Source: a virus (Duplodnaviria; Caudoviricetes). Taken from it: DNA of 64,000 bases. Location of the stretch: positions 163 through 64,162 of IMG/VR virus record IMGVR_UViG_3300012207_000003; one strand, written 5' to 3'. A program made the position numbers and the translations under genes. Of this stretch, positions 1-64,000 are shown piece by piece (position 1 is the stretch's first letter; every line of letters begins with the position of its first letter). A model generated the notes under the pieces. The model was given only the letters and a program-made list of their open reading frames with translations. It ran no database searches and was not told the origin of the DNA.

Positions 1-595
1 TCACGTAGATTTTGAAGTCCTGGTTGTTCTTATTCTCAATGAGCAAGATAGCCTTTTGCAAGTCAGTAAAGAACAGGTAGTTATTGGCTTGTATCCTGGC
101 TTTACGTACAACATCAGCTTCAGGAACGGTGATAGCTTGCATTAAATCATCTGTCAGTTTCAAGAAGACTTCCTGTTTGATGCCTTTGATTTCAACCAGA
201 TATTTCTCATTGCCGAACTGAATAATGGCATCAGGCGAAAAGTACAGGTTTTCATCTGGCAAGAAGTGAGTGAGGTCTAATTCAGGAAGTCGATTATCAT
301 CTGACAGAACGACATTGCCAAACATCCTAAACATATACTGCCATTTGCGATGCACTTCCCATCCATGCTCGTAAATGTCTTCTCGTTTCCAATCCCAGGA
401 CTTTAATTCAGGTTTTTGTACCTCATCTGGATACAAGTTCATAAGCACGTAGCGGCGGGTACACCATTCACTTTCTGATTCTAAGAGATTGGCAGCGTGA
501 AGCTCTCTATGCGGCTGTGCATCTCTTCCTTTTTGTAAGTACATCTGCTGAAAGCTGAGTTTGAGAAGTTTAGCTTCTTGTTGGAAGTTATTCAT
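1..595 (-). CDS. Cas4-like PD-(D/E)XK exonuclease (runs off the window edge)
   Basis: Manual translation from ATG at 595: MNNFQQEAK...WCTRRY...GWEVH...FSPDAII...LVEIKG...IQANNYL. Has the PD...ExK and QxxxY motifs. Absent from the ORF track because it has no stop in the window. Confidence 0.75.
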   Translation of the reverse strand, partial: MNNFQQEAKLLKLSFQQMYLQKGRDAQPHRELHAANLLESESEWCTRRYVLMNLYPDEVQKPELKSWDWKREDIYEHGWEVHRKWQYMFRMFGNVVLSDDNRLPELDLTHFLPDENLYFSPDAIIQFGNEKYLVEIKGIKQEVFLKLTDDLMQAITVPEADVVRKARIQANNYLFFTDLQKAILLIENKNNQDFKIYV

Positions 596-863
596 CTTTA
601 CTCATCTCCCTGAAAGCCATAAAAGCACGTTGTTCCCATTCATTAGTATATTCATCCGCTATAGATTGGTGAGTGTGCCAGTGCTCAAGATAGGCGTCCT
701 GGCTATCTTCAAACAAGTTTTGCAATCGTGTTTCAGATGGGCGCATTCTCCATTGATTCCTGTATTGGAGGAGATTATACCAAAGTATCTGACAGTCTTT
801 ACAGCCATAGACAGGCTGTTCATTTTTGAGGATGATAACCTTTTGTGGGTACTGTAGTGGCAT
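588..863 (-). CDS. hypothetical protein with CxxC
   Basis: SD-like GGAAGGG upstream; its end overlaps the exonuclease start. Confidence 0.5.
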   Translation of the reverse strand: MPLQYPQKVIILKNEQPVYGCKDCQILWYNLLQYRNQWRMRPSETRLQNLFEDSQDAYLEHWHTHQSIADEYTNEWEQRAFMAFREMSKDE

Positions 864-888
864 GATAATTTCCCTTCCTATTAGTAAG

Positions 889-917
889 AGAAGCGTCTAA
901 TATAGTTAGACGCTTCT
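889..917. terminator. intergenic hairpin
   Basis: AGAAGCGTCTAA-tatag-TTAGACGCTTCT, 12-bp perfect stem. Confidence 0.5.
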
Positions 918-928
918 CAGGACACTGA

Positions 929-1702
929 TTAAAACTGGGGAATGTCTCTGATTGCGCCATTTGTGGATTTAGGTTGAGCTACTACAGGTTCAGCTCCTAC
1001 TATGCGAGGAGGGCAAGCATCAGAATAGATGCTGAATACTAAGTCACGATCAAGGTACTCGACGGGGATGTCATGGAAAGCGGGGTCAAAGGTGCTTGGA
1101 TCTTTTGGCTCAACTGTATAGACCGTTTCAATACCAACTCCGGCGCGTTCAATCTTGAAATCTCTTTTTGAGATGTCATGCGATTCACTGGCTTGATAGG
1201 TTGTCAAAAGCTTATCAAGAATAGGTGAGGTTTGCGGTTTCATTTCCAGGAGTCGAGGGCCGGATACATCATGCTCTTGCTGTTCCATGTCGGTATAGGT
1301 CACTTTTTTGTTAGACTTGACTTCTACTACTGCATGAAGATAGGCAGGGAGTACAAAGCGTTCAGAGGCACGAGCTTGACGCTTGATCTTCTTTTCCTCT
1401 TTTGTATCCTCTGGTAGCGCCTCTACATCTATACAAGTTTGGCATTCCTGGCCTAAGTCCTTAGCACACTGACTACGGAATAGCCACTTTTTAGAAGTGT
1501 TATCGTAGTATTCATGCTTATGCACACGAACATACGCATTGAGATTTAACAGGGGACGGATAAGGGCTTTTTGTCCATCTGCGATAGAAAAGAAAAACGG
1601 ACGAGCTGTGAAGTCGCCTGTGTTCTCATTCTTCCTGTTCTTTGCCTCTTCTAAGTAAGCCATCGGGTCAACGGTTGGGTCGGTTACTGCCATGTTTAAC
1701 AT
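929..1702 (-). CDS. gp32-like single-stranded DNA-binding protein
   Basis: H...C...CxxC zinc site, 'DISKRDFKIER.G.G.ETVY' motif, acidic/Phe C-terminus (DIPQF), next to the exonuclease. Confidence 0.7.
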   Translation of the reverse strand: MLNMAVTDPTVDPMAYLEEAKNRKNENTGDFTARPFFFSIADGQKALIRPLLNLNAYVRVHKHEYYDNTSKKWLFRSQCAKDLGQECQTCIDVEALPEDTKEEKKIKRQARASERFVLPAYLHAVVEVKSNKKVTYTDMEQQEHDVSGPRLLEMKPQTSPILDKLLTTYQASESHDISKRDFKIERAGVGIETVYTVEPKDPSTFDPAFHDIPVEYLDRDLVFSIYSDACPPRIVGAEPVVAQPKSTNGAIRDIPQF

Positions 1703-1796
1703 TTCTCCTTTTGTTTTTCAACTTTTTTCAATTTCCCATTTACAGGGCGTTTACCTCTCTTTTGCAAGAGGGGCAAATGTCCGGTAACGAGAGGGA

Positions 1797-2018
1797 TTAA
1801 ATAGCAAATTCAAAAGTGCTGACTTCAAAAGAGAAACCAGCTAGAACATTGATATAAACCTTATCTTGTGACTGAGAAGCAAACCATCGTTTGTAATTCT
1901 CTAGTTCACTTGCCATATCTTCGTAACTCACAACCTTTTCAATAAGTCCACCGTCAACCTCTTGACGGATAATTTGTACTGCCTGGCTTGCTGCTAATAA
2001 TGCTTGTCTCTTTGTCAT
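1797..2018 (-). CDS. hypothetical protein
   Basis: Probable start MTKRQ, downstream of the leftward promoter. Confidence 0.45.
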   Translation of the reverse strand: MTKRQALLAASQAVQIIRQEVDGGLIEKVVSYEDMASELENYKRWFASQSQDKVYINVLAGFSFEVSTFEFAI

Positions 2019-2067
2019 TTTTTCAATCCTTTCAATTTTCCATCTGTCAATTTCTCTTGACAAAGGA

Positions 2068-2096
2068 ATAGTAACATAGTACACAATACTTGTCAA
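2068..2096 (-). promoter_or_regulatory. sigma70-type promoter (leftward)
   Basis: TTGACA-N17-TACTAT on the minus strand. Confidence 0.6.
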
Positions 2097-2141
2097 TACT
2101 TTTACATACTAATTTTAACATTATCAAAATATTCGTTACTA

Positions 2142-2170
2142 TTGACAACTTCCTGATACTTTGTTATACT
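2142..2170 (+). promoter_or_regulatory. sigma70-type promoter (rightward, replication operon)
   Basis: TTGACA-N17-TATACT. Confidence 0.75.
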
Positions 2171-2217
2171 GTCTTACAGGGAAAGGAACATGTTCCAAAT
2201 AAACAAAAGAGGAAGAG

Positions 2218-2418
2218 ATGCGAGAACAAGAAGAAATTTACACGGTTGAGGAAGTAGCTGAGAAGCTGAAAGTCACGAAGACGACTGTAAGCAGGCGCAT
2301 TCGTGACGGAAAGTTGAAAGCTTTTAGAACCAATGGCGACACTGGCTCTTACAGGATTCGGGAAGAGGATTTAAGGAACTTCCTCTATGGTGACACTCCT
2401 GAATTGGTGAGTGCATAA
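2218..2418 (+). CDS. excisionase-like HTH (HTH_17) DNA-binding protein
   Basis: YTVEEVAEKLKV..TV.R.IRDGKLKAFR...YRI. Confidence 0.85.
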   Translation: MREQEEIYTVEEVAEKLKVTKTTVSRRIRDGKLKAFRTNGDTGSYRIREEDLRNFLYGDTPELVSA

Positions 2419-2455
2419 GCTCACAAGAAAAACGTATGAAAGGACTTTGTAGGGA

Positions 2456-2953
2456 ATGGAAATAGCACGATTTTTTTCACATATTGCCATACAGGAAAAT
2501 GGTTGTTGGCTCTGGACTGGCAGTACTAGAACTAATGGCGGGGGACAAAAATATGGGAGAACATGGGATAAGGGAAGAGGTATATCTGCTCATAGAAAAT
2601 CTTATCAATTAGCCTTTGGTTCAATCCCCACAGGGTTACACATTCTTCATAAATGTGATACCCCTCTGTGTGTTAATCCACAACATCTTTTTGCTGGCAC
2701 TCCTAAAGACAACATGCAAGATTGCAAAGAAAAAGGAAGACTAGCTGACCCTGGCGGACATTTCTTTGATGGGCATAGAGGCAAGTCAGGAAGTGCTAAT
2801 TCACAAGCTAAGCTCACAGAAGCCCAGGTGAAAGAAATACGCCAATTGTATGCCCAAGGAGTAGGCCAACATGCACTTGCAGCACAATATCACACTACAA
2901 ACACAAACATTTCTTTGATTGTTTTGCGTAGAACGTGGAAAGGAGTTGCATAG
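2456..2953 (+). CDS. HNH homing endonuclease
   Basis: CWLWTG...AHRKSY...ILHKCDTPLCVNPQHL..GT.KDN; C-terminal AKLTE DNA-binding domain. Confidence 0.9.
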   Translation: MEIARFFSHIAIQENGCWLWTGSTRTNGGGQKYGRTWDKGRGISAHRKSYQLAFGSIPTGLHILHKCDTPLCVNPQHLFAGTPKDNMQDCKEKGRLADPGGHFFDGHRGKSGSANSQAKLTEAQVKEIRQLYAQGVGQHALAAQYHTTNTNISLIVLRRTWKGVA

Positions 2954-4596
2954 TGGAAATAGAACTCCGTCCGTATCAAACCGAAAGTATCAATAGAATA
3001 CTAGCTTCTTATGAACAGAATAAGCACAGTTCAGAGCTTTTAGTACTTCCAACAGGCAGTGGAAAAACGGTGATTTTTTCACAAATCATTCACCATCTAT
3101 CAGAAAAATACGGCGTGAATGCGCTTGTGATTGCACATAGAGACGAGATTTTAGATCAATCGGCTGACAAGTATCGTATGGTGAAACCTGATGCAATCAT
3201 AGGCAAAGTTGGAAGTGGAATACATGAGTATGGTGGTGAAGTAACAGTAGCCTCAATTCAAACCATTAGCCGGCCCGAACACTTGAAACGCTTACAATCA
3301 ATCGGATATGGGCTAGTTATCACCGATGAAGCACATCACTCACAAGCTGAAAGCTATCAAAAAGTCTATGAAGTATTGCCAGATGCATTTCATTTATTAG
3401 TTACTGCTAGCCCAGATCGCTTAGATGGAAAGCCCCTGCTTGATGGCAAGAAACCACTTTACGAGGCAAGCATTATTGACCTGGCTACACACGAACCGGC
3501 GTATTTATGTGACATGCGGGCTATCCCCATTCAAACCAATCTTAGTCTTGATGGAATACATACACAAGCTGGAGATTTCAAGATTGACGAATTGGAAGCG
3601 GCTGTTGATACCGCCGAGCGCAACCAGCTTATTGTGCAGAAATATCAACAGTATGCATCAGGTAGGAGAGCGGCGTGTTTTGCGGTCACAGTTGAACATG
3701 CAGAGCACATCACAGAAGCATTTAACGATGCTGGCATAGCTTCCGGCGTGGTAGTTGGTACTACTCCACTACCTGAACGCAAGAAACTCTACAAGGCATT
3801 TAGAGATGGTTCAGTGAGGGTACTTACTACCGTCAACGTGTTGAGTGAGGGTTGGGATGAACCACTCTGTGATTGCATTATTATGGCACGTCCGACACAG
3901 TCACGTGCTCTTTTCGTGCAAGCGATTGGAAGAGGGTTACGGCTAGCTCCTGGCAAACAAGATTGCATCATCCTTGACATTACTGATAACTGCCTCAAGC
4001 ACAGATTAGAACCGCAAAACTTGCGTAAGATCCTCGGAAAGCATCTCAACGATGAAGAAAGCTTGTTAGAAGCACTCGCAAGAGAAAAGTCAGAAGTAAC
4101 GGTAAGTGTCCATCAGGAACGCAAGCTTAAAGAGCAGAGAAACAAAGATATTGAACTGAACTTGCTTGTCAAGCTTGACTGGCTACAAGAGCGGAACGGT
4201 ATGTTTGTGCTAACAGTTGGAAGCGCAAAACACCGTATAGCGTTAGTGCCAGATGCATATGGAGAGATGTACTCCGTTTGGGCCAGGCTCTCCCCATTTT
4301 ATGAGCCTCAATTATGGCTAGAAAACGCTCCGTTGGATTGGTGTCAGTCGTTCGCAGAGAAACGCGCTAGATTGCTTTTGAGTGATGCAAAGAATGCAGT
4401 GCTTATTGACAGAAATGCTTCCTGGCGTTCACTCCCCGCTAAGGATACACAACTTGAACGATTAGAACGTTGGGCGCATCGCTTCAATTGGTCATACAAT
4501 CCTCAGACTATCACGCGTGGGGAAGCTTCAGATTTGATTGATTATGCGCTAGGGCAATTTGAGCAGTGGAGAAATAGAAAGCAGAAAGTATCATGA
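2953..4596 (+). CDS. DEAD/DEAH superfamily 2 helicase
   Basis: LRPYQ, PTGSGKT, DEAHH, TASP, EGWD, QAIGRGLR. Confidence 0.92.
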   Translation: MEIELRPYQTESINRILASYEQNKHSSELLVLPTGSGKTVIFSQIIHHLSEKYGVNALVIAHRDEILDQSADKYRMVKPDAIIGKVGSGIHEYGGEVTVASIQTISRPEHLKRLQSIGYGLVITDEAHHSQAESYQKVYEVLPDAFHLLVTASPDRLDGKPLLDGKKPLYEASIIDLATHEPAYLCDMRAIPIQTNLSLDGIHTQAGDFKIDELEAAVDTAERNQLIVQKYQQYASGRRAACFAVTVEHAEHITEAFNDAGIASGVVVGTTPLPERKKLYKAFRDGSVRVLTTVNVLSEGWDEPLCDCIIMARPTQSRALFVQAIGRGLRLAPGKQDCIILDITDNCLKHRLEPQNLRKILGKHLNDEESLLEALAREKSEVTVSVHQERKLKEQRNKDIELNLLVKLDWLQERNGMFVLTVGSAKHRIALVPDAYGEMYSVWARLSPFYEPQLWLENAPLDWCQSFAEKRARLLLSDAKNAVLIDRNASWRSLPAKDTQLERLERWAHRFNWSYNPQTITRGEASDLIDYALGQFEQWRNRKQKVS

Positions 4597-4919
4597 ACGA
4601 ACAAATACCCTTTTATAACATCGAAACCTCCAAATTGGTTATCGAATTGAAACCAAGAATAAGACACGATTATGAACCCCTGCACTGTGCTCATGTTGCT
4701 TTAGATAAGCATGGAGAGCCAAGAGCCTGTAGAGTTGATGGTTTTGAAGATCACTATGAATGTGCAATTTGCGGAGCGCTCTACTGCAATCAACATATCT
4801 CAGAACACACTCTGAATGTCGCACAAGGCAATGATTTAGCAATTTGCCTTGCTTGCTCAAAACTCAACAAAGATACAAGAATGGCTATTCGAGCGTTCAG
4901 ATTGGAAATAAACCGATGA
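4593..4919 (+). CDS. hypothetical zinc-binding protein
   Basis: CxxC..CxxH..CxxC; ATGA coupling at both ends. Confidence 0.55.
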   Translation: MNEQIPFYNIETSKLVIELKPRIRHDYEPLHCAHVALDKHGEPRACRVDGFEDHYECAICGALYCNQHISEHTLNVAQGNDLAICLACSKLNKDTRMAIRAFRLEINR

Positions 4920-6304
4920 GAGATTATCAAGACTTCTTAAAAGAAAAAAAGGTCATAGCTCAAACATCAGGCATTGATGTATCGCTTGACCAAATACACC
5001 CCCTGCTTTTTCCTTTTCAGAGGACGCTTGTGCAATGGGCTTTGAGGAAAGGACGGGCGGCATTATTCGAGGATTGCGGATTAGGAAAGACATTGCAGCA
5101 ATTGGAATGGGCCAGATTAACAGGGCAAAAAACGTTGATCTTAGCTCCGTTAGCTGTAGCACAACAAACCGTAGCAGAGGGCTTGAAGATAGGCGTTGAA
5201 GTCCATTATACCCGCTCTGGTTCTAATACTATTCCAGGTATCAACATCACGAATTATGAGATGTTAGAACACTTCAACCCAGAGGACTTTGGAGCGGTTG
5301 TGCTAGATGAAAGCTCTATCCTGAAATCGTACATGGGCAAAACTAAGATAGCTTTAGTCAATGCTTTTAAGAGAACGCCTTTTCGGTTGTGCTGTACAGC
5401 GACGCCAGCTCCTAATGATGTGATGGAGATAGGAAACCATAGCGAATTTCTAGGCATTATGCCTAGCAACGAAATGTTAATGCGGTGGTTTATCAACGAT
5501 ACCATGCAAAATGGTCACTACAGGTTGAAAGGACACGCCACTAAGGATTTTTGGGACTGGGTAGCATCATGGGCTATTAGCCTACAAAAACCGTCTGATA
5601 TCGGCTTTAGTGATTCCGGTTTCGTGTTGCCAGAACTGAGAATACAACATCATTCAGTTGAAGTTGATACATCTGTAGGGCAAAATGAGGGGGAATTGTT
5701 CAGGATGCCTACTATGAGCGCGACGACGCTACATAAAGAGATGCGCTTGACGGTAGGGGATAGAGCGGCGTGTGTTGCTGAGATGGTCAACAATTCAAGC
5801 GAGATATGGGCTGTTTGGTGCAATACAAATTATGAAGCGGATGCACTGAAAAGGCTCATTCCTGATGCTATTGAGGTACGTGGCTCCAATACGATTGCAG
5901 AAAAAGAACGTGCTTTGATGGACTTTTCCTCTGGAAAAACAAGAGTCATTATCTGTAAAAGTGTGATGTTTGGATTTGGGCTAAATTGGCAGCATTGCCA
6001 TAATACTGCTTTCATAGGACTTTCTTACAGTTTCGAGGCATTTTATCAGGCAGTGAGACGCTTATATAGGTTTGGACAAGATAAGCCTGTACAGTGTCAT
6101 ATCATAGCCGCTGAAACGGAAGGTGCTATGGTTGCAACGCTTGAGAGGAAGATACACGCGCATATGCAGATGTCAGAACAGATGAATGCCAGTGTAGCCA
6201 AATTAAGACTACAAGAAAATTTAAACCTTACTCAGTACAATCCGCAAATACCGATGATTGTACCTGAGTGGCTACACTCAGAAGACGAAACAAAATCAGC
6301 ATGA
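4916..6304 (+). CDS. SNF2-like helicase
   Basis: FEDCGLGKT, VLDESS, TATPAPN, FGLNWQ, QAVRRLYRFGQ. Confidence 0.88.
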   Translation: MRDYQDFLKEKKVIAQTSGIDVSLDQIHPLLFPFQRTLVQWALRKGRAALFEDCGLGKTLQQLEWARLTGQKTLILAPLAVAQQTVAEGLKIGVEVHYTRSGSNTIPGINITNYEMLEHFNPEDFGAVVLDESSILKSYMGKTKIALVNAFKRTPFRLCCTATPAPNDVMEIGNHSEFLGIMPSNEMLMRWFINDTMQNGHYRLKGHATKDFWDWVASWAISLQKPSDIGFSDSGFVLPELRIQHHSVEVDTSVGQNEGELFRMPTMSATTLHKEMRLTVGDRAACVAEMVNNSSEIWAVWCNTNYEADALKRLIPDAIEVRGSNTIAEKERALMDFSSGKTRVIICKSVMFGFGLNWQHCHNTAFIGLSYSFEAFYQAVRRLYRFGQDKPVQCHIIAAETEGAMVATLERKIHAHMQMSEQMNASVAKLRLQENLNLTQYNPQIPMIVPEWLHSEDETKSA

Positions 6305-7308
6305 ACATACTCAACCAGGCAATCGAACAAGATTATGCGCTCTATCATGGCGACTGCGTTGAAGTGATAAAAGGTATTCCAGATAATTCTATTCATTTCA
6401 ATTTGTTTAGTCCGCCTTTTGGAAATTTATACATCTATTCTGATTCAGCTAACGATGTGGGGAATAGCGTCAACGATGATGAATTCTTTGCTCACTTTGA
6501 CTTCTTAATACCTGAGTTACTAAGAGTAACAATTCCTGGCCGCTTGTGTGCGATTCATTGCAAACAGCTTGTCAACTATAAAGGACGTGATGGAGCGGCG
6601 GGCTTGCGAGATTTCAGAGGCGAGATTATCAGGCATTTTAGTGATGCAGGCTGGCAGTATCACAGTGAAGTATGCATTTGGAAGGACCCAGTGATAGAGA
6701 TGCAACGCACAAAAGCCCATGGCTTGCTCTATAAGCAATTGAGAGCGGATTCTAGCTTCTCACGTCAAGGCTTGCCTGAATACTTGATTATATTCAGGAA
6801 ATGGCCACAATCGGAAGCTGAAGAGCTTCTAGTAGAACCTGTGACACATACCAAAGAGAACTTCCTCTTGGACACATGGCAGCGTTACGCTAGTCCGGTT
6901 TGGTTTGATATCAGGCAAACCTATGTGCTCAATATTGAGCAGGCCAGGGAAAGCCAAGATGAAAAACATATCTGTCCTCTGCAGCTAGATGTGATTGAAC
7001 GAGCTTTAGACCTATGGACTAATCCAGGAGATACGGTACTAGACCCTTTTATGGGTATTGGTAGCACTGGCTTTATAGCGTTGAAGATGAACCGTAAAGC
7101 AGTAGGAATCGAGCTAAAAGAATCGTACTACTTGGTAGCAAAAAAGAACCTGGAAAAGGCGACACTGGCAAAAAATCAGATCACGCTGTTTGATGGACTG
7201 TTTGAGGAAGAAACGGGCGAAAACGCAACGTTGCCAACAATTGACCATGAGAATAGCACTATACTGCCTCCGTTGAACGGGAATAAAGCCTTTAGCTTGT
7301 TCAAGTAG
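6301..7308 (+). CDS. DNA methyltransferase (N4-C/N6-A, beta class)
   Basis: FSPPF catalytic motif precedes the DPFMGIGST SAM-binding motif. Confidence 0.9.
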   Translation: MNILNQAIEQDYALYHGDCVEVIKGIPDNSIHFNLFSPPFGNLYIYSDSANDVGNSVNDDEFFAHFDFLIPELLRVTIPGRLCAIHCKQLVNYKGRDGAAGLRDFRGEIIRHFSDAGWQYHSEVCIWKDPVIEMQRTKAHGLLYKQLRADSSFSRQGLPEYLIIFRKWPQSEAEELLVEPVTHTKENFLLDTWQRYASPVWFDIRQTYVLNIEQARESQDEKHICPLQLDVIERALDLWTNPGDTVLDPFMGIGSTGFIALKMNRKAVGIELKESYYLVAKKNLEKATLAKNQITLFDGLFEEETGENATLPTIDHENSTILPPLNGNKAFSLFK

Positions 7309-7324
7309 TGTTTGTTTCTCTATG

Positions 7325-7362
7325 TCATGAACACTTTACTGACAGTAGTAAAGTGTTCATGA
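7325..7362. terminator. 16-bp perfect hairpin after the methyltransferase
   Basis: TCATGAACACTTTACT-gacagt-AGTAAAGTGTTCATGA. Confidence 0.5.
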
Positions 7363-7519
7363 AACCAGATAGTAAGCTAGTTCAAGCTATTGGAAGAGTA
7401 ACATGTAAGACATAGAGAAACCTCAACTTTATTTGTCCTTTTATTCTGTATGCTTAGAAGTACATCTTCATTTTTAATCATCCATTCAAACACATAAGGG
7501 AAGTCGAAAGAGGGGAAAC

Positions 7520-8011
7520 ATGAACACAAAAGTCGCAGATCACATTAAAATCAGTACCAAACCACTTGAAATTATACCTATGCCTGCTAAACTCTTACCT
7601 TTTTTTAGTGGCAAAATGCCTTTACCTCCCAGTGTAGATAATGCCTATAAGATAATCACGATACGCACAAAAAACGGGACTGTCAATACATTAGGCCCGT
7701 CCCCTGCTTTGGAACAGTTTAAGATTGGCGCGGCCTGGATGCTGACACAAGCACATGCCGATTGGTCTGTGATTGACGCTATTCGAGAAAATAAAGTCAG
7801 AAGTAAAAAAGTGCCTTTAGCGGTTTACATGCAAGTCTATTTTGCTACGGAATGGAAGAGGGATTTAGACGGGGTATTTAAATTTGCCATCGATGCAGCT
7901 TTTCAGAAAATGCAATTAAACGATAATCTCGTGGTATCTATCGAAGCTGAGAAGCTGGTTGATGCCAGCGATCCGCGTGTTGAGATTGAAGTTAGATGCG
8001 TTGTGCGCTAA
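7520..8011 (+). CDS. rusA: RusA-like Holliday junction resolvase
   Basis: PPSVDN...RDLDG..K...DA.....NDNLV...PRVEIEV. Confidence 0.8.
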   Translation: MNTKVADHIKISTKPLEIIPMPAKLLPFFSGKMPLPPSVDNAYKIITIRTKNGTVNTLGPSPALEQFKIGAAWMLTQAHADWSVIDAIRENKVRSKKVPLAVYMQVYFATEWKRDLDGVFKFAIDAAFQKMQLNDNLVVSIEAEKLVDASDPRVEIEVRCVVR

Positions 8012-8034
8012 TTGAGCAAGGCGGGGGTATTAAT

Positions 8035-8460
8035 ATGTACGCACTAAGTATTCAACAGCCTTGGACATGGCTTATTGCCAATGGTCACAAAGATATTGAA
8101 AATCGAGATTGGACAACAAATTACAGGGGATTAATTCTTTTACATGCAGGGAAAAAGCTAGATGTAAATGCCTTTGATGGCAATGCTTTATTTATGCCGT
8201 ATTGGTATCAGAATTGCAACAAACCTGAGACTGTCTATGCTATGCCAAAGAACAAAGAGGATTATAAAACAGGCGGTATTGTTGGCATTGCTGAATTAGT
8301 AGATGTGGTCACTGAAAGTACAAGTCCCTGGTTTCATGGCCATTACGGATTTGTCTTGAGAAACGCTAATCCGCTTCCTTTTGTTTCCTTACGAGGAAAA
8401 CTTGGATTATTTGTTATGCCAGACGAATTGATAAGGCAGTGTGTATCATGGTCATTGTAG
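8035..8460 (+). CDS. ASCH domain protein
   Basis: ALSIQQPW.WLI..GHKDIENRDW.T.YRG.ILLHA...GKLGLF. Confidence 0.88.
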   Translation: MYALSIQQPWTWLIANGHKDIENRDWTTNYRGLILLHAGKKLDVNAFDGNALFMPYWYQNCNKPETVYAMPKNKEDYKTGGIVGIAELVDVVTESTSPWFHGHYGFVLRNANPLPFVSLRGKLGLFVMPDELIRQCVSWSL

Positions 8461-10133
8461 CGCAACCTCTCACAACACAAAAAGAGAATGAAAATACTAA
8501 GTGGTATCTTGATTTGCTGCAAGATGGATTCACAATAGAGCGGCCAGATTGCGGTAGATGGCTCCCTTTAGTCGAGCAATTAGAGGATGCTTGCGAGTCT
8601 GCTAATGGCAATCGGGCTTTTGTGTATCAGGCAATGGTCAATAGCCTTGTAGCTTCTCAAAAGTACCCTGGCTTGAAAGAGATGTTAGAGGGGAAAGAAA
8701 TAGGACAGGCAAAAGGGAAAGAACAAGAAATTGACAACTTTTCCCTTGTGTCAATTCCGGCTTTGCCTGATACCGCAATCTTACCACAAAGCCTCTCAGT
8801 AGGTGCTTGCGAATGGCTTGACAAATATATTGAATACAGCAAATTAAGGTCGCCAGAAGGGTTTGAGGACTTTCATGAAGCATGTGGTTTGTGGGTACTG
8901 AGTACGATAGCAGGAAGAAGAATCAAGATACCTTTAAATGAGCAATATACACCACTTATGATAATACTTGTAGCTCGTTCAGGGGCATATGCGAAAACGA
9001 CTACAGCCAATAAAGCTGTTGATATGTTGCAAGCATCGGGGTTACGATGGTTGTTAGGCAATGATAGAACTACTCCACAAAAGTTACTTACAGATATGGT
9101 TGGAGAACCTCCTAAACACTACGATGATTTAGATGCTGATAAACAATTCCAACTCAATAAAAGATTGGCTATGCCTGCCCAACGTGGCTGGAGATATGGT
9201 GAGTTTGGAGAACTGGTAAAAGCCTTGGGTAGAGGCGGCGGGATTATGGATGATTTGAAAGGCTTGTTACTCCAATTAGATGATTGCCTTGATAGCTATA
9301 CCTATGGGACACAGAGCAGGGGTGATGAGAGAATTGAGAAACCGTATCTAGCCTTATTAGGCGATACGACCCCTGCCAGTATCCGCTCTTGCTCTAAGTC
9401 CGGTAGTGATTTTTGGACTGATGGATTTTGGAGTAGGTTTATTTTTGTGACACCGCCGGAGGGAACTGGCAAAGACGATCCGTTTGATTTAGGCTCTTTC
9501 CCAGTTCCTTTTGATCTTTCACGACCTCTCAGAGATTGGCATGAAAGACTTGGAATACCAACCATAGCGATTGAAGTGAAGAGGGATGAAAAGAATAAGG
9601 TTACTGGCTTGAATTGTGTCCGCGGGGAATTGCCAGAAACAACCATCAAGCTAGACCAGGAAGTCTATCAGGCATGGATTAGGTATAGAAGTGCCTTAAA
9701 GAAGATCATGGGGGAATTGCAGACAGAGGACTTTGACGGGTCGTATATCCGATTAATGATTAAGGCTGTTCGGGTTGCTGCATTGTTTGCAAGCCTGGAT
9801 GGAAGTGAAACTATTCAAATCAAGCATTGGGCTAGAGCACAAGAAATAGCGGAGAGATGGCGGACTTCACTACATCAGCTTTATTACCAAGTCAATCATA
9901 AAGCACACGAACCTACCAAAGAAAAGAGAATTGAAGATGAAGTGCTTAGGATTATTCAGAAGTTCAAAGAGCAGAATAAGCCAGCTCCAACTATTCGCCA
10001 GTTCACGCAATATCTCAAAAATATTGATAGTGGCAAGTTGAAGATGGTTGTTTCAGATATGTGTAGAAGTGAGATTTTACAAGAAACAAAAGATGGAAAA
10101 GCAAAACGATATAGTTTGATGGAAGAAGAGTGA
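8448..10133 (+). CDS. DUF3987-like replication ATPase/helicase
   Basis: Degenerate P-loop ARSGAYAKTT, GEFG, LLGDTTP, DGFWSRF; upstream of the primase. Confidence 0.65.
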   Translation: MVIVAQPLTTQKENENTKWYLDLLQDGFTIERPDCGRWLPLVEQLEDACESANGNRAFVYQAMVNSLVASQKYPGLKEMLEGKEIGQAKGKEQEIDNFSLVSIPALPDTAILPQSLSVGACEWLDKYIEYSKLRSPEGFEDFHEACGLWVLSTIAGRRIKIPLNEQYTPLMIILVARSGAYAKTTTANKAVDMLQASGLRWLLGNDRTTPQKLLTDMVGEPPKHYDDLDADKQFQLNKRLAMPAQRGWRYGEFGELVKALGRGGGIMDDLKGLLLQLDDCLDSYTYGTQSRGDERIEKPYLALLGDTTPASIRSCSKSGSDFWTDGFWSRFIFVTPPEGTGKDDPFDLGSFPVPFDLSRPLRDWHERLGIPTIAIEVKRDEKNKVTGLNCVRGELPETTIKLDQEVYQAWIRYRSALKKIMGELQTEDFDGSYIRLMIKAVRVAALFASLDGSETIQIKHWARAQEIAERWRTSLHQLYYQVNHKAHEPTKEKRIEDEVLRIIQKFKEQNKPAPTIRQFTQYLKNIDSGKLKMVVSDMCRSEILQETKDGKAKRYSLMEEE

Positions 10134-10137
10134 ATAA

Positions 10138-10467
10138 ATGTATTGTAGAAATTGTGGGATAGAAGACAAAACAAAAGCATTCTGGGAACCTGATTTATGC
10201 CTGGCGTGTCACCATTTACTGATTGTGATGACACGGTATAACTATCTAACAGGAACACTTATGCCAAGGCAAACAGTAACAACGCTGGTACAAGAACAAG
10301 ATGAACCACTTCAACTATTGACGTTCGATGAAGCGTGTTTGTATCTGAAAGTCAGTCGATCAACCGTATACAGACTCTTGAAAGATGGAAGTTTGAAAGG
10401 CTATAAAGTCGGCGATGGATCGCATTGGAGATTTACCAGGGAACAGTTGAAAGGATGTTTGAAATGA
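10138..10467 (+). CDS. zinc ribbon plus HTH_17 protein
   Basis: CRNC..CLAC; LLTFDEACLYLKVSRSTVYRLL..G.L.GYKVG...WRF. Confidence 0.75.
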   Translation: MYCRNCGIEDKTKAFWEPDLCLACHHLLIVMTRYNYLTGTLMPRQTVTTLVQEQDEPLQLLTFDEACLYLKVSRSTVYRLLKDGSLKGYKVGDGSHWRFTREQLKGCLK

Positions 10468-10658
10468 ATATAGAGGAATGCCAGCATACTCATACCATAG
10501 AAAAAGAGGGTGAAACCTGGAATGATACAATGGGCAAAACTCATACCATAATCTATACTAAATGCTCGTATTGCTCTAAAACCATTCGTGTGAGGCAAAC
10601 AGGAAGCGATTTGCCGCGCGTGTATATGCCTCCATTTCCATTTGGCATAAAGCCATAA
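10464..10658 (+). CDS. small zinc-ribbon hypothetical protein
   Basis: CQH...CSYC; coupled to neighbours. Confidence 0.45.
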   Translation: MNIEECQHTHTIEKEGETWNDTMGKTHTIIYTKCSYCSKTIRVRQTGSDLPRVYMPPFPFGIKP

Positions 10659-11986
10659 TGACAACACAATCCCCTGCTCTCAACACTCTCATAGATATCC
10701 ATGCGTTCTATAGCCGTTATTCCAACATAGTAGGCAAACCTACCAATTCATCGCGTGACGGTAAGGAGTATCACGGTTCATGTCCTAAATGTGGGGGAAA
10801 TGATAGATTCGTATTTTGGGAGTCAGGGCGGTTTAGTTGTTCTATCCGGTCTAGCGGTTGTGGCATTTCTGGCAGTAGTCCTTACTGGTATCTCAGGGAC
10901 ATAGAGGGATTGTCTCACAGAAACGCTTGTGAAGATTTAGGGATAGACCTAGATCAATTTGAAGAATGGCAAGAACAACAAAGAAACGTGTTACCACTTT
11001 TCATGACCTCCGACCAGGAACCATGCAAGAAGTGGATGGATGCTGCATCAGCATTTGTGTATAGAGCTGAAAGATATCTATGGAGTGACAAAGGTACAAA
11101 GGCTTTAGAATATTTGCATGGCAGGGGCTTAACCAATGAAACTATCAGATATGCGAAGTTGGGTTTTTGTCCTGGCTGGTATCACGAACAATTAGAGAAC
11201 TGGGGACTTACATCTATACAGACGTTGGAAGAGACAGAAATTAAAATTCCCCCTGGCATAACGATTCCCTGGATCGTTGAAAATAAGATATGGAAAATCA
11301 GTGTCAAGCGTTTTGAAGATGTTGAAAAAGGGTACTTTCAGGTAGTAGGGTCTAGTGACGCGTTGTATACTATAGATACCTCACAAGGGTATGATACCCC
11401 CTGCATGTTGTTAGAATCTGAGTTTGATGCATTATCAGTTCAGCAAGAAGCGGGGGATATCATTGCAAGTGTAGCAACCGGAGGAACTAGCAAAGGGCAA
11501 TCTCTGAGATGGATAAATCAATTAAAACAAGTTCCTGGAATCTTGATAGGGTTTGATGCAGATGAAGCTGGCAATGCCGGATCTGCCAATTGGTTGAAGA
11601 AAATACCTGATGCTCTCAGATGGCAACCCTGGGCGCATGATGCTAACCAGATGTTGCAAGATAATACGCCAGTAAGGACATGGGTAGAAATGGGACTGAG
11701 AGCATTACACACGCAGATAGAAGAGCCTGTACAGCCCCCTGCTTTGTTGCCAGTGACACCTATTCCCTTGCCCTTGAAAGCAACTTGTGAAACCGATGTT
11801 AGAAAACCTACTGATAATATAAGCAAGAAAAGAACACTAGACCCCTGGATTAAACTGAATGATGCTGGTTTACCTGAATTTTGCTCAACTCCTATCTGTC
11901 GCAATCGCTCGATTGCGTGGAGGTCAAATAGTGAAATGATGCAAGCGTATTGTGAGAAGCATAAACCTGCTCAGTTTGGATGGTAA
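10658..11986 (+). CDS. DNA primase (zinc finger plus TOPRIM)
   Basis: YHGSCPKCGGNDRF, YLHGRGL, LLESEFDALS, GFDADEAG, HDAN. Confidence 0.85.
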   Translation: MTTQSPALNTLIDIHAFYSRYSNIVGKPTNSSRDGKEYHGSCPKCGGNDRFVFWESGRFSCSIRSSGCGISGSSPYWYLRDIEGLSHRNACEDLGIDLDQFEEWQEQQRNVLPLFMTSDQEPCKKWMDAASAFVYRAERYLWSDKGTKALEYLHGRGLTNETIRYAKLGFCPGWYHEQLENWGLTSIQTLEETEIKIPPGITIPWIVENKIWKISVKRFEDVEKGYFQVVGSSDALYTIDTSQGYDTPCMLLESEFDALSVQQEAGDIIASVATGGTSKGQSLRWINQLKQVPGILIGFDADEAGNAGSANWLKKIPDALRWQPWAHDANQMLQDNTPVRTWVEMGLRALHTQIEEPVQPPALLPVTPIPLPLKATCETDVRKPTDNISKKRTLDPWIKLNDAGLPEFCSTPICRNRSIAWRSNSEMMQAYCEKHKPAQFGW

Positions 11987-11993
11987 AAGAAGA

Positions 11994-12164
11994 ATGGAAG
12001 AAACAACTATCCTGGTTCTGGATTCTGAAATATGCGAGTGCTGCGGGGATGTTCTAGGGCATTTCGGAATATGCCCTACTTGTGGATGGGAACCGCTAGA
12101 ATACATTGCAGACTGGGATGAGTGCGAGTACATCGAAGAAGAGGATACTTACATCTACTACTAA
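11994..12164 (+). CDS. small acidic zinc-ribbon protein
   Basis: CECC..CPTC. Confidence 0.4.
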   Translation: MEETTILVLDSEICECCGDVLGHFGICPTCGWEPLEYIADWDECEYIEEEDTYIYY

Positions 12165-12303
12165 GGTGATTTTAATGTAGCTTAAAACTTGCTGAGAAAG
12201 CTACCTTTCAGTTACTTTTGCGTTACTTCCCTCGTCATCATGAGTTAGTATCTGTATAAAAGTGTTTCATAGTGTGTTATACTACGTTATAATATGACAC
12301 AAA

Positions 12304-12552
12304 ATGAATTATCAAGATCAAAGGAGTATGCAAGGCATGATGTTAAAGATTGAGGGAGAGGAGTATTTAACGGCGGGGGAATCTGCTCAACATTTGAATG
12401 TGAGTGCGGCCACGTTTACCAAATTTCAGAAGTTGTATAAGCTGCAATCACTGAGTAGGCCAGGCATGGGACAGCGTAAGTTTTTTAAGAAATCTGACCT
12501 GGAACCGCTCTTGCAATTTAGACCGACGAATGCAAAAGGACAGGTCGGTTAG
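12304..12552 (+). CDS. HTH DNA-binding protein
   Basis: EYLTAGESAQHLNVS..TF...RKFFKKSDL. Confidence 0.65.
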   Translation: MNYQDQRSMQGMMLKIEGEEYLTAGESAQHLNVSAATFTKFQKLYKLQSLSRPGMGQRKFFKKSDLEPLLQFRPTNAKGQVG

Positions 12553-12580
12553 AGACATTATCCTATCTCTGTTTTCCAAT

Positions 12581-12617
12581 AAAAAAGACGCATGATTAAC
12601 AGCCATGCGTCTTTTTT
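12581..12617. terminator. bidirectional intrinsic terminator
   Basis: AAAAAAGACGCATG-loop-CATGCGTCTTTTTT between convergent genes. Confidence 0.8.
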
Positions 12618-12638
12618 GATGTGTGCTTTGATTTTTGA

Positions 12639-12941
12639 TTAATGGAAGTCTACTTCCAAATACTCAGTGACTTCTGGTCTATTTAACAAATCACGGAGTA
12701 GTCGCGCTTCCTGATATGACAGATTGATTTCCTCATGAATGGTTGTTGGCTCTCCACATTCCATGTTAAATGTGACAAGATGCACTTCATAGTTCCCGTC
12801 GAAGTGCTGAACTGAAAGATCAACCTCTTCGCCAGGACGATGAAAAACAAGAGTATGCTCAACTGGCGTATTGTGGTACTTGACTGTGTTCAGGTGTGAT
12901 TCGGTGATAGTGGTATCGAATGCTGATAATGGAGTTGTCAA
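12639..12941 (-). CDS. hypothetical protein
   Basis: ORF with a GGGG-containing SD upstream. Confidence 0.5.
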   Translation of the reverse strand: MTTPLSAFDTTITESHLNTVKYHNTPVEHTLVFHRPGEEVDLSVQHFDGNYEVHLVTFNMECGEPTTIHEEINLSYQEARLLRDLLNRPEVTEYLEVDFH

Positions 12942-13051
12942 TTTTCCCCCAACTTTCTATTGCTGACTTATGCTAGCAATAACTACAACGCGTGACTTCA
13001 ACCTACAATAACATACATTTCAACTATTTTTCAACTATGACAAAATTGTCA

Positions 13052-13573
13052 TTATTCAGGAAATCTATAGAGAGTTCCCTGTGAAGTAACTCGTTCGAGT
13101 AAAACCTCATCGCGTACCATAAAAACAATGACTTTAGCGTTAACGTCTTCACAAACACAAACTTTTCCAAGATTGGCAAGTACCTCTTTCTCTGTAAACC
13201 AGAAGTAATCATCATCTACTTGGGGATTGGAAATCTCAAGCGTATTGGTTACAGAGTTAACAGATGCCTGGCGAAGATGTTTTTTGCTGTTGCACTTTAC
13301 GCAAGCTGGTACGCAGTTCTCAGCAGTTGTACCACCTCCATATCTAACAGATCGACAATGCTCTAATATTTGATAAGGCGCTTCCAGGCAATAAGCACAT
13401 TGCCAATTATACCTATCAAGAATCTCTAGCCACTGAGTCAATGTAAGAGTAGACGGATTGCCAAATTTTGATGTTCTCCTACAATTGCTCAAAACCCTAT
13501 GGCGCTCTCTTGCAATCTGTTCTCTTGTGAGAGTTGATGAATTTTTATTCATCAATATTTGTTCGTCCATCAA
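13052..13573 (-). CDS. HNH endonuclease
   Basis: LT..QW..IL..Y.W.CAYC...LEH...GG.T..ENCVPACVKCN. Confidence 0.8.
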   Translation of the reverse strand: MMDEQILMNKNSSTLTREQIARERHRVLSNCRRTSKFGNPSTLTLTQWLEILDRYNWQCAYCLEAPYQILEHCRSVRYGGGTTAENCVPACVKCNSKKHLRQASVNSVTNTLEISNPQVDDDYFWFTEKEVLANLGKVCVCEDVNAKVIVFMVRDEVLLERVTSQGTLYRFPE

Positions 13574-13875
13574 TCTTCAATTTCTAATTCAAGTTCAGAT
13601 GACCACGCTTTTGCTTGTTGTTCAACATAACTAGGAACGGCTTGCAGTTCATTCCACATACGTAACAATTCCTGGCAGGGGCAATCAGGCTTGCCACAAT
13701 AAAAATTGTTCTCTTCTGTATGAAGTACCTCATCTTCCATGAGTACCGGAAAGACAACTTCACCTTGAACAATAGTTGCAATTAATTCAGTATTGACCAC
13801 TAATAAACTTCCTTTCTTTTTTTTACTACTTTCCTCGCTTCCGAGGTGTCTGCCTCTCCCTTTCGAGAGGGGCAA
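13570..13875 (-). CDS. hypothetical protein (start uncertain)
   Basis: H....FYC..P.CPC motif. Confidence 0.4.
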   Translation of the reverse strand: MPLSKGRGRHLGSEESSKKKKGSLLVVNTELIATIVQGEVVFPVLMEDEVLHTEENNFYCGKPDCPCQELLRMWNELQAVPSYVEQQAKAWSSELELEIED

Positions 13876-13894
13876 CCATCTTGGAACCTAGAAA

Positions 13895-14218
13895 CTACCG
13901 CATTGGTACGAGTCTACCGCTAGGGGCTTGGTCCATTTTGAACTCACTTTTGCGGTTCAGTGTGCCTTTCTGAGAAGTCTCAACGACGACTGGTTTCAAA
14001 TTTGCTTTGATGGAAATTTGAACCGCTGCCACATGTTTACACCTGGCTGCTTGCCCCCTGCTTGCCTGGAATTCGCCATGCTTGCATGTGCAAGTCCAAT
14101 TGCTTGTGCTCTCATCGAAGCACACTTTGTACATTTCATTGGAAGAGTCAGATGGAACCATCCAACAATTTTGACTGAGGATTTTATAGATTGCATTTGC
14201 CTTGATTTCTGTTGCCAT
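13895..14218 (-). CDS. SWIM zinc finger protein
   Basis: VPSDS...YKV...CTC...CKH. Confidence 0.8.
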   Translation of the reverse strand: MATEIKANAIYKILSQNCWMVPSDSSNEMYKVCFDESTSNWTCTCKHGEFQASRGQAARCKHVAAVQISIKANLKPVVVETSQKGTLNRKSEFKMDQAPSGRLVPMR

Positions 14219-14254
14219 TTTTGACTTCCCCTTACGTTTTCATTTGATATAGTA

Positions 14255-14283
14255 AGTGTACTTTAGTTGTCATTGGTTGTCAA
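14255..14283 (-). promoter_or_regulatory. sigma70-type promoter (leftward)
   Basis: TTGACA-N17-TACACT. Confidence 0.6.
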
Positions 14284-14383
14284 GTGTTTTCAGTACCAAT
14301 AATACGTGTTTTCTTGCTATTGAAAAAATTCGATGTTATACTGTAGAACAGAGTTGCTAATACATACAAAGGAGTACACGTCA

Positions 14384-14590
14384 ATGCCAGAAAAGTTACT
14401 GAATATCAAGCAAGTTGAAGAAGCTTTAGGAGTAAGCGAAAGCACTGTTTTTCGTCTCATGAGAAATAAGAAGTTGCAAGGCTTCAAGATCGGGCGAGAA
14501 TGGCGATTCCAAGAAAAAGATATTGACGCTCTTATAGCACGTCAACGTGAAGAAGCTGAGAGAAAAACACCAGAGAACGCTATAGCCTAG
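14384..14590 (+). CDS. HTH_17 DNA-binding protein
   Basis: LLNIKQV...LGVSESTVFRLM....LQGFKIGREWRF. Confidence 0.85.
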   Translation: MPEKLLNIKQVEEALGVSESTVFRLMRNKKLQGFKIGREWRFQEKDIDALIARQREEAERKTPENAIA

Positions 14591-14729
14591 TAGCCAACTG
14601 GCTACAAGAAAGGAGATGATAGCATATAAAAAATGATGCCTACTCTATGCTAGGCATCATTTCCGTTTCCCTGGCACATGTCGGAAATGCCGATGTGTCA
14701 AAAGATGTACAAAGAAAGTATAGCATATT

Positions 14730-15500
14730 ATGGAACAACAACAATTCATCCTCACAACTGAACAACTCGCACAAGCATTTGGAGTAACTCCTAAAATTAT
14801 TAGCAATAACTTTAATCGTCACATAGAAGACTTCCAGGAGGATATCCATTATTTTGTGGCAGAGGGCGAAAATCTCAAACCCTTTGACATCCTCTCAGAG
14901 AGGACTTCAAACCTTGAAGAGGACATTTCATCCTCTTTAAACAATGACATCCTCTCAAAGAGGACTTCAAAAAGAGGGGGAGCTAGAAAAAGATATCTCT
15001 GGACATTAAAAGGTGCATTTGTTCATGCGTGGATTTTAAAATCCCCAAGCGCAAAAACATCCTATGAAAAATTAATGGGACTTGCTGAAAATCCTCAAGT
15101 TCACTCAGATGTACAACAAGAAGTCACAAGATTAAATGCGCTCGTTGCCAAACTTCAAGATACGGTAGACATGTACATCGGAGCACTCAATCATGCAGCA
15201 GATGAAAATCAAAAACTCAAAAATCAAAAGCGACAAACAGGACTTCCTCCAACCTCTGTTATGGACATTGAAATGATCTTAAATCGCTTGCGCCGACGCT
15301 TGAAAGAAGAGCGACTTGACACAAAAGCGATTATGCAAGATATCGCACAGTTAGATGCTAAGGTTTCAAAGACGCTAGAAATAGAAGAGTCAAGCATGGA
15401 AGACAGTATGAAACAAGCTGAATTCCGCTCAACCATACAAGAACAATTCGCCCAACTCACTCAACCAATCACACTACCCCTGCTCGAATCCCCTCGTTAA
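14730..15500 (+). CDS. ORF6N-domain antirepressor-like protein with coiled coil
   Basis: ILTTEQLAQAFGV....I..NFNRH...F.EDIHYF...YLWT.KG. Confidence 0.8.
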   Translation: MEQQQFILTTEQLAQAFGVTPKIISNNFNRHIEDFQEDIHYFVAEGENLKPFDILSERTSNLEEDISSSLNNDILSKRTSKRGGARKRYLWTLKGAFVHAWILKSPSAKTSYEKLMGLAENPQVHSDVQQEVTRLNALVAKLQDTVDMYIGALNHAADENQKLKNQKRQTGLPPTSVMDIEMILNRLRRRLKEERLDTKAIMQDIAQLDAKVSKTLEIEESSMEDSMKQAEFRSTIQEQFAQLTQPITLPLLESPR

Positions 15501-15725
15501 TCCCTCCAAAAATGATAATGCCTTGAATATGTAGCTTGCATATTCAAGGCTTCTCTCAGGATGCTCTATTGGTTGTGGATTGCGCTCTCTCCAATAGTCC
15601 TGCATTAGAACATTCAGCCCTACGGCAATCCCTTCTTGCTGGTACGTGGCTTACGCATTCTAATGGTAAGCTTTTCTTTCGATTGCTCTACTTGTTAGCT
15701 TGCCTGAATAGCATACCATAAGAAA

Positions 15726-16106
15726 TCATTGTGTGTCAAGATGTGTTTCCAGTTCCCGACTATGACCATCTATGAACTCTACAGCCGTGTGAATATCAAT
15801 CCTGACGATACCGCTCCTCGCCTCTGGTGACTGGTCACGAATGACAGTTAGCTTATCAATAGAGAGTTTTAGGTCGGCAATCATCACATCTTTTGCTGCC
15901 TCTATCACTCCGCTGGCAATAATTCGATCAACGACAATACGGGCTAATTCTTCTGTTGTAGCAGGCCCACCCCTAGCTGCTAACCGATCATCAAAAGGAA
16001 TCAAGACACTACGCGCTGTTTTTATTTCTCTGTTTGCAATCTGCAGATCTTGTTCCATAGCTTGTAGTTTCTGCTCAAGAACTGCCAGTTTTTCTTCAAT
16101 TGTCAC
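15726..16106 (-). CDS. hypothetical coiled-coil protein
   Basis: GGAAGGA SD before a GTG start. Confidence 0.5.
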   Translation of the reverse strand: MTIEEKLAVLEQKLQAMEQDLQIANREIKTARSVLIPFDDRLAARGGPATTEELARIVVDRIIASGVIEAAKDVMIADLKLSIDKLTVIRDQSPEARSGIVRIDIHTAVEFIDGHSRELETHLDTQ

Positions 16107-16169
16107 TACTAAATCCTTCCCTTGCTATACAAAAATTACACAAGAAAAACCCTGGCTAGTGGGGGAGGA

Positions 16170-16406
16170 CTAGCCAGGGTCAAAAGAGGGTGGAAGATCA
16201 CGTGGTGGAACTGGTTGGTATTTGCACTCAAAGCCTATTCTATCCAGGCTGGCAAACAAACTTCCAGCATTGATATCACTGAGCAGGGGCAATACAGTCT
16301 TTGGATTCAATGGACAAGCGCGGTTATGGCATGCTGCACATGGGAACTTGTACTGCCCTCTTTTTGTATGTTTTACGCGGATGAAATTGCGTTCTTCCAT
16401 CGGCAA
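16170..16406 (-). CDS. hypothetical protein
   Basis: AGGAGG SD; CxxC...C. Confidence 0.5.
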   Translation of the reverse strand: MPMEERNFIRVKHTKRGQYKFPCAACHNRACPLNPKTVLPLLSDINAGSLFASLDRIGFECKYQPVPPRDLPPSFDPG

Positions 16407-16438
16407 TACTTCCTCCTGTCACGTTGAGGGAGTGGTGT

Positions 16439-16780
16439 CTAACGGCGATAGGCGTTATCAGTGTTCCTGTACTCAGCTACATCATTCAAAGCGGTTTCTT
16501 TGAATGCTCTCAGTTGTGCTAATTCTTCTTCATACTGGCGAAGTTGTACTTTCAGCATTTTCATTTCTGCTATTGTGGCGGGGGCTTGATCGTCCTCGAA
16601 TTGTTGCGCTAGATTGATATACTTCTCAATTGATTCCTCATTCGAGAGGACATCAGCAACGATAACAGAGCAAAACACGCCCTGCCCGAAGTCCTGATTC
16701 TCGCAAATATCTTGGAGCTTATTCATAGCTTCTTCTGAAAACGCTCTTCTTGAAAGTGAAACAGTACCTACTTTTGTCAT
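16439..16780 (-). CDS. hypothetical protein
   Basis: AAGGA SD before MTKVGT. Confidence 0.55.
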   Translation of the reverse strand: MTKVGTVSLSRRAFSEEAMNKLQDICENQDFGQGVFCSVIVADVLSNEESIEKYINLAQQFEDDQAPATIAEMKMLKVQLRQYEEELAQLRAFKETALNDVAEYRNTDNAYRR

Positions 16781-16799
16781 GGTTAAAATTCCTTTCCTA

Positions 16800-17200
16800 C
16801 GTGTACAAAAACGATAAGAAACAAGAGAAGAAAAGAGCAAGGCATGATGCGAGTCACGCACACGCTTACTTCCAAAGATGCGCTGTTCCTTGCTCTCTCC
16901 CTCTTTTTTGTGCGAGTGAGTGAAAGCTCCTCTGACTGCCGATAAGGAGAATAGGAGTCGTTCATCTGAACGTATTCTGCACAGCCTGTAGAGCTACGCC
17001 AACACGGTACACTCACTCACACATTTGGCGGTAACTTTCCAAGCCTACATACGATAGGCTTGATTGAACTTTTCATGTGTTTCGTATAACTAACTATTCA
17101 ATTGTAAAGAATGGACAACGGCCTTACGGGTCATCCATTCCGCAACGGCCCTCCTTTCTTTTTGTCTCAGGAAGAGCGTACAAATTGATCTTCCTGGCTA
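16800..17200 (-). ncRNA. putative structured non-coding RNA or leader
   Basis: Long stems 16909-16922/17010-17023 and about 16823-16842/16888-16905; no convincing ORF. Confidence 0.45.
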
Positions 17201-17226
17201 CATCTATTCGACAAGCAAGTACGAAA

Positions 17227-17353
17227 TGGGGGCTGGCCAGATTCGAACTGGCATCTCTGGAATGAGGGAAAGATACCTCCAGGGAATCACTCTTCCTCTC
17301 AAACCCTCCAACCTGGGGGAGTTGTGTGTTTTGCCATTTAAACTACAGTCCCC
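17227..17353 (-). tRNA. tRNA-like RNA with an enlarged central insert and no canonical anticodon arm
   Basis: Acceptor GGGACTG/CAGCCCC, D arm TAGTTTAAATGGCAAAAC, T arm GCCAG-TTCGAAT-CTGGC. Confidence 0.65.
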
Positions 17354-17364
17354 GCGAAAATCTA

Positions 17365-17754
17365 TCACAAAAGCTGCATTGGCGGTAAATCGCCATCACC
17401 GTCGGCAAGCGTATACAGATGAAAACTTGATAAGGCCAGGGTATCAGGATCTGTTTCATGCGCTTTTGATTGTTGCCTTAGAACTCGTGTATTGCGGCGC
17501 ATAAGTGTACCTGACGGACGCAATGCCATAAGCTCCCGATTGAGCAAACTAATACGTGACCTGGCGCGTTTTAGCTCCTGCTCTGACTCCATAGTACGCA
17601 CTTCAAGCAAGCCTCTTTGCGCTTCCAGGCTCTGTACTTTCTGATAGTATTTATCATCTGCTTTTATCTGTGCGTTGCCTTGCTGATAGATGCCATATCC
17701 CAGTCCAGAACACGCCAGGATGAACAGGATAGCCATAAAAAGCGTAGATATCAT
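17365..17754 (-). CDS. membrane-anchored coiled-coil protein
   Basis: N-terminal hydrophobic helix followed by heptad-like segment. Confidence 0.55.
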   Translation of the reverse strand: MISTLFMAILFILACSGLGYGIYQQGNAQIKADDKYYQKVQSLEAQRGLLEVRTMESEQELKRARSRISLLNRELMALRPSGTLMRRNTRVLRQQSKAHETDPDTLALSSFHLYTLADGDGDLPPMQLL

Positions 17755-18251
17755 GGTTGAGGTTCCTTAATACTAATGCCCTCTTCACGCGCTCTCTGGC
17801 GCAATTGCGCTGGCTTAGAGTAGTATGTGTACATGTGAGGATTCAGGTCATGCAAATAATTGTCGTAGTCTTTGACGAGCTGCGCTAATACCATACAGCG
17901 TTCTCTTAAATCGCGCTCAGTGATGGAAGATGGTTTTTTATGATCTTCCTGATTTGGATTCATAAAGGTTTCTCTTTCTTTGGTCTGGCAACACGTACCA
18001 GTGGCTTGTTCGATTTTTGATAATAGATAGGTATTCCTCTGCATATCTCAGCACGTATGCTACACATAGTTTGATGACATTTACCGCAAATAGTACAGTG
18101 AGAAATACGGCATTTGGGATTGATACAAAGGGTCATTAAGCTTCCTATCCTTTCAAATGCACACATGGCGATGAGATAGGAACAAAGCCACATAAGCCAC
18201 AAAAATACTCATTTTCATGGTCACGTTTTCTAAGCCAATTCCAGAACTTTT

Positions 18252-19148
18252 TCATGAAATTTTCCTTTCCTGATCCTGAACGAACAACAGAGCGGGGGGT
18301 TGTATGGAGTATCCTGGTTTAATTTTGAGAGTAGAAATCTTCAACTTATCACCTTTTACATTTGCCTCAATTTCCCCTGCTTTCAATTGTTGTTTAAGCG
18401 TTGAAATTGCGTAGCCTGTGATGTGCGCAGCTTCCTCAAAAGTGACAAGATATTTTTGCGGACGAGTGACTTGTGAAGCCATATCAAGGCTTGAAAAACC
18501 GATTTCGTTTGTGAGTTCTTCCATCTCAAAACCAGGAGAGATTTCAGGAAGATTTTCCTCTGGTTTTTGCTTCAATTCTTGCCGCAGTTTTGGCTCCTGA
18601 AATGCTGCTTTTGCCACTTCTTTTATGTCAGAAATGGAGGTCAGAATTGAGTGCTTTTTGAGATCAGATTTGCGCACTTTTTCTGTTAATTTTGCCTCTG
18701 TTTCATCGTTGCGTTGCTTCAATTCCTCGGCTGATTCTGACTTAGAATTAAAGAGTTCCGCGACAATTGAATAGGCCAGATTTAAGAATGCAAAGGCACT
18801 TGCAAGTATCGGATTGAGCCAGTAGAAATCTGCGGCACGGTTCAAATCTTGACTTTGGAATTGTGTTGCGTATTCCCAATTGACAATCCAGGAAAAGGCT
18901 GTAAGTCCCAAGATAAAAAGCCAGATACCTGCTAATGCCCATCCTGACATGCCTTTTCTAAAAAACATAATGCCGATAGTCAGAATCAAAGCAGTGACAT
19001 CAATGCTGATAGCTAACGCATAAGAACCTGTCCAATCAGTATATGCAGGCTCAAAACTGTGGAAGAAATAGGCGATATGGCGCAAGGATGCATACAAAAA
19101 TGCGCCATATGCGAAAATGAATACAACTCGGATAATACTACGAAACAT
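18252..19148 (-). CDS. DUF2637/SpdA-like multi-TM protein with C-terminal HTH
   Basis: 4 TM segments with 'ASLRHI' and 'LAISID' motifs, coiled coil, then LVTFEEAAHITGYAISTLKQ. Confidence 0.6.
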   Translation of the reverse strand: MFRSIIRVVFIFAYGAFLYASLRHIAYFFHSFEPAYTDWTGSYALAISIDVTALILTIGIMFFRKGMSGWALAGIWLFILGLTAFSWIVNWEYATQFQSQDLNRAADFYWLNPILASAFAFLNLAYSIVAELFNSKSESAEELKQRNDETEAKLTEKVRKSDLKKHSILTSISDIKEVAKAAFQEPKLRQELKQKPEENLPEISPGFEMEELTNEIGFSSLDMASQVTRPQKYLVTFEEAAHITGYAISTLKQQLKAGEIEANVKGDKLKISTLKIKPGYSIQPPALLFVQDQERKIS

Positions 19149-19153
19149 ACCTA

Positions 19154-19321
19154 CTAGTCCCCTTTCCCTAAATATCTTTTCTTACGCTTATCATAATTAG
19201 AATCGACACCTGTATGCTCATCATGACGCATACGCAATAGGAGTGAGATACGGCCAAACCACCAACCGATAAAAGTGCCTACAATACCACCACAGATAAA
19301 AGCAAACTCAAATTCTGGCAT
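19154..19321 (-). CDS. small single-TM protein (55 aa, not in the ORF track)
   Basis: MPEFEFAFICGGIVGTFIGWWFGRISLLLR...; TAATG overlap with the ATPase stop. Confidence 0.55.
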   Translation of the reverse strand: MPEFEFAFICGGIVGTFIGWWFGRISLLLRMRHDEHTGVDSNYDKRKKRYLGKGD

Positions 19322-20784
19322 TATAAACCCTCCTCGTCTAAAACCTGTTTGATAATCTTGAATTGCTCTCCACTAAAGTGCATGGCATCTCGAATTTCAG
19401 TACGATTGAATCCTTGCTTGCGAAGTCTGATGATCTCATTTCTGATTTCTAGTGCTACTGGTATGCTACGCTCAACTGAATCAACGATAGAAATTTCTGG
19501 CATATCATACTGAAATGGCTCTATGTCTGGTTTCACGCCATTTCTGAAATCATCAGAAATGTTTCTGATTTCTTCCTGATTTCTGAAATTTCCAGAAATG
19601 TTTCTGGAAAACAACAGGCGTATATCATCGGTTGTTGTATCTGGAATTGCGACGATTTCAGGTTTGCGGTTTGAGGTTGCAAGCACTGCTTTTCCTGGCC
19701 CTGCGTTCTCTAAAATTGCCATCATGGACTTTGCTATATCGTTTTCAAGTCCAGCCATTCTTGCCTGTTGTGGTGAGGTACAAAACACATAGCGGCTTGC
19801 CATTGCATCACGAACGAGCGTACCACCCAAGATGGAAGCGGGTACTCCTTGCCCTGATATCAAGGCAAACATACCAACTTTCCGACCTTCTAAGACAATA
19901 CGGCGTATTGCTGGCAGTGCTTCCACAGCCATACTTGCAATAATTGGCATTTCATCGACTAATAAAAGAACAGGTTTAAAATGCGTTTGCCCCGCACGTC
20001 TGGCGCGTAACCTTTTTGTGAGATGTGCATCTAAACTGTGTGCATAGTCAATGATATCGCGTGGAGATTCGGCACATTCAAAGCTACTGCCAAGATCATC
20101 TAAGATAGATCCGTGAGGGTCAAATATAATCGGTTTGCCTCCAATTAATAGCACTTGACCGCATACATCACGTAGGAGCGTTGATTTGCCGGTACCAGGC
20201 CGTCCTACATCAAGTGTCGAAAGTAGATCAGTGATATCCCCCCATATAGGGCCTTGTGTGCCCTGCGCTAAGAAAAGGTGTCCTGGCCTGATTTGAGAGA
20301 CAACAGAGCTAAATGGCGGGGCTATAGGCAAGGCGGGGGGTAGTAACTCTTGCTCGGCATGCCCCCAGTTTAGCTCTTTAATAGTTGTATTGGAGGCATT
20401 AGCCGCTAATGCAGCTTGTGGATGGATGATATTCATTTCGCTTCCATCAGCATATTTGACTTGCACAGAACAGCCTTGAAGCAACGCAAGACTAACGGTA
20501 TCTCTTCTGTGCGTGCTGTCTTTGTGCTGATGCCTCACGCTGATGTGATGCAAGCCATGCAGATGTACGGCTTTGCCTGCTTTCCAGGTGATAGGTAGCC
20601 CGACACATATACCTATCATCGCTGCGAGTGGCATACCCCAGCTATACCAGTTCAAGAGAATAAGAGAAAACAAACAAAAGAGAATCAGAAAAACCATAGC
20701 GCCTAAACCCAGCCATGTTTCAATTGGTAGTGATGTTCTGTATTCTCTCTTCTCAGATACAACTCTTTGTTCGTTCATACTCAC
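19321..20784 (-). CDS. membrane-anchored FtsK/HerA/TraB-family ATPase
   Basis: 2 N-terminal TM helices, Walker A GRPGTGKS, IIFDPH, Walker B LLLVDE, EGRKVG...SGQ, C-terminal HTH. Confidence 0.8.
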   Translation of the reverse strand: MSMNEQRVVSEKREYRTSLPIETWLGLGAMVFLILFCLFSLILLNWYSWGMPLAAMIGICVGLPITWKAGKAVHLHGLHHISVRHQHKDSTHRRDTVSLALLQGCSVQVKYADGSEMNIIHPQAALAANASNTTIKELNWGHAEQELLPPALPIAPPFSSVVSQIRPGHLFLAQGTQGPIWGDITDLLSTLDVGRPGTGKSTLLRDVCGQVLLIGGKPIIFDPHGSILDDLGSSFECAESPRDIIDYAHSLDAHLTKRLRARRAGQTHFKPVLLLVDEMPIIASMAVEALPAIRRIVLEGRKVGMFALISGQGVPASILGGTLVRDAMASRYVFCTSPQQARMAGLENDIAKSMMAILENAGPGKAVLATSNRKPEIVAIPDTTTDDIRLLFSRNISGNFRNQEEIRNISDDFRNGVKPDIEPFQYDMPEISIVDSVERSIPVALEIRNEIIRLRKQGFNRTEIRDAMHFSGEQFKIIKQVLDEEGL

Positions 20785-20846
20785 ACATCCCCGTTTCCAG
20801 TTCGTTCTACTAGTGACGCTCTGTTAATCAATCCTACGGAGTGTTT

Positions 20847-20880
20847 AAACTGGCTTGCCATGTACATGGCAAGCCAGTTT
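20847..20880. repeat. 34-bp perfect palindrome
   Basis: AAACTGGCTTGCCATGT|ACATGGCAAGCCAGTTT. Confidence 0.95.
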
Positions 20881-20895
20881 GTTACTACGTTTTAC

Positions 20896-21147
20896 TTATC
20901 CTCTCCCGCAAAGTTTATCCCATAATGATGGCTCTTTTTCGACATTCGGGCCACTATTCCAATAATCACGGAATCCATCATAAAACGCTCTCGGATTGTC
21001 GCTTAAATCTTCAGACATGTGTTCAACTTGCATCGGCGAAACTTCAGCATCTACCTCTTCCAAAGTCTCTGCCCAGTCAGCACCATTATAGTAGTCGTCT
21101 GCTGAGTTAGCGTTAATAAAGTTTAATGCTGCTCGTAAAATTCCCAT
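20896..21147 (-). CDS. hypothetical acidic protein
   Basis: AAGGGA SD. Confidence 0.5.
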   Translation of the reverse strand: MGILRAALNFINANSADDYYNGADWAETLEEVDAEVSPMQVEHMSEDLSDNPRAFYDGFRDYWNSGPNVEKEPSLWDKLCGRG

Positions 21148-21258
21148 AGTCTTTGTCCCTTTCTGTTACACTTCTTTCAGATGAACATATCATCTGTGTG
21201 CTTGTTGCTTTGTCCTTTTGCAACAAGCACCATTTCTAAAACTACTACTAAAACTGCG

Positions 21259-21617
21259 CTACAACGACGCTAGAGCCTCTTCCAACCCTAAAACCCATAG
21301 TGCATCAGGTTCTTGCTTTGGCTGTGCTACAGGCTTCTTAAGCGCATAGCTAATGGCGATAATAAGCAACGTCACCGAGCCAAATAGGAAAAGTGTCGAG
21401 ATAATTGAAAGGAACATACTATCCCTCCTCCTCATGATTTTTCCTGAACTGGAACAGGGACAGTAGCAGGCTTGTTCAAACGCCACTGTGCTAATGTGTG
21501 CTTGCTAATAACTACAATGGCAGCTCCGCCAGCTATCAAGAACAAATTGGTAAAAGAAATCACACAATACTCGACTAACATACACACCCTCTTTTCAAAA
21601 AAATACAGACTACACAA
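21259..21617 (-). CDS. two tandem small single-TM proteins
   Basis: MLVEYCVISFTNLFLIAGGAAIVVI... and MFLSIISTLFLFGSVTLLIIAI..., each with a strong SD. Confidence 0.5.
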
Positions 21618-21622
21618 ACATG

Positions 21623-21886
21623 CTATGGTAATTTCTCGTCAAGAATTTTGACGACTTCAACTTTGGAAGCTTCGATGATAAACGCTCCATCGATATCAAA
21701 GCTTGTCCACCATGTATCACGTATAACAGGCCTGTCAGCTCTTCCCCACTGAACCATCTCAATCTCTTCACCAAGATGAAATGTATATTCCCGATACGGG
21801 TCAACTGACCTCTTCATCGTCATCTCCTTGACACGAACGAGAGCGCGTCTATGCCAATCATGTGATGCTATCATGTTCTCATTCAT
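21623..21886 (-). CDS. hypothetical protein
   Basis: AAGGA SD; WWTSFDIDGAFII. Confidence 0.5.
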   Translation of the reverse strand: MNENMIASHDWHRRALVRVKEMTMKRSVDPYREYTFHLGEEIEMVQWGRADRPVIRDTWWTSFDIDGAFIIEASKVEVVKILDEKLP

Positions 21887-21911
21887 CCTTTCCGAAATGT
21901 AGAACTACACA

Positions 21912-22139
21912 TCAGAGAATTTTCAATCCATCCAGATCACCTACGTAAATATCTCGCTTCATGGCTTTGCTGAGTGCTTCTACAATCTTGAGTGCCGTTC
22001 GGCTAGAGCATTCATCCTGAAATATGGCTTTACTGGCCGTTCGCCAGGTGATTCTTGCTTCCCTGGCAAGCTTGGAAACATTCCAACCGAGATATTGACA
22101 ATAATCCTGGAGCGTCACGAGATTATCTTCCTGATACAT
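21912..22139 (-). CDS. Cro/XRE-like HTH regulator
   Basis: LQDYCQYLGWNVSKLAREARITWRTASKAI; first gene of the leftward operon. Confidence 0.7.
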   Translation of the reverse strand: MYQEDNLVTLQDYCQYLGWNVSKLAREARITWRTASKAIFQDECSSRTALKIVEALSKAMKRDIYVGDLDGLKIL

Positions 22140-22242
22140 AATACCTCTTATGATACGTATTTTACCTATGAATACACAAAGAATACCTAACAAATACAGA
22201 AAAAGCAAGCAAACAGGCGTAAAAGAGGCAATTCAGGAAGAT

Positions 22243-22392
22243 AAAAACAAACGTAAACGAAGTGTAGTAAACGTAGATAAAACGTTGAAAACAAAAATCT
22301 ACACTTCAATGAGCTTGAAAGGTTCAGCTTCTAAGCACGAATGATAGGAAGTGTCGAAATGTAGACGCGTTTTGAACAAAGTTTTTTGAAAA
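22243..22392 (+). repeat. left arm of long imperfect inverted repeat (iteron-rich)
   Basis: 22294-22392 matches the reverse complement of 24060-24158 at about 80/99 nt, ungapped, counted by hand. Confidence 0.9.
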
Positions 22393-22544
22393 CCAGGATG
22401 GTTTGAGATACTTTTTGAAAGTTGTACACATTCTCAGATAGTTTTCAACATTTCTGTGAATAAGTCCTATCTGGCGATGTGGAGATGAAAAAAAACGAAT
22501 AATTACGAATTTTTGAAAATTGCGAAAATTCATCTTGAAAATGC

Positions 22545-22573
22545 TTGACAATCAAGTTTGAATATGTTAACAT
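22545..22573 (+). promoter_or_regulatory. sigma70-type promoter
   Basis: TTGACA-N17-TAACAT with upstream A-tracts. Confidence 0.7.
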
Positions 22574-22618
22574 TCAAGTGTACCAAGAAAGTACAAAAGA
22601 AACAAAGGAGAAAACAAG

Positions 22619-22969
22619 ATGTATAGTCAGAATTTCAAACCAGTTGCCTACCGTCGCAATGAGATCGAGGACATGAAGTCCTTCACCGAGATGGAGCAAG
22701 CACAATTCGAGCAAGAGCGCAACGAGCAGGACGCTCATAACAACGCCAATACGCTCGTCTGGACACTCAGCAATGGGCAAGAAGTTCGCGTTCGTCCAGT
22801 CTATGACGATCATTTTGATTGCATCATGTACGCCGTCAAAATCGGCAATGCCGAGTATAGGAATTATGATCTTGAGTTAGTTCGCAATGTTCCTGGCGTC
22901 GTTGCAAAAGTCGGGCCAGTTGGCCTGACAGCAGAGCGCAAAAGCGCATTAGAGAAAATGGAGACATAA
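22619..22969 (+). CDS. hypothetical protein
   Basis: AAGGAG SD; first gene after the promoter. Confidence 0.65.
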   Translation: MYSQNFKPVAYRRNEIEDMKSFTEMEQAQFEQERNEQDAHNNANTLVWTLSNGQEVRVRPVYDDHFDCIMYAVKIGNAEYRNYDLELVRNVPGVVAKVGPVGLTAERKSALEKMET

Positions 22970-23316
22970 TGGAAAAGCAAGATGTTTTCGTTATATCCTC
23001 TCAAAAGGATATGGAAGCATTCAAGAAGTGGGGAGGCAAGCGTCAGGGCGCAGGTCGCCCGCATGAACACCAGGAATATCTCCTAGTTGAAGTCGTCGAT
23101 TTCTACGGCGACAAGGACACGCTCATAGCAGGCATGGTTGGCAGTCGTGGCGTAGAAGCAAGAGCGCAAAGCATCGCTACCCATCATGTCAATGAGCAAG
23201 CGCTATCAGTCAAAATTGTAAAGCGTCTGTGTTGCTCCCATGGCGAGAGCGCACTAGTCGAAATCATAAAGCATGAGCAAGCAGCTATTGATATTCGCGA
23301 AGAATTGAAAAAGTAA
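22969..23316 (+). CDS. hypothetical protein with WGGKRQGAGRP DNA-binding-type motif
   Basis: TAATG coupling; motif visible. Confidence 0.6.
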   Translation: MEKQDVFVISSQKDMEAFKKWGGKRQGAGRPHEHQEYLLVEVVDFYGDKDTLIAGMVGSRGVEARAQSIATHHVNEQALSVKIVKRLCCSHGESALVEIIKHEQAAIDIREELKK

Positions 23317-23362
23317 CAGCCTCGCACAACAAGGTAGCCCGAAAGGGCGGAAAGGCACAAAA

Positions 23363-23608
23363 ATGGCAAATGTTAATATCCAGGGGGACGACCTGGATAA
23401 TGTTTCGACAAAAATTGAAATCTCCTCGCTTGAGGAACTAGGCAATCTTCTGGCAGCAATGCCAGAGGGTACAACGGCGAATGTGCTTGGCGGTGATTTG
23501 GACGCGGGCAATTTCGAGGTTGCCCATCTCGAAACACCAATTGGCAGTAGCATTGGCATTTTGTATTCTGGCCCTGTCGCGGAGGGCTATCAAAGCCCAT
23601 TCGAGTAA
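23363..23608 (+). CDS. hypothetical acidic protein
   Basis: ORF followed by a terminator. Confidence 0.55.
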   Translation: MANVNIQGDDLDNVSTKIEISSLEELGNLLAAMPEGTTANVLGGDLDAGNFEVAHLETPIGSSIGILYSGPVAEGYQSPFE

Positions 23609-23636
23609 GCCCCTCGCTACAATCCAGCCAGCGCAT

Positions 23637-23672
23637 GACCTCTAAGAGAGCAATGTCTTAGAGGTTCTTTTT
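23637..23672 (+). terminator. intrinsic terminator
   Basis: ACCTCTAAGA-loop-TCTTAGAGGT followed by a T run. Confidence 0.7.
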
Positions 23673-24059
23673 TATTTCTAGGCAGGGGTACAGTAGGGAG
23701 GCTATTTCATATAGACATAAAACTATTGTTCAGTTCATGTGTATACAGTATTTATCTCTATATTATATGTTGAATGAAAAAATAAACTATGGGGGTATCT
23801 TAGTATCTAGTACTATATACTATAACACAGTATAGCAATAGTACAAAAGTACTAGTATCATTTTAACCCCTGCTTAGTGAGAAGAGAACTATTAAAAATA
23901 AACTGAACAATAACACCTATCTGGAAATCTGATACTAGCCCCTGCTTTGTGGATACTCATATTTGTTACCAGGATTGAAATTCTGATGTGCTTCAGGTTC
24001 CAGGTGAGTGATAGATCATCTCAGTTAGATTTTTTAATCCTGGCATCACAAAGAGGGCA

Positions 24060-24208
24060 TTTTCAAAAAACTTTGCTAGAATCACGTCTACATTTCGACA
24101 CTTCATACTCTTTGAGCTTAGAAGCTCTACTATTCAAGCATAAGGAAGTGTAGATTTTACTTTCGACACTTCGTCAACACTTCTACACTTCCTTTACACT
24201 TGCTTTTC
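24060..24208 (-). repeat. right arm of long imperfect inverted repeat (iteron-rich)
   Basis: Tandem ACACTT units: TCGACACTTC, TCAACACTTC, CTACACTTC, TTACACTTG. Confidence 0.9.
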
Positions 24209-24435
24209 ATCCTCCAGACACGGTATACTTCAAGCAGTCCTTCATACTCGTACTTCGGGAAATAGGCGGTTTTTAGCAAAGAAGAGTTTTCAAAGTAGTA
24301 TCCTTTCCCCACTTTGAAAGCTCTTCTTGTTTTTTTACACAAGAAACGGTATATTGTGGATGAGTATTCTTGTGGGTGAATACTTACTTCATGAGCAGTG
24401 TACGTGTGTATTCAGATGTGGGGAAGAGTTAGAGA

Positions 24436-24960
24436 ATGCAAGAAAATGTATCCCTTTCCAGAAATCAAGAGCGTTTCTTGCAATTGCTGTTACTTGGCAA
24501 GAACATAACCGCCGCTTCAAAAGAAGTCGGCATTAATCCAGTCACAGCGCATCGTTGGCTCAATACTCCTGTATTCCAGGAAGAGCGCAAACGCCGTGAA
24601 GCTGAGTTATCCAAGCTTGAACAGGAAGAGATAACTCGTATTCTCACTAGTGGCTATGCTCTCATGCATCGACGTGTCGAAGCTCTTGATAAACTCTCAA
24701 AGAAGCTAGAATCCTATTTAGAAGACGAGTCAAAAATCTGGCTTGCAGATGTGAAAGCAGTAGGGCTTGAACGTGTAGATCTTGTTCAATTCAATGCTGA
24801 CTTGTTCAAAGAATACCGCGCTACCTTTGCCGATCTTGCCAGCGAACTAGGCCAGCGTGTGAAGAAGACAGAGACAGAGCACAGTGGCGCAATTGATCTG
24901 ACAGGCGCAAAAGATAGATTACTCGGAAAACTCGCAACACTTCCAGATGATGAATCCTGA
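24436..24960 (+). CDS. terS: terminase small subunit (HTH)
   Basis: N-terminal HTH, helical body, EHSG motif; overlaps terL. Confidence 0.75.
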   Translation: MQENVSLSRNQERFLQLLLLGKNITAASKEVGINPVTAHRWLNTPVFQEERKRREAELSKLEQEEITRILTSGYALMHRRVEALDKLSKKLESYLEDESKIWLADVKAVGLERVDLVQFNADLFKEYRATFADLASELGQRVKKTETEHSGAIDLTGAKDRLLGKLATLPDDES

Positions 24961-26317
24961 AGAATACGCGTTTTATCGCAATTTCTCAAAGAAGTCAAAA
25001 GTCGAAAAGCTCGCATTTATTGCAACGCTTACAGACGATGAAGCAGTACGTTTACAATTTACCTGGCAAGCCTGGGCTAGGGATAAACAATTAACCCCTC
25101 CAGGGGCATGGGCAACATGGGTTATCATGGCCGGTCGTGGGTTTGGAAAAACACGAACAGGAGCTGAACAAACCCGTATCTGGGCCGAGGAAGATCCAAA
25201 CGCTCGTATTGCGCTTGTAGCGAGGACAGCCGCCGATATTCGTGATGTCATGGTTGAGGGTGAGTCTGGCATACTGGCTATATCCCCTCCCTGGTTTAAG
25301 CCACACTATGAACCATCCAAGCGTCGTTTGACCTGGCCGAATGGGGCGCAAGCTACAACCTACAGTGCAGAACAACCTGACCAATTGGCAGGGCCACAGC
25401 ATACAAAGTTCTGGGCAGATGAGAGAAGTACCTGGCAATACGATGAAACCTGGGATCAGCTTCAATTTGGTTTGAGGTTAGGCGCGAATCCGCAAGGCGT
25501 GGTCACAATGACACCTCGCCCTACCAAAGCGGTAAAGGCTCTTTTAAAAGACGAAACAACCGTTGTCACACGTGGTAGTACACGCGAAAACAAAGGGAAC
25601 TTAGCAAAGCGTTTCTACCGTGAAATCACTCGTAAATATGAGGGTACACGGCTAGGCAGGCAAGAATTAGAGGGCGAAGTCATTGAGGATGTAGACGGGG
25701 CATTGTGGAAACGCGAGGCAATGATTGAGCAGTTACGAGTCTATAAACATCCTGAATTGAAACGTATTGTTGTTGGGGTTGACCCGTCAGTGACAAGTAC
25801 AGAAGAGAGTGCTGAAACTGGTATTGTCATAGCGGGCGTAGGCATAGACGATCATGGTTATGTGCTGCAAGATAGGTCACTGCTTGCAAGCCCTAACGAG
25901 TGGGCAAAGGAAGTCATAGCAGGTTACTACCTGCTTGAAGCTGACAGGGTGATAGGAGAGGTCAATAATGGCGGTGACTTGGTAGAAACGGTGTTACGTA
26001 ACATCGACAAAGCTATTTCATATAAATCGGTACGTGCTACCAGGGGGAAACAACTCAGAGCAGAGCCAGTCAGTAGCTTTTATGAACGATCTTTAATACA
26101 TCATGTTGGCACATTCCCTGACCTCGAAGATCAAATGTGCTCATGGGTTCCAGGTGAGAAGTCGCCAGATAGGCTTGATGCACTCGTTTGGGCATTCACC
26201 GAGATGATGGTAGGTCAAGTACAGATAGGTGGCATGATGGTTGATACCGATACAAGAGAGCAAGAGGAGATGGAAGATGAGCAGGAAGAGCAATCGGCAT
26301 ACGCACTATTCAGGTAG
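24947..26317 (+). CDS. terL: terminase large subunit
   Basis: AGRGFGKT, FWADE, MTP, VGVDP, SPDRLDA. Confidence 0.95.
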   Translation: MMNPEEYAFYRNFSKKSKVEKLAFIATLTDDEAVRLQFTWQAWARDKQLTPPGAWATWVIMAGRGFGKTRTGAEQTRIWAEEDPNARIALVARTAADIRDVMVEGESGILAISPPWFKPHYEPSKRRLTWPNGAQATTYSAEQPDQLAGPQHTKFWADERSTWQYDETWDQLQFGLRLGANPQGVVTMTPRPTKAVKALLKDETTVVTRGSTRENKGNLAKRFYREITRKYEGTRLGRQELEGEVIEDVDGALWKREAMIEQLRVYKHPELKRIVVGVDPSVTSTEESAETGIVIAGVGIDDHGYVLQDRSLLASPNEWAKEVIAGYYLLEADRVIGEVNNGGDLVETVLRNIDKAISYKSVRATRGKQLRAEPVSSFYERSLIHHVGTFPDLEDQMCSWVPGEKSPDRLDALVWAFTEMMVGQVQIGGMMVDTDTREQEEMEDEQEEQSAYALFR

Positions 26318-26320
26318 TAG

Positions 26321-26641
26321 ATGATAGAGCAACAAGATGAGGCTTATCAGGCTCGTATCAAGCTTGTTGTTGGCCTTGTTGACTATTGGTTTCATCGTAA
26401 ACATCCAGGTTGGTATGGACTTGACCCTGATACCATGCAACCGGAGATGACAGAAGATGAAGCACTGGCCGCTATGAAAGAAGATGCCGAGCGGTTATGG
26501 GGAATGACAGATGAGCAATTGCACACGATGATGGATGCAACCCTGAATGACCTTATGGGGGTATCACCGTTACGCAATATGTTACCACATAAATCTAAGA
26601 TGACTTTTCCCATCAAGGTAAATCGATATATAGGGAGATGA
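26321..26641 (+). CDS. hypothetical protein
   Basis: In operon between terL and portal. Confidence 0.5.
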   Translation: MIEQQDEAYQARIKLVVGLVDYWFHRKHPGWYGLDPDTMQPEMTEDEALAAMKEDAERLWGMTDEQLHTMMDATLNDLMGVSPLRNMLPHKSKMTFPIKVNRYIGR

Positions 26642-26647
26642 TGGAAG

Positions 26648-28606
26648 ATGAGCAGGAAAAACCGACGTTCCAATTATCAACAAAATAAACCACGTCTTGT
26701 TACACAATCTCAATCATTGGATAATGAACAAATCTTCATACAACGTGGCAATCTTGCCCTGGTTGGTGAAGCACGTCCCCGCAAAACACCTGCTCCTCCA
26801 TCAGCTTCAAACAATCTCAGAAGCAAAGTACAATCCTTATCCCTTGACTGGGATGATAATGAAGCTCTCCAGATACAAGCTCAACGTCCTTTAACAGAAG
26901 CTGAACGTAAGGAAACGCTCTATAGCGTCTATGTTGGTAACACGTGGGTATCATCCTGTGTCGATGTCATCTCGAAACGTTTCACATCGGGCGGCTGGCA
27001 TTTAGAAGAAGTGGAAGAGGGCAAAGGGCAAGAAGCGAATAAAGACATCCTTAAAAAGTTCTTGTTGGATATCAACGACGATGAAGACTTTCTACAATTC
27101 CTCCGTGGGGCAGCAGATGACCTTGATATCTATGGCGAAGCATACGCTGAAATCATCCTGGGTAGTGATGGACTGCCAGCGCAGCTCGTCTCAATTGATT
27201 GTATCACGATGACCTATGAATTAGACGAACATGGGAACATCACTGGCTACACACAAACGCTTGTCAAATCAAATAGAACAGTCAAGTTCAAACCTGAACA
27301 GATTATCAGATGGTGGTTTCCCTCTAAACGCGCTCGCAAAGTAGCCTTTAGTCCCATTGAAAAGATGGTCAATCCAACCTATGCCGATAAGAGCATGGTT
27401 GACTGGGTACACATGTTCTTTAAGAAAGGTACTCGACCTAGTACTTGGATTAAGCTAGGGGACGACAGTGATATAGATGATGCTCGTCAATACCTCAAAT
27501 TCTACAAAGAGAACTATACAGGCGCGCAAAATGCACATACCCCACAAATTGCCTACGGCGGAGCTGAGATTAATGAATACGGCAAAGGCTCAATTGATGT
27601 TGACTTTGGCAAAGGTCGCTTATTCACGCGTGAAGAGGTACTAGCAGGCTATGGTGTCCCTCCAGCGTGTATCGGCATTATCGAAAGCGGTAACATTGGC
27701 AGTGGCACAGGGGAAGATCAAGACAAGGCACTCAGGAACAATACCGTTGACCCTCTCAAACAATTGATACTCGAAAAGCTCAATCGGCGGATTGTTGTAG
27801 GGGCATTTGGCATCACCGATTGGGTTGTCACAACCAAGTATGCTGACTATCGCAGTGATGTTGAGATATCCGAAGTACAATCAAAGCGTATTCAGAATGG
27901 CCTTTCAACCCCAAATCAGGAACGCATTGATTCAGGTAAGGCTCCCTATCCAGAGACAGGCGATACCCCTACCATTATTTCAGGTCGTGAGATCATACCT
28001 CTTGAACGATTGGATGATCTAGCAGACGAACAAAGGCAAGCAGCGCAAGTTCAGATTGATACCTCGAAAGCCGCACTTGATCTGGCGCAAACACAAGCAG
28101 ACAAAGCTAAACATCCTGACCCTGTAGCCCCTGCTCTGAATGGACAACAAAACAATGGACAACCTCCTATGAAAGCAGGTCAAGTGCCAGGCGCAGCGAT
28201 AGCACAAGGCACGCGGGCAGGGGAAAGCAAAGAGGAACTTCCAAAGGAACAAGAACAGCCTAAAGAAAGCGTATCTTATACCAAACGGCAACAGTTCGGC
28301 ATAGGCGCATGGCAACAAGCCGATCCGATCATTCAGCAACGGCTTACTGATATCCAATCTCGCGTCAAGCTCAAATGGAAGTTAGGCAAGAATGCCTGTT
28401 ATGCTTGTCGCATGAACGCTGGTGCTATCGTTTCATTAGGTGAATCATTCCCAAGTGGCGCATTAATAGCACCGTGCCATGATGGATGTGAATGCGAAGT
28501 AGAAGAGATATTCCTTGAAGAGGGAAGCCAACACTCTTTTTTCGTGAAAGCCTCCGACAATGGAGGCAACCAATCCCAGAACAACTCAAATGCGAACAAG
28601 AATTAG
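26648..28606 (+). CDS. portal protein (HK97-like) with C-terminal MuF-like Cys/His domain
   Basis: WVSSCVDVI, DL.IYGEAY, YGVPP..IG, TPNQER; C-terminal ACYAC..N...FPSG..APCHDGCEC. Confidence 0.88.
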   Translation: MSRKNRRSNYQQNKPRLVTQSQSLDNEQIFIQRGNLALVGEARPRKTPAPPSASNNLRSKVQSLSLDWDDNEALQIQAQRPLTEAERKETLYSVYVGNTWVSSCVDVISKRFTSGGWHLEEVEEGKGQEANKDILKKFLLDINDDEDFLQFLRGAADDLDIYGEAYAEIILGSDGLPAQLVSIDCITMTYELDEHGNITGYTQTLVKSNRTVKFKPEQIIRWWFPSKRARKVAFSPIEKMVNPTYADKSMVDWVHMFFKKGTRPSTWIKLGDDSDIDDARQYLKFYKENYTGAQNAHTPQIAYGGAEINEYGKGSIDVDFGKGRLFTREEVLAGYGVPPACIGIIESGNIGSGTGEDQDKALRNNTVDPLKQLILEKLNRRIVVGAFGITDWVVTTKYADYRSDVEISEVQSKRIQNGLSTPNQERIDSGKAPYPETGDTPTIISGREIIPLERLDDLADEQRQAAQVQIDTSKAALDLAQTQADKAKHPDPVAPALNGQQNNGQPPMKAGQVPGAAIAQGTRAGESKEELPKEQEQPKESVSYTKRQQFGIGAWQQADPIIQQRLTDIQSRVKLKWKLGKNACYACRMNAGAIVSLGESFPSGALIAPCHDGCECEVEEIFLEEGSQHSFFVKASDNGGNQSQNNSNANKN

Positions 28607-29178
28607 AATCACTGTTAGCTATAATTATCAAGAGTCAACGAGATGGCAAGTCTTTTAAAGATAGACAGATAGATGATGTTATTATTCGTCATGTTGCTGA
28701 ATACCTACAGCAAGCGCAGGTACTCGGCAAGCAGTATGCTGCCAAATACGTAGAATTACCTAGTCGAGAGGCTGTTATTGGTGCTGAACTAGGTAGTTCT
28801 CTCCTGGACAGAGCAAAGAATCTGATTCAACGCGCTCTTTCCTGGGCAAAGGACTTGTTTATCAGTAAAGTAGATGACCTGGGAGATGATGCCAGTTCAG
28901 ATGATATTGAAAGTGCATTAGAGGATGTGTCTATCACCGTAGCTGAAACTTTGGGACTGACTGAAGTTCAAAGTGTGGTTGAAGAGACAGTTATGAATGA
29001 ACTGCAAGCATCAGGCATAGCACAGGTGGAATGGGTCAATGAACCTGGCGCATGTCCTATTTGTTTAGATAATGCCGATGCTGGGCCTATCAACATTGGT
29101 GACACGTTTCCGAGTGGTGACAGTCAAGCGCCAGCGCATAATCGTTGTAGGTGTCATGTAGCACCTGTAGGGAGTTAA
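28540..29178 (+). CDS. MuF/gp7-like minor head domain, probably expressed by -1 frameshift from the portal gene
   Basis: Frame open from 28519 with no ATG/GTG/TTG until 28855; ACPIC..N...FPSG..APAHNRCRC. Confidence 0.7.
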   Translation, partial: FRESLRQWRQPIPEQLKCEQELESLLAIIIKSQRDGKSFKDRQIDDVIIRHVAEYLQQAQVLGKQYAAKYVELPSREAVIGAELGSSLLDRAKNLIQRALSWAKDLFISKVDDLGDDASSDDIESALEDVSITVAETLGLTEVQSVVEETVMNELQASGIAQVEWVNEPGACPICLDNADAGPINIGDTFPSGDSQAPAHNRCRCHVAPVGS

Positions 29179-29206
29179 CAGCGAACAAGGGAGTGAGTAA
29201 AGAGAA

Positions 29207-29563
29207 ATGAGTGAATTAGGGCATTTTGGAGATAGGATTGTATATGAGCTTCAGCGCAATGCAAATGCATTAGAGCAAAGCAATAAACGCAATCAGGAAT
29301 GGATAGAACTGAATAAGCAATGGCATGAAGAGGATGTAAAGAGGCAAGAGCAATGGCATAATGAAGCCGAAACGCTGAATGAATTACGATATCAGGAACG
29401 ACTTGAATTGGATAGGCAAGTCTTTTTGTATCAGTGTAAATGTCACGATGAAGCTGAACGATTAAACGAACAACGCTATCAAGAGCATCAAGAGCATGAA
29501 AGCGCATTGCTGAAAGCGTATGTTGCCAATCTTCTATCAAAAGCTACAGAATCTAAAGAATGA
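29207..29563 (+). CDS. helical repeat hypothetical protein
   Basis: EAETLNELRYQE / EAERLNEQRYQE repeats. Confidence 0.5.
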   Translation: MSELGHFGDRIVYELQRNANALEQSNKRNQEWIELNKQWHEEDVKRQEQWHNEAETLNELRYQERLELDRQVFLYQCKCHDEAERLNEQRYQEHQEHESALLKAYVANLLSKATESKE

Positions 29564-29690
29564 AACGCTTTTATATGCCTTGCGTTTATGGCTCTGGTTT
29601 GCATCACGCGGAAGTAACACAGAGCCGTTTTCGTGGTTATTGCATCAGTATGACATCAGAGAAGCGATATGCAAGGGGGAAGACATTTGA

Positions 29691-29936
29691 ATGAGTAAGA
29701 AAAAACAGAAGAAGTATTCAAAAGATACGCATTTCAAACACTATGCAGCGCAAATCTGGCAAGACATGGAGTCAGCTTTTCGTGTAGAGAATGTGAGATT
29801 TTATGATGCCAGGGCTAGAAATGTAGCGCATGATGTACTGGCAAAGAGCCTATACGATTTTGCGGATTATTGCACATCTAATATGAAATTTACGTTTGCT
29901 AAGGATATTCCGGATTTGAGTGAGGATAATAGATGA
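29691..29936 (+). CDS. hypothetical protein, paralog family A
   Basis: DTHF...LA..LYDF...DIPDLSE. Confidence 0.55.
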   Translation: MSKKKQKKYSKDTHFKHYAAQIWQDMESAFRVENVRFYDARARNVAHDVLAKSLYDFADYCTSNMKFTFAKDIPDLSEDNR

Positions 29937-30914
29937 GCATAGACAAGAAAGAACCTCAACCTATTATGTTTCCAGGAACACAAATCGGTATTTTAGATGT
30001 TAGTAACAGGCGTCTCACACGTGAGGATGTGCAACGCATCGTCTTTGAAAAAGTCTCTGAGATTTTGTATCAATTGTTGCGTTCTGAAGAGCAGATAAGC
30101 ATTTCCAGTATGTCCTTTGCAGACTTTGATGCATTCTTGCAGCGTGTGATGTGTACGACTACAGAAGAGGAAGTATGAGCTTTCAGGGATTGAATGAACT
30201 TTTCAAAACAACCACATCCGATCACACTGAACCGATAAACTGGGTTGAGCTTGATAAGATGATAGATCAAGTGAAATCTGAACAAACATCAGAACCATAT
30301 AGCTTTATTATGGCTCCTTGGATGCATAAGGAGATGTATATGCTTAATGGTTTGCAATATGTTTCTAAACATGCAACACATCCAATCCGTAAAGTACATC
30401 TAAGAAGTATTGCAGCAAGGCGTAAGGCTAGAAAGAGGCAATTAGAACGCCTGTATAATCATCGGTATGGAGTAGTAGCATATGCCAATTGATCTTATCG
30501 CTTTGTATTTGAAAATATATACGCAATGCTTGCAATCGCCAGATGGTATTTATGAATGTGATACTGCCCGTTTTTACCAGGACACAGGATTTACGACATT
30601 TAACGTGCTCTCTCCACTTCTGAAAAATGGTTCTATTGAAGTTAAAGCCGTTGGCAAAGAACATCCTGATAGCAATTATCAGATCACGGTAAAAGAGGAA
30701 TTGAGACATGCTACGATTGATTAATCAGTATTTCACCTGTCCAACATGGCATCGTCCTTTGATTGCGCCAGTTTCTAATGGCATTGAGATACGATGCAGA
30801 TCATGTAAGCAAGTACATTTTATTGCTCGTTCACATCTTGAAAAAGCCTGGAATGATCTTGAGATTGCAGAAAGAGCAACCAAACCGCTACTTGCAATCG
30901 TTGTAGGCATGTAA
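29933..30914 (+). CDS. four coupled small hypothetical genes (29933-30178, 30175-30492, 30482-30724, 30708-30914)
   Basis: Overlapping starts and stops; the last has a Com-like zinc ribbon (C..W...IEIRCRSC). Confidence 0.45.
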
Positions 30915-30917
30915 CAC

Positions 30918-30947
30918 TTGCATTTTCCTTGATGTATACGCTATACT
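30918..30947 (+). promoter_or_regulatory. promoter for the capsid genes
   Basis: TTGCAT-N18-TATACT followed by a leader hairpin. Confidence 0.5.
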
Positions 30948-31010
30948 AAGCGTGATAGATAATTATAGGCCACTCTATACGGCCATTACCGTGTAGGAGT
31001 GGCTTTATTC

Positions 31011-32687
31011 ATGTCCACAAAAACAAAAGACGTGACCAGGGAGTACATACCCGCATCAACCCGCAAGCAGATTCCCGACGAGGATTTTGCGGGGCCTTCG
31101 CGGAGTTTTCCGATCCGCAACCAGGAAGACGTTGATAACGCCGCTCGTCTCATTGGTCATGCTGACAACCCCGATGCAGTTAAAGTGGCTATTATTCGTA
31201 TAGCTAAGAAAAAAGGGCTTTCACTGCCTGATAGTTGGCATCCTACCGATAAGAAAGAAAGCCTTGATCTTACTGAAACCTCAACTGAATCCGCTCCATT
31301 TACCCCCAAGGCGCGTGTAGCCACATTCAAAACCAAGTTCTTATCAGATGGTGCTCAATCTCGCAATAAGCGTGTGTATCCACAAGAGGCAGTTGATAGG
31401 CTAGTTCAGAGTGGACAACTAGCCTTAGAAACTCCTGGTAGTGACCCTTTAACTTGCTATATCTCCCATGGTGAAGCGGATAATGACAATTCCTTGAAGC
31501 TGGCAGGCAAGATCACAAAGCTTTGGAAACATGGCGGTGACGCATGGGCAAACATCGAAATGCCAGATACTACTACAGGACGTGAAGCTGCTGCTCTTGC
31601 CAAACATGGCTATCTCAAAACCTCCCTACGTGCTACCGGAGCTGAATTGAGGCAATCAAAAAGTGGAGGAATGCCAGAAGTAAGCGGTGAGGGTTTGCGT
31701 TTGCTCGGTATTGATTTCACGACTATTCCAGGTATCGAAACCGTCACGGTTGAAGATGTGACACTTGAAAGCTTTAAAGATTCTAATGGTGAAGAAATCC
31801 ATCTCAACCCTTATAACATCAATGAAGTGTTTGAGCTTCCAACTGAATCCTTATTGCTTGAAGAAGTTGAAGAAGAGGAATATCCAACAGTAGATAGTTC
31901 AGCACATGTGGAAACATCACATGACCTTTTGATAGCTAATAAAAATGATCTTCATATGATTCATGACCACATCGCAATGGCTCAAGGCCGTTCATGCGCT
32001 CTGGCTAGTATGTCTCCTGAATTTGCGCGAGCTATTATAGCCGCGCTGAGAGCAACAGAATCAGGGCGTAAGTTCTCGCAAGCCACTATGAGCCAATTAG
32101 ACATGGCGCATGACAAAGCCGCCGAAGTGCTAGGGATCGAATGCTCTAACGATGATATGCAAGATGGCGACGACGCCCAGGCAAATCAAGAAAACGCTAC
32201 TACTCAGGAAACTGTTCCTGATGTGATTGAACATAAGCAACCTATTATTGAAATTCCACAGGAGGAAGACGACATGCCAATGACCTTAGAAGAGGCAAAG
32301 AAACTACTTGAGGAGGCAGGGCATACTGTACAGCCTCCTAAATCCGAAGCTGAGAAGCTTCAAGAAATCGTTGATGCTCGTATTGCAGCAATCCAGGAAG
32401 AGTTTGATACCAAGCTCGCTGATGCAATCAAGCAACAGGTTACTATACCTGTAACCAAAGGCCAGCGTCAGTCACTGGTTGAGGGTGCTACTACAGAGAA
32501 CACACCTGCAAGCAATCCTAAGATTTATCGCAAAGGTTCGTACTTGCAAGAGCAACTCAAAGGCCAGGACTGGGCGCAACTTGCAGACCGCACGCAACCT
32601 CTGCCCGATGGTATTAACCCTGCGTATCTGTTGCAAGAATTTGGGCATTTGTACCTCATGAAAACTGGCTACTACGACCAGGATTAA
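31011..32687 (+). CDS. prohead protease-scaffold fusion with N-terminal DUF6582-like domain
   Basis: SRNKRVYP..., SH, TSLRA.G, GIDF...PG; acidic helical C-terminus; directly before the capsid gene. Confidence 0.8.
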   Translation: MSTKTKDVTREYIPASTRKQIPDEDFAGPSRSFPIRNQEDVDNAARLIGHADNPDAVKVAIIRIAKKKGLSLPDSWHPTDKKESLDLTETSTESAPFTPKARVATFKTKFLSDGAQSRNKRVYPQEAVDRLVQSGQLALETPGSDPLTCYISHGEADNDNSLKLAGKITKLWKHGGDAWANIEMPDTTTGREAAALAKHGYLKTSLRATGAELRQSKSGGMPEVSGEGLRLLGIDFTTIPGIETVTVEDVTLESFKDSNGEEIHLNPYNINEVFELPTESLLLEEVEEEEYPTVDSSAHVETSHDLLIANKNDLHMIHDHIAMAQGRSCALASMSPEFARAIIAALRATESGRKFSQATMSQLDMAHDKAAEVLGIECSNDDMQDGDDAQANQENATTQETVPDVIEHKQPIIEIPQEEDDMPMTLEEAKKLLEEAGHTVQPPKSEAEKLQEIVDARIAAIQEEFDTKLADAIKQQVTIPVTKGQRQSLVEGATTENTPASNPKIYRKGSYLQEQLKGQDWAQLADRTQPLPDGINPAYLLQEFGHLYLMKTGYYDQD

Positions 32688-32741
32688 CGCACTTTAAAAT
32701 ATTCACATAAGGGATATGTGGAAAGGGAAGAAGAAAGAACT

Positions 32742-34196
32742 ATGGCAACTCTTGAAGACTTGAGGGAAGCGTACACAACCGGCACTGCCGGTACAGCAGC
32801 TCCTCTTATTAATAAGGTCATCGACAAACTATTGCTCATTGACCAACGCAAATACGCGCCAATGCGTCGCGCACTCCCACGTCAAACATGGGAAACGGAC
32901 ATTTTCTACTTCAACGCACAGACAGCACTGCCTGCTGCTCAGATGACCATTGAGAATCCACCTACGAGTGGGACGGGTTCAGTAGCGGCTACGACTGGCT
33001 CATACACTCAGGGCAACTTTCCAATCAAGCACATGCAGGTCAACCTTGATATTCCAGCGTTCTCTCAGCAAGTCGCTCAAGCAAGTGGCAACTTGCGAGA
33101 TCTGGAACTAACTGCCGCTGGTAAGTCGTATTCCTGGTTGGAAGAAATCATTCACTACTTCGGGAGTGCAACAGGTACATTGAACACGAAGCGTCCACAG
33201 TGGGACGGCTTTGATATCCAGGTTGCATCAGGCAACAAAATTGATGCTGGCACGAACCTGTTGTCACTCAGCATGATGGATTCGGCTATCGATGCCGTGA
33301 AAGGCGTTGCAGCGACTGACCTTGGAACTGACTGGTTCTATCTCATGAGCGGTAAAATGCAATCCAGGCTTAATGGCTTGTTTGTGCAACAGCAACGTTT
33401 CAACGCTGGCATGACCAAGATCTTCGCGCGTGACGACTTCGGCAATCCAAACAATGCAGTATCCGACAACTATACTGACGTTGGTATCGAGGTTGCAACC
33501 TACCGAGGTATTCCGATTGTGCTTTCAAGCTTTATGTCAAACGTTAGCACAACTGCTACTGGCTCTTTAACCAACACTTCCAATAACACAGGTTCAGCAG
33601 GTGGGCTTCTAGCAGCACATACCTACTACTACCGTATGGAAGCGGTTACCCGCTACGGTCTACTCCCCGCTAGCGCTGAGTACTCCAAGTCTCCAAATGC
33701 TGATGGCAACAGCATCATCTTTAGTTGGACAACTCCAACGCCTAAAGACGCATTTGGCAACACCATTGATATCCTCGGTTATCGTTTATTCCGTTCTGAT
33801 AATACTTCCAACGTTGAAAGCTTGTATGCACTTATCTCAGGTAAGGATGCCTCGGACGCGGCTATCACAAGCTTCACTGACACGGGACTTCCTATAACCC
33901 CAAGCGCAACTGATACAACCTCAACCTGGTGTACTGTTGCAGTTTCAGGTGCTAACGCAGTAGAGGATGGTGTGACATTCCCGCGTGTACAGGCAACTGG
34001 AACAACCGTTGAGGATATCTTCCTTGTCCCTCGTAGTCCTGAATTTGCAGTTGTGCCAGTGGTCAATGAAATGACCATGAAAGCCTTGGCACAGGTCAAC
34101 GCGCGTAGCAATCAGTACGCCATGATAGGCGATCAAACCTTTGCACTTCGTAGCGGCGCATTTGCTGCAAAAATTGGCCGTGTTCGCGCCAACTAG
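32742..34196 (+). CDS. major capsid protein (HK97 fold) with inserted FN3/Ig-like domain
   Basis: Position after the scaffold; QWDG, LSLSMMD..ID, ATYRGIPIV; insertion TYYYRMEAV...SW...GYRLFRS...SFTDTG. Confidence 0.82.
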   Translation: MATLEDLREAYTTGTAGTAAPLINKVIDKLLLIDQRKYAPMRRALPRQTWETDIFYFNAQTALPAAQMTIENPPTSGTGSVAATTGSYTQGNFPIKHMQVNLDIPAFSQQVAQASGNLRDLELTAAGKSYSWLEEIIHYFGSATGTLNTKRPQWDGFDIQVASGNKIDAGTNLLSLSMMDSAIDAVKGVAATDLGTDWFYLMSGKMQSRLNGLFVQQQRFNAGMTKIFARDDFGNPNNAVSDNYTDVGIEVATYRGIPIVLSSFMSNVSTTATGSLTNTSNNTGSAGGLLAAHTYYYRMEAVTRYGLLPASAEYSKSPNADGNSIIFSWTTPTPKDAFGNTIDILGYRLFRSDNTSNVESLYALISGKDASDAAITSFTDTGLPITPSATDTTSTWCTVAVSGANAVEDGVTFPRVQATGTTVEDIFLVPRSPEFAVVPVVNEMTMKALAQVNARSNQYAMIGDQTFALRSGAFAAKIGRVRAN

Positions 34197-34224
34197 CTAA
34201 CAAAAAGAAAGAGAGGATACGAAC

Positions 34225-35346
34225 ATGGCAGTAGGAAATGCAAACAATGCAGTGCCTTTGGATGGAAATTACAAGCCTGTGAATGGGTTGTTGACTTCCC
34301 CTGGCACTGGACTTGTGATGCCACAGGGCGGGAAAGACATACTGACTGACCCTATCACAGGCCAACAGTACGCTCCAACTATAGCGAACATCTCGCAGAC
34401 TATGCCGTCTATCGTACAAAAGGCAGTGGCTGTAAGCACTGGTTCAGTGGCAACACTAGCCAAGGCTTTTGCAAACCCTGTTACAGCAGGGAATTCGATC
34501 GTTGTTGTCGCAGCTTGTGGTAATGGTACGGCAATGACTGTTGCTGATTCACTTGGCAACACCTATACATCAGCAATCAATGCACCTAATAGCACAACCT
34601 TTGAAACGGCGATCTTCTTCGCGGTCAATATTCTAGCTGGCGCAAATACTGTTACCGTGACGAATGCAGGTACAGCCGCTTCAATAGCCGTAGAAATCTA
34701 TGAAGTGAACGGTTTGATTGCTCAGGTACAGTCACAGCCAGATCAAACATCCATTAGCACCGGCACTGGTACAACAGGCTCTACACCGAATATCGCTGCT
34801 TCTGTCTCTAACTCGTTAGTTTTTGCAGGCGTAGCGATAGGCACAGGCGTCGTGACCAATTTTGCAGCAGGCACAGGTTTGACCTATGACTCTAGCACTC
34901 AGCAACCTGCTACAGCAGCGGGCTTGTTCCAGTTTGCATCGTTGTCAGGCTATCTCGGAAGTACCAACGCACTTGCGCCAAGTGCGACCTGGACAACCTC
35001 TCGTGCCTGGTCAATGGCAGTAGCCATCTTCAAGCCTGTTTCATTGGGAGTGCAAGGAACTGTTCAGATTGGTGGGTATAACTATACCCGTGTAACTACC
35101 GCTGCAACGACCCTTGTTAAGACTGGGCCTGGGGTATTGCACGCTGTTATCGTAAACAAGCCAACAGCAACCGCTACCATTGAACTTGACGATGCGATTA
35201 CAAACACAACGCCAATTATTGGACTCCTGGCGGCGTTTGCTGCATCTATCGCACCGTTTAGCCTGATCTATGATGTAGCATTCACAACAGGCTTGAGTGT
35301 TACCGTTGGCACGGCTACGGTAGACGCCACTATCGTGTGGAAGTAA
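34225..35346 (+). CDS. virion decoration/fibre protein
   Basis: Thr/Ala-rich beta protein; C-terminal TTLVKTGPGVLH...F.TGL domain. Confidence 0.65.
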   Translation: MAVGNANNAVPLDGNYKPVNGLLTSPGTGLVMPQGGKDILTDPITGQQYAPTIANISQTMPSIVQKAVAVSTGSVATLAKAFANPVTAGNSIVVVAACGNGTAMTVADSLGNTYTSAINAPNSTTFETAIFFAVNILAGANTVTVTNAGTAASIAVEIYEVNGLIAQVQSQPDQTSISTGTGTTGSTPNIAASVSNSLVFAGVAIGTGVVTNFAAGTGLTYDSSTQQPATAAGLFQFASLSGYLGSTNALAPSATWTTSRAWSMAVAIFKPVSLGVQGTVQIGGYNYTRVTTAATTLVKTGPGVLHAVIVNKPTATATIELDDAITNTTPIIGLLAAFAASIAPFSLIYDVAFTTGLSVTVGTATVDATIVWK

Positions 35347-35359
35347 GCCCTTAGCAGAC

Positions 35360-35563
35360 GTGGAGAGGGTCAATATGGGGGATAGTTTGGTTGGTAGTGA
35401 TGTGATTATAGTCGTTATCCAGGAGGGGGTATTCCGAGCTCTTCCTCCTGGAGTAGCGGCTTTAGTTTGTGAAACTGAACCATATAACTATAGACTCGCT
35501 ACCCCCGCTGAGTGCAACCAATACGAACAAGAGCAACGAACTAAAAGCGATTTGAGGGAATGA
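35360..35563 (+). CDS. hypothetical head-associated protein
   Basis: In operon. Confidence 0.4.
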   Translation: MERVNMGDSLVGSDVIIVVIQEGVFRALPPGVAALVCETEPYNYRLATPAECNQYEQEQRTKSDLRE

Positions 35564-35569
35564 GACGAA

Positions 35570-36505
35570 ATGCCACGGCTATACCTGACAAGTGCAGAGC
35601 TTTCTGAAAGTCCATTAGGGTATTCTATGGCAGGGCCAATAGGTGCTTTAAGTGCATCCGCTCTCTCGAAACTGCTTTTTAGAGCCAGTGAACGTGTGGA
35701 TGGTTTCTGCAAGCGTCGTCTTCAAGCAATTGGTAGCACTACCATAAGCAGTAACTCCACGATTGCAGCAGGCTCAACTTCACTTCCTGTTCTTTCAACA
35801 CTCACATTTGACAACAAAGATGAACAAGCAGTAACTATTGGAAGTGGGGGAAGCCAGGAAACAATCTTGATTCAGTCAGGTGGAGTACAGATTTCTAGTT
35901 ACACAAGTCCTTATCCTGGCATACTCACACTTGATACTCCAACGCAATTTGACCATGCTGTAGGGGAGAGTGTAGTAGGTGTGTACAAAGAAGTGACTGA
36001 AGCTGGCGGGGTATCATCCGGTGATAGCTTTAGTTCATCCTTGGTTTCACAACAGGCACAAATAGCGCAGGCACATCAACCTAAGATCAATTTTAACAAT
36101 CTCACCAGAGTTGTATGGCTCAGGAATAGCCCGATTATTTCTATCTCAGGAATAGAACACGCCTATTCATTTACCAATGGCTATCAATCTCTTCCTAGTA
36201 ACGTCACAGCACAAAATAGTCATGATGGTTGGTATAGGTTCAATACAGGCTTGGTCATAACGCCTGAAGGTTTGCTGAGAACAACCTATCTGGGCGGCTA
36301 TCTGGTAGTGCCAGATGATGTCAAGCAGGCTTGTATGCACTACGCCGCCGATTTACTCCAGCAATTTATCAATCCTGGCGGGGCAATAGAGACACGGCAA
36401 GGCAAAGTTTCATTCAGATATTCCAGTGGCCAGCGTGCAAAATCTCCAAATGTGGAAGAGGCCGAGGGCATTTTAAAAGATGGGAAATATAGGAGGATAG
36501 TCTAG
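35570..36505 (+). CDS. head-tail adaptor (gp6/gp15-like) with beta insertion
   Basis: YLT..EL...RASERVDGFC.R...TY.GGY..VPDDVKQAC. Confidence 0.75.
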   Translation: MPRLYLTSAELSESPLGYSMAGPIGALSASALSKLLFRASERVDGFCKRRLQAIGSTTISSNSTIAAGSTSLPVLSTLTFDNKDEQAVTIGSGGSQETILIQSGGVQISSYTSPYPGILTLDTPTQFDHAVGESVVGVYKEVTEAGGVSSGDSFSSSLVSQQAQIAQAHQPKINFNNLTRVVWLRNSPIISISGIEHAYSFTNGYQSLPSNVTAQNSHDGWYRFNTGLVITPEGLLRTTYLGGYLVVPDDVKQACMHYAADLLQQFINPGGAIETRQGKVSFRYSSGQRAKSPNVEEAEGILKDGKYRRIV

Positions 36506-36507
36506 CT

Positions 36508-36972
36508 ATGTCATCGACTACAGATATTCCTCTGGATAGCAATTATAAACCTGTTCTCGCACTTTGGGATGATGCAACAGGCCAGATTACACCCCTGCAT
36601 GTTGCCTCTAAAATAACAGGTGCTGACGGAAAAACCTACGCAGTGCTTGATGTGAGCGGAAAACTCGGTACACCTGCCACTGACTATGGCTCTAATCCAG
36701 CACAAACCAACGCAAGCGGAGCAGATACGCTCTTCAAATGGGGCGGTGCTGGTACAACGACAACGTACCATCAGATCATCCAAAATAACACTGGAGCGGT
36801 GGCCTATTTTGCTTACGATCAATCATCGGTCACGGCAGGCAACAAGATATTCACGCTGCAAGATAAGCAGATGGCGGTTTTTGACAAGGCGTGTACGGTA
36901 TTGCATGTCTCAACACCTGCTCAACAAGACTTTGGCGGTCAGAGCGGTATCACAGTGGAGGCGTGGACATGA
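36508..36972 (+). CDS. virion structural protein
   Basis: N-terminal PLDSNYKPV module shared with two other genes. Confidence 0.6.
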   Translation: MSSTTDIPLDSNYKPVLALWDDATGQITPLHVASKITGADGKTYAVLDVSGKLGTPATDYGSNPAQTNASGADTLFKWGGAGTTTTYHQIIQNNTGAVAYFAYDQSSVTAGNKIFTLQDKQMAVFDKACTVLHVSTPAQQDFGGQSGITVEAWT

Positions 36973-39026
36973 GTACACTTGCAAGTGATGATTTTACCAG
37001 GGATGACAGTATCTTTTGGGGTACGTCTTCAAGTGGGTTTGTGTGGCAATTTGCCGCCGCAAACTTCATCGACAATTTCTATATCGAGAATGACACTGGG
37101 ATCTTCTATGGGCTAGGCGATGGAAATTCGCAAATCCTCAATGGCGGACTGCTGCTGCTTGGGAATGTCACGTCGGGGGATACCGAGGTCTACACGGAAT
37201 GCTATATGGCTCGTCCTGATGTCTCGTTCTTCGGATGCGCGGCTCGCTTTGGCGGTACGTCCGAGGATAGTTCTAGCCAAAACTTCTATTATGCAAGAGT
37301 TGGAACCCCCGTCAACCAATTTCATACCTTTGTGAATACCCCTCCGCTCGTGTGGTTTGAGAATGATAGTTATGGGCCAACTGCTGATATCGACTTCGTA
37401 CTTACCGCAGGTCATACGTATGCTATGCGATTTCGGGTGACAGGCGACACAAATCCGCTCTTGCAGGTCAAGGTATGGGACGTGCTAGACTCCGAGCCAG
37501 GAAGCTGGACGCTTGAATGGACAGATGATAATACCAGCCCTTACATCACGAACGCTCGTATCACCGGTGCTGGACGATTTGGCTTGATAGCTTGCCAGTA
37601 TGATGGTGCTCGTGCCGATCTTGCTTTTAGCACGTTTACTGCAACCGATCTCAATGCAGCAACGCCACTTGCCAACGATGACTTTACGCGCACGAATGCT
37701 TCGGACTGGGGAACTGCTGTTAGCGGAGGCGATTGGGCTGAGACGGCAACGAGCGCCACAGGTAATTGGACGATTACGAGCAATGCAGGACGCATCAACG
37801 GGGATAATGGTATCTTCCTGCTTGGCTCTGGCACGGCGGGGACGGTAGACCTTACTACGCAATCGGTCATCGTTGATCCTGATAACGATATCTTTGGGTT
37901 GATAGCCCGTTCTGCCTCAGATGCATCAACCTACTATGCCGCAAAACTCAATGCACCTGAGTCAAAACTGACGCTCGTTCGTGCGGATATATCTCCCTTT
38001 ATAGGTGAACTCGCAACACTTGATTTCGTGGCTACTGCCGATACTATCTACAAGCTACGTTTTCTCGTGACAGGGCGCATCAAGCCACGTTTACGCGCGA
38101 AGGTCTGGGCAAGCACCGATACAGAGCCTGCCGATTGGATGCTCTCTTATAGTGATAATGATGGCTTGCAACTCGAATCCGACGGGCAGTATGGTTTGTT
38201 TGGGGAGGAAGATGGTACGACAGGACACCTCAAATTCACGTCGTTTTCTGTTGCACGTCCAACGCCACTGGCACAGGAAGATTTTACGAGAGCTGACCAT
38301 GTGCCTTGGGGTTTCTCGGCAGAAGGTGATGAATGGGGGTTCAATTCGGTCGATGCCCCGATTATCGTCCCGAATTGGACGATCACCAGCAATGCGGGAC
38401 AGGTCAATGGGACTGGCGGGTACTATCTGCTGGGAGGGGTAGCGGGAGACGTAGAACTGTTTACCGAATCGCCCCTAGTCAACCTCTCCGTCGACCTCTT
38501 TGGGCTCCTGGCACGTACTGAAGCACAAAGAGGGCCAGATAGTTCTTTTCGGAATTTTACGCTGATTGACCAGGCGAAATGGACGTATAAAGATGCGAAT
38601 TATGGCTATCAAGCCATTGTTGACCCGTCAGTGCCGGAATTGCGCATCTACCGCCAAGGTGACACATCGGTCACGCTTGCCTCAACTGACTTTACGTACA
38701 TCGAGAATACTATCTATCGCTTGCGTTTCCGAGTGATAGGTGATGCTGAGCCATTTTTACAGGCGAAAGTATGGGCTGCGACTGATGTAGAGCCAGCCTG
38801 GATGGTTGAAGTCGTTGACAATGACGGGAATCAACTCTCCCCTGCTAACGACTATTATGGCTCTCGTTTCGGCATCATTGGACAAGAGAACGGCGATCCT
38901 GGTCATTTGCACTTCACCTCCTTCATTGCTTCAACAGTATCTGACGAGCCAGACGGCGATGAGGGCGGAGGCGGTTCAACGTCTTTAGCCAGCATAGGCA
39001 ATGGCAGATTTGCGAGGATTGCATGA
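36969..39026 (+). CDS. acidic protein with three tandem lectin-like beta-sandwich repeats
   Basis: Three units LA.(D/E)DFTR....WG...G..W ... RF.V.G...P.L..KVW. Confidence 0.7.
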   Translation: MSTLASDDFTRDDSIFWGTSSSGFVWQFAAANFIDNFYIENDTGIFYGLGDGNSQILNGGLLLLGNVTSGDTEVYTECYMARPDVSFFGCAARFGGTSEDSSSQNFYYARVGTPVNQFHTFVNTPPLVWFENDSYGPTADIDFVLTAGHTYAMRFRVTGDTNPLLQVKVWDVLDSEPGSWTLEWTDDNTSPYITNARITGAGRFGLIACQYDGARADLAFSTFTATDLNAATPLANDDFTRTNASDWGTAVSGGDWAETATSATGNWTITSNAGRINGDNGIFLLGSGTAGTVDLTTQSVIVDPDNDIFGLIARSASDASTYYAAKLNAPESKLTLVRADISPFIGELATLDFVATADTIYKLRFLVTGRIKPRLRAKVWASTDTEPADWMLSYSDNDGLQLESDGQYGLFGEEDGTTGHLKFTSFSVARPTPLAQEDFTRADHVPWGFSAEGDEWGFNSVDAPIIVPNWTITSNAGQVNGTGGYYLLGGVAGDVELFTESPLVNLSVDLFGLLARTEAQRGPDSSFRNFTLIDQAKWTYKDANYGYQAIVDPSVPELRIYRQGDTSVTLASTDFTYIENTIYRLRFRVIGDAEPFLQAKVWAATDVEPAWMVEVVDNDGNQLSPANDYYGSRFGIIGQENGDPGHLHFTSFIASTVSDEPDGDEGGGGSTSLASIGNGRFARIA

Positions 39027-39063
39027 GCATAAATTATGAAAATAAATAGGAGGGTCGTAGGGC

Positions 39064-39882
39064 ATGGGAAATAATTCGCTTCCCCTTGACGAGAATTTCC
39101 ATCCAGTTTTAGGACTGGTAAATGATGCAAATGGCAAGATCATTCCTCTCCATGTTGCGTCAACGGTAACAGGTGCAGATGGTTTGACTTATGCTTTATT
39201 GGATATAAACACTACTGTAGCCAAAGTTGGCAGTACAAACATTGATACCAATTCAGGCAACAAGAGTGCGGGGACGCAACGCATCGTCATTGCGACTGAC
39301 CAGCCTGCTTTGACGAATGCGCAGCCAGGCAATATCACCCAACTCCTGAGTAGTGCCTACTCGAACACAAATCCGTTTGTGACGGAAACGAACATCCAGA
39401 ACTGGATACGTAATGCAAAAGGTTACGTAGCCTATGTCTCGTTCTCGGCGACGATCACAACCGCTATTCAAGGTTTGAATGTATTCAACGCGAGTGGCAA
39501 CAGTAAGACGGTGATCATCTACCGCATCATGAACGTCTTAACGGTTGGCCGTGGTGCAGCTCCTACGTTCACGCTTTCTGCTCAAACGACTGATGTGGGG
39601 CCAGGCTGGACAAATGGCGTGGCACTCACGCCTGCGAACATGTCATTAGGTGGTTCTGCAAGTGTGCTTTCCGTCTATCGTTCAGCGGCTACAAGTGGGG
39701 TATCGATTGCAGGTACAACGCTGTGGACAGGTGATGCGGGAACTGATGCGCAGGTTGAAATGTTGCAGCAAGGGCAGATAGTCACGTTGCCATCGGGTGC
39801 GTCAAACGGACTCACGATTTATGCTGATACTTCGACGAGCAGCGGGGGCTGTGCAATCGCTGTGTTCTGGGTAGAGTTCTAG
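39064..39882 (+). CDS. virion structural protein
   Basis: N-terminal PLDENFHPV module; beta-rich C-terminus. Confidence 0.6.
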   Translation: MGNNSLPLDENFHPVLGLVNDANGKIIPLHVASTVTGADGLTYALLDINTTVAKVGSTNIDTNSGNKSAGTQRIVIATDQPALTNAQPGNITQLLSSAYSNTNPFVTETNIQNWIRNAKGYVAYVSFSATITTAIQGLNVFNASGNSKTVIIYRIMNVLTVGRGAAPTFTLSAQTTDVGPGWTNGVALTPANMSLGGSASVLSVYRSAATSGVSIAGTTLWTGDAGTDAQVEMLQQGQIVTLPSGASNGLTIYADTSTSSGGCAIAVFWVEF

Positions 39883-39991
39883 CGGTCAGGGCCGCCAAAG
39901 GCGATAGCAAGTTGTTCAAAGAAATCTTTTAGCGCGCTTAGAAGTTTTCTCATGAGAAAAGTATAACGTAGGAGGTAAGTAAGAAACAAGC

Positions 39992-41719
39992 ATGCCAGTC
40001 AATTATGCGCTCTTGCCAGGTCAACAATTGTGGAAAAACGACGTATCTTCTTATCTCTTTGGTACAGAGGATACGACGGAGTTCTCACCGCCAAGCACTA
40101 ACATTGGCAATACGCCAGCGATTCAGGCACTTGTCAAAGTGGCTGGCTTTACGGTGTTGCGTTCCTATATCCCTGACGGTAGTAGTGACGGGGTACTGGC
40201 GACACGGCTGGCAACAGCACAGGCGTGTGGATGCCCTATGCTGATTGTGCTTCCTAATACAGCAAGTTCAACCTGGAATGCGCATGTCGTAACCTATTTC
40301 GGTGCTAATTGTCTCATGTATGAGTTTGGCAATGAACCTGATAATAGCGGCGAGCCGTTTCCTGTTTCTGCCTCAACCTACGTCACGAACTGGAATGCAC
40401 AGGTACCTAACCTACGCAGTATCAACGCAAATGCTAAGTTCATCGGGCCGGTCACGGCCGGGCCGAATAGTACCTACATGACAACATTCCTGAATGGAGT
40501 TGTTACCAGTGGCGTGTATCCTGATGCACTTTCATTTCATGAATATCCTGCTTATTTTACGACAGATGAGGGAGTAGCCTTACTTTCTTCAACCATCAAC
40601 CAGATGACAACTGATCTCAACTCAACACGTACGCTTTGTATTAGTATCCTTGGTCGTGAACTGCCTCTGTGTGTCACGGAGTGGAACATCAATCCAGGCA
40701 ATCCTGTACCTGAATACATGAAAGATGGCACGTTCGTTTCAACGTGGTTTCAGCAAGGCGTTTTAGCACTGATTGCAGGGGGCTGTGCGCTTGCTAGTTG
40801 TTTTGATGCCGCAAGCAACGCAGGGACATATCTGAGTGGAACCAAGGGCGCACTTGACATGATTGATACTGCTACCGCTACTCCTAAAGCGCAATACTAT
40901 GCCTTACAGAATCTTATCACATTCTATCAACCGTATATACTTTTACCAACTGCTACTAGGCGTGGGTCAAATCTGAGCAATCACAGGTCACTTATTCTTG
41001 CAGACAATCCACAGGCATATCTTAGGATGGGAGAGCAAACAGGCATTATTGCGCTTGACAGTTCTCCTAATCAGAACAACGCTGCGCTCTATGGAGGCTA
41101 CACGCTCAAGAATACAGGGGCAATGGCAAACGATACCGACACATCTATTTTGCTGAATGGCACATCGGGATGGATGCAACTTCCAACAACCTTGAAAACC
41201 GATGGTTGGAGCGCACTGACTATTGAAATGTGGCTCTATCTTTCAACTGCTAGCTATAGCGGAGGCCCGCGTGTGATTGCCAACGAAGATAGTGTCACAA
41301 CCAACCATATTGGCTTTAGCTTCATCCTGGCTGCAGTAAATACAGGCCAATCAGGTTTCTTTGATGTAGGCAATGGTACAACAGCGGGAGTAGCAGCGTT
41401 TGGAACTGGCACAATGGCCGCCAATATCTGGAAATTTATCACGCTTCTATATGATGGAGGGACTGTCAGAATTTTTGTGAATGGCGTGCAAGATAACCAA
41501 ACGCAAGCATTAACAGGCACGATTGGCACAGCGACACATCCTATTTCGATAGGCCGTGACGCAGGCGCAGCGGGCGATTATTTTCCAGGCGCAATAGACG
41601 AACTGGCAATCTACAATTATGCCTTGTCCTATGCACAAATTCAGAACCATTATCAACTTGGAACAACGGCGCGGCGTGATATGGTCATTTTACCAACAGC
41701 AATAAGGAGGCAATCATAA
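39992..41719 (+). CDS. clan GH-A glycoside hydrolase (GH39-like) plus LamG domain
   Basis: YEFGNEPD, SFHEY, VTEWN; LamG: YLRMGE..G..A.DSS...GAIDELAIYN.AL. Confidence 0.8.
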   Translation: MPVNYALLPGQQLWKNDVSSYLFGTEDTTEFSPPSTNIGNTPAIQALVKVAGFTVLRSYIPDGSSDGVLATRLATAQACGCPMLIVLPNTASSTWNAHVVTYFGANCLMYEFGNEPDNSGEPFPVSASTYVTNWNAQVPNLRSINANAKFIGPVTAGPNSTYMTTFLNGVVTSGVYPDALSFHEYPAYFTTDEGVALLSSTINQMTTDLNSTRTLCISILGRELPLCVTEWNINPGNPVPEYMKDGTFVSTWFQQGVLALIAGGCALASCFDAASNAGTYLSGTKGALDMIDTATATPKAQYYALQNLITFYQPYILLPTATRRGSNLSNHRSLILADNPQAYLRMGEQTGIIALDSSPNQNNAALYGGYTLKNTGAMANDTDTSILLNGTSGWMQLPTTLKTDGWSALTIEMWLYLSTASYSGGPRVIANEDSVTTNHIGFSFILAAVNTGQSGFFDVGNGTTAGVAAFGTGTMAANIWKFITLLYDGGTVRIFVNGVQDNQTQALTGTIGTATHPISIGRDAGAAGDYFPGAIDELAIYNYALSYAQIQNHYQLGTTARRDMVILPTAIRRQS

Positions 41720-42049
41720 ATGGTCTATCAGCCAGTCTATAAAGGGCAAACGTTTCCAGGTTGGGCTATTCCACTTGATACCGACACAGGCCATGATGAT
41801 TTAACCGGAATAGATGTTACTAAATTGAGCTTAGTTTTTCGCTCAGATGGCGGGGTTGACAGAACAGGCACAGGAACATTTGCAATACGAACTGTCTATC
41901 CTGCAATGGTACTCTACAAACCATCTGTTACAGATGTAGCATCCGTGTTCAGTGGCACATTGATAGTCGAGGGGTTATTCCCACCGTCAGGAACAACAGC
42001 CGATAAAACAGTGTATAGCCCAGTAACCTTTGCCATAACTGACGATTAA
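41720..42049 (+). CDS. BppU-N-like adaptor protein
   Basis: Y.GQT.P...DLTG...Y.P...DV pattern. Confidence 0.45.
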   Translation: MVYQPVYKGQTFPGWAIPLDTDTGHDDLTGIDVTKLSLVFRSDGGVDRTGTGTFAIRTVYPAMVLYKPSVTDVASVFSGTLIVEGLFPPSGTTADKTVYSPVTFAITDD

Positions 42050-42064
42050 GGAGCTTTTGAGTAG

Positions 42065-42382
42065 TTGAGCATTTATATCACTGCCAATGTGACACGTGCG
42101 AGTGTACCAATAGGCTCTACTGCTATCTCTGTGCAGTTAGACCTGATGAGCATACAGGAAGCACACGCTTATGGCGGTGCTAGTGGTGGTGAGGGGCCAT
42201 ATTTCAGATATAACGGGTTTACCTGGGGAGGATTGACGCTGTTGCAAGGGGATAAATTAACAGATACAACGAACACCGATCCGAAAACAGGAACGAATAC
42301 TGTGTACAGGATAATTGGTGATCCTGAAGCTTTCCCAGACTCTCATGTTGAATTTGTAGTTGACAGAGTGATAGGAACCTAG
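42065..42382 (+). CDS. putative head-closure protein
   Basis: Gene order; GD.L....YRI.G.P. Confidence 0.5.
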   Translation: MSIYITANVTRASVPIGSTAISVQLDLMSIQEAHAYGGASGGEGPYFRYNGFTWGGLTLLQGDKLTDTTNTDPKTGTNTVYRIIGDPEAFPDSHVEFVVDRVIGT

Positions 42383-42383
42383 C

Positions 42384-42797
42384 ATGTTTGCACTGAGTTG
42401 GGATGCCAGTTCACTTAGCAAAATAGCAGAATTAGAGGCTATGGGTGGACTGTTAGATGTTGAGATATATGACACCTTAGATTGGATAGGGCAGCTAGTT
42501 TCGACAACTGCCAAGGTCAATACCTGGACGGCATTTCAGAATCCGACAGGGCCAACAGCCGATAGCATTGGCTTTACTATGGTAAGTCCGAGTGAAGTGG
42601 CTATCACGGTAGGAGTGCCACAAGGAAGACGACTAGAATATGGCTTTAGTGGCATGACTGACTCGCTAGGCCGTACATTTCCCTACTGGCCTGCAGAGCC
42701 ATACATGCAACCTGCTTTAGATGAGGATAGAGCATTGATAGAAGAAAAAATGATGCTTGCAATAGAAAATGTGATTGCAAGAGTGGAGGGGATATAG
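42384..42797 (+). CDS. HK97 gp10-like neck protein
   Basis: PTG..ADSI...RRLEYG...AEPYMQPAL. Confidence 0.75.
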   Translation: MFALSWDASSLSKIAELEAMGGLLDVEIYDTLDWIGQLVSTTAKVNTWTAFQNPTGPTADSIGFTMVSPSEVAITVGVPQGRRLEYGFSGMTDSLGRTFPYWPAEPYMQPALDEDRALIEEKMMLAIENVIARVEGI

Positions 42798-42800
42798 CAC

Positions 42801-43289
42801 ATGCCAGGTACAGCAAATGCCAACACTTTATTAATAGGGCAACAAATCGCAAGTTATATGTCGGTTCTTGTGTATCCTGGCACGTCAACCATTGTCTATA
42901 CCTTGGCTCAACTTGAAGCCATTAAAGACGTGATTGACCTAACAGCAAGCGGGGGAGTGTGCTGTGAGGTTTACGGTGACACCGATGACAGCGAACGCAG
43001 AGGGTTTGGAGGGCGCATATGGGATTGCCAAACGTGGTTTGTTCTGTCTCTGTGTGCTCTTGATACCCCTGCCCATGCACAACAAATCTATTCAGTAAGG
43101 GATGCGGTAGTGTATCCATTTCAGCAACATGCTACTTTAGGCGGCAGTGTTTCCAATCTTTTTCAAGTCATGTTAAAGCCAAATATGAAATTTTTCAGAG
43201 TGCAACGCTCAGGGCAATGGCTCAGAGCGCATCTAGCCATACTCGAAACCAAACAAGAGTGGCAAGTGCAAGGAGGAATTCAATCATGA
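42801..43289 (+). CDS. putative tail terminator
   Basis: Position before the tail tube; TLGG.V motif. Confidence 0.55.
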   Translation: MPGTANANTLLIGQQIASYMSVLVYPGTSTIVYTLAQLEAIKDVIDLTASGGVCCEVYGDTDDSERRGFGGRIWDCQTWFVLSLCALDTPAHAQQIYSVRDAVVYPFQQHATLGGSVSNLFQVMLKPNMKFFRVQRSGQWLRAHLAILETKQEWQVQGGIQS

Positions 43290-43531
43290 GTCAAGTCTAT
43301 ATTTTTTACGATCAAGCAGGCACTATTCCAGGTGTTCCTGGTATGTTCTCACATTGCCAGGTAGAAGTTGATGAGGATGGAAGTGTGAATGTCAATCAGC
43401 TTTCAAGAGGACAGGAAACTGTAGTCCTTGAATCAACCATAGAACCTGTAGCAGAGGAAGTACAACCCCCTGCCTTGGAACAAGAGCAACCATTAGAACA
43501 AGAACAACAAACCGATGGAACTGAAAATTAG
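43286..43531 (+). CDS. small acidic hypothetical protein
   Basis: AGGAGG SD. Confidence 0.5.
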   Translation: MSQVYIFYDQAGTIPGVPGMFSHCQVEVDEDGSVNVNQLSRGQETVVLESTIEPVAEEVQPPALEQEQPLEQEQQTDGTEN

Positions 43532-43568
43532 TTCGTAACACACATTAAGAGAGGATAGGTAGAAGAAG

Positions 43569-45176
43569 ATGCCGTTAACACCAACATCGATTAAAGGCAC
43601 ATGTGGGATAATGATAGAGGGAACTAGTGGAGAAGTCACGCTACTTGCCCCCGTAACAGCAATCGCAACCAACACAGGCATAACCGCGCCAAGTGGCTCA
43701 ACAGGTATGAAATTACACATAATTTTAAATGCCTGGTTGACTTCAGGAAGTTTTACCATTAACGGAACTGGTAGCCCGAACAACACAGAAACGGTCACAG
43801 TAGCGGCTCCAACCACTCAGCAAACACAATCGCAAACGGGTTACTCATTTGAATATGTTTCAATGAATAACTACACAGCTATCACCAATGTCACCACTAC
43901 AGGTGGGGTAACAGGTGCTACCCTGACCGTCAAAGGTGTTCAGGCAGCGAAGTACAATATTCCAGTTGAGGTATTCAAATCAACTCCTAAACAGCCACAA
44001 TACAGCCCGAATGAGTTTAGTGGTTCACAGGCGCGTGACAAGCGTTTGATAGCTCAATATAAGGATTGCACCATAGACAATCTGGATAGCAATTTCTATG
44101 GTGACTTGTCGATGTACTGGATTTACCTGATGCTAGGTAGTCCTCCCTCATGGACAACACTGCCAGCTTCACCACTCTCAATAGTAGCAAGTGCAACCAT
44201 CGTAGCAAGTTTGACCATAGCCAATCAACCTACCGCGCCAGGCATGAAGCTGATATGTGTGTTCTCAACCTATGCATCAGGCGCGGCTATCACCATTACA
44301 GGAACACAGTATGGCTTGACGGTGAATGAAACCATCACTCCAACTGGCAATGGTACGTACTACTCAGCGAACGTCTATAGTGCCATAACCACAATTGGCG
44401 GCTCTACCAATGCCACAACGGTTGTGATAACAGGCGTGTTTGGATGGAAAGGGACTGTTACCAGTGAAGCGACCAAGCAAACAGCAGCGATAGAACACTT
44501 TGATGGTTCAGCTTCCTGGATACATCCCTTTAGCTTTGCTTCAAATGGTTCATTTGCTGTGAATACGAAAGGCGAAGCTCTTCTGAGTCTTTCAGGTTTT
44601 GCTCAGGATAAACTGGCCATTGGCGATAGAACTACCACGCCTTTACAGACTTCACGAGTTACAAGCTTAGGTATTCCTCTTGGTGACATTCCCCTGGCTG
44701 GCTGGCAAACGCAGGTCTACATCGACAACATCAATGGAACGGCAGGCACAACAGTATTCACAGATCCTGAACAAGAGTTGAAGATCATGATTAATACTCC
44801 TGACGATAGGCATTGGACATTCAACAATACGCAAGCATTCACACGTGCTTATAGCGGGAAGTATGAATGTACTGTAAGTGCAACCTATGACATTATTGAC
44901 CTCCTGCAAAATGAGCAATTCAGGCAAAACTTGAAACAATATCTTGTTGTCAAAACTGTTGGGGAGTATATCGGGACTACAGGCGGAACTGCGTACTATA
45001 AAGGCTGGCAATGGACTTTGCCAGTAAGATACGACGGTATGTATGGACAGGAAGCGCAAACAAGCGTTGGCAATGTGTTTGCAAAGCCAGCACTACGAAC
45101 AGAATACGATGCCGGCATAGCAGGAAGCTACTCAGTGCAAATTATCACGAGGCAGCCACCTAATTACACAAGCTAA
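43569..45176 (+). CDS. major tail tube protein with two inserted beta domains
   Basis: Position before chaperone and tape measure; duplicated GMKL...TI.GT...ET.T unit. Confidence 0.7.
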   Translation: MPLTPTSIKGTCGIMIEGTSGEVTLLAPVTAIATNTGITAPSGSTGMKLHIILNAWLTSGSFTINGTGSPNNTETVTVAAPTTQQTQSQTGYSFEYVSMNNYTAITNVTTTGGVTGATLTVKGVQAAKYNIPVEVFKSTPKQPQYSPNEFSGSQARDKRLIAQYKDCTIDNLDSNFYGDLSMYWIYLMLGSPPSWTTLPASPLSIVASATIVASLTIANQPTAPGMKLICVFSTYASGAAITITGTQYGLTVNETITPTGNGTYYSANVYSAITTIGGSTNATTVVITGVFGWKGTVTSEATKQTAAIEHFDGSASWIHPFSFASNGSFAVNTKGEALLSLSGFAQDKLAIGDRTTTPLQTSRVTSLGIPLGDIPLAGWQTQVYIDNINGTAGTTVFTDPEQELKIMINTPDDRHWTFNNTQAFTRAYSGKYECTVSATYDIIDLLQNEQFRQNLKQYLVVKTVGEYIGTTGGTAYYKGWQWTLPVRYDGMYGQEAQTSVGNVFAKPALRTEYDAGIAGSYSVQIITRQPPNYTS

Positions 45177-45187
45177 AAGGAGATTTC

Positions 45188-45449
45188 ATGGAAGGACTTA
45201 CTGAGGGGTAGGATTGTCCATTATGTGCTTTCAAATGGGCAACATAGAGCAGCGATAGTTGTTCGGGTGTTTGGGCCATATGGGAAAGAGGCTGGACTTG
45301 CTAACCTTATGGTGTTTTCCGATGGCTCAAATGATAAAGGTGTGGTTTCTGGGAATGTCTCTGAGCAAGGAGTATTCTGGGCAACATCAGCACATTATGA
45401 CCCTGAAGGCACAAAACATCATACCTGGCACTGGATAGAAAAAGTATAA
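45188..45449 (+). pseudogene. phage hypothetical gene with a +1 frame break near its start
   Basis: ATG GAA GGA CTT ACT GAG GGG TAG; removing one G gives MEGLTEGRIVHYVL... continuous with the 45225 ORF. Confidence 0.55.
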
Positions 45450-45463
45450 AAGGAGAGCAATAC

Positions 45464-45901
45464 ATGGGCGCATTTGATAGAGCAAAAGATATTCTTGTTC
45501 CAAACGATGAAAAGCCAGAAGAGGCAAAAGCTTTTCGTGAAAAATGGGGATGGGAAGCACACGAACAAATTACGCTACGAGGCAAGCTAACAGCCGGAAT
45601 GCAGGAAGAGATAACCAATGCTTCGAGTGGCGTCGGGCCTGATAATACGTTTGCTTTGTTCTCTGGTAGCGGTCGCAATGTGATGTTAGAGCAGATGATA
45701 GTCAGATGGACGCTTGCCAGGAATGGCAATGTGGTTGACGTCAACATTGATACCATACGTGAACTGCCAACTGAGTACACTATTCCTCTGTTCGAAATTT
45801 GTGACAAATTGGCAACCAAAGTCATGAATGTAGAGCAGCAAAAGGATTTTTTAGCCTCTGCAAACGGGCATACAAAAACGCGCTTGGACGTGGTGAAGTA
45901 G
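45464..45901 (+). CDS. tail assembly chaperone (G), with -1 frameshift extension to 46056
   Basis: Before the tape measure; slippery T TTT TTA at 45847-45853; -1 frame open to TAG at 46056. Confidence 0.8.
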   Translation: MGAFDRAKDILVPNDEKPEEAKAFREKWGWEAHEQITLRGKLTAGMQEEITNASSGVGPDNTFALFSGSGRNVMLEQMIVRWTLARNGNVVDVNIDTIRELPTEYTIPLFEICDKLATKVMNVEQQKDFLASANGHTKTRLDVVK

Positions 45902-46083
45902 TCCCAGAGGCGATTATCAAAGCAGAGCTGTGGGACGTGTTTGGTTCCAGGACGGAATATCTTCTAGCTCCATTGGAAGAGGCTGTAGAGCAGCGATGCC
46001 GTATTATCGCAAGGCATGAAGCACAGGCAGAAAAAGACGCAGAGGTCGATGCGTAGGCAGAAGTAGTAGGGATAAAGTAGCAT

Positions 46084-48717
46084 ATGGGCGCGGGTGATAT
46101 TTCCTTAGCCATCATGATAACGGCGCAAAATCAAGCCTCTTCTGTGATTCAGGGACTTGCAAGAGATTTAGGGCCATTAGGCGTTGGTATGGCCGCTATC
46201 GGTGTTGGTGCGATTGCAGCAGGCGTAGCGGCTGTCAAGATGGCCGGTGATTATCAAAGCGCAACCACTACCCTGGTAACAGGCGCAGGTGAAAGCGTCA
46301 AGAACCTTGGCTTAGTTCGTCAGGGACTCCTTGATATCTCGGTAGCTACAGGCACTTCAACCGATGCACTCGTCAAGTCCATGTTTCTAGTAGAGAGCGC
46401 GGGCTATCACGGTGCCCAGGGCTTGCAAGTAGAAACGATTGCGGCAGAGGGGGCAAAGGTAGCTCATGCTGATTTAACCCAAACCGCTGATATTCTCACA
46501 ACCTCACTGCATGATTTTAATTTGACGGCAGGGCAGTCTACGCCAGTTATGAACTCCCTCATCGTCACTGTGCAAAATGGCAAGATGACCATGGATAATC
46601 TCAACGAATCCATGAAGACTGTTTTACCTGTTGCAGGTGCTTTGCACGTTCCATTAGCCGATGTAGAAGGCGCTCTTTCTACTATGGCAATAGCAGGGGA
46701 TAAGGGTTCAATAGCAGGTACGCATCTTGCCATGATGTTGAAGATGCTTGCTAATCCTGCGAGTACAGCACAAAAAGAGATGTCAGCAATGGGTATTGAT
46801 AGTATCAAGCTTGCTCAAACTATGCAAACATCACTACCTGCTGCATTGCAGATGATCCAGAATGCCGTTGCACAGCACTTTGTACCTGGCTCAGTTGAGT
46901 ATAACAGGGCTATTGCTACTATTCTCGGAGGCTCAAAGTCAGGTATAGCAGGTCTTGAACTCATGGGTCAAAACATGAATACCTTAGTAGCAGATACCAA
47001 GGCAGCATCCGATGCTTTCCGTAATAGTGGTAAGGACGTGCAAGGGTGGGCAATGGTTCAAGGTGACTTCAATCAAAAGATGGATGAACTTCATGCCACG
47101 TTGAATGTCGTGTTGATTGATCTTGGTGCAAAAATGCTTCCTGTTCTCACGGACATAGTACAGCACGGTCTTATTCCTTTCGTCAACAATCTTGATTATA
47201 TTGTTAAGAATGGCTCACCTATTATCACGTTCTTGCAGGGAAGTTCAGTAGGTGCAACGTTACTAAGGGATGCATTGATAGGGTTAGCTGTAGCTGTAGC
47301 AGCGGTGAAAATTGCACTTCTTGTTGAGAGTATGGCAAGTTTCATTGCCTCTGTACCTGGAATGCTTTCAAATTTATTCCTTGTTCAAAGTGCGGTAACG
47401 AGTGTGGGAACAGCCACTACCGAGACAGCAGCAGCAACCGCAACCGCATCTGCAGGCATGAGTTTTTCGCTTGCTGGTATAGCTGTAGCTTTTGCGCCAT
47501 TGACACTTGCAGCTAAGTATTTGGTAGATAATCGAAGCAATATTATTGATACGATCACAGGTATTAAAAATGCAGGCTCAGGGCCGACTGGCAATGGACA
47601 GAACACAGGCTTTATTGGTAATTGGTGGCAACAGATGAATCAGCAAGCCGCCGATGCTAAGAAAGCTGCTGACGATGCCGCCGCCGCGGCGAAGAAATCT
47701 GCAGATGCCACAAGGTATGCACTTGATCAGGTTTCGCAAGATTACATCAAATGGCTTGGCACGACGGGCATTACCTGGAAACAGTATGAACAACAGGCCA
47801 TTAATGCACGTAAGCAAATCGTCGCAGATGGGTTGGCTGTGCAAAGCCAGTGGGCGCAATCCGTTGAACGTGGTGTGAGTGATATGACGACCGCAAACGA
47901 CAAAATACAATCGCAATGGTCGCAATCCGTCCAGCGTAGTGTTACTACTATGATGACCGCGACGGACAAAGAGCAGAGTGCGTGGGCGCAATCAGTTGAC
48001 CGCAATACGGCAAAAGTCGTTGGCGACTTTGGAAAGGTTGCACAGACAGCCGACCAGACAGTTACGCGATTAAAACAACTCAATAATCCTCTCAAGACGA
48101 GTGTTGACAATGCCGCTGTTGTGAAACTTGGGTTAGATGCCGATCTTACACGCAAGAAACTTCTTGCCACGAATGGGCCGTACTATCCCGTTGTCAATGT
48201 GAGCAGTATCGCAGCATCAGGCAATACGGCAGACCAGACACGCAAGAAGTTGCTTGCGATGAATGGGCCGTATTATCCTCTCGTCAATGCGGGTAGTGTT
48301 GCAGCAGCTGGCAATACTGCCGATCAAACGCGCAACAAATTGCTTGCGCTCAATGGAAGTAGTACCTGGAATGCCTATGTCAATACGTACCAAAACGTCA
48401 GCACAAACTACCTCAATACAGGCGGGCCTGTGATTGGGCATGGTTTTGCATCAGGCGTGACGAACAATCCTATTGGTGGTTGGTATGATGTGGGAGAGCG
48501 TGGGCCTGAAAAGATGTATGTGCCTCAAGGCGCATCGATCTTACCTCACGGTATCAATCCAACAAGTAAAGGCGCGTTTGGGTTGTCAGGGGCAATCAGT
48601 GGAAGCGATAAGACCATGAATATCACCGTCCAATTGGATAGCAGAAATATGATGCAAGCTTTAGGTGTGAGACAAGCAAAAGAAATCAGGATACAAGGGA
48701 ATTATAGAAATGGTTGA
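46084..48717 (+). CDS. tail tape measure protein
   Basis: Ala-rich, GS.AGT.L..ML..L.NP core, C-terminal FASG...VGERGPE. Confidence 0.92.
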   Translation: MGAGDISLAIMITAQNQASSVIQGLARDLGPLGVGMAAIGVGAIAAGVAAVKMAGDYQSATTTLVTGAGESVKNLGLVRQGLLDISVATGTSTDALVKSMFLVESAGYHGAQGLQVETIAAEGAKVAHADLTQTADILTTSLHDFNLTAGQSTPVMNSLIVTVQNGKMTMDNLNESMKTVLPVAGALHVPLADVEGALSTMAIAGDKGSIAGTHLAMMLKMLANPASTAQKEMSAMGIDSIKLAQTMQTSLPAALQMIQNAVAQHFVPGSVEYNRAIATILGGSKSGIAGLELMGQNMNTLVADTKAASDAFRNSGKDVQGWAMVQGDFNQKMDELHATLNVVLIDLGAKMLPVLTDIVQHGLIPFVNNLDYIVKNGSPIITFLQGSSVGATLLRDALIGLAVAVAAVKIALLVESMASFIASVPGMLSNLFLVQSAVTSVGTATTETAAATATASAGMSFSLAGIAVAFAPLTLAAKYLVDNRSNIIDTITGIKNAGSGPTGNGQNTGFIGNWWQQMNQQAADAKKAADDAAAAAKKSADATRYALDQVSQDYIKWLGTTGITWKQYEQQAINARKQIVADGLAVQSQWAQSVERGVSDMTTANDKIQSQWSQSVQRSVTTMMTATDKEQSAWAQSVDRNTAKVVGDFGKVAQTADQTVTRLKQLNNPLKTSVDNAAVVKLGLDADLTRKKLLATNGPYYPVVNVSSIAASGNTADQTRKKLLAMNGPYYPLVNAGSVAAAGNTADQTRNKLLALNGSSTWNAYVNTYQNVSTNYLNTGGPVIGHGFASGVTNNPIGGWYDVGERGPEKMYVPQGASILPHGINPTSKGAFGLSGAISGSDKTMNITVQLDSRNMMQALGVRQAKEIRIQGNYRNG

Positions 48718-48744
48718 GTTTAAAATAGAAAGAGGTAAGTAGAT

Positions 48745-49266
48745 ATGGGTGCTGCAACATGTCAGGCGCAAATAGGAACAGGCTCTAGCGTTTCATGGGC
48801 AAATGCTGAAAGTGGGGGAGTCTTCAATCGCGAAGATTCACTAGTGGGTACAACTCCAACGCCGATCCCCACAACTACAGGAACCAATTTCTCATACATC
48901 AAGAACTTTGTACTTGCAGTAACAGTGACAGGAACAACAGCAATCACGAATAGGCGTATCAACATGTCAGGCGCGGCGGCTACTGGTATGCAATTGTTCT
49001 GGAAAGCTCTTGCCGTTGCCAGTTATGCTCAATCAGCTAGTGGAAATAAGCCAACTGATTCAGGTTCTAATGGTGCTACCCCTGCGGGTTATACGCTTAT
49101 GACAACTTCAACTGCTCAGTACGATAATACCAGTCATGTCACAAGTGCATCAGGGCCGAATGGGACAATGGCTGTGTGTGTAGAGGGGATTGATAACACC
49201 TATACGGCGGGGGCCAGTACAAGCGCAACAACTCCATCACTTGTTCTCAGCTACGATGAGGCTTAA
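48745..49266 (+). CDS. tail-associated structural protein
   Basis: Thr/Ser-rich beta protein ending YDEA. Confidence 0.55.
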   Translation: MGAATCQAQIGTGSSVSWANAESGGVFNREDSLVGTTPTPIPTTTGTNFSYIKNFVLAVTVTGTTAITNRRINMSGAAATGMQLFWKALAVASYAQSASGNKPTDSGSNGATPAGYTLMTTSTAQYDNTSHVTSASGPNGTMAVCVEGIDNTYTAGASTSATTPSLVLSYDEA

Positions 49267-49275
49267 TAGATAAGG

Positions 49276-49548
49276 TTACATGTGTTTATGAGGCAATTCA
49301 GTCAAATCTGGCACGTATTCAGGATAATGATATCCTGCTTTGGTTTCACTGAACGCATGATCTATAAGATCATAGGCGCGTTGAGTGACAAGTGTATGAT
49401 AAAACTTTTCATCGTGATGCATCGAAGTTGGATGAGCGAATCCTTGATCTATCAATTCATCTATCAGCAATTTCGCAAAACCTTGAAAGTGCGTATTGCG
49501 TTCTTCCTGGAGTTTTTGCTTCATGGCCTCTTTACTCATTTGCGTCAT
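49276..49548 (-). CDS. hypothetical protein, paralog family A (antisense insertion)
   Basis: ERNTHFQGFAK...QRAYDL..HA...VPDLTELP. Confidence 0.6.
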   Translation of the reverse strand: MTQMSKEAMKQKLQEERNTHFQGFAKLLIDELIDQGFAHPTSMHHDEKFYHTLVTQRAYDLIDHAFSETKAGYHYPEYVPDLTELPHKHM

Positions 49549-49581
49549 ATCTTTTATTCCTTTCAATGAGGATTATAGCAC

Positions 49582-49923
49582 ATGGATGATATTTATACAT
49601 GGCGTGTCATCTACCAGGATGACACCTATACCGATGAATTTGACGACGCAAGGCCAGATGGAAGAGGCTTTGCTGAGATTGAAGATAAAAAGGTTATCGG
49701 CATTGAACTGCATGATTTCCTGAAAGCAGTAGCCTGTGTAGCTTTGCCACATAAAGAGGATGTCAAACCTGTGTTTTTCAGGCGGCGGTACATTGCGCTA
49801 ACTGGCATAGGAGAGCGCAATACCGTGCATTGTATTGGCTGGAAACGGGGAGAAAGCGCGTGTTACCTCTTTGTATTTCCTGATGGAAGCACACTTTTGA
49901 CAGATGATTTACAGGCGGTTTAG
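49582..49923 (+). CDS. hypothetical protein
   Basis: W...Y.D...FFRRR...CIGW. Confidence 0.55.
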   Translation: MDDIYTWRVIYQDDTYTDEFDDARPDGRGFAEIEDKKVIGIELHDFLKAVACVALPHKEDVKPVFFRRRYIALTGIGERNTVHCIGWKRGESACYLFVFPDGSTLLTDDLQAV

Positions 49924-49941
49924 GTAGGGTAGGGAGTAGCA

Positions 49942-52900
49942 ATGCCAACAATTCATGATTGGACATTTGTAGCTGACGGGCCGTTAGGTACAACCCTCGG
50001 CTTTAATAATTATTCCAGTATCCAACCCCTCGCCTCGCAAGCCTGGACGGATATAGCTGCGCTTGGTATCTCTCGTGTACGCTTGAATATCGTGACTGCC
50101 TCTTTCATGCCCACTCCTGGCTCTTTTAACTGGGGAGGGCTTGACGCGCTTGTGCAAGCCGCCAATCAGCATGGCATCAGGGTTACTTTGATAGCACGTG
50201 GGTACAAGGGTGACAGCCCTACCAACAATAACCCCGCGCCTTGTGGTTCAAATACCAACCCTCACTATTTTTCATCGGTCAATACCTATAAAACCTTAGC
50301 AATAGCCTTATGTCAACGCTATAGTGGCGATGGAAACTCCAAGAACGCCATAGCCAATGATGGTTCTGGCAAGAAACTTCAAGTTGATTGTATCGAAATT
50401 GGCAATGAAGAGTTTGATGTCTATGCAGGCACGAATGCCGATTGTCGCAACCCCCTGAGATATGTGTACTACTTGAAGCAAGTCGTCCCTGCTATGAGAG
50501 CATCAGTAGCGAGTGGTGGCGGCGGATGGAATCCATCAGGCAACTTTCAGGCCAGGATTGGCTGTTGGGGTTTATGGTGGCAGCAACAAGCGCATGTCAA
50601 GTACGTGGTCAATACGTTCTACAATCCAAATTATGATCTTTCAAATCCCTTATACAGCACATTCAACCCAACTGGCAACGGGTCAAGCGTCATTGGCTAC
50701 AACAGTGGCTTAGGCGTGCAGATGCTCGACTACCTGAACTTCCATAACTACTCTTACCCAGCGCAAAATGTCACACTGGCACAGTACGGAGTTGACCAGG
50801 AATTAATAGATATCAAGGCAGTTCAGGCTTTCTACAATGATACACTCACTCCTATCTGGATGACAGAATTTGGAGCGGACGGGCCATGTGCGGCAACTGC
50901 TGGCAGTGGGCAAACAGCGCAAGAGGCGAGCTTAGAAGCAACGCAATCAACGTACTACGCTGCAAATGCCGATGGCTCAGGCATTGGAGCCTTAGCCACG
51001 GCTATGAACCACGGAGCGCAACACATCGATATCTTCACGATCAATTATAATGCTCCAAATGCGACAAGTAACTATACAGGGCAAGTCAAAGCCATTGCCT
51101 GTGCTGTCTCAGGCGGTGGATTTAAGCGGTTCAAAGCATTTACGGCGATTCAGAACTTCTTGACATCGAACGGGGCAACGTGGGCGGCGAAACCAGTTCC
51201 TAATGGGTTTGGGCCTACGTCAGCTCCTCCCTCTCCTCCCTCTTCAATCACGTTTTATTTGGGCAAGGTACTTGATACCTCACCTGCTCTGCTTGCAACA
51301 TTTAATGATGTGAGTACGGCATCGGGCGGTTCTCAGGTAGGGCAAGATACGCCGATTGATGGATATACAGGCTATGGGGAATGCTACCCAAATCAAGCAC
51401 TTTCCCCCTGGCCTGCATACGCTTCTGAACCTCTTGTTCCATTTTCCAATAAAGGCAATATCTGGCCCGTTGCACTTGGTAATCAAGCGATCTTAAATGG
51501 CAATTGGACTCCTACTTTAAGAGCAACAGTGATTAATGGTACAGGCAATATCACAGCCGATTTGTTAGTAAGAGTGTGGGTATGGAACAGTGTTACCAAA
51601 GTTGCTACCAAGTATGGAGTGTTGCGCTTAAACGGAAATACCATCACGTCAACTTCAACAAACTTTGTATTTAGCGCGGCGGGTTTAGGTGTGATTGCAG
51701 GCGGGCCAGATGATTATATCGTCTTTGATACGCTGGCAAACATCACGGCCAATTCCAATCCAGCAGGCACAAAGCTACGTCTCAACTTCTCTTCTTCAAG
51801 CACACAAGGCAATGCCAACGGCCAGATAACTGCTCCTGGCATGGCTCCATCGCGTCTCATTCCTATGGCATCGGCACTACAGGGCACATTCACGCGTACT
51901 ATCTCTATGGCCTCTGCCCTCTCTTTCCAACGTGTTATCCCGATGGCCAGCGCAACATCAGGAAGTCCACATAGAGTTATCCCGATGACTTCTAGCGTGT
52001 GTGGAGCGGCTCTTGCCAATCCTTACGTGCAAACTATCGCAAGCACTGACTTTATGAGTACATCAGGGCCGCATTTGATCTATAGAGGGCAACAAATCAA
52101 GCTCTATGGAACGACTATCTACCTAGCTACTCAGGGAGGGGCTAATACCTGGTTACATACCGATGCCAGGGCGGTATTAGATGATCTTTTCACACAAGCC
52201 TATAACAACGGCATCGGCATGATTAGGATAACAGACTACTGGGACGGTTCTAACATCACAGCATTTGACTGGCCTCAACTCTGGGCCAATATCGACTATT
52301 GCGTGACCAGAGCGCAACAACTCGGAATGTTCATTCAAATGGACATTAGCGCCTATAAGAACGTGCTGATAGCTAATGCAATTGATTGGACGGTAGCTGC
52401 CAATTGGCATGATTGGATAACGTTTGTAGGCTATCACTTTAGGAATACCGCTACTTCCATCTGTTGGTACTCTATATTAGGAGAGCCATTTGTACCTGCA
52501 AATCAAGCAGATTGTGATGCACTCGCTTTGTTCTATGGGACGATGTGTAACACGCTCTATGCCGCTGATACGTCACATCTCATTCAGGCAGGGGGATTGA
52601 CACATATTAACGATGTAGTGGGAGGTCTCACAGATCCGTCATGGTGGTATCAAGTATTTACCTTGCCTCATAATGATTTGCCTGCTTACAAAACCTACTC
52701 AACTCAGGATTGTGTCTATCTCGCAACTATGCGGTCTATCATGACTACGTACAACATTAATAAGCCCCTGGTAAACAACGAATTTGGCAACCAGCAATCA
52801 CAAGGGGATCAAGTTTTCCCTGCTTTTTCTAATACTTTGAATGGAACAATCACAGCAGGCGCAACGATAACTGCGCTTGCCTTGCATACAGCCATTTCAG

Positions 52901-55900
52901 GACAAACGATCATAGCAGGAACGATTATAGCCGTGTCTGGCACTGAGAACTATGTAGTGCTCACTGATACTTCAAGCGGTACTTCACTGCCTGTCAAGAG
53001 CGTGACTGCTCAACAGAACCATGCTAATAACGATGCTATTTCAGCATTAGGGTTTGGAGATGAAGATCATAGTTTAGCTGATACTGCCTATAATTATTTC
53101 AGTGTGGTACTAGGCTTAACAAACACTGTTAAGCACTGGAATAAAACCGCTCGAACCATCACGATAGATTCGTGTATTGGAGGCGATCAAGCAGGGACGG
53201 TTAGCTATGTGGTATGGAATTTGGGTTACTTAGTTGGGCCAGATCACTATGACCTTTCAGCTAATACAGGCCTTCCCCAGAGTTGGGCTTTATATGGCCG
53301 CCACGCGCGTTTAGACGGTTACGTGCCTGTCATGGCTGGCACATCCTTTCAAATCACGGTTGGAGGAGTGCCTGTTGTCTTTAATGAGGATACTTTTCAT
53401 ATCACGTACAAAGAAAATGAAGCATGGCGATGCCAGTTTACCATTCTTGATTATGATGGAAACCTTGTATTTCCTTATCGCTCTCAGGTCAGAGTTACTG
53501 ACTACAACACGCAAGGCGTCTTATTTACTGGTTTCCTGATTGAAGATAACTTTGATAAATCCAATGCACGTCAAAACAAATTGATAGAGCATAAGATTGA
53601 TTGTATAGGCAACGAATCCAAGCCTATGAAACGGACTTCCAACCGCTTGTATACAGTGCCATTTCCGGCGGCGCAAGGTGTCATGAACATGCTTGACGAT
53701 GTACTCGTTGCTGAGGGTGTCACTGCCAAGTATGCCTATAGCGAAGTGACCACCTTTCCTGATTGGATTGCAGGCACACTTTCAGGTACAACCGCTTCTA
53801 CTAATCTTCCTAATGGCGATTTAGAACTGACAGCGGCGGGAAGTGTTGTTACTGTGTCAGAAGCGACAACAAGTGACTTTGCAGCAGGCACACTTACGAA
53901 TGTTCAGTCTGCTTCCAACGCTTTAACGCTCAAATCACATACTGGCATATCGATGACTGCTACCTGTACAGGTGGAGTTGGAGATGCCCACTTATATTGG
54001 ACGATCTATCCTGGCAACATCGTGCAAGCGAATGACTGGGTACTCTCTTACTACATGTGGATAGACCCCAGTAGCCCTAAGATCATGGCGGGGATAGATG
54101 TTGTGTATACCGATGGTTCCAGGTTGAATACCTTAAACTCAGGGCTAGGGGAATTCGATCAGCATGGCATGGGTTCTAATCCTGCCAATGACCTCTCAGG
54201 TTGGGCAGATGGACGTTGGGAGTATCGTCAGATAGGCTTGCACGCCTATACTGGGAAGACGATTAACTATATCGCAATGGGGATTGAGGGAGATCAAGCG
54301 GGGAAGTATGGTGTCTACTTCCATGATGTAAAAGTGACCTATACGAGCACAACTGAGATAGATGTGTCAGGCACGTTCACAGGCGGGGGCATTGTTTCTA
54401 ACGCTGGCTACAATACCATTGTGGTAGCATCTCCAACCGTGTATGAGCAAACAGGCAATCGTGTCAGTTCATCGCATAGCTTGACGAGTGTTGGCATTTA
54501 TCAGAACAGTCTTGCAAGTTGGATTGTGAATACTCCTTCAGATACCACGTTCACACTTGAAACGAGCTTTGATGGAGGGGCAACATGGCAAGCTGCTACC
54601 AATAAAGCCAAACTAGGGATAATCACACCTGGCACGTATTTAAATGGCATCTCGCTGTTACTCAAGGAAAGCATGGCTATCACAGGGAATACCCCCCTGC
54701 TCAGTCCATCGCTCAGTCAAGTGGCGGTGTCAATTGTGCCTGGCTATACGAGCACACAAACCGATGTGAAATATACACGGACATCGGATTCAGATTTCAA
54801 TGCTGGCACACTCACGAACTTAGTTGCAGCTTCTAATTCAGGATTAGGCTTAACTGGTTTCTGGCGTGACTGGAAAGATAGTGATACCAACTCGCTTTCT
54901 AGCGATCAAACCGTCTATGGAACTGCTTCACCGACGCAAACACTGAACGCCAATCAGTTGAAAGTACAGACAAACACCGGAGCAGATGCACGTGTCAAGA
55001 TGGTTGGAGCAGGTGCAACATGGCAAAATTTCACGCTATCTGTAAATGTTCAGATACCAACCGCCGGAACTGGCAACATTGGCGTAGTGTACAGAACAAC
55101 AGGCTGGCAAAATAATGACAATAGCTTTGCCTATGCGGTAGAAGTCTCTTCAACGGCTGTTACTTTAATCAGAGGTACTAATTCAGGAAGTGGGGGAGGC
55201 ACTCGCACACAAATAGCCACACAAGCTCTTACTTTAACAGTTTCAGGCTTTTATACCTTGAAAGTAGTTGTCAACAGCGTTGATGCATCGCACACAAACC
55301 ACACGATTTATATAGATGATGTGCCATATCTTACTTCAACCGACAATACCTATAACGCGGCGGGTAGTATTGGTATGCGCCTCTACAATGGTTCAGGTGT
55401 GCAGATCACGGGCTATTATGGCTCTCTCGCAATTCTGAATGCTTTAACAGGACAATATGTTTCTGAAAATCTCTCACTCAATGCAGTAGGGACGGTTGGA
55501 ACTTCAAGGATATTCTGGGAAGATGTAGCCCCTGGCAGTTCTTCCAGGCTCTTTGAAACATCGATCAATGGCGGTAGTACCTGGCAAACAGCAAGCTATG
55601 GTCAAGAGATAGTAGGACTACCCGCAGGAACCAATGTCACAGGCATCAATCTGAAAGTACGTATCACAGAAACAGCAGGAAGCGAGCAAGATCAACCTAC
55701 CGTCTATGGGTATACCGCGTGGGTGACTTCGCGGTTTTCTTCATCTGGTACGTATATCTCCCCCGCTCTTTCCCTGGCTACCGTCGGGCAAGTGGGGAAT
55801 ACGCTTGTGAGTTGGGCGGGACTGCAACCGTCAGGAACAACAATCACGGTTGATAGCACGATCAATAATGGTTCAAGTTGGCAAACGAATGTAGTTCCAG

Positions 55901-57534
55901 GTTCACAGATTGCAGCAGGAAGCAATCAATATGCGGGACTTGGAACTATTGGAAATATCAATGTACAACCCGATCCAACAGTAGATGATTTTTCCTCTGA
56001 TACCAGTTCTAACTATACCTCGACCAATGCGACAGGTGGAAGTGTTGCAACATGGACGCCAGATGTTACTAATAGCCGCGTAACCGCTACAGGCGGGGCA
56101 AATGCTGTCTATCTATACACAAGCATCTCTTCTCAAAATATGGACATCTTATGCGATATGACGCAATCTGAGAGCGGGGGTTTATCCTGGTGTTATAGCA
56201 GTGGCACAAGTTATTATAGCCTTTCGGTTGCTGATAACCAATCAACAGTACTAACTCCTAACACCATCACGCTGTATAGAGATGGTGTCTCAATAGGAAG
56301 TACATCAATCAAGTTTGTGAGAGGGATTATCTACCGTATTCGAGTAACGAGCATAGGCGGCGTGATAAATGTGTACTTTGATGGTGTGGATGTTATTTCC
56401 TATAACGATACATCAGCTTTAGTAGCGGGGCAAGCAGGCTTGTTTACCAATGGAGGTACATCACAGTTTATCGGCGTGTGGGTTCAGCCTCTTGGGGATG
56501 ATGTATCGCTTATCAATACGAAAGTTCGTATCAATCTTGCCTCAACTGACGCCTCATTTACCCCGCAGATACAAACACTTTCATTTGGCGCATATGGCCC
56601 GCAGATTAATACAGGTATTTTGATGCCAAGTGCTGACTACAGGCAAACCTTTGTCAGTGCTAATCTTGACGATATGGCAAAACAGAGTAACTACAAATGG
56701 CATATTGACCAACTCAACGAGTTTGAATTTACACAAGCGCAAGCAAGGCCTGCACCCTGGGTACTGCAATCGAATACCCTAAGTCAACCTAGCGATATTG
56801 AACTTGATAGCAATTTGGCGATAGAGACATTAGGGGACTTGTACAGGAACCGCCAGATTTTAACGGGCGTTTCAAACTCTGCGTTTTTTCAAGATAGTTT
56901 CACAGGAAATGGCACACAAACATCATTCCCTCTGAGGTATCCAATAGCTCCTGGCACTATACCAGTAGTTACCCTTGATGTGAAATTGAATGACATCCCT
57001 CAAAACGTTGGCTTGAAAGGTTCTACTGGCAGTGATTGGTACTATGCTGAGAACGATTTGGTGATAGCGCAGGATGTGAATGCGCTTCCTCTTGATGCTA
57101 ACGATACCTTGATTATCTCCTATACAGGCGCGTTTGTGGATGATGTGATTGTCAACAATGATGCAGCGCAAGCCGCGCTTCAACTTGTAGAGGGTGGGAC
57201 GGGCATTGTAGAGGCTGTAGAGGATGTGTCAAAGAGGAATATGAGCTTTGCAGCGGCGGTCACGTATGGCAATCAGTTATTGACGAGGTACTGTATTTCA
57301 GGTCGTACAGCCACATTTAAGACGTACAGGAATGGACTGGCAGTAGGGCAAATGCTGGCAACCAACATTCCAGAGGAGAACTTGAATTATGCACAGCTTT
57401 TAGTACATTCTGTTGACCTGGGAATGCAGACACAACCAAACAATACGGTTCTGTATAACTATGTAGTAACTTCAAGTGAGTTACCCGTACTGTCAAGTTG
57501 GTCTAAGTTGTTAGCGTCGGGCTTATTGGATTAA
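49942..57534 (+). CDS. giant tail tip/hub protein with two N-terminal glycoside hydrolase domains and multiple beta-sandwich modules
   Basis: GH 1: IEIGNEE...WMTEFG; GH 2: SILGEP...NNEFG; hub-like segments (LFTGFL; LDDMAK..YKWHID; YRNRQIL). Confidence 0.8.
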   Translation: MPTIHDWTFVADGPLGTTLGFNNYSSIQPLASQAWTDIAALGISRVRLNIVTASFMPTPGSFNWGGLDALVQAANQHGIRVTLIARGYKGDSPTNNNPAPCGSNTNPHYFSSVNTYKTLAIALCQRYSGDGNSKNAIANDGSGKKLQVDCIEIGNEEFDVYAGTNADCRNPLRYVYYLKQVVPAMRASVASGGGGWNPSGNFQARIGCWGLWWQQQAHVKYVVNTFYNPNYDLSNPLYSTFNPTGNGSSVIGYNSGLGVQMLDYLNFHNYSYPAQNVTLAQYGVDQELIDIKAVQAFYNDTLTPIWMTEFGADGPCAATAGSGQTAQEASLEATQSTYYAANADGSGIGALATAMNHGAQHIDIFTINYNAPNATSNYTGQVKAIACAVSGGGFKRFKAFTAIQNFLTSNGATWAAKPVPNGFGPTSAPPSPPSSITFYLGKVLDTSPALLATFNDVSTASGGSQVGQDTPIDGYTGYGECYPNQALSPWPAYASEPLVPFSNKGNIWPVALGNQAILNGNWTPTLRATVINGTGNITADLLVRVWVWNSVTKVATKYGVLRLNGNTITSTSTNFVFSAAGLGVIAGGPDDYIVFDTLANITANSNPAGTKLRLNFSSSSTQGNANGQITAPGMAPSRLIPMASALQGTFTRTISMASALSFQRVIPMASATSGSPHRVIPMTSSVCGAALANPYVQTIASTDFMSTSGPHLIYRGQQIKLYGTTIYLATQGGANTWLHTDARAVLDDLFTQAYNNGIGMIRITDYWDGSNITAFDWPQLWANIDYCVTRAQQLGMFIQMDISAYKNVLIANAIDWTVAANWHDWITFVGYHFRNTATSICWYSILGEPFVPANQADCDALALFYGTMCNTLYAADTSHLIQAGGLTHINDVVGGLTDPSWWYQVFTLPHNDLPAYKTYSTQDCVYLATMRSIMTTYNINKPLVNNEFGNQQSQGDQVFPAFSNTLNGTITAGATITALALHTAISGQTIIAGTIIAVSGTENYVVLTDTSSGTSLPVKSVTAQQNHANNDAISALGFGDEDHSLADTAYNYFSVVLGLTNTVKHWNKTARTITIDSCIGGDQAGTVSYVVWNLGYLVGPDHYDLSANTGLPQSWALYGRHARLDGYVPVMAGTSFQITVGGVPVVFNEDTFHITYKENEAWRCQFTILDYDGNLVFPYRSQVRVTDYNTQGVLFTGFLIEDNFDKSNARQNKLIEHKIDCIGNESKPMKRTSNRLYTVPFPAAQGVMNMLDDVLVAEGVTAKYAYSEVTTFPDWIAGTLSGTTASTNLPNGDLELTAAGSVVTVSEATTSDFAAGTLTNVQSASNALTLKSHTGISMTATCTGGVGDAHLYWTIYPGNIVQANDWVLSYYMWIDPSSPKIMAGIDVVYTDGSRLNTLNSGLGEFDQHGMGSNPANDLSGWADGRWEYRQIGLHAYTGKTINYIAMGIEGDQAGKYGVYFHDVKVTYTSTTEIDVSGTFTGGGIVSNAGYNTIVVASPTVYEQTGNRVSSSHSLTSVGIYQNSLASWIVNTPSDTTFTLETSFDGGATWQAATNKAKLGIITPGTYLNGISLLLKESMAITGNTPLLSPSLSQVAVSIVPGYTSTQTDVKYTRTSDSDFNAGTLTNLVAASNSGLGLTGFWRDWKDSDTNSLSSDQTVYGTASPTQTLNANQLKVQTNTGADARVKMVGAGATWQNFTLSVNVQIPTAGTGNIGVVYRTTGWQNNDNSFAYAVEVSSTAVTLIRGTNSGSGGGTRTQIATQALTLTVSGFYTLKVVVNSVDASHTNHTIYIDDVPYLTSTDNTYNAAGSIGMRLYNGSGVQITGYYGSLAILNALTGQYVSENLSLNAVGTVGTSRIFWEDVAPGSSSRLFETSINGGSTWQTASYGQEIVGLPAGTNVTGINLKVRITETAGSEQDQPTVYGYTAWVTSRFSSSGTYISPALSLATVGQVGNTLVSWAGLQPSGTTITVDSTINNGSSWQTNVVPGSQIAAGSNQYAGLGTIGNINVQPDPTVDDFSSDTSSNYTSTNATGGSVATWTPDVTNSRVTATGGANAVYLYTSISSQNMDILCDMTQSESGGLSWCYSSGTSYYSLSVADNQSTVLTPNTITLYRDGVSIGSTSIKFVRGIIYRIRVTSIGGVINVYFDGVDVISYNDTSALVAGQAGLFTNGGTSQFIGVWVQPLGDDVSLINTKVRINLASTDASFTPQIQTLSFGAYGPQINTGILMPSADYRQTFVSANLDDMAKQSNYKWHIDQLNEFEFTQAQARPAPWVLQSNTLSQPSDIELDSNLAIETLGDLYRNRQILTGVSNSAFFQDSFTGNGTQTSFPLRYPIAPGTIPVVTLDVKLNDIPQNVGLKGSTGSDWYYAENDLVIAQDVNALPLDANDTLIISYTGAFVDDVIVNNDAAQAALQLVEGGTGIVEAVEDVSKRNMSFAAAVTYGNQLLTRYCISGRTATFKTYRNGLAVGQMLATNIPEENLNYAQLLVHSVDLGMQTQPNNTVLYNYVVTSSELPVLSSWSKLLASGLLD

Positions 57535-57555
57535 GTAGAGGAGGATTTAATAGTT

Positions 57556-57861
57556 ATGCCAAATAGCATCAATTCAGTGCAAGTAGCAGTTGATAGCTTA
57601 CGAGCCGCTTTTGATAAGCATGTCGCAGAGGATAGGATTGTCTACGAACGCACTGAAACCATGCAGCAAGAAGTTACCAATATCCATGCACAGTTACAGG
57701 CGCAAGCAGAACAAGCCGTTATTTTAAAGCAAGTTCAGGACACCGTTAACGGTTATGAAATGAGAATTAGGAACTTCCTGGCATTTCTCAAATGGCTTGC
57801 GACGATCATCGGCATGATACTGGCATCGGTTATCAGCGCACTTATTATTTCACACCATTAG
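57556..57861 (+). CDS. coiled coil plus C-terminal TM (XhlA/holin-like)
   Basis: Topology; AGGAGG SD. Confidence 0.5.
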   Translation: MPNSINSVQVAVDSLRAAFDKHVAEDRIVYERTETMQQEVTNIHAQLQAQAEQAVILKQVQDTVNGYEMRIRNFLAFLKWLATIIGMILASVISALIISHH

Positions 57862-57878
57862 AAGAAGAGGTATTTATT

Positions 57879-58157
57879 ATGCCATTTTACGCACAAGAAA
57901 TTTTGCTAGGACTTATCGGCTTTGCAGCGGCCATTATTCCCCTGCTTTTACCGTCTCTTAGACCGCTCTACAGGTTTATACTGGTTGCGGGAGGATTATG
58001 TGTTGCCTGTATGCTCTCAGGTTTTCTGGCACGTCTCTTTTTTGAGACAGATTTTACTGTGTCTTTTATCAGGGCGTTCCTGATGATTGGCTTGCTACAA
58101 AATATCGCTGTGAGAATGGACGCTAATCCAGGGATAGCAGTAGTTTCAAAGGAATAA
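57879..58157 (+). CDS. small 3-TM membrane protein
   Basis: Hydrophobic segments. Confidence 0.5.
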   Translation: MPFYAQEILLGLIGFAAAIIPLLLPSLRPLYRFILVAGGLCVACMLSGFLARLFFETDFTVSFIRAFLMIGLLQNIAVRMDANPGIAVVSKE

Positions 58158-58171
58158 GAAAAAACACCCTC

Positions 58172-58357
58172 TCAACTGGGAGAGGGTGCCATATGCTCTT
58201 TAACAAGCTGATTAATAAATGCGCTTTTGTTTTTGATGGTTTTCAAGTACGCTTTCACTTCAGGGGAAAGTGTGATAGTCATGTATTGGTTTTTCTTTTC
58301 CTGAGAAATCTCAGGACGGCCAGGTTTGCGCTTTGGTTGGGTTGGTTGTTCTGGCAT
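58172..58357 (-). CDS. ribbon-helix-helix-like DNA-binding protein
   Basis: KRKPGRP...MTITLSPEV..YL....NKSAFINQLV. Confidence 0.7.
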   Translation of the reverse strand: MPEQPTQPKRKPGRPEISQEKKNQYMTITLSPEVKAYLKTIKNKSAFINQLVKEHMAPSPS

Positions 58358-58360
58358 AAT

Positions 58361-58750
58361 TTATTCTCCAGGATAATATGACTCAGAGTAGGAGCCACCA
58401 AGTAGAATGGATGGATCAGTGTCAGCATCGGTATTATGTATTTTCTCGTCGCTATCACATGTCGGGCATTTGTAACTATTATGCTTTGTGCCGCATTCCA
58501 GGCACATCCATTTAAATGTTTTAGGCTTTACTTGCTTTGGCTGTACTACCACTTCAGCAGATGCTTGAATCAGAGTCAGCTCGGAGGGATTTTTGAATAC
58601 CATCTTCGTCGGGTCACTGGTTGGATTGTCTTTTTTGTACAGTTGAACTTCACCTGTTGAGGGCGAAACAAAATCAACGATGCAGATAACTGCGTTGCCA
58701 GATTTCTTGCTTACGAAACTTACTTCGTCGCCTTGTTTGAACTTTGTCAT
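58361..58750 (-). CDS. hypothetical protein (SH3-like plus zinc ribbon)
   Basis: FKQGDEV; CLECG..CPTC. Confidence 0.6.
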   Translation of the reverse strand: MTKFKQGDEVSFVSKKSGNAVICIVDFVSPSTGEVQLYKKDNPTSDPTKMVFKNPSELTLIQASAEVVVQPKQVKPKTFKWMCLECGTKHNSYKCPTCDSDEKIHNTDADTDPSILLGGSYSESYYPGE

Positions 58751-58803
58751 TTTCTTTCCCTTTCAAAATGGCGGGAGGGAATGAACCCCTCCCGATTAGG
58801 TGA

Positions 58804-59031
58804 CTAAATTCTTCCATCTTGCTTGTAAGCGTACATTGGATTGGTACGAAGCCAGGGATTGCTACCTGCAACTCTTGCCATTGCATCTTCCTGGGAGTCA
58901 GCCAGGACATTCTCGAATGTGGCTTCCTGACCGAGGCCAGTATGCTTGTAGACGTACACGGTGTAGTAGCATTGCTCTACCGCTTTCAGATCATCTCCCC
59001 AAATGTCTTCGCTTATGATTGGTGCTTGCAT
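58804..59031 (-). CDS. hypothetical protein
   Basis: First gene after the consensus promoter. Confidence 0.55.
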   Translation of the reverse strand: MQAPIISEDIWGDDLKAVEQCYYTVYVYKHTGLGQEATFENVLADSQEDAMARVAGSNPWLRTNPMYAYKQDGRI

Positions 59032-59074
59032 GTATGTAACTCACTTTCTTTTCGTTTTTTTATCTTCTATAAGG

Positions 59075-59103
59075 ATTATAATATGTATTTTTATTCTTGT
59101 CAA
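59075..59103 (-). promoter_or_regulatory. perfect consensus sigma70 promoter
   Basis: TTGACA-N17-TATAAT. Confidence 0.85.
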
Positions 59104-59371
59104 GGGTTTTTGTATGTATTTTAATCAGTTTTGAAAAACTCGTAATTATTCGTTTTAAGTGAGGTTTGTATGTTGCTGTGGTTCTGGTATGGTCTACTCT
59201 TTTATCTGTTTTGTAGTGAGATTATGTATGTTGTTTGCACTCAGATTGTGCCTATCATGGCGGTACTGAGTATACTGTGCTTGTCTTATGGCTCCCTGCT
59301 CTGTATACTTGTGAGTAGAAACAAGAGTAAAGACAAGGTTGATACGTGGAAAGGGAGGGTAAATACTCCAC

Positions 59372-60124
59372 ATGACTGATTTTATGGTTCATCTTCCTGG
59401 AAACTTCAGATATGTATACCAGTTCGCCTCAGGTTTATCTCAATATCGCTGCGTAGAGGCCTCGCTTTCCATGGCGGGCCAGATAGCTTATCCAACCAGA
59501 TACGCCAATCCTACACAGCTTATGTCTCAAATCTATACTCAGTACGTCGGGCCTGATGTGAGTAGCGATACAAGAGGCACAACCAAAGAACAGGCATTAG
59601 AATGGCTCCATTCTCAGAACATCGGCTATGTCGATATGGAGCCATTGCTAGGCAACCTGGACGAGCTGCACGCTGAAATACAAGCACAGAACCGTCAAAA
59701 CGTGCCTCAACTTATCACGATAGGCGATGAATCGTTCTTGCATGATGCAAAGTCAGGTCATACCTTGCACAATTGGGCTGATGCACTGAACCATGGCGCT
59801 CATACGATGCTGAGGGTAGGCTATAGCGATGTGATGGGGTATGGACTGTATGAAGAGCCGGCGGCAGCTCCTAATTTCTCGCAACCTGTAGCTATTCCCT
59901 GGCAAAACTTCTTAGAGGGGCATATTGTCGGATGTATTGCCATTATGCCTCACGGTGTCCCTACTCCGCCATCTGGCTTTTCTTTTCAGCATGGCACATG
60001 GCCTATTCCACCTAAGCCTAAGCCTGTATTTGACGCTCTCAAAGCTGAAAGCACATTAGCTGCTGCAATGGCCGCTTTAGCGTCACTACAGCACGATTTA
60101 GATGTATTGAAAACGGAGGTCTAG
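59372..60124 (+). CDS. putative endolysin, peptidase C39-like
   Basis: YQF...QYRC, GAHTML.VGY; located before the holin-like gene. Confidence 0.55.
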   Translation: MTDFMVHLPGNFRYVYQFASGLSQYRCVEASLSMAGQIAYPTRYANPTQLMSQIYTQYVGPDVSSDTRGTTKEQALEWLHSQNIGYVDMEPLLGNLDELHAEIQAQNRQNVPQLITIGDESFLHDAKSGHTLHNWADALNHGAHTMLRVGYSDVMGYGLYEEPAAAPNFSQPVAIPWQNFLEGHIVGCIAIMPHGVPTPPSGFSFQHGTWPIPPKPKPVFDALKAESTLAAAMAALASLQHDLDVLKTEV

Positions 60125-60376
60125 TTACTCGTTTGGAGGAAATTCTGTAAAGTCTGGAATATCCTCTATATAATACATCCCCATCGTGAGATTGTCGTTA
60201 TCATTGACAGTTTTAAGCGCATGCAATACCAGATCATAGGCACATTGAGCAAGGAGTATAGCCATATCATTTCTTAAAGACTTTGGATGGATAGGAATAA
60301 GACGCTTTTGCTCAAGTTTGTCAATTTCCAGATTGGCAAACCCTAGAAACCTGGTATCTCTTTCTTGGTTAGACAT
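60125..60376 (-). CDS. hypothetical protein, paralog family A (antisense insertion)
   Basis: ERDTRFLGFAN...LAQCAYDL..HA...IPDFTEFP. Confidence 0.6.
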   Translation of the reverse strand: MSNQERDTRFLGFANLEIDKLEQKRLIPIHPKSLRNDMAILLAQCAYDLVLHALKTVNDNDNLTMGMYYIEDIPDFTEFPPNE

Positions 60377-60414
60377 TTTAGTAGGTTGTCCTTTCTTTTA
60401 GGAGAAATTATATC

Positions 60415-61071
60415 ATGATAATTGACTTATCACAGGTACACACGCTTTTCCTGTTTGTACTCCCTGCCTTGCTTGGTGTACTCGCTGGTTTAATTCGACA
60501 AGATAAGCTTCCTAAGTGGCTTAATGAACTTATCTTACTTGCCATTGTTGGACTTGTAGCACTCTCACAAGCTCTCCTGGATGGAAAACTAGGTACAAGT
60601 CCCCTTGCTGATTTTATGATACTTGGTACATATTGTACTGCTCTTATTAAACTCACACCGATTAATGACCTTATGAAATCAGTTCAAAGTGTTACGAGCA
60701 TTGGAGGTAAAGCTCCTGTCGTTACTTCCTCACCGCTTGATCTAGGTCAATTAGCGAATCGGATTGCGCCGTTTCTTGCACAGGAATTAGTCAAGTTACG
60801 CATGGCTAGTGCTATACCTGTAGTACAACCGTCACAGCAAGCCCAGTCGCCAGTACAACAGTCAAACATAGCATTTACTACTCCTGTGCCTCAACCGCCC
60901 TATGCCAATCCTGTACAGCCACAGGTGTATGGTGTGAATAGTGGCCCTCCTGTGCAAATGCAAGCAACATTCACAGATCCAAACCAGGTGTATAATCTAC
61001 AAACTCAGCAAGTGCAATCTGTTCCTGCTCAAAACTGGCAACAAGTACCACAACCTGGACAAAGCGGCTAG
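60415..61071 (+). CDS. holin-like protein with Gln/Pro-rich tail
   Basis: 3 TM helices (LI.Q..LP.W.N) then low-complexity Q/P/V segment. Confidence 0.6.
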   Translation: MIIDLSQVHTLFLFVLPALLGVLAGLIRQDKLPKWLNELILLAIVGLVALSQALLDGKLGTSPLADFMILGTYCTALIKLTPINDLMKSVQSVTSIGGKAPVVTSSPLDLGQLANRIAPFLAQELVKLRMASAIPVVQPSQQAQSPVQQSNIAFTTPVPQPPYANPVQPQVYGVNSGPPVQMQATFTDPNQVYNLQTQQVQSVPAQNWQQVPQPGQSG

Positions 61072-61146
61072 AAAAGCTGTATGATAGGAGTGCATACTTG
61101 GAACTCCTTGTGAACTACAACCGAAACGTGAACTACAACCGAAACA

Positions 61147-61195
61147 CAAGACCCTCACCGCTCGCACAGTCAATTAGGCGAAGTGAGGGTTTTGT
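61147..61195. terminator. hairpin between convergent operons
   Basis: ACCCTCAC...GTGAGGGTTTT. Confidence 0.55.
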
Positions 61196-61253
61196 GCGTT
61201 ATATAACCAGCTAACATTTTCATCTTCAAGATAAAGTATGGAATGCCTTGAAG

Positions 61254-62155
61254 TCAAGCTTGTCGTAAAAGTACAAGGCTTGTTCCTTCTGATTGAATAA
61301 TTGTTCCATCAGGAAGTGCATAAGAACCATTAATCGGGATAGGGCAATCTGTTTCAAGCCAGTTACTTACATGTCCTTTCCCTACTGGTTGAGTATAAAA
61401 GGAAATACTTCCCTCTATAGCTCGTTCTAATGGTATCTGACACACAAATCCATTTTTTTGTAAAGCTTCAACTACTCGCTTATCAGTGATTAACCATTGT
61501 TTCATTTCTTGTTTGCTTTCCTCTTCCATTTGCCTACTATTTTCTTCTTAGAAATGCCTTTCGGTCTATTGTATCGCTCTCCACAATCTAAGGCGATTTG
61601 AAGCAGCATGGATGAAAAGTCATTCTGATATGACTCCTCTGCTATCACTGCTTTAAAGCCTCTCAGGTCACGACAGGCATGTTCAGCTAAGACAAAATAC
61701 CGTGAGCGTTGCGCCCAGTCAATGACCCATGTTTGATTTTGTTCCCAGTATGCCCTGGTTTTGAGTGCTTTTGTATTCAATTCCTCATTGCCAAATTCAA
61801 TAAAGTAGTCGAGGATTGGTACGCACATCTCGTGCATCACATCCCCATGTTTAGAAACAGGTTGATTTCTTTGGTAGATTGATGCAGAGATTGATGCAGG
61901 ATGTAGTGATGTGATAGGTTCTTTGGGTTGTTCCATTTATAATTCCTTTGCTTTAGGAATAAATGCCCAATAGAAGAAACTGATTTTATTTTCATGTTGC
62001 AAACCTTGCATAATACTATCCCAAATATAACAGTTACCGTCTGGAATAGCTGCTTCATATACTGCATGAAATCTCGTTTCCCCTGTCTTCTTAAAATCAG
62101 ACATTGAAGTGGGTACAACTTCCTCTTTCAGAATAAAAACTTCATAATAATACAC
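61254..62155 (-). CDS. three hypothetical genes (61937-62155, 61502-61936, 61254-61529)
   Basis: Abutting ORFs downstream of the sigma gene. Confidence 0.45.
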
Positions 62156-62156
62156 T

Positions 62157-63026
62157 TTATTTCTCCAGTACTTTCCTGAGTTTCCTCATAGCTACTTCTT
62201 CAATTTGGCGCACACGTTCACGCGTGACACCAAGTTCCCTGGCTATCTCTTGTAACACGTGCGCACGGCCATCTGCGCCTATGCCAAATCTCAACTTGAT
62301 AACGTGTTGCTCACGTTCTGTTAAGCAAGCAAGAGCTTTTTTGACACGTTCGGATATTTCATCTTGTTCAACATCTATCTCGGCGGTTGCTTTTTCGTCT
62401 GCAATCAGATCACCTAGGCACACATCTTCATGGTCAGCTACAGGCACGTCCAATGAAAGCATATAATACATGTGTTGCCAGATCAAGACTATCTCTCCTG
62501 GTTTTTCCCCTGCTATCTCAGCTAATTCTTCTAATCCAGGTTCATAGCCATATTGCATAGTGAAGTTGGTAAAATGCCTCTTCAGTCTATTCCGTTTCTC
62601 AACGCTATAGCAAGGGATGTGAATCATATATTCTAATCCTGGTAACGCTCTGGTGATCGCTTGCCGAATCCAGCCTGTAGCATAGGTTGAGAACTTGTAT
62701 CCGAGTCGCCAATTAAAGGTTTGGGTAGCTCGCATAAGCCCTATATTCCCCTCCTGTATCAAGTCGTGCAGGGAAATATCACCTCTTTGATAATATCTGG
62801 CTACTGAAATCACAAGGCGGAGATTGGATTGTATCAGAGTTGTTCTAGCTGACTCGTTCCCCTGCTCGATTCTCTGCATCAAATCAATCTCTTCCTGTTT
62901 ACTGAGCAGGGGGTATTGACGTACCTGTTCAATATACCAGGCCATATCATCAGTTAATTCAAAGCTTCTCTGTGCTGCAAAGATGCCTTGACGCTGCATA
63001 GGACGTGTTTGTGGAACTGCTACCAT
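62157..63026 (-). CDS. RpoD/SigA-like RNA polymerase sigma factor (no region 1.1)
   Basis: PLLS..EE..L, NLRLVISVA, DLIQEGNIGL, GYKFSTYATGWIRQAI, SLD, GVTRERVRQIE. Confidence 0.95.
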   Translation of the reverse strand: MVAVPQTRPMQRQGIFAAQRSFELTDDMAWYIEQVRQYPLLSKQEEIDLMQRIEQGNESARTTLIQSNLRLVISVARYYQRGDISLHDLIQEGNIGLMRATQTFNWRLGYKFSTYATGWIRQAITRALPGLEYMIHIPCYSVEKRNRLKRHFTNFTMQYGYEPGLEELAEIAGEKPGEIVLIWQHMYYMLSLDVPVADHEDVCLGDLIADEKATAEIDVEQDEISERVKKALACLTEREQHVIKLRFGIGADGRAHVLQEIARELGVTRERVRQIEEVAMRKLRKVLEK

Positions 63027-63463
63027 CTCTGTTACTCCTCCTTTTATTTCCACTTTTCGAGTACTGCGGTAGAATAGTTCTATAGTACCTTGAAAACAGA
63101 ATAGTGCTTGTCGGTTCCAGGGTAATTCGGTTCCCTGGGTAAAAACACTACCGTGTCAACCAATGTACATCTCTCTTTCAATTTGCCACTTGCGAGAACC
63201 ATGCAAGCGATGAATACCAGACTGAGAAGCTACCGCAGGGCTTGCGGGAAGCAAATGCCTGTGGAGGCGGTGTAAGACCAAATGAACAACTTGGTGTCTG
63301 TTTGGCAACCTCCAACGAAGCAGGAAAGCCTACTTGTGAGAGTAGGAGTCCCCTGGATTTATCCAAGGGAGATGTCAATCCTCCCAGTTTGTTGTCCGAT
63401 CCTGAGCAAATACAATAACAAAGCCAATGATGCTGTAAATGAAGACTCCAAGTGCTATCAAGT

Positions 63464-63847
63464 TCATGGGATGTTATTCCTTTCTATGCGTACAACGGGT
63501 CTAAGTGAGGTTATTTCCTCGGATGTATCAGAGTTCAACCAGTTATCATGCATGAACGCTAGTCGTGTTCTGTGCATTCCTGGAACATTTCTAACTGGTT
63601 TCATCTCTTCGGTTTCACGTGTGAATTGGTTCTGTCTACACAAAGGACAATACAGCCAGGAACCATCTGGTTTAGGTTCTGTCTCAGTCCATAATGGCGA
63701 TAAATGCAAAGGACATACAGGCATTATGAATTGCACAGGTTGTACTTTCTTGATGCCTGCGGTATGGCCTAACCTGTACGCTGCCCATAGCTGTTGTTCC
63801 AATGACAGCGTTTCATCGATAGCATTTTCAAGAGTGGTGTCCATCAT
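63464..63847 (-). CDS. hypothetical zinc-ribbon protein
   Basis: GAGG SD; CPLH...CPLC. Confidence 0.5.
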   Translation of the reverse strand: MMDTTLENAIDETLSLEQQLWAAYRLGHTAGIKKVQPVQFIMPVCPLHLSPLWTETEPKPDGSWLYCPLCRQNQFTRETEEMKPVRNVPGMHRTRLAFMHDNWLNSDTSEEITSLRPVVRIERNNIP

Positions 63848-64000
63848 CGTATTCCTCTTCCAACCTTTCCGAAAAACATATGGAGCGCATGGGGCATTGT
63901 TGCGCTAGTTTGTCCTGCGGGGAATGACAGACACGATCAGATAACATCTTTATGCCATGATTTTTAACCATGTACGTATTGCCATTTATTTCATCTACTC

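Follow-up and report, generated by a model that had tools for sequence, protein, structure and literature searches.

The locus described here raises the question of what a tailed phage does with a membrane-anchored FtsK/TcpA-like ATPase that is encoded together with a 4-TM protein and a set of small membrane proteins. The window, that is, the whole stretch of DNA analysed, comprises 64,000 nucleotides of a viral record of 64,162 bp with direct terminal repeats, and the module occupies a leftward operon on its minus strand (17365-22208, Table 1), in the early/regulatory region and divergent from the rightward genes. An earlier note on this DNA had proposed a TraB/Spd-like DNA-transfer module in a complete siphophage. 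The operon it described, with a membrane ATPase and a 4-TM partner, is real, and its ORFs lie on the minus strand where that note had placed them. TerL, portal, protease, adaptor, neck and tape-measure proteins were found and mark the carrier as a tailed phage. Despite the terminal repeats of the record, the CheckV completeness estimate is 75%; the phage may be a siphovirus or a myovirus. Integrase, resolvase and ParB genes were absent from the complete 64,162-bp record, and the statement that the window holds no integrase therefore stands. The plasmid-like prophage that this absence had been taken to fit fared less well: partition genes were not found either, and in the related locus L003 an integrase gene adjoins the module, which can therefore also occur where an integrase is present. 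An anti-repressor-type gene (14730-15500) suggests that the phage is temperate. As to the host, there are hints that point to soil Ktedonobacteria, and it is probably not an actinobacterium; the filamentous growth assumed in the earlier note is likewise a matter of hints only.

Table 1. Features of the leftward operon, in the direction of transcription (positions are those of the window).
Feature	Position	Strand	Basis or remark
First gene of the operon, 98 aa, TTG start	21912-22208	-	ORF; HTH-like stretch by eye
87-aa protein, no TM helix	21623-21886	-	ORF, hydropathy
61-aa single-TM protein	21432-21617	-	ORF, hydropathy
75-aa single-TM protein, kept in L002 (46% identity)	21259-21486	-	Hydropathy
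83-aa acidic protein, no TM helix	20896-21147	-	ORF
Perfect 34-bp palindrome; ATPase start about 65 nt downstream	20847-20880	.	Sequence
Membrane-anchored FtsK/TcpA-like P-loop ATPase, 487 aa	19321-20784	-	Sequence family, profile, AF2 model
Array of eight (Y)CAGAAAY words, candidate clt-like site	19438-19606	.	Linker-coding part of the ATPase gene
55-aa hydrophobic Gly-rich protein, kept in L002	19154-19321	-	Start codon overlaps ATPase stop codon
4-TM protein with coiled-coil helix and C-terminal HTH_17-type domain; conserved partner of the ATPase	18252-19148	-	AF2 model, hydropathy, family profile
Small Cys-rich protein, possibly a zinc ribbon	17960-18202	-	C-terminal 48 aa kept in L002
Small soluble protein	17751-18044	-	C-terminal 57 aa 56% identical in L002
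129-aa protein with N-terminal TM helix and coiled coil; end of the operon	17365-17754	-	Hydropathy

The ATPase itself matched no Pfam or PHROG model above threshold, the FtsK_SpoIIIE motor (PF01580) included, and its affiliation was approached through its relatives. The family holds 852 representatives at E<=1e-3, with Walker A (GxxGxGK) and Walker B (DE) invariant, and the alignments of these relatives begin at the ATG at 20778. Among 47 distant members, DUF87 was matched by 16, AAA_10 by 7, FtsK_SpoIIIE by 6 and TrwB by 4, and this family-level sequence evidence places the predicted protein in the FtsK/HerA superfamily. A profile search against the PDB returned TcpA (6o1w, E 1.2e-4) on top; TrwB appeared in the profile sequence search only at E 0.028. 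Fold searches with the AF2 model (pLDDT 81.6) gave the FtsK motor (7e-11), TcpA (1e-10) and EccC (3e-10), with HerA weaker (1e-8 to 1e-6) and VirB4 absent among the matches listed, and the structure-based Atlas rows are all FtsK-family clusters. The structure comparison suggested in the earlier note thus supports a predicted fold that resembles FtsK and TcpA more closely than HerA. From the N-terminus, the domains run in the order two TM helices, long helix, small beta domain, RecA-type core, disordered linker and C-terminal three-helix HTH domain. By hydropathy, segment 25-43 is clearly transmembrane and another falls slightly below threshold in the window's copy, both helices being clear in the ATPases of L002, L003 and L004; in the model, a long helix near the N-terminus spans residues 21-102. 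The C-terminal domain (residues 445-485, pLDDT about 90) is modelled with three helices and no wing; no Pfam HTH model matches it in the ATPase itself, while HTH_38, HTH_24, MarR and Crp are each matched in one or two distant members. A two-TM FtsK/HerA-family ATPase with a C-terminal HTH, as originally described, is in line with fold, family matches and hydropathy alike.

For the protein encoded two genes downstream, four TM segments, a coiled coil and an HTH had been claimed, and these hold: the AF2 model has helices at 2-30, 40-62, 69-96 and 111-134, which hydropathy also predicts as four segments, followed by a long helix (140-183) and an HTH (234-270), and HTH_17 is matched in 25 of 43 family members. 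The DUF2637 label does not hold, as PF10935 scored 14.0 and 14.5 bits, below its gathering cut-off of 22.8 bits, in a search in which 5 of 14 control genomes yielded sub-threshold matches as well. Three of the 43 family members match DUF2637 at E<=0.05 (best 5.3e-5), weak fold matches link the protein to the DUF2637 protein of Gordonia phage Jace (E 8e-3) and to phiC31 gp25 (E 1e-2), and the Atlas holds Actinomycetota clusters that pair DUF2637 with HTH_17 (score 0.79), a lead only. Conservation of the pair in related phages was borne out, the ATPase gene adjoining the partner gene in all six viral loci found via the partner. Among five loci found via the ATPase, one has a true partner homologue and three have in its slot a non-homologous protein, again with four TM helices and an HTH.

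The small genes vary between strains. Assembled contigs of soil variant strains skip 21599-21898 in three runs, the 87-aa gene thus being absent or replaced, and in three of four runs they skip from 20857/20884 to 21258/21259, which removes the 83-aa gene. The edge of this second segment (contig joints 20857 and 20884) is the palindrome, a possible operator or recombination joint; it is not kept in L002, while L003 and L016 have in common another palindrome upstream of their ATPase genes. Of the four or more small single-TM proteins announced, three pass the hydropathy threshold (129, 75 and 61 aa) and the 55-aa protein, though hydrophobic, stays below it. The first gene of the operon had been called Cro-like; that assignment finds no support in the libraries (no Pfam match, best PHROG of unknown function at E 0.004). 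It more likely starts at an internal Met (22139) than at the TTG, and its hydrophobic N-terminus arises solely from the upstream TTG start.

An array of short words lies in the ATPase gene, immediately ahead of the part that encodes the HTH. Eight of the 28 CAGAAAY sites of the window, and eight of its 15 YCAGAAAY sites, fall within 170 nt, arranged as two palindromic pairs and single copies, and the region ranks first of 1,274 windows of 300 nt for 7-mer recurrence. The words stand in three frames and two orientations. Arrays of this kind occur in all five close family members for which DNA was compared (5-9 copies against 0.16-0.71 expected), in three frames in each and in both orientations in four of them. 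Because of this spread over frames and, mostly, orientations the words encode unrelated peptides, and the constraint therefore acts on the DNA; in L003 the array overlaps partly with the coding of a GTGTGT peptide. The word changes with the type of HTH: CAGAAAY occurs 8 and 9 times in two members, CAGGAAC 5 times in another and GGAAAC 7 times in each of two more, with cross-counts of 0-1, so that where the HTH is of another type, the corresponding part of the gene holds another word. At the protein level, RN[IV][SF] is kept in 10 of 10 type-1 sequences and in none of seven of type 3, all seven of which have ET[AVD]. Further out the signal fades: the more distant L004 and L005 have 3 copies, no excess over the up to 4 counted elsewhere, and L006 has a marginal one (4 against 3). 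By analogy, the array looks like a clt-type docking site. The arrays do lie in low-complexity linker-coding DNA, where repeats form easily, and word and HTH could track one another without any binding relation since the adjacent linker and HTH can be inherited or swapped jointly. Synonymous identity between the window and L002 is 0.7-0.94 over the array and 0.25-0.55 elsewhere, in a single sequence pair in which a recent recombination patch could have the same effect.

Comparison with known systems places the module between several of these. The gamma winged-helix domain of FtsK and SpoIIIE reads 8-bp KOPS/SRS words, and the phage ATPase, the motor fold of which has FtsK as its top match, would by analogy follow the same logic of a C-terminal DNA-reading domain and short oriented words. 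Membership of FtsK/SpoIIIE proper was considered and rejected: the FtsK_4TM, alpha and gamma domains (PF13491, PF17854, PF09397) have no Pfam match in the ATPase, there are two TM helices rather than four, and the words are bunched at one locus and not polar over the replicon. TcpA of Clostridium perfringens pCW3, an FtsK-type ATPase anchored in the membrane, belongs to a Gram-positive system for DNA transfer and acts with a relaxase and the multi-protein Tcp apparatus. It ranks second in the fold search (PDB 6o1w-6o1z, 1e-10, TM 0.55-0.58 on the target) at 14-15% identity to the phage ATPase; in contrast to the TcpA system, the scanned ORFs of the window include no relaxase or T4SS-like gene. 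TraB and TraA consist of an FtsK-like motor between a TM anchor at the N-terminus and an HTH recognition domain at the C-terminus (PMC3583192, PMC4447253), TraA of pWTY27 having two TM helices, and the phage ATPase is predicted to have the same order. TraB forms a hexameric membrane pore that transfers dsDNA between hyphae. The literature draws the parallel between TraB and FtsK in site reading, and describes clt of Streptomyces plasmids as arrays of 5-9-bp direct and inverted repeats, with that of pWTY27 overlapping the 3' end of traA. A short-repeat array near the 3' end of the tra-type gene is a likeness to pSVH1, pIJ101, pJV1, pWTY27 and the AICEs, the phage array differing from clt in that it lies entirely within coding sequence. 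Spd genes are described as differing widely in sequence, those of one plasmid being difficult to equate with those of another, and the phage operon resembles the Spd systems in combining a 4-TM protein with small membrane proteins; SpdB2, which has four TM helices, rather than the SpdA named in the earlier note, is the better analogue of the partner. Spread proteins of the SpdB2 type are oligomers that bind dsDNA, and for DNA binding the phage partner offers its HTH_17-type domain. Against these likenesses stand the length of the ATPase (487 aa, TraB 688-772 aa), the lack of a regulator (none of 10 operon proteins scanned matches GntR-type TraR/Kor or another regulator family in Pfam at E<=0.1), the carrier, which is a tailed phage, and the absence of BLAST-level similarity to any PLSDB plasmid protein (tblastn with the ATPase against 72,556 plasmids at E<=1e-3: zero matches). 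The likeness to TraB/Spd is therefore one of architecture and not of demonstrated descent, and to this extent the original proposal is upheld. Phages with comparable genes are on record: SpdB2-like/DUF2637 and FtsK/SpoIIIE-like genes have been annotated in phiC31 (perhaps gp25), VWB, Gordonia phage Jace and Streptomyces phages Jaresh and AndoPrime. The window's phage resembles these in encoding a 4-TM protein, yet tblastn of the module against GenBank-phage proteins detected nothing, and the fold and HMM links of the partner are below the usual thresholds.

We tentatively favour, at somewhat less than even confidence, a reading of the operon as a membrane dsDNA pump for the phage's own genome, which would move phage DNA between compartments or cells free of virions. 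The ATPase, anchored by its two TM helices, would presumably form an FtsK-type ring and dock with its C-terminal HTH on the (Y)CAGAAAY array within its own gene; the docked motor would then drive phage DNA across a membrane or septum. On its membrane side the machine may consist of the 4-TM/HTH partner together with the small TM proteins, the part that SpdB2 and the Spd proteins play for TraB. Its most likely role would be the virion-free movement of phage DNA from one compartment or cell to another in a soil host that is septate and probably mycelial.

Fold, HTH and array would suit equally well a pump for segregation or maintenance, acting at closing or sporulation septa like FtsK/SpoIIIE, guided by the array and without transfer from cell to cell, which would clear or deliver an extrachromosomal phage genome into daughter compartments or spores in a carrier or plasmid-prophage state. 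The anti-repressor-type gene is in keeping with this, and a temperate phage with neither integrase nor ParB in its record would need other means of inheritance; ftsK-like genes of Streptomyces phages have also been regarded as possible manipulators of development. We nevertheless consider this unlikely, given the integrase beside the module in L003 and given that nothing in evidence speaks for lysogeny or plasmid upkeep of this phage.

The array might instead be a regulatory site. It could serve the 55-aa and partner genes as an internal operator or promoter, or be bound by the HTH of the partner, and the ATPase would then have a separate role such as remodelling host division or envelope. The next gene starts about 120-290 nt downstream of the array, the immediate surroundings encode two HTH proteins, and a hairpin with a T-run is predicted on the opposite strand (19539-19561). 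This reading is nonetheless rather improbable: the promoter-like count in the array region is not above that of shuffles (14 against 12.8), the overlap of the 55-aa start codon with the ATPase stop codon favours co-transcription, and the word follows the HTH type of the ATPase even where the partner is not homologous, as between the window and L002, which have the word in common.

Defence or superinfection exclusion, in which the membrane ATPase and its partners would block or expel the DNA of competing phages, is suggested by the top curated HMM match of the ATPase itself, the PADLOC defence ATPase mad8 (E 5e-9, 34 bits), by HerA-type defence complexes among the fold matches (SIR2/HerA 1e-8, DndH 5e-6), and by an early, accessory-looking operon with small genes that vary between strains. 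The mad8 match is confined to residues 193-315, from P-loop to Walker B, and none of nine neighbouring proteins matches any PADLOC model, whereas MADS comprises eight genes in one operon, with MAD7 and MAD8 forming an ATPase-nuclease module; membership of MADS was rejected on these grounds. With no adjacent nuclease, Sir2 or methylase partner, with FtsK and TcpA ranking above HerA, and with an HTH-tracking word array that is not expected of a defence ATPase, we regard a defensive role as improbable. Finally, a lysis or envelope cassette with an unrelated ATPase as neighbour is very improbable. In its favour, the several small single-TM proteins could be holin- or spanin-type, the 129-aa protein has a weak Rz-like spanin PHROG match (E 0.013, below any usual threshold), and the other ORFs scanned include no recognised endolysin. 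Against it, the operon belongs to the early/regulatory part of the genome, and the ATPase-partner pair is kept as a unit whatever the small genes.

The idea that a phage may spread free of virions is not new and is already in print for actinophages (Thoma et al.); what is new here is the HTH-type-specific word array inside the ATPase gene. The module is a real and previously undescribed family, best read, by analogy with TraB and clt, as a putative pump for the phage's own DNA.

The ATPase and its 4-TM partner are best read as a new protein family built to a TraB/clt-like plan, carried by phages and probably found outside Actinobacteria. Every open reading frame named in the earlier note is present on the minus strand. 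As a single query the 487-aa ATPase returned no Pfam or PHROG match at threshold, and neither it nor its partner gave a tblastn match against 50,697 GenBank phages and 72,556 plasmids; a protein search yielded 70 close proteins of a large, unnamed family, with 852 representatives at E ≤ 1e-3, 341 at 1e-10 and 88 at 1e-30. Pfam matches of 47 distant members were to DUF87 (16), nSTAND_NTPase5 (12), AAA_22 (10), AAA_10 (7), FtsK_SpoIIIE (6) and TrwB (4). The best solved structure for the ATPase profile (42 members) is the pCW3 coupling protein TcpA (E 1.2e-4), with HerA, TrwB and EccC ranking below it at weaker scores. The AF2 model (pLDDT 81.6) matches the FtsK motor at 7e-11, TcpA at 1e-10 and EccC at 3e-10, and HerA complexes at just 1e-8 to 1e-6; comparison with viral models leads to proteins named "DNA translocase FtsK", and every row of an Atlas structure search is an FtsK-family cluster. 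The model comprises, in order, an N-terminal helix (21–102), a small beta unit, a RecA-type core, a disordered linker (398–439) and a confident three-helix C-terminal domain. By hydropathy one TM segment is strong; another, slightly under threshold, is clear in relatives. Among the matches listed, a P-loop pattern scan of cellular genome contigs produced an uninformative 69-aa Bacteroidales MAG match. Scanning metagenomes with the single ATPase protein found no locus; scanning with alignment A4 found four, with usable tails (the 3′ part of the ATPase gene) in two. An FtsK-like role in segregation, which would employ the same machinery and differ in purpose only, we regard as doubtful.

In the partner (298 aa), four TM helices are followed by a helix of 44 residues, a disordered stretch and then an HTH; 25 of 43 members of the partner family match HTH_17, and just three touch DUF2637. 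The partner itself scores 14 bits for DUF2637 (cut-off 22.8), no higher than the matches below threshold that 5 of 14 control genomes also give. Fold matches are weak (Gordonia-phage DUF2637 protein, E 8e-3; phiC31 gp25, E 1e-2) and Atlas scores all lie below 0.9. Prediction of the ATPase–partner complex scored 0.00 and 0.00, which tells nothing either way. Because cut-offs were missed, folds are weak and the tblastn search was empty, we claim no membership of TraB, SpdB2 or DUF2637 and abandon the DUF2637 label first proposed for the partner; for a 4-TM partner the closer literature counterpart is SpdB2, not SpdA. Full-text literature on DUF2637 did not concern phages among the matches listed.

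The gene pair is conserved in related phages. Among the five viral loci reached via the ATPase (L002–L006), a true homologue of the partner lies directly 3′ of the ATPase gene in L004; in L002, L003 and L005 proteins that do not match the partner fill the same slot, each with four TM segments plus an HTH at the C-terminus, and L006 has two 4-TM proteins placed upstream instead. At all six partner-derived loci (five new records, and L012, the identical record to L004) a family ATPase is adjacent on the same strand. Four small operon genes have homologues in L002. In contigs of four soil runs the ATPase–partner core is identical and variation is confined to flanking small genes; the 83-aa and 87-aa genes are dispensable, since both are missing from soil strain variants. 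A perfect 34-bp palindrome 5′ of the ATPase gene coincides with the joint where these variants lose the 83-aa gene (contigs jump from 20857 or 20884 to 21258 or 21259) and looks like a mosaic boundary; it is not kept in L002 and is for that reason left out of the mechanism. A different palindrome, of 20 bp (TCATCAGTTATAAC / GTTATAACGGATGA), is common to L003 and L016, which are distant relatives, and lies just 5′ of the ATPase start, where it looks like a conserved operator.

Clustered 8-mers form a single cluster in the whole window, in the DNA coding for the disordered linker that immediately precedes the HTH of the ATPase. Of 28 CAGAAAY sites in the window, 8 fall within this array, which among 1,274 stretches of 300 nt also shows the strongest recurrence of any 7-mer, with six copies against a mean of 2.2. 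It encodes the peptide repeat RNISGNFRN / RNISDDFRN; in another frame the word reads CCA GAA ATT (peptide PEI) and, reversed, ATT TCT G (IS-G/D). Synonymous-site identity between the window and L002 is 0.25–0.55 over most of the ATPase gene and 0.71–0.94 across residues 347–430. The design recurs in all five close family members with DNA, with words in three frames in each and in both orientations in four.

Recurrent words in the tail of the ATPase gene; for the window, "locus" is the 9-kb region 15001–24000
Member	Word	Copies in tail	Copies in locus	Expected in tail
Window	CAGAAAY	8	12	0.4
L002	CAGAAAY	9	16	0.29
L003	CAGGAAC	5	9	0.16
L015	GGAAAC	7	7	0.71
L016	GGAAAC	7	15	0.4

In all five, the top 7-mer count is 4–8 in the tail versus at most 3 in other equal-length windows of the same gene. 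Word identity tracks the type of the C-terminal HTH, with cross-counts of 0–1; in a 20-protein alignment RN[IV][SF] is kept in 10/10 type-1 and 0/7 type-3 sequences, and ET[AVD] is carried by 7/7 type-3 sequences. The distant members L004 and L005 have no word excess in the tail, and L006 is marginal. As a counterpoint, linker DNA is prone to repeats, and an adjacent linker and HTH can travel together. From its sequence we predict the array to be a cis site, which would strengthen the TraB-like reading. A purely regulatory role of the array is possible but fits poorly with two observations: the start codon of the downstream gene overlaps the ATPase stop codon, and the word goes with the ATPase HTH also in loci where another protein takes the partner's place. 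Promoter-like sites are no commoner than in shuffles.

In the description given by two papers (PMC4447253, PMC3583192), TraB/TraA is anchored N-terminally by TM segments (two helices in TraA), has a hexameric motor of the FtsK type and uses helix 3 of a C-terminal winged HTH to read repeated 8-bp motifs. According to the same papers, clt sites are arrays of 5–9-bp direct and inverted repeats, that of pWTY27 overlapping the final 16 bp of traA; SpdB2 is a 4-TM, dsDNA-binding oligomer that interacts with TraB, and spd genes are too diverse for matching between plasmids. The phage module appears to reproduce this design point for point; no sequence relation is detectable, and no TraR-type repressor is present. 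The transfer-module reading of the earlier note is partly supported, and it gains from the cis site predicted here. The literature also notes FtsK/SpoIIIE-like genes, of putative function, in Streptomyces phages.

The 64,162-bp IMG/VR virus record, of which the window is bases 163–64162, has direct terminal repeats and an estimated completeness of 75% (CheckV); the same DNA occurs in 10 soil-metagenome runs from 7 studies, four of which may be the source. Replication genes in the window form a block (two SF2 helicases, N6/N4 methylase, RusA, DUF3987 primase-helicase, Toprim primase); the structural and packaging set comprises TerL, portal, head protease, adaptor, neck protein, tape-measure protein, and a major-head protein by weak match only. 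Also encoded are a sigma-70 family factor and an ORF6N protein of the anti-repressor type. The window gave no match to a tail sheath family and several large structural ORFs are unnamed, so the term "siphophage" is not settled. The absence of an integrase holds for the whole record, which has neither tyrosine nor serine recombinase, nor ParB. That the module is a defence system with a mad8-like ATPase is very unlikely, the one datum in its favour, a partial mad8 match of the ATPase (E 5e-9), standing against the absence of all seven other MADS genes and of any nuclease partner found nearby.

Coordinates of features in the window and in two related loci
Feature	Sequence	Position	Strand
HNH endonuclease gene	window	2456–2953	
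HNH endonuclease gene	window	13052–13573	
Partner gene	window	18252–19148	−
ATPase gene	window	19321–20784	−
CAGAAAY array	window	19437–19606	
34-bp palindrome	window	20847–20880	
Head of leftward operon	window	22208	
TTCAAAA/TTGAAAA cluster	window	22370–22535	
Rightward gene	window	22619	
ACACTTC cluster	window	24098–24185	
Small-terminase-like gene	window	24436–24960	
2,530-aa ORF	window	49942–57534	+
Sigma-70 family factor	window	62157–63053	−
20-bp palindrome	L003	6294–6313	
20-bp palindrome	L016	4878–4897	

A single ORF of 2,530 aa, 3′ of the tape-measure gene, presumably encodes a giant tail-fibre protein or one that recognises the host. The sigma factor has regions 1.2, 2, 3 and 4, four database relatives at 87–90% identity and nearest cellular relatives at about 47%; it is unusual for a phage of 64 kb to encode a complete sigma factor of the housekeeping type. 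The replication region also contains two HNH endonuclease genes, probably of the homing type. Five copies of ACACTTC in 90 nt, some 250 nt 5′ of the small-terminase-like gene, rank second in the window for 7-mer recurrence and may be a pac/terminase-binding site or a late-operon control site; comparable GTGTC-type clusters precede the early regions of L002 and L003. The TTCAAAA/TTGAAAA cluster lies in the divergent intergenic region that separates the head of the leftward operon from the rightward gene, a region likely to be the operator and promoter of a genetic switch.

Three Ktedonobacteria entries (Dictyobacter arantiisoli, strain brp13 with its 8.9-Mb contig, and a Ktedonobacteraceae MAG) are the partner's only named cellular relatives, and the phage DNA comes from soil. 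Among the few sigma-factor relatives with names, two are Thermomicrobiaceae (Chloroflexota). Together these points hint at a mycelial Chloroflexota host but do not prove it. The cellular sigma-factor relatives (about 47% identical) are taxonomically mixed and the nearest TerL relatives spread over cyanophages, proteobacterial phages and actinophages; neither gave a host, and the portal protein had no match in the host-inference search. Literature on Ktedonobacteria phages or conjugation did not appear among the matches listed.

In its fullest and, in our estimate, unlikely form, the reading is that tailed phages of mycelial Chloroflexota in soil (Ktedonobacteria) carry a pump for their own DNA, TraB/clt/Spd-like in build with the docking site in the pump gene, and spread virion-free as dsDNA. 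Such a pump would be self-contained, would act on the phage's own DNA while being unrelated in sequence to TraB/clt/Spd, and would move the genome, as naked double-stranded DNA, between compartments or between cells; that the array is bound, which way the DNA is pumped, what the host is and what purpose the pump serves are inferred. Biology aside, an unnamed family is defined (852 representatives at E ≤ 1e-3) of which the window's protein fits no Pfam model, and the array poses a concrete, cheap question, namely whether the C-terminal domain binds the words in its own gene and a swap of HTH type swaps the word. If the reading is true, these viruses would have two transmission routes, by particles and by direct pumping of the genome via septa or cell junctions, and conjugation-like, TraB-type dsDNA transfer would exist beyond Actinobacteria as a route of viral transmission, which would change the view of phage spread, plaque containment and lysogeny in multicellular bacteria.

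Follow-up and report, generated by a model that had tools for sequence, protein, structure and literature searches.

A Phage Portal Gene with a Candidate Programmed -1 Ribosomal Frameshift Near Its 3' End

Organization of the Portal Locus

The portal/MuF locus analyzed here, whose source is an uncultured soil phage, lies within a 64,000-nucleotide stretch of DNA (the window). The following features were identified.

26648..28606, + strand: portal open reading frame (ORF) of 652 aa with stop TAG at 28604-28606, the predicted short product (ORF list, translation)
28253..28504, + strand: MuF1, a MuF-like C-terminal Cys-motif domain, portal residues 536-619 (phmmer)
28517..28527, + strand: purine-rich Shine-Dalgarno (SD)-like run GAAGAGGGAAG, with 13 nt between the end of its GAGG core and the heptamer (sequence)
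28519..29178, + strand: -1 frame with a complete MuF/head-morphogenesis domain (MuF2), stop at 29176-29178 (PHROG, dN/dS, AF2, BFVD)
28537..28543, + strand: slippery heptamer T_TTT_TTC, with portal codons TTT (28538-28540) and TTC (28541-28543) in the X_XXY_YYZ register
28544..28549, + strand: 6-nt spacer GTGAAA (sequence)
28550..28567, + strand: candidate stimulatory hairpin, stem of 6 bp (GCCTCC/GGAGGC) and loop of 6 nt (gacaat) (fold, covariation)

The product of the 0 frame matched PF04860 (Phage_portal) over residues 101-426 with 109 bits (cut-off 39.1; E 3.1e-31), as well as the PHROG portal protein profiles phrog_12 and phrog_2662, and its gene follows that of the terminase large subunit (24947-26317). 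By this score above the gathering cut-off and this position after the large terminase, it was assigned to the HK97-type portals. The first-pass annotation had described the locus as a portal-MuF-MuF arrangement. The second MuF proved to be a complete domain, but the first is only the C-terminal Cys-motif part: residues 125-209 of the -1 frame protein matched portal residues 536-619 (E 2e-7), and the reverse match of the MuF1 region to the -1 frame protein was 31% identical. Thus, the portal gene is not an in-frame portal-MuF fusion, since the complete MuF domain sits in the -1 frame and only the partial MuF1 Cys-motif domain is in frame with the portal. MuF1 is missing in two relatives, L002 and L008, that retain the frameshift signal described below.

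The -1 Frame Encodes a Complete MuF Domain

The -1 frame opens at 28519, after a TGA at 28516-28518, overlaps the end of the portal gene and then continues directly downstream. Its first ATG, GTG or TTG is the TTG at 28855, 112 codons past 28519 and 106 codons past the T-run, in agreement with the earlier observation that some 110 codons from 28519 lack a start. The -1 frame protein matched phrog_115, phrog_2841 and phrog_4728 (minor head/head morphogenesis; E 5e-7 to 2e-6) over residues 136-217, and no Pfam family matched the window protein at E<=0.01. Among eight aligned relatives, PF25310 (VG15) matched six (best E 1.1e-4; one tabulated member scored 22.3 bits, under the 26-bit cut-off), and PF04233 (Phage_Mu_F) matched two with a best E of 0.031, short of its gathering score. 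Residues C173, C176, H201, C204 and C206 were invariant across 43 aligned sequences, and we take this C-terminal Cys/His motif to be the defining mark of the MuF family.

In the AF2 model, all 213 residues of MuF2 form one domain (pLDDT 93, pTM 0.89), in which the start-less part supplies helices of a single compact, confidently predicted fold. A BFVD fold search with this model returned 69 matches at E<=0.001, with query-normalised TM of at most 0.64, and those with names were mostly annotated as 'head morphogenesis' or 'minor capsid', with some portal fusions. The corresponding PDB fold search gave no match at E<=0.001, and searching the PDB by sequence turned up nothing beyond designed helical bundles and weak matches. 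By profile and by modelled fold, MuF2 is similar to annotated minor head/head morphogenesis proteins.

Between loci, the dN/dS of the start-less stretch was 0.12-0.36, about equal to that of the rest of the frame; this range covers the pairs with computable dS, with saturation in 6 of 21 pairs and no value for the identical pair L012/L003. Judged by these comparisons, the start-less stretch is real coding sequence under purifying selection. We also considered that the upstream half of the frame is silent, with only a 107-aa fragment made from TTG 28855, or that the gene is decaying. Gene callers do list such shortened ORFs, but this reading has a very small probability given the dN/dS of the start-less part, the contribution of that part to one confidently predicted domain, and the absence of -1 frame stop codons in all seven related junctions. 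The first canonical start is itself not conserved, since its position varies from +16 to +106 codons, which also counts against a fragment. A decaying -1 gene was rejected on the dN/dS values and the seven stop-free junctions. In addition, the motif WRQP.PEQL.CE, which is also found in stand-alone homologs, falls inside the portal/-1 frame overlap; therefore, the ribosome must enter the -1 frame within 28519-28560.

A Putative Frameshift Signal in the Overlap

Portal codons 28532-28543 read CAC TCT TTT TTC, so that the heptamer T TTT TTC reported previously is present in the portal frame at 28537-28543. The hairpin that the first-pass annotation had placed 6 nt past it was likewise recovered at 28550-28567, with a folding energy of -12.1 kcal/mol (z = -2.9) that was equalled in 2 of 200 shuffles; at 6 bp and -12 kcal/mol, it is small as a candidate stimulator. 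The SD-like run, also described before, was located at 28517-28527 and may stimulate the slip in the window, but it is not kept along with the rest of the signal, being absent from L002 and different in L008.

To the window's stop-to-stop ORFs of at least 150 codons (15,595 codons in all), we applied a count of chance occurrences. There were 44 in-phase X_XXY_YYZ heptamers, 5 of which had a perfect hairpin of at least 6 bp at 4-9 nt downstream, and about 0.01 sites with both elements would be expected by chance in the 28-codon overlap. Such a motif by itself is not rare in the window, and the five heptamer-hairpin combinations count against the frameshift; the weight of the frameshift case lies in the position of the signal and its conservation in relatives rather than in the motif alone. 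Nothing evident was found of a second frameshift at the tail-chaperone position of the window (48.5-50.1 kb).

Conservation of the Signal across Related Junctions

Seven distinct junctions were compared: the window, L010, L001 (= L011), L012, L002 (= L007), L008 (= L009 = L013) and L003. The sequence T_TTT_TTC and the 6-nt spacer length were invariant in all seven, with spacer sequence varying at two positions. In six, the portal frame reads the heptamer in its slippery phase; the exception is L003, where the portal stops just before it. The same six combined the heptamer, spacer, hairpin and start-less -1 frame; the first-pass annotation had named a conserved heptamer and hairpin in homologous portal loci as a check. 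In these frameshift-type junctions, the portal frame stops 16-22 codons past the T-run, the -1 frame is open merely 1-8 codons ahead of it, and no ATG, GTG or TTG follows in the -1 frame for 106 codons in the window and for 16-81 codons in the five others. At least three different upstream modules precede the signal, namely the MuF1 end, a 2H-phosphoesterase end and another helical module in L008, which is a GC-rich locus; further module joints at the T-run were seen in protein P0007 and in loose-ended contigs. The SD-like GAAGAGGGAAG occurred in five of the seven (window, L010, L001, L012 and L003), all with the MuF1-type upstream module, whereas L008 has AGGAG 7 nt upstream instead and L002 has no SD-like run.

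The stem was GCCTCC/GGAGGC in five sequences and GCCGCC/GGCGGC in two, so that one U-A pair is replaced by G-C and pairing is maintained by change on both sides. All 42 stem cells over the seven sequences were paired, compared with 29-55% when the 3' partner was slid. The same paired change (T>G at 28553 with A>C at 28564) was found in contigs of runs X1 and X9, and RNAalifold over 111 nt gave the hairpin as the only conserved structure. The covariation is limited to this one stem pair; column shuffles reached the observed covariation score in 24 of 500 cases and the number of covarying pairs in 257 of 500.

Synonymous sites pointed to the same region. Where a column had an invariant amino acid with degenerate codons, 6 of 9 codons were invariant in the first 12 codons, which hold the signal, versus 8 of 75 elsewhere (Fisher p 4.7e-4), and 83% of nucleotides were invariant in the first 36 nt versus 6-56% in later 36-nt bins. 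The strongly conserved -1 frame peptide FFRES.RQWRQP and dual coding could explain part of this nucleotide conservation.

The constancy of the T-run bears on two other explanations. A homopolymer sequencing or assembly error, with the true gene being an in-frame fusion (T7) or of another length, comes to mind since homopolymers are error-prone and contigs rather than raw reads were examined. However, T6 was present in all seven junctions; their metagenome assemblies differ, and one junction is at about 52% protein identity. Logan contigs of four soil runs from four studies, diverged variants included (records 3, 5, 9, 10, 14, 15, 20 and 21), crossed the site with no inserted or missing letter, although some of these runs may be the window's source. 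The indel that the first-pass annotation had raised was thus seen neither in the seven related loci nor in these contigs; we regard a sequencing error as having a negligible probability, and it was rejected.

Alternatively, RNA polymerase slippage on T6 could add one U to some transcripts, with conventional translation of the fusion. In its favor, the site is a homopolymer and the same 843-aa protein would result, but in bacteria the polymerase usually slips productively on runs of about 8-9 or more, and the run here is only six and of invariant length in the seven junctions. Moreover, a conserved, covarying hairpin 6 nt past the heptamer and an exact X_XXY_YYZ phase mark slippage by the ribosome rather than by the polymerase. 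Polymerase slippage is therefore, in our judgment, very unlikely.

The reach of the comparison was bounded in several ways. The six frameshift-type junctions are not independent, since all come from soil metagenomes and are related to each other. Three more distant portal loci (L004, L005 and L006) had no second MuF frame, with only an in-frame MuF C-motif, and are thus uninformative on the signal. A DNA search of a phage collection with positions 26000-30000 gave no match; when the -1 frame protein was compared with phages by tblastn, 64 records matched, all confined to the C-terminal 80 residues, and none covered at least 80% of the protein. No cultured relative came to light in this way. 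Genome contigs searched with protein patterns and the 35-nt signal pattern yielded no match, and a wider alignment together with the signal pattern yielded no loci in viral contigs beyond those already found. A look for RNA runs that contain the stretch listed none.

A Single-Base Variant and the Layouts of Remote Relatives

The L003 and L012 sequences showed one difference in 5009 nt, and this single base creates in L003 an ATGA that combines the portal stop and a MuF start. The L003 ATG overlaps the portal stop, lies 7 nt past the GAGG core of GAAGAGGGAAG, which would serve as its ribosome-binding site, and starts a 220-aa protein. Since a single substitution suffices for a workable arrangement of two genes, a separate MuF2 protein is probably functional too. 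At or beside the position of this ATG, L012 has ATT, and L010 and L002 have ATC, codons that could allow some independent initiation.

These observations favor, to a degree, the explanation that MuF2 is a separate protein, made from a non-canonical start behind GAAGAGGGAAG or by termination-reinitiation, with the T-run and hairpin being merely coding; remote homologs also occur as stand-alone genes. However, the equivalent positions read ACA CTC in the window, TCA AGA in L001 and CGC ACG in L008, with no near-cognate start, L002 lacks an SD-like run altogether, and the first canonical start lies 16-106 codons downstream, within the folded domain. Separate initiation also leaves three findings unexplained: the retention of one slippery phase behind differing modules, the covariation in the stem and the constancy of synonymous sites. 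We consider it unlikely.

Among remote relatives, stand-alone MuF2 genes with their own Met were found (P0074, P0076, P0082, P0083 and P0089), as were in-frame fusions of 810-988 aa (P0075, P0084, P0100, P0113 and P0116), including P0084 with a single frame across the joint (...ASFFRASRLREW...). The 0-frame end of L008 aligned to residues 526-592 of P0075 and its -1 frame to residues 602-809, which makes P0075 a natural counterpart, in one frame, of the predicted product. The remote relatives thus include each of the three layouts to be expected around a recoding site. FF is also present at this point in the in-frame homologs, which means that the protein sequence accounts in part for the T-run. 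The first-pass annotation had held it against a frameshift if all homologs were in-frame fusions or had an independent start; instead, six of the seven junctions are start-less and only L003 has an ATG.

Proposed Mechanism and Comparison with Known Systems

Taken together, the conserved signal, the covariation, the frozen synonymous sites and the start-less coding frame support the first-pass reading of a -1 frameshift, and the locus is, in our view, very probably explained by programmed -1 frameshifting of ribosomes that reach the 3' end of the portal gene. With TTT in the P site and TTC in the A site (28538-28543) and the hairpin at the mRNA entrance, a fraction of ribosomes would slip back one base, both tRNA-Phe re-pairing with UUU UUU, and translation would go on in the -1 frame, beginning with CGT at 28543 and ending at 29175. 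Non-slipping ribosomes would end 20 codons later and make the 652-aa portal, and those that slip would add a complete MuF (SPP1 gp7-like) domain at the C-terminus, for a portal of 843 aa; both computed lengths agree with those first predicted (652 and about 843 aa). At the predicted junction, the 0-frame ...SQHSFF would be followed by the -1 frame RESLRQWR.... We infer that a fraction of the ribosomes slips, and that the purpose may be to tether MuF covalently to a constant minor share of the twelve portal subunits.

Among phage structural genes, those of tail chaperones and of some capsid and tail-tube proteins are textbook cases of programmed frameshifting, and the tail chaperone -1 shift of long-tailed phages, as in lambda G/GT, was reportedly set out by Xu, Hendrix and Duda in 2004. 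As in the tail chaperone shifts (lambda G/GT; SPP1 17.5/17.5*), the predicted slip is a -1 event near the 3' end of a structural gene, it would give a short major and a C-terminally extended minor product at a fixed ratio, and conservation is by position rather than by sequence. PMC6316719 proposes UUUUUUC as the heptamer of the SPP1 17.5/17.5* shift, and this putative site is identical to the window heptamer. The window differs from the tail chaperones in that the gene pair is a portal and a MuF head protein, the extension would be a whole domain that folds on its own and is elsewhere a separate gene, and the short product is a structural dodecamer rather than a chaperone.

The Escherichia coli dnaX tau/gamma site (heptamer A_AAA_AAG, SD 10 nt upstream) resembles the window in its SD-like run upstream, X_XXY_YYZ heptamer and hairpin about 6 nt downstream. 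In contrast, the shifted dnaX frame stops almost at once to give the shorter product, whereas the -1 frame of the window would add 211 residues, and the SD-like run of the window lies 13 nt upstream, is absent in some relatives and precedes U_UUU_UUC. In the portion of PMC4066793 consulted, UUY codons are described as highly shifty in E. coli and motifs with homogeneous X and Z as more shift-prone, and U_UUU_UUC is not explicitly named in that portion.

A portal and a MuF-like domain in one polypeptide are known from Microbacterium phages of clusters EA3/EA5/EA8 and EB, as in-frame fusions only in the available text of PMC7302621. Gene 3 of Arthrobacter phage Sonali is an in-frame portal-MuF fusion protein, and the annotation 'portal and MuF-like fusion protein' occurs among the phage records from tblastn. 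Every subunit is fused in such actinobacteriophages, whereas only slipping ribosomes would make the fusion in the window; thus, plain and extended portal subunits would coexist. The order of genes recalls SPP1 gp6-gp7, in which the MuF-like gene also directly follows the portal gene and the SPP1 MuF enters the procapsid in few copies through portal binding. The SPP1 proteins are separate and bind non-covalently, whereas a covalent extension is predicted for the window.

A full-text literature search found no portal frameshift, in line with the first-pass annotation, which knew of no characterised case, and a programmed frameshift in a portal gene has apparently not been described before. The word 'portal' is absent from the searched text portion of the review of Atkins et al. 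2016, and MuF-like is listed in PRFect only together with VIP2 fusions.

Implications for Portal Evolution and Function

Gene callers gave shortened MuF2 ORFs, of 107 aa in the window and 161 aa for L001 (P0073), and many MuF calls of 150-200 aa were present among the representatives. As regards annotation, the start-less MuF2 ORF is now called as a truncated gene of 107-161 aa, or missed. The ATGA variant of L003, which differs by a single base, offers a natural control for comparing fused and unfused MuF.

DNA passes into and out of the capsid at one unique vertex, that of the portal. If the frameshift is real, one gene would yield a mixed dodecamer in which a set minority of subunits pulls the MuF domain into the capsid, so that a translational ratio would replace the non-covalent portal-MuF recruitment of SPP1, and the portal extensions inside the capsid would break its symmetry. 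We lean towards a broader proposal, held less firmly than the frameshift itself: that the portal-to-MuF shift may represent a general, undescribed recoding class of tailed phages, comparable to the G/GT shift of tail chaperones, which would set how many subunits among the twelve bear a covalently tethered MuF domain together with any cargo on it. In this lineage, the 35-nt signal would also serve as a joint for the exchange of modules (MuF1, 2H phosphoesterase and others), and one base (TTA/ATT to TGA/ATG) would toggle between the frameshift and the two-gene layout. The MuF proteins and portal C-termini of relatives carry enzymes, for example 2H phosphoesterases; if the frameshift is real, such enzymes could be dosed and delivered together with the DNA.

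Organization of the Portal Locus

The window represents nearly the entire 64,162-bp IMG/VR virus record, which carries direct terminal repeats and is of soil metagenome origin; a DNA search of a phage collection found no relative at the DNA level among cultured phages. The 3' end of the portal gene, whose residues 536-619 (MuF1) are similar to the C-terminal portion of a MuF protein that bears the Cys motif, overlaps a -1 frame (MuF2) as follows.

24947-26317, + strand: large terminase, head module
Between the large terminase and portal, + strand: 106-aa ORF, head module
26648-28606, + strand: portal, 652 aa (PF04860, E 3e-31)
28517-28527, + strand: SD-like purine-rich run, GAAGAGGGAAG
28519-29178, + strand: open -1 frame (MuF2), lacking ATG, GTG, and TTG until the TTG at 28855
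28537-28543, + strand: slippery heptamer T_TTT_TTC, portal codons TCT TTT TTC
Directly 3' of the heptamer, + strand: spacer GTGAAA
28550-28567, + strand: hairpin GCCTCC-gacaat-GGAGGC, -12.1 kcal/mol, z -2.9

The positions assigned to the heptamer and hairpin by the first-pass annotation were exact, and the SD-like run lies just upstream as it described; its -1 frame, open from 28519 without a start codon for about 110 codons, agreed with the first canonical start at 28855, and its predicted slip product of about 843 aa was computed as 843 aa. In-phase slippery heptamers numbered 44 in the long ORFs of the window, five of them followed by a hairpin of at least 6 bp, and about 0.01 heptamer-hairpin sites are expected by chance in the 28-codon overlap. 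The motif by itself was not strongly beyond chance; therefore, the case depends on comparison with relatives.

Elsewhere on the + strand, long ORFs contain four more in-phase X_XXY_YYZ heptamers, each with a perfect hairpin of at least 6 bp behind it (14936, TTTAAAC; 32693, TTTAAAA; 55026, AAATTTC; 56178, GGGTTTA). In the tail region, a 2530-aa ORF (49942-57534) follows a 173-aa ORF (48745-49266), and no obvious tail-chaperone frameshift pair was seen at 48.5-50.1 kb in the window.

The Start-Less Frame Encodes a Whole Domain

Between the portal stop and the first start of the window, dN/dS was 0.12-0.36, similar to the remainder of the frame. The motif WRQP.PEQL.CE, common to remote stand-alone homologs, is located in the overlap; therefore, the ribosome must have entered the -1 frame by 28561, despite the -1 frame stop codon at 28516-18. 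AlphaFold2, with a 43-sequence alignment, placed all 213 MuF2 residues in one domain (pLDDT 93, pTM 0.89) with helices from residue 14. The start-less frame is thus a genuine, whole protein domain, and expression of a C-terminal fragment only was judged highly improbable. Non-canonical initiation of MuF2, the alternative that would supply the frame with a start of its own, was considered unlikely.

The MuF2 model had 69 matches among viral models at E<=0.001; most of the named ones were labeled "head morphogenesis" or "minor capsid protein", and long portal fusions were also among them. No solved structure was found in the PDB, where the sequence search gave only designed helical bundles and weak hits and the fold search gave no match at E<=0.001. 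Because MuF2 did not reach the PF04233 threshold (E 0.031 in two of eight aligned members), and because PF25310 (VG15), although matching six of eight members (best E 1.1e-4), scored 22.3 bits in the single tabulated member, below the 26-bit cut-off, we call MuF2 MuF-like by PHROG profiles and fold, with PF04233 membership not proven.

A search of 1.84 billion representatives returned 1520 proteins at E<=0.001, and full-length MuF2 relatives took three forms.

Forms of MuF2 relatives
Separate gene with its own Met: P0074, P0076, P0082, P0083, P0089
C-terminal domain of a single-frame protein of 810-988 aa: P0075, P0084, P0100, P0113, P0116
Calls of 150-200 aa beginning inside the MuF2 domain: many representatives, protein sequence only

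The third form, known from protein calls alone, is consistent with the pattern expected from a gene caller on a start-less frame. P0084 contains ...ASFFRASRLREW... within a single frame. The 0-frame end of the related contig L008 aligns to residues 526-592 of P0075 and its -1 frame to residues 602-809; therefore, P0075 represents a naturally occurring single-frame counterpart of the trans-frame product predicted here.

Conservation of the Signal

Protein and pattern searches identified seven distinct junctions, in the window and in contigs L010, L001 (=L011), L012, L003, L002 (=L007), and L008 (=L009=L013), with MuF2 protein identity to the window ranging from 84% down to about 50%; L008 is GC-rich, with nearly unalignable flanks. 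A conserved heptamer plus hairpin in homologous portal loci had been suggested as a check, and the frameshift-type layout was found in six of the seven junctions. In these six, the portal frame crosses T_TTT_TTC in a shared phase and terminates after a further 16-22 codons, and the -1 frame opens just 1-8 codons upstream of the T-run (one codon in L002) and lacks a canonical start for 16-106 codons, giving predicted fusions of 843, 857, 933, 1015, 1018, and 1134 aa. That the layout is a sequencing error is hardly credible.

From the T-run through the hairpin end, the alignment was almost invariant, L008 included: 83% of nucleotides were invariant in the first 36 nt vs 6-56% in later bins, although the -1 frame peptide FFRES.RQWRQP is strongly conserved itself, which limits an RNA-level reading. 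Where the -1 frame amino acid of an alignment column was invariant and degenerate, the codon was invariant in 6/9 columns within the signal vs 8/75 elsewhere (p 4.7e-4), the compared sequences being mutually related. Hairpin pairing held in 42/42 cells vs 29-55% with slid partners, and RNAalifold over 111 nt returned the hairpin as the sole structure. At stem pair 4, five sequences have U-A, whereas L001 and L008 have G-C, and the same double change was found together in contigs of two runs; it is the only covarying pair, with a score matched by 24/500 shuffles. These comparisons indicate that the signal is conserved as RNA in addition to protein.

The seventh junction, L003, reads caATGAtc (2004-2007) where its twin L012 reads caATTAtc (2649-2652; window 28531-28534), this G/T being the sole difference in 5009 aligned bases. 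The G makes a portal TGA stop and a MuF2 ATG at once, the ATG lying 7 nt after the GAGG core of the SD-like run, so one nucleotide would act as a toggle between frameshift and two-gene layouts. The heptamer and hairpin of L003 are inherited features that do not count as evidence of function there. Contigs of four runs were of the ATTA type and none had ATGA; the G may be either a true allele or an error. A single mutation thus suffices to reach the two-gene layout, which is probably viable; therefore, the covalent portal-MuF link would not be indispensable.

Apparent Exchange of Modules at the T-Run

The modules 5' of the T-run differ between junctions.

Sequence ending upstream of the T-run
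Window, L010, L001, L012: MuF1
L002: 2H-phosphoesterase domain, without MuF1 (P0008 has PF13563/PF02834)
L008: unrelated helical module

Further modules abut the T-run in protein P0007 and in loose-ended contigs of runs X2, X3, and X9. In several contigs and proteins, the switch to unrelated upstream sequence falls precisely at the T-run (window 28535-28543); therefore, the conserved 35-nt signal appears to be a joint for the exchange of portal C-terminal modules.

A 2H phosphoesterase/LigT-like domain (PF13563, PF02834), absent from the window, is inserted in the portal C-terminal region of close relatives (L002:3953-6181, L003:1-2007, L010:733-3201, L012:256-2724), whose portals are 742-822 aa long vs 652 aa in the window. 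If carried in the virion, such a phosphoesterase could be an enzyme that is injected.

Mechanism and Implications

The most likely mechanism, which we hold to be probable, is that two tRNA-Phe slip -1 in tandem on U_UUU_UUC while the hairpin pauses the ribosome at the slip site. Shifting to the -1 frame in dnaX is stimulated by an internal SD located 10-14 nt upstream; in those junctions that have it, the SD-like run, at 13 nt, may assist the slip. Transcriptional slippage at the T-run was judged very unlikely. The tail chaperone genes of SPP1 have the same heptamer, UUUUUUC, as their putative slip site (PMC6316719).

Fusions of portal and MuF in a single frame have been reported in Microbacterium phages (PMC7302621), and one is annotated in Arthrobacter phage Sonali. 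A full-text search of literature outside subscription journals found no paper on portal-gene frameshifting, and the word "portal" is absent from 300,000 of the 449,034 characters of a 2016 recoding review. We class the locus as a canonical -1 frameshift cassette, with a predicted trans-frame product, at a gene pair where none was found in print. In SPP1, gp7, the MuF prototype, binds portal gp6; a few copies enter the procapsid in this way, and gp7 supports the onset of infection (PMC6316719). By analogy with this carriage through portal binding, the frameshift would serve to give a fixed minority of portal subunits a covalent MuF.
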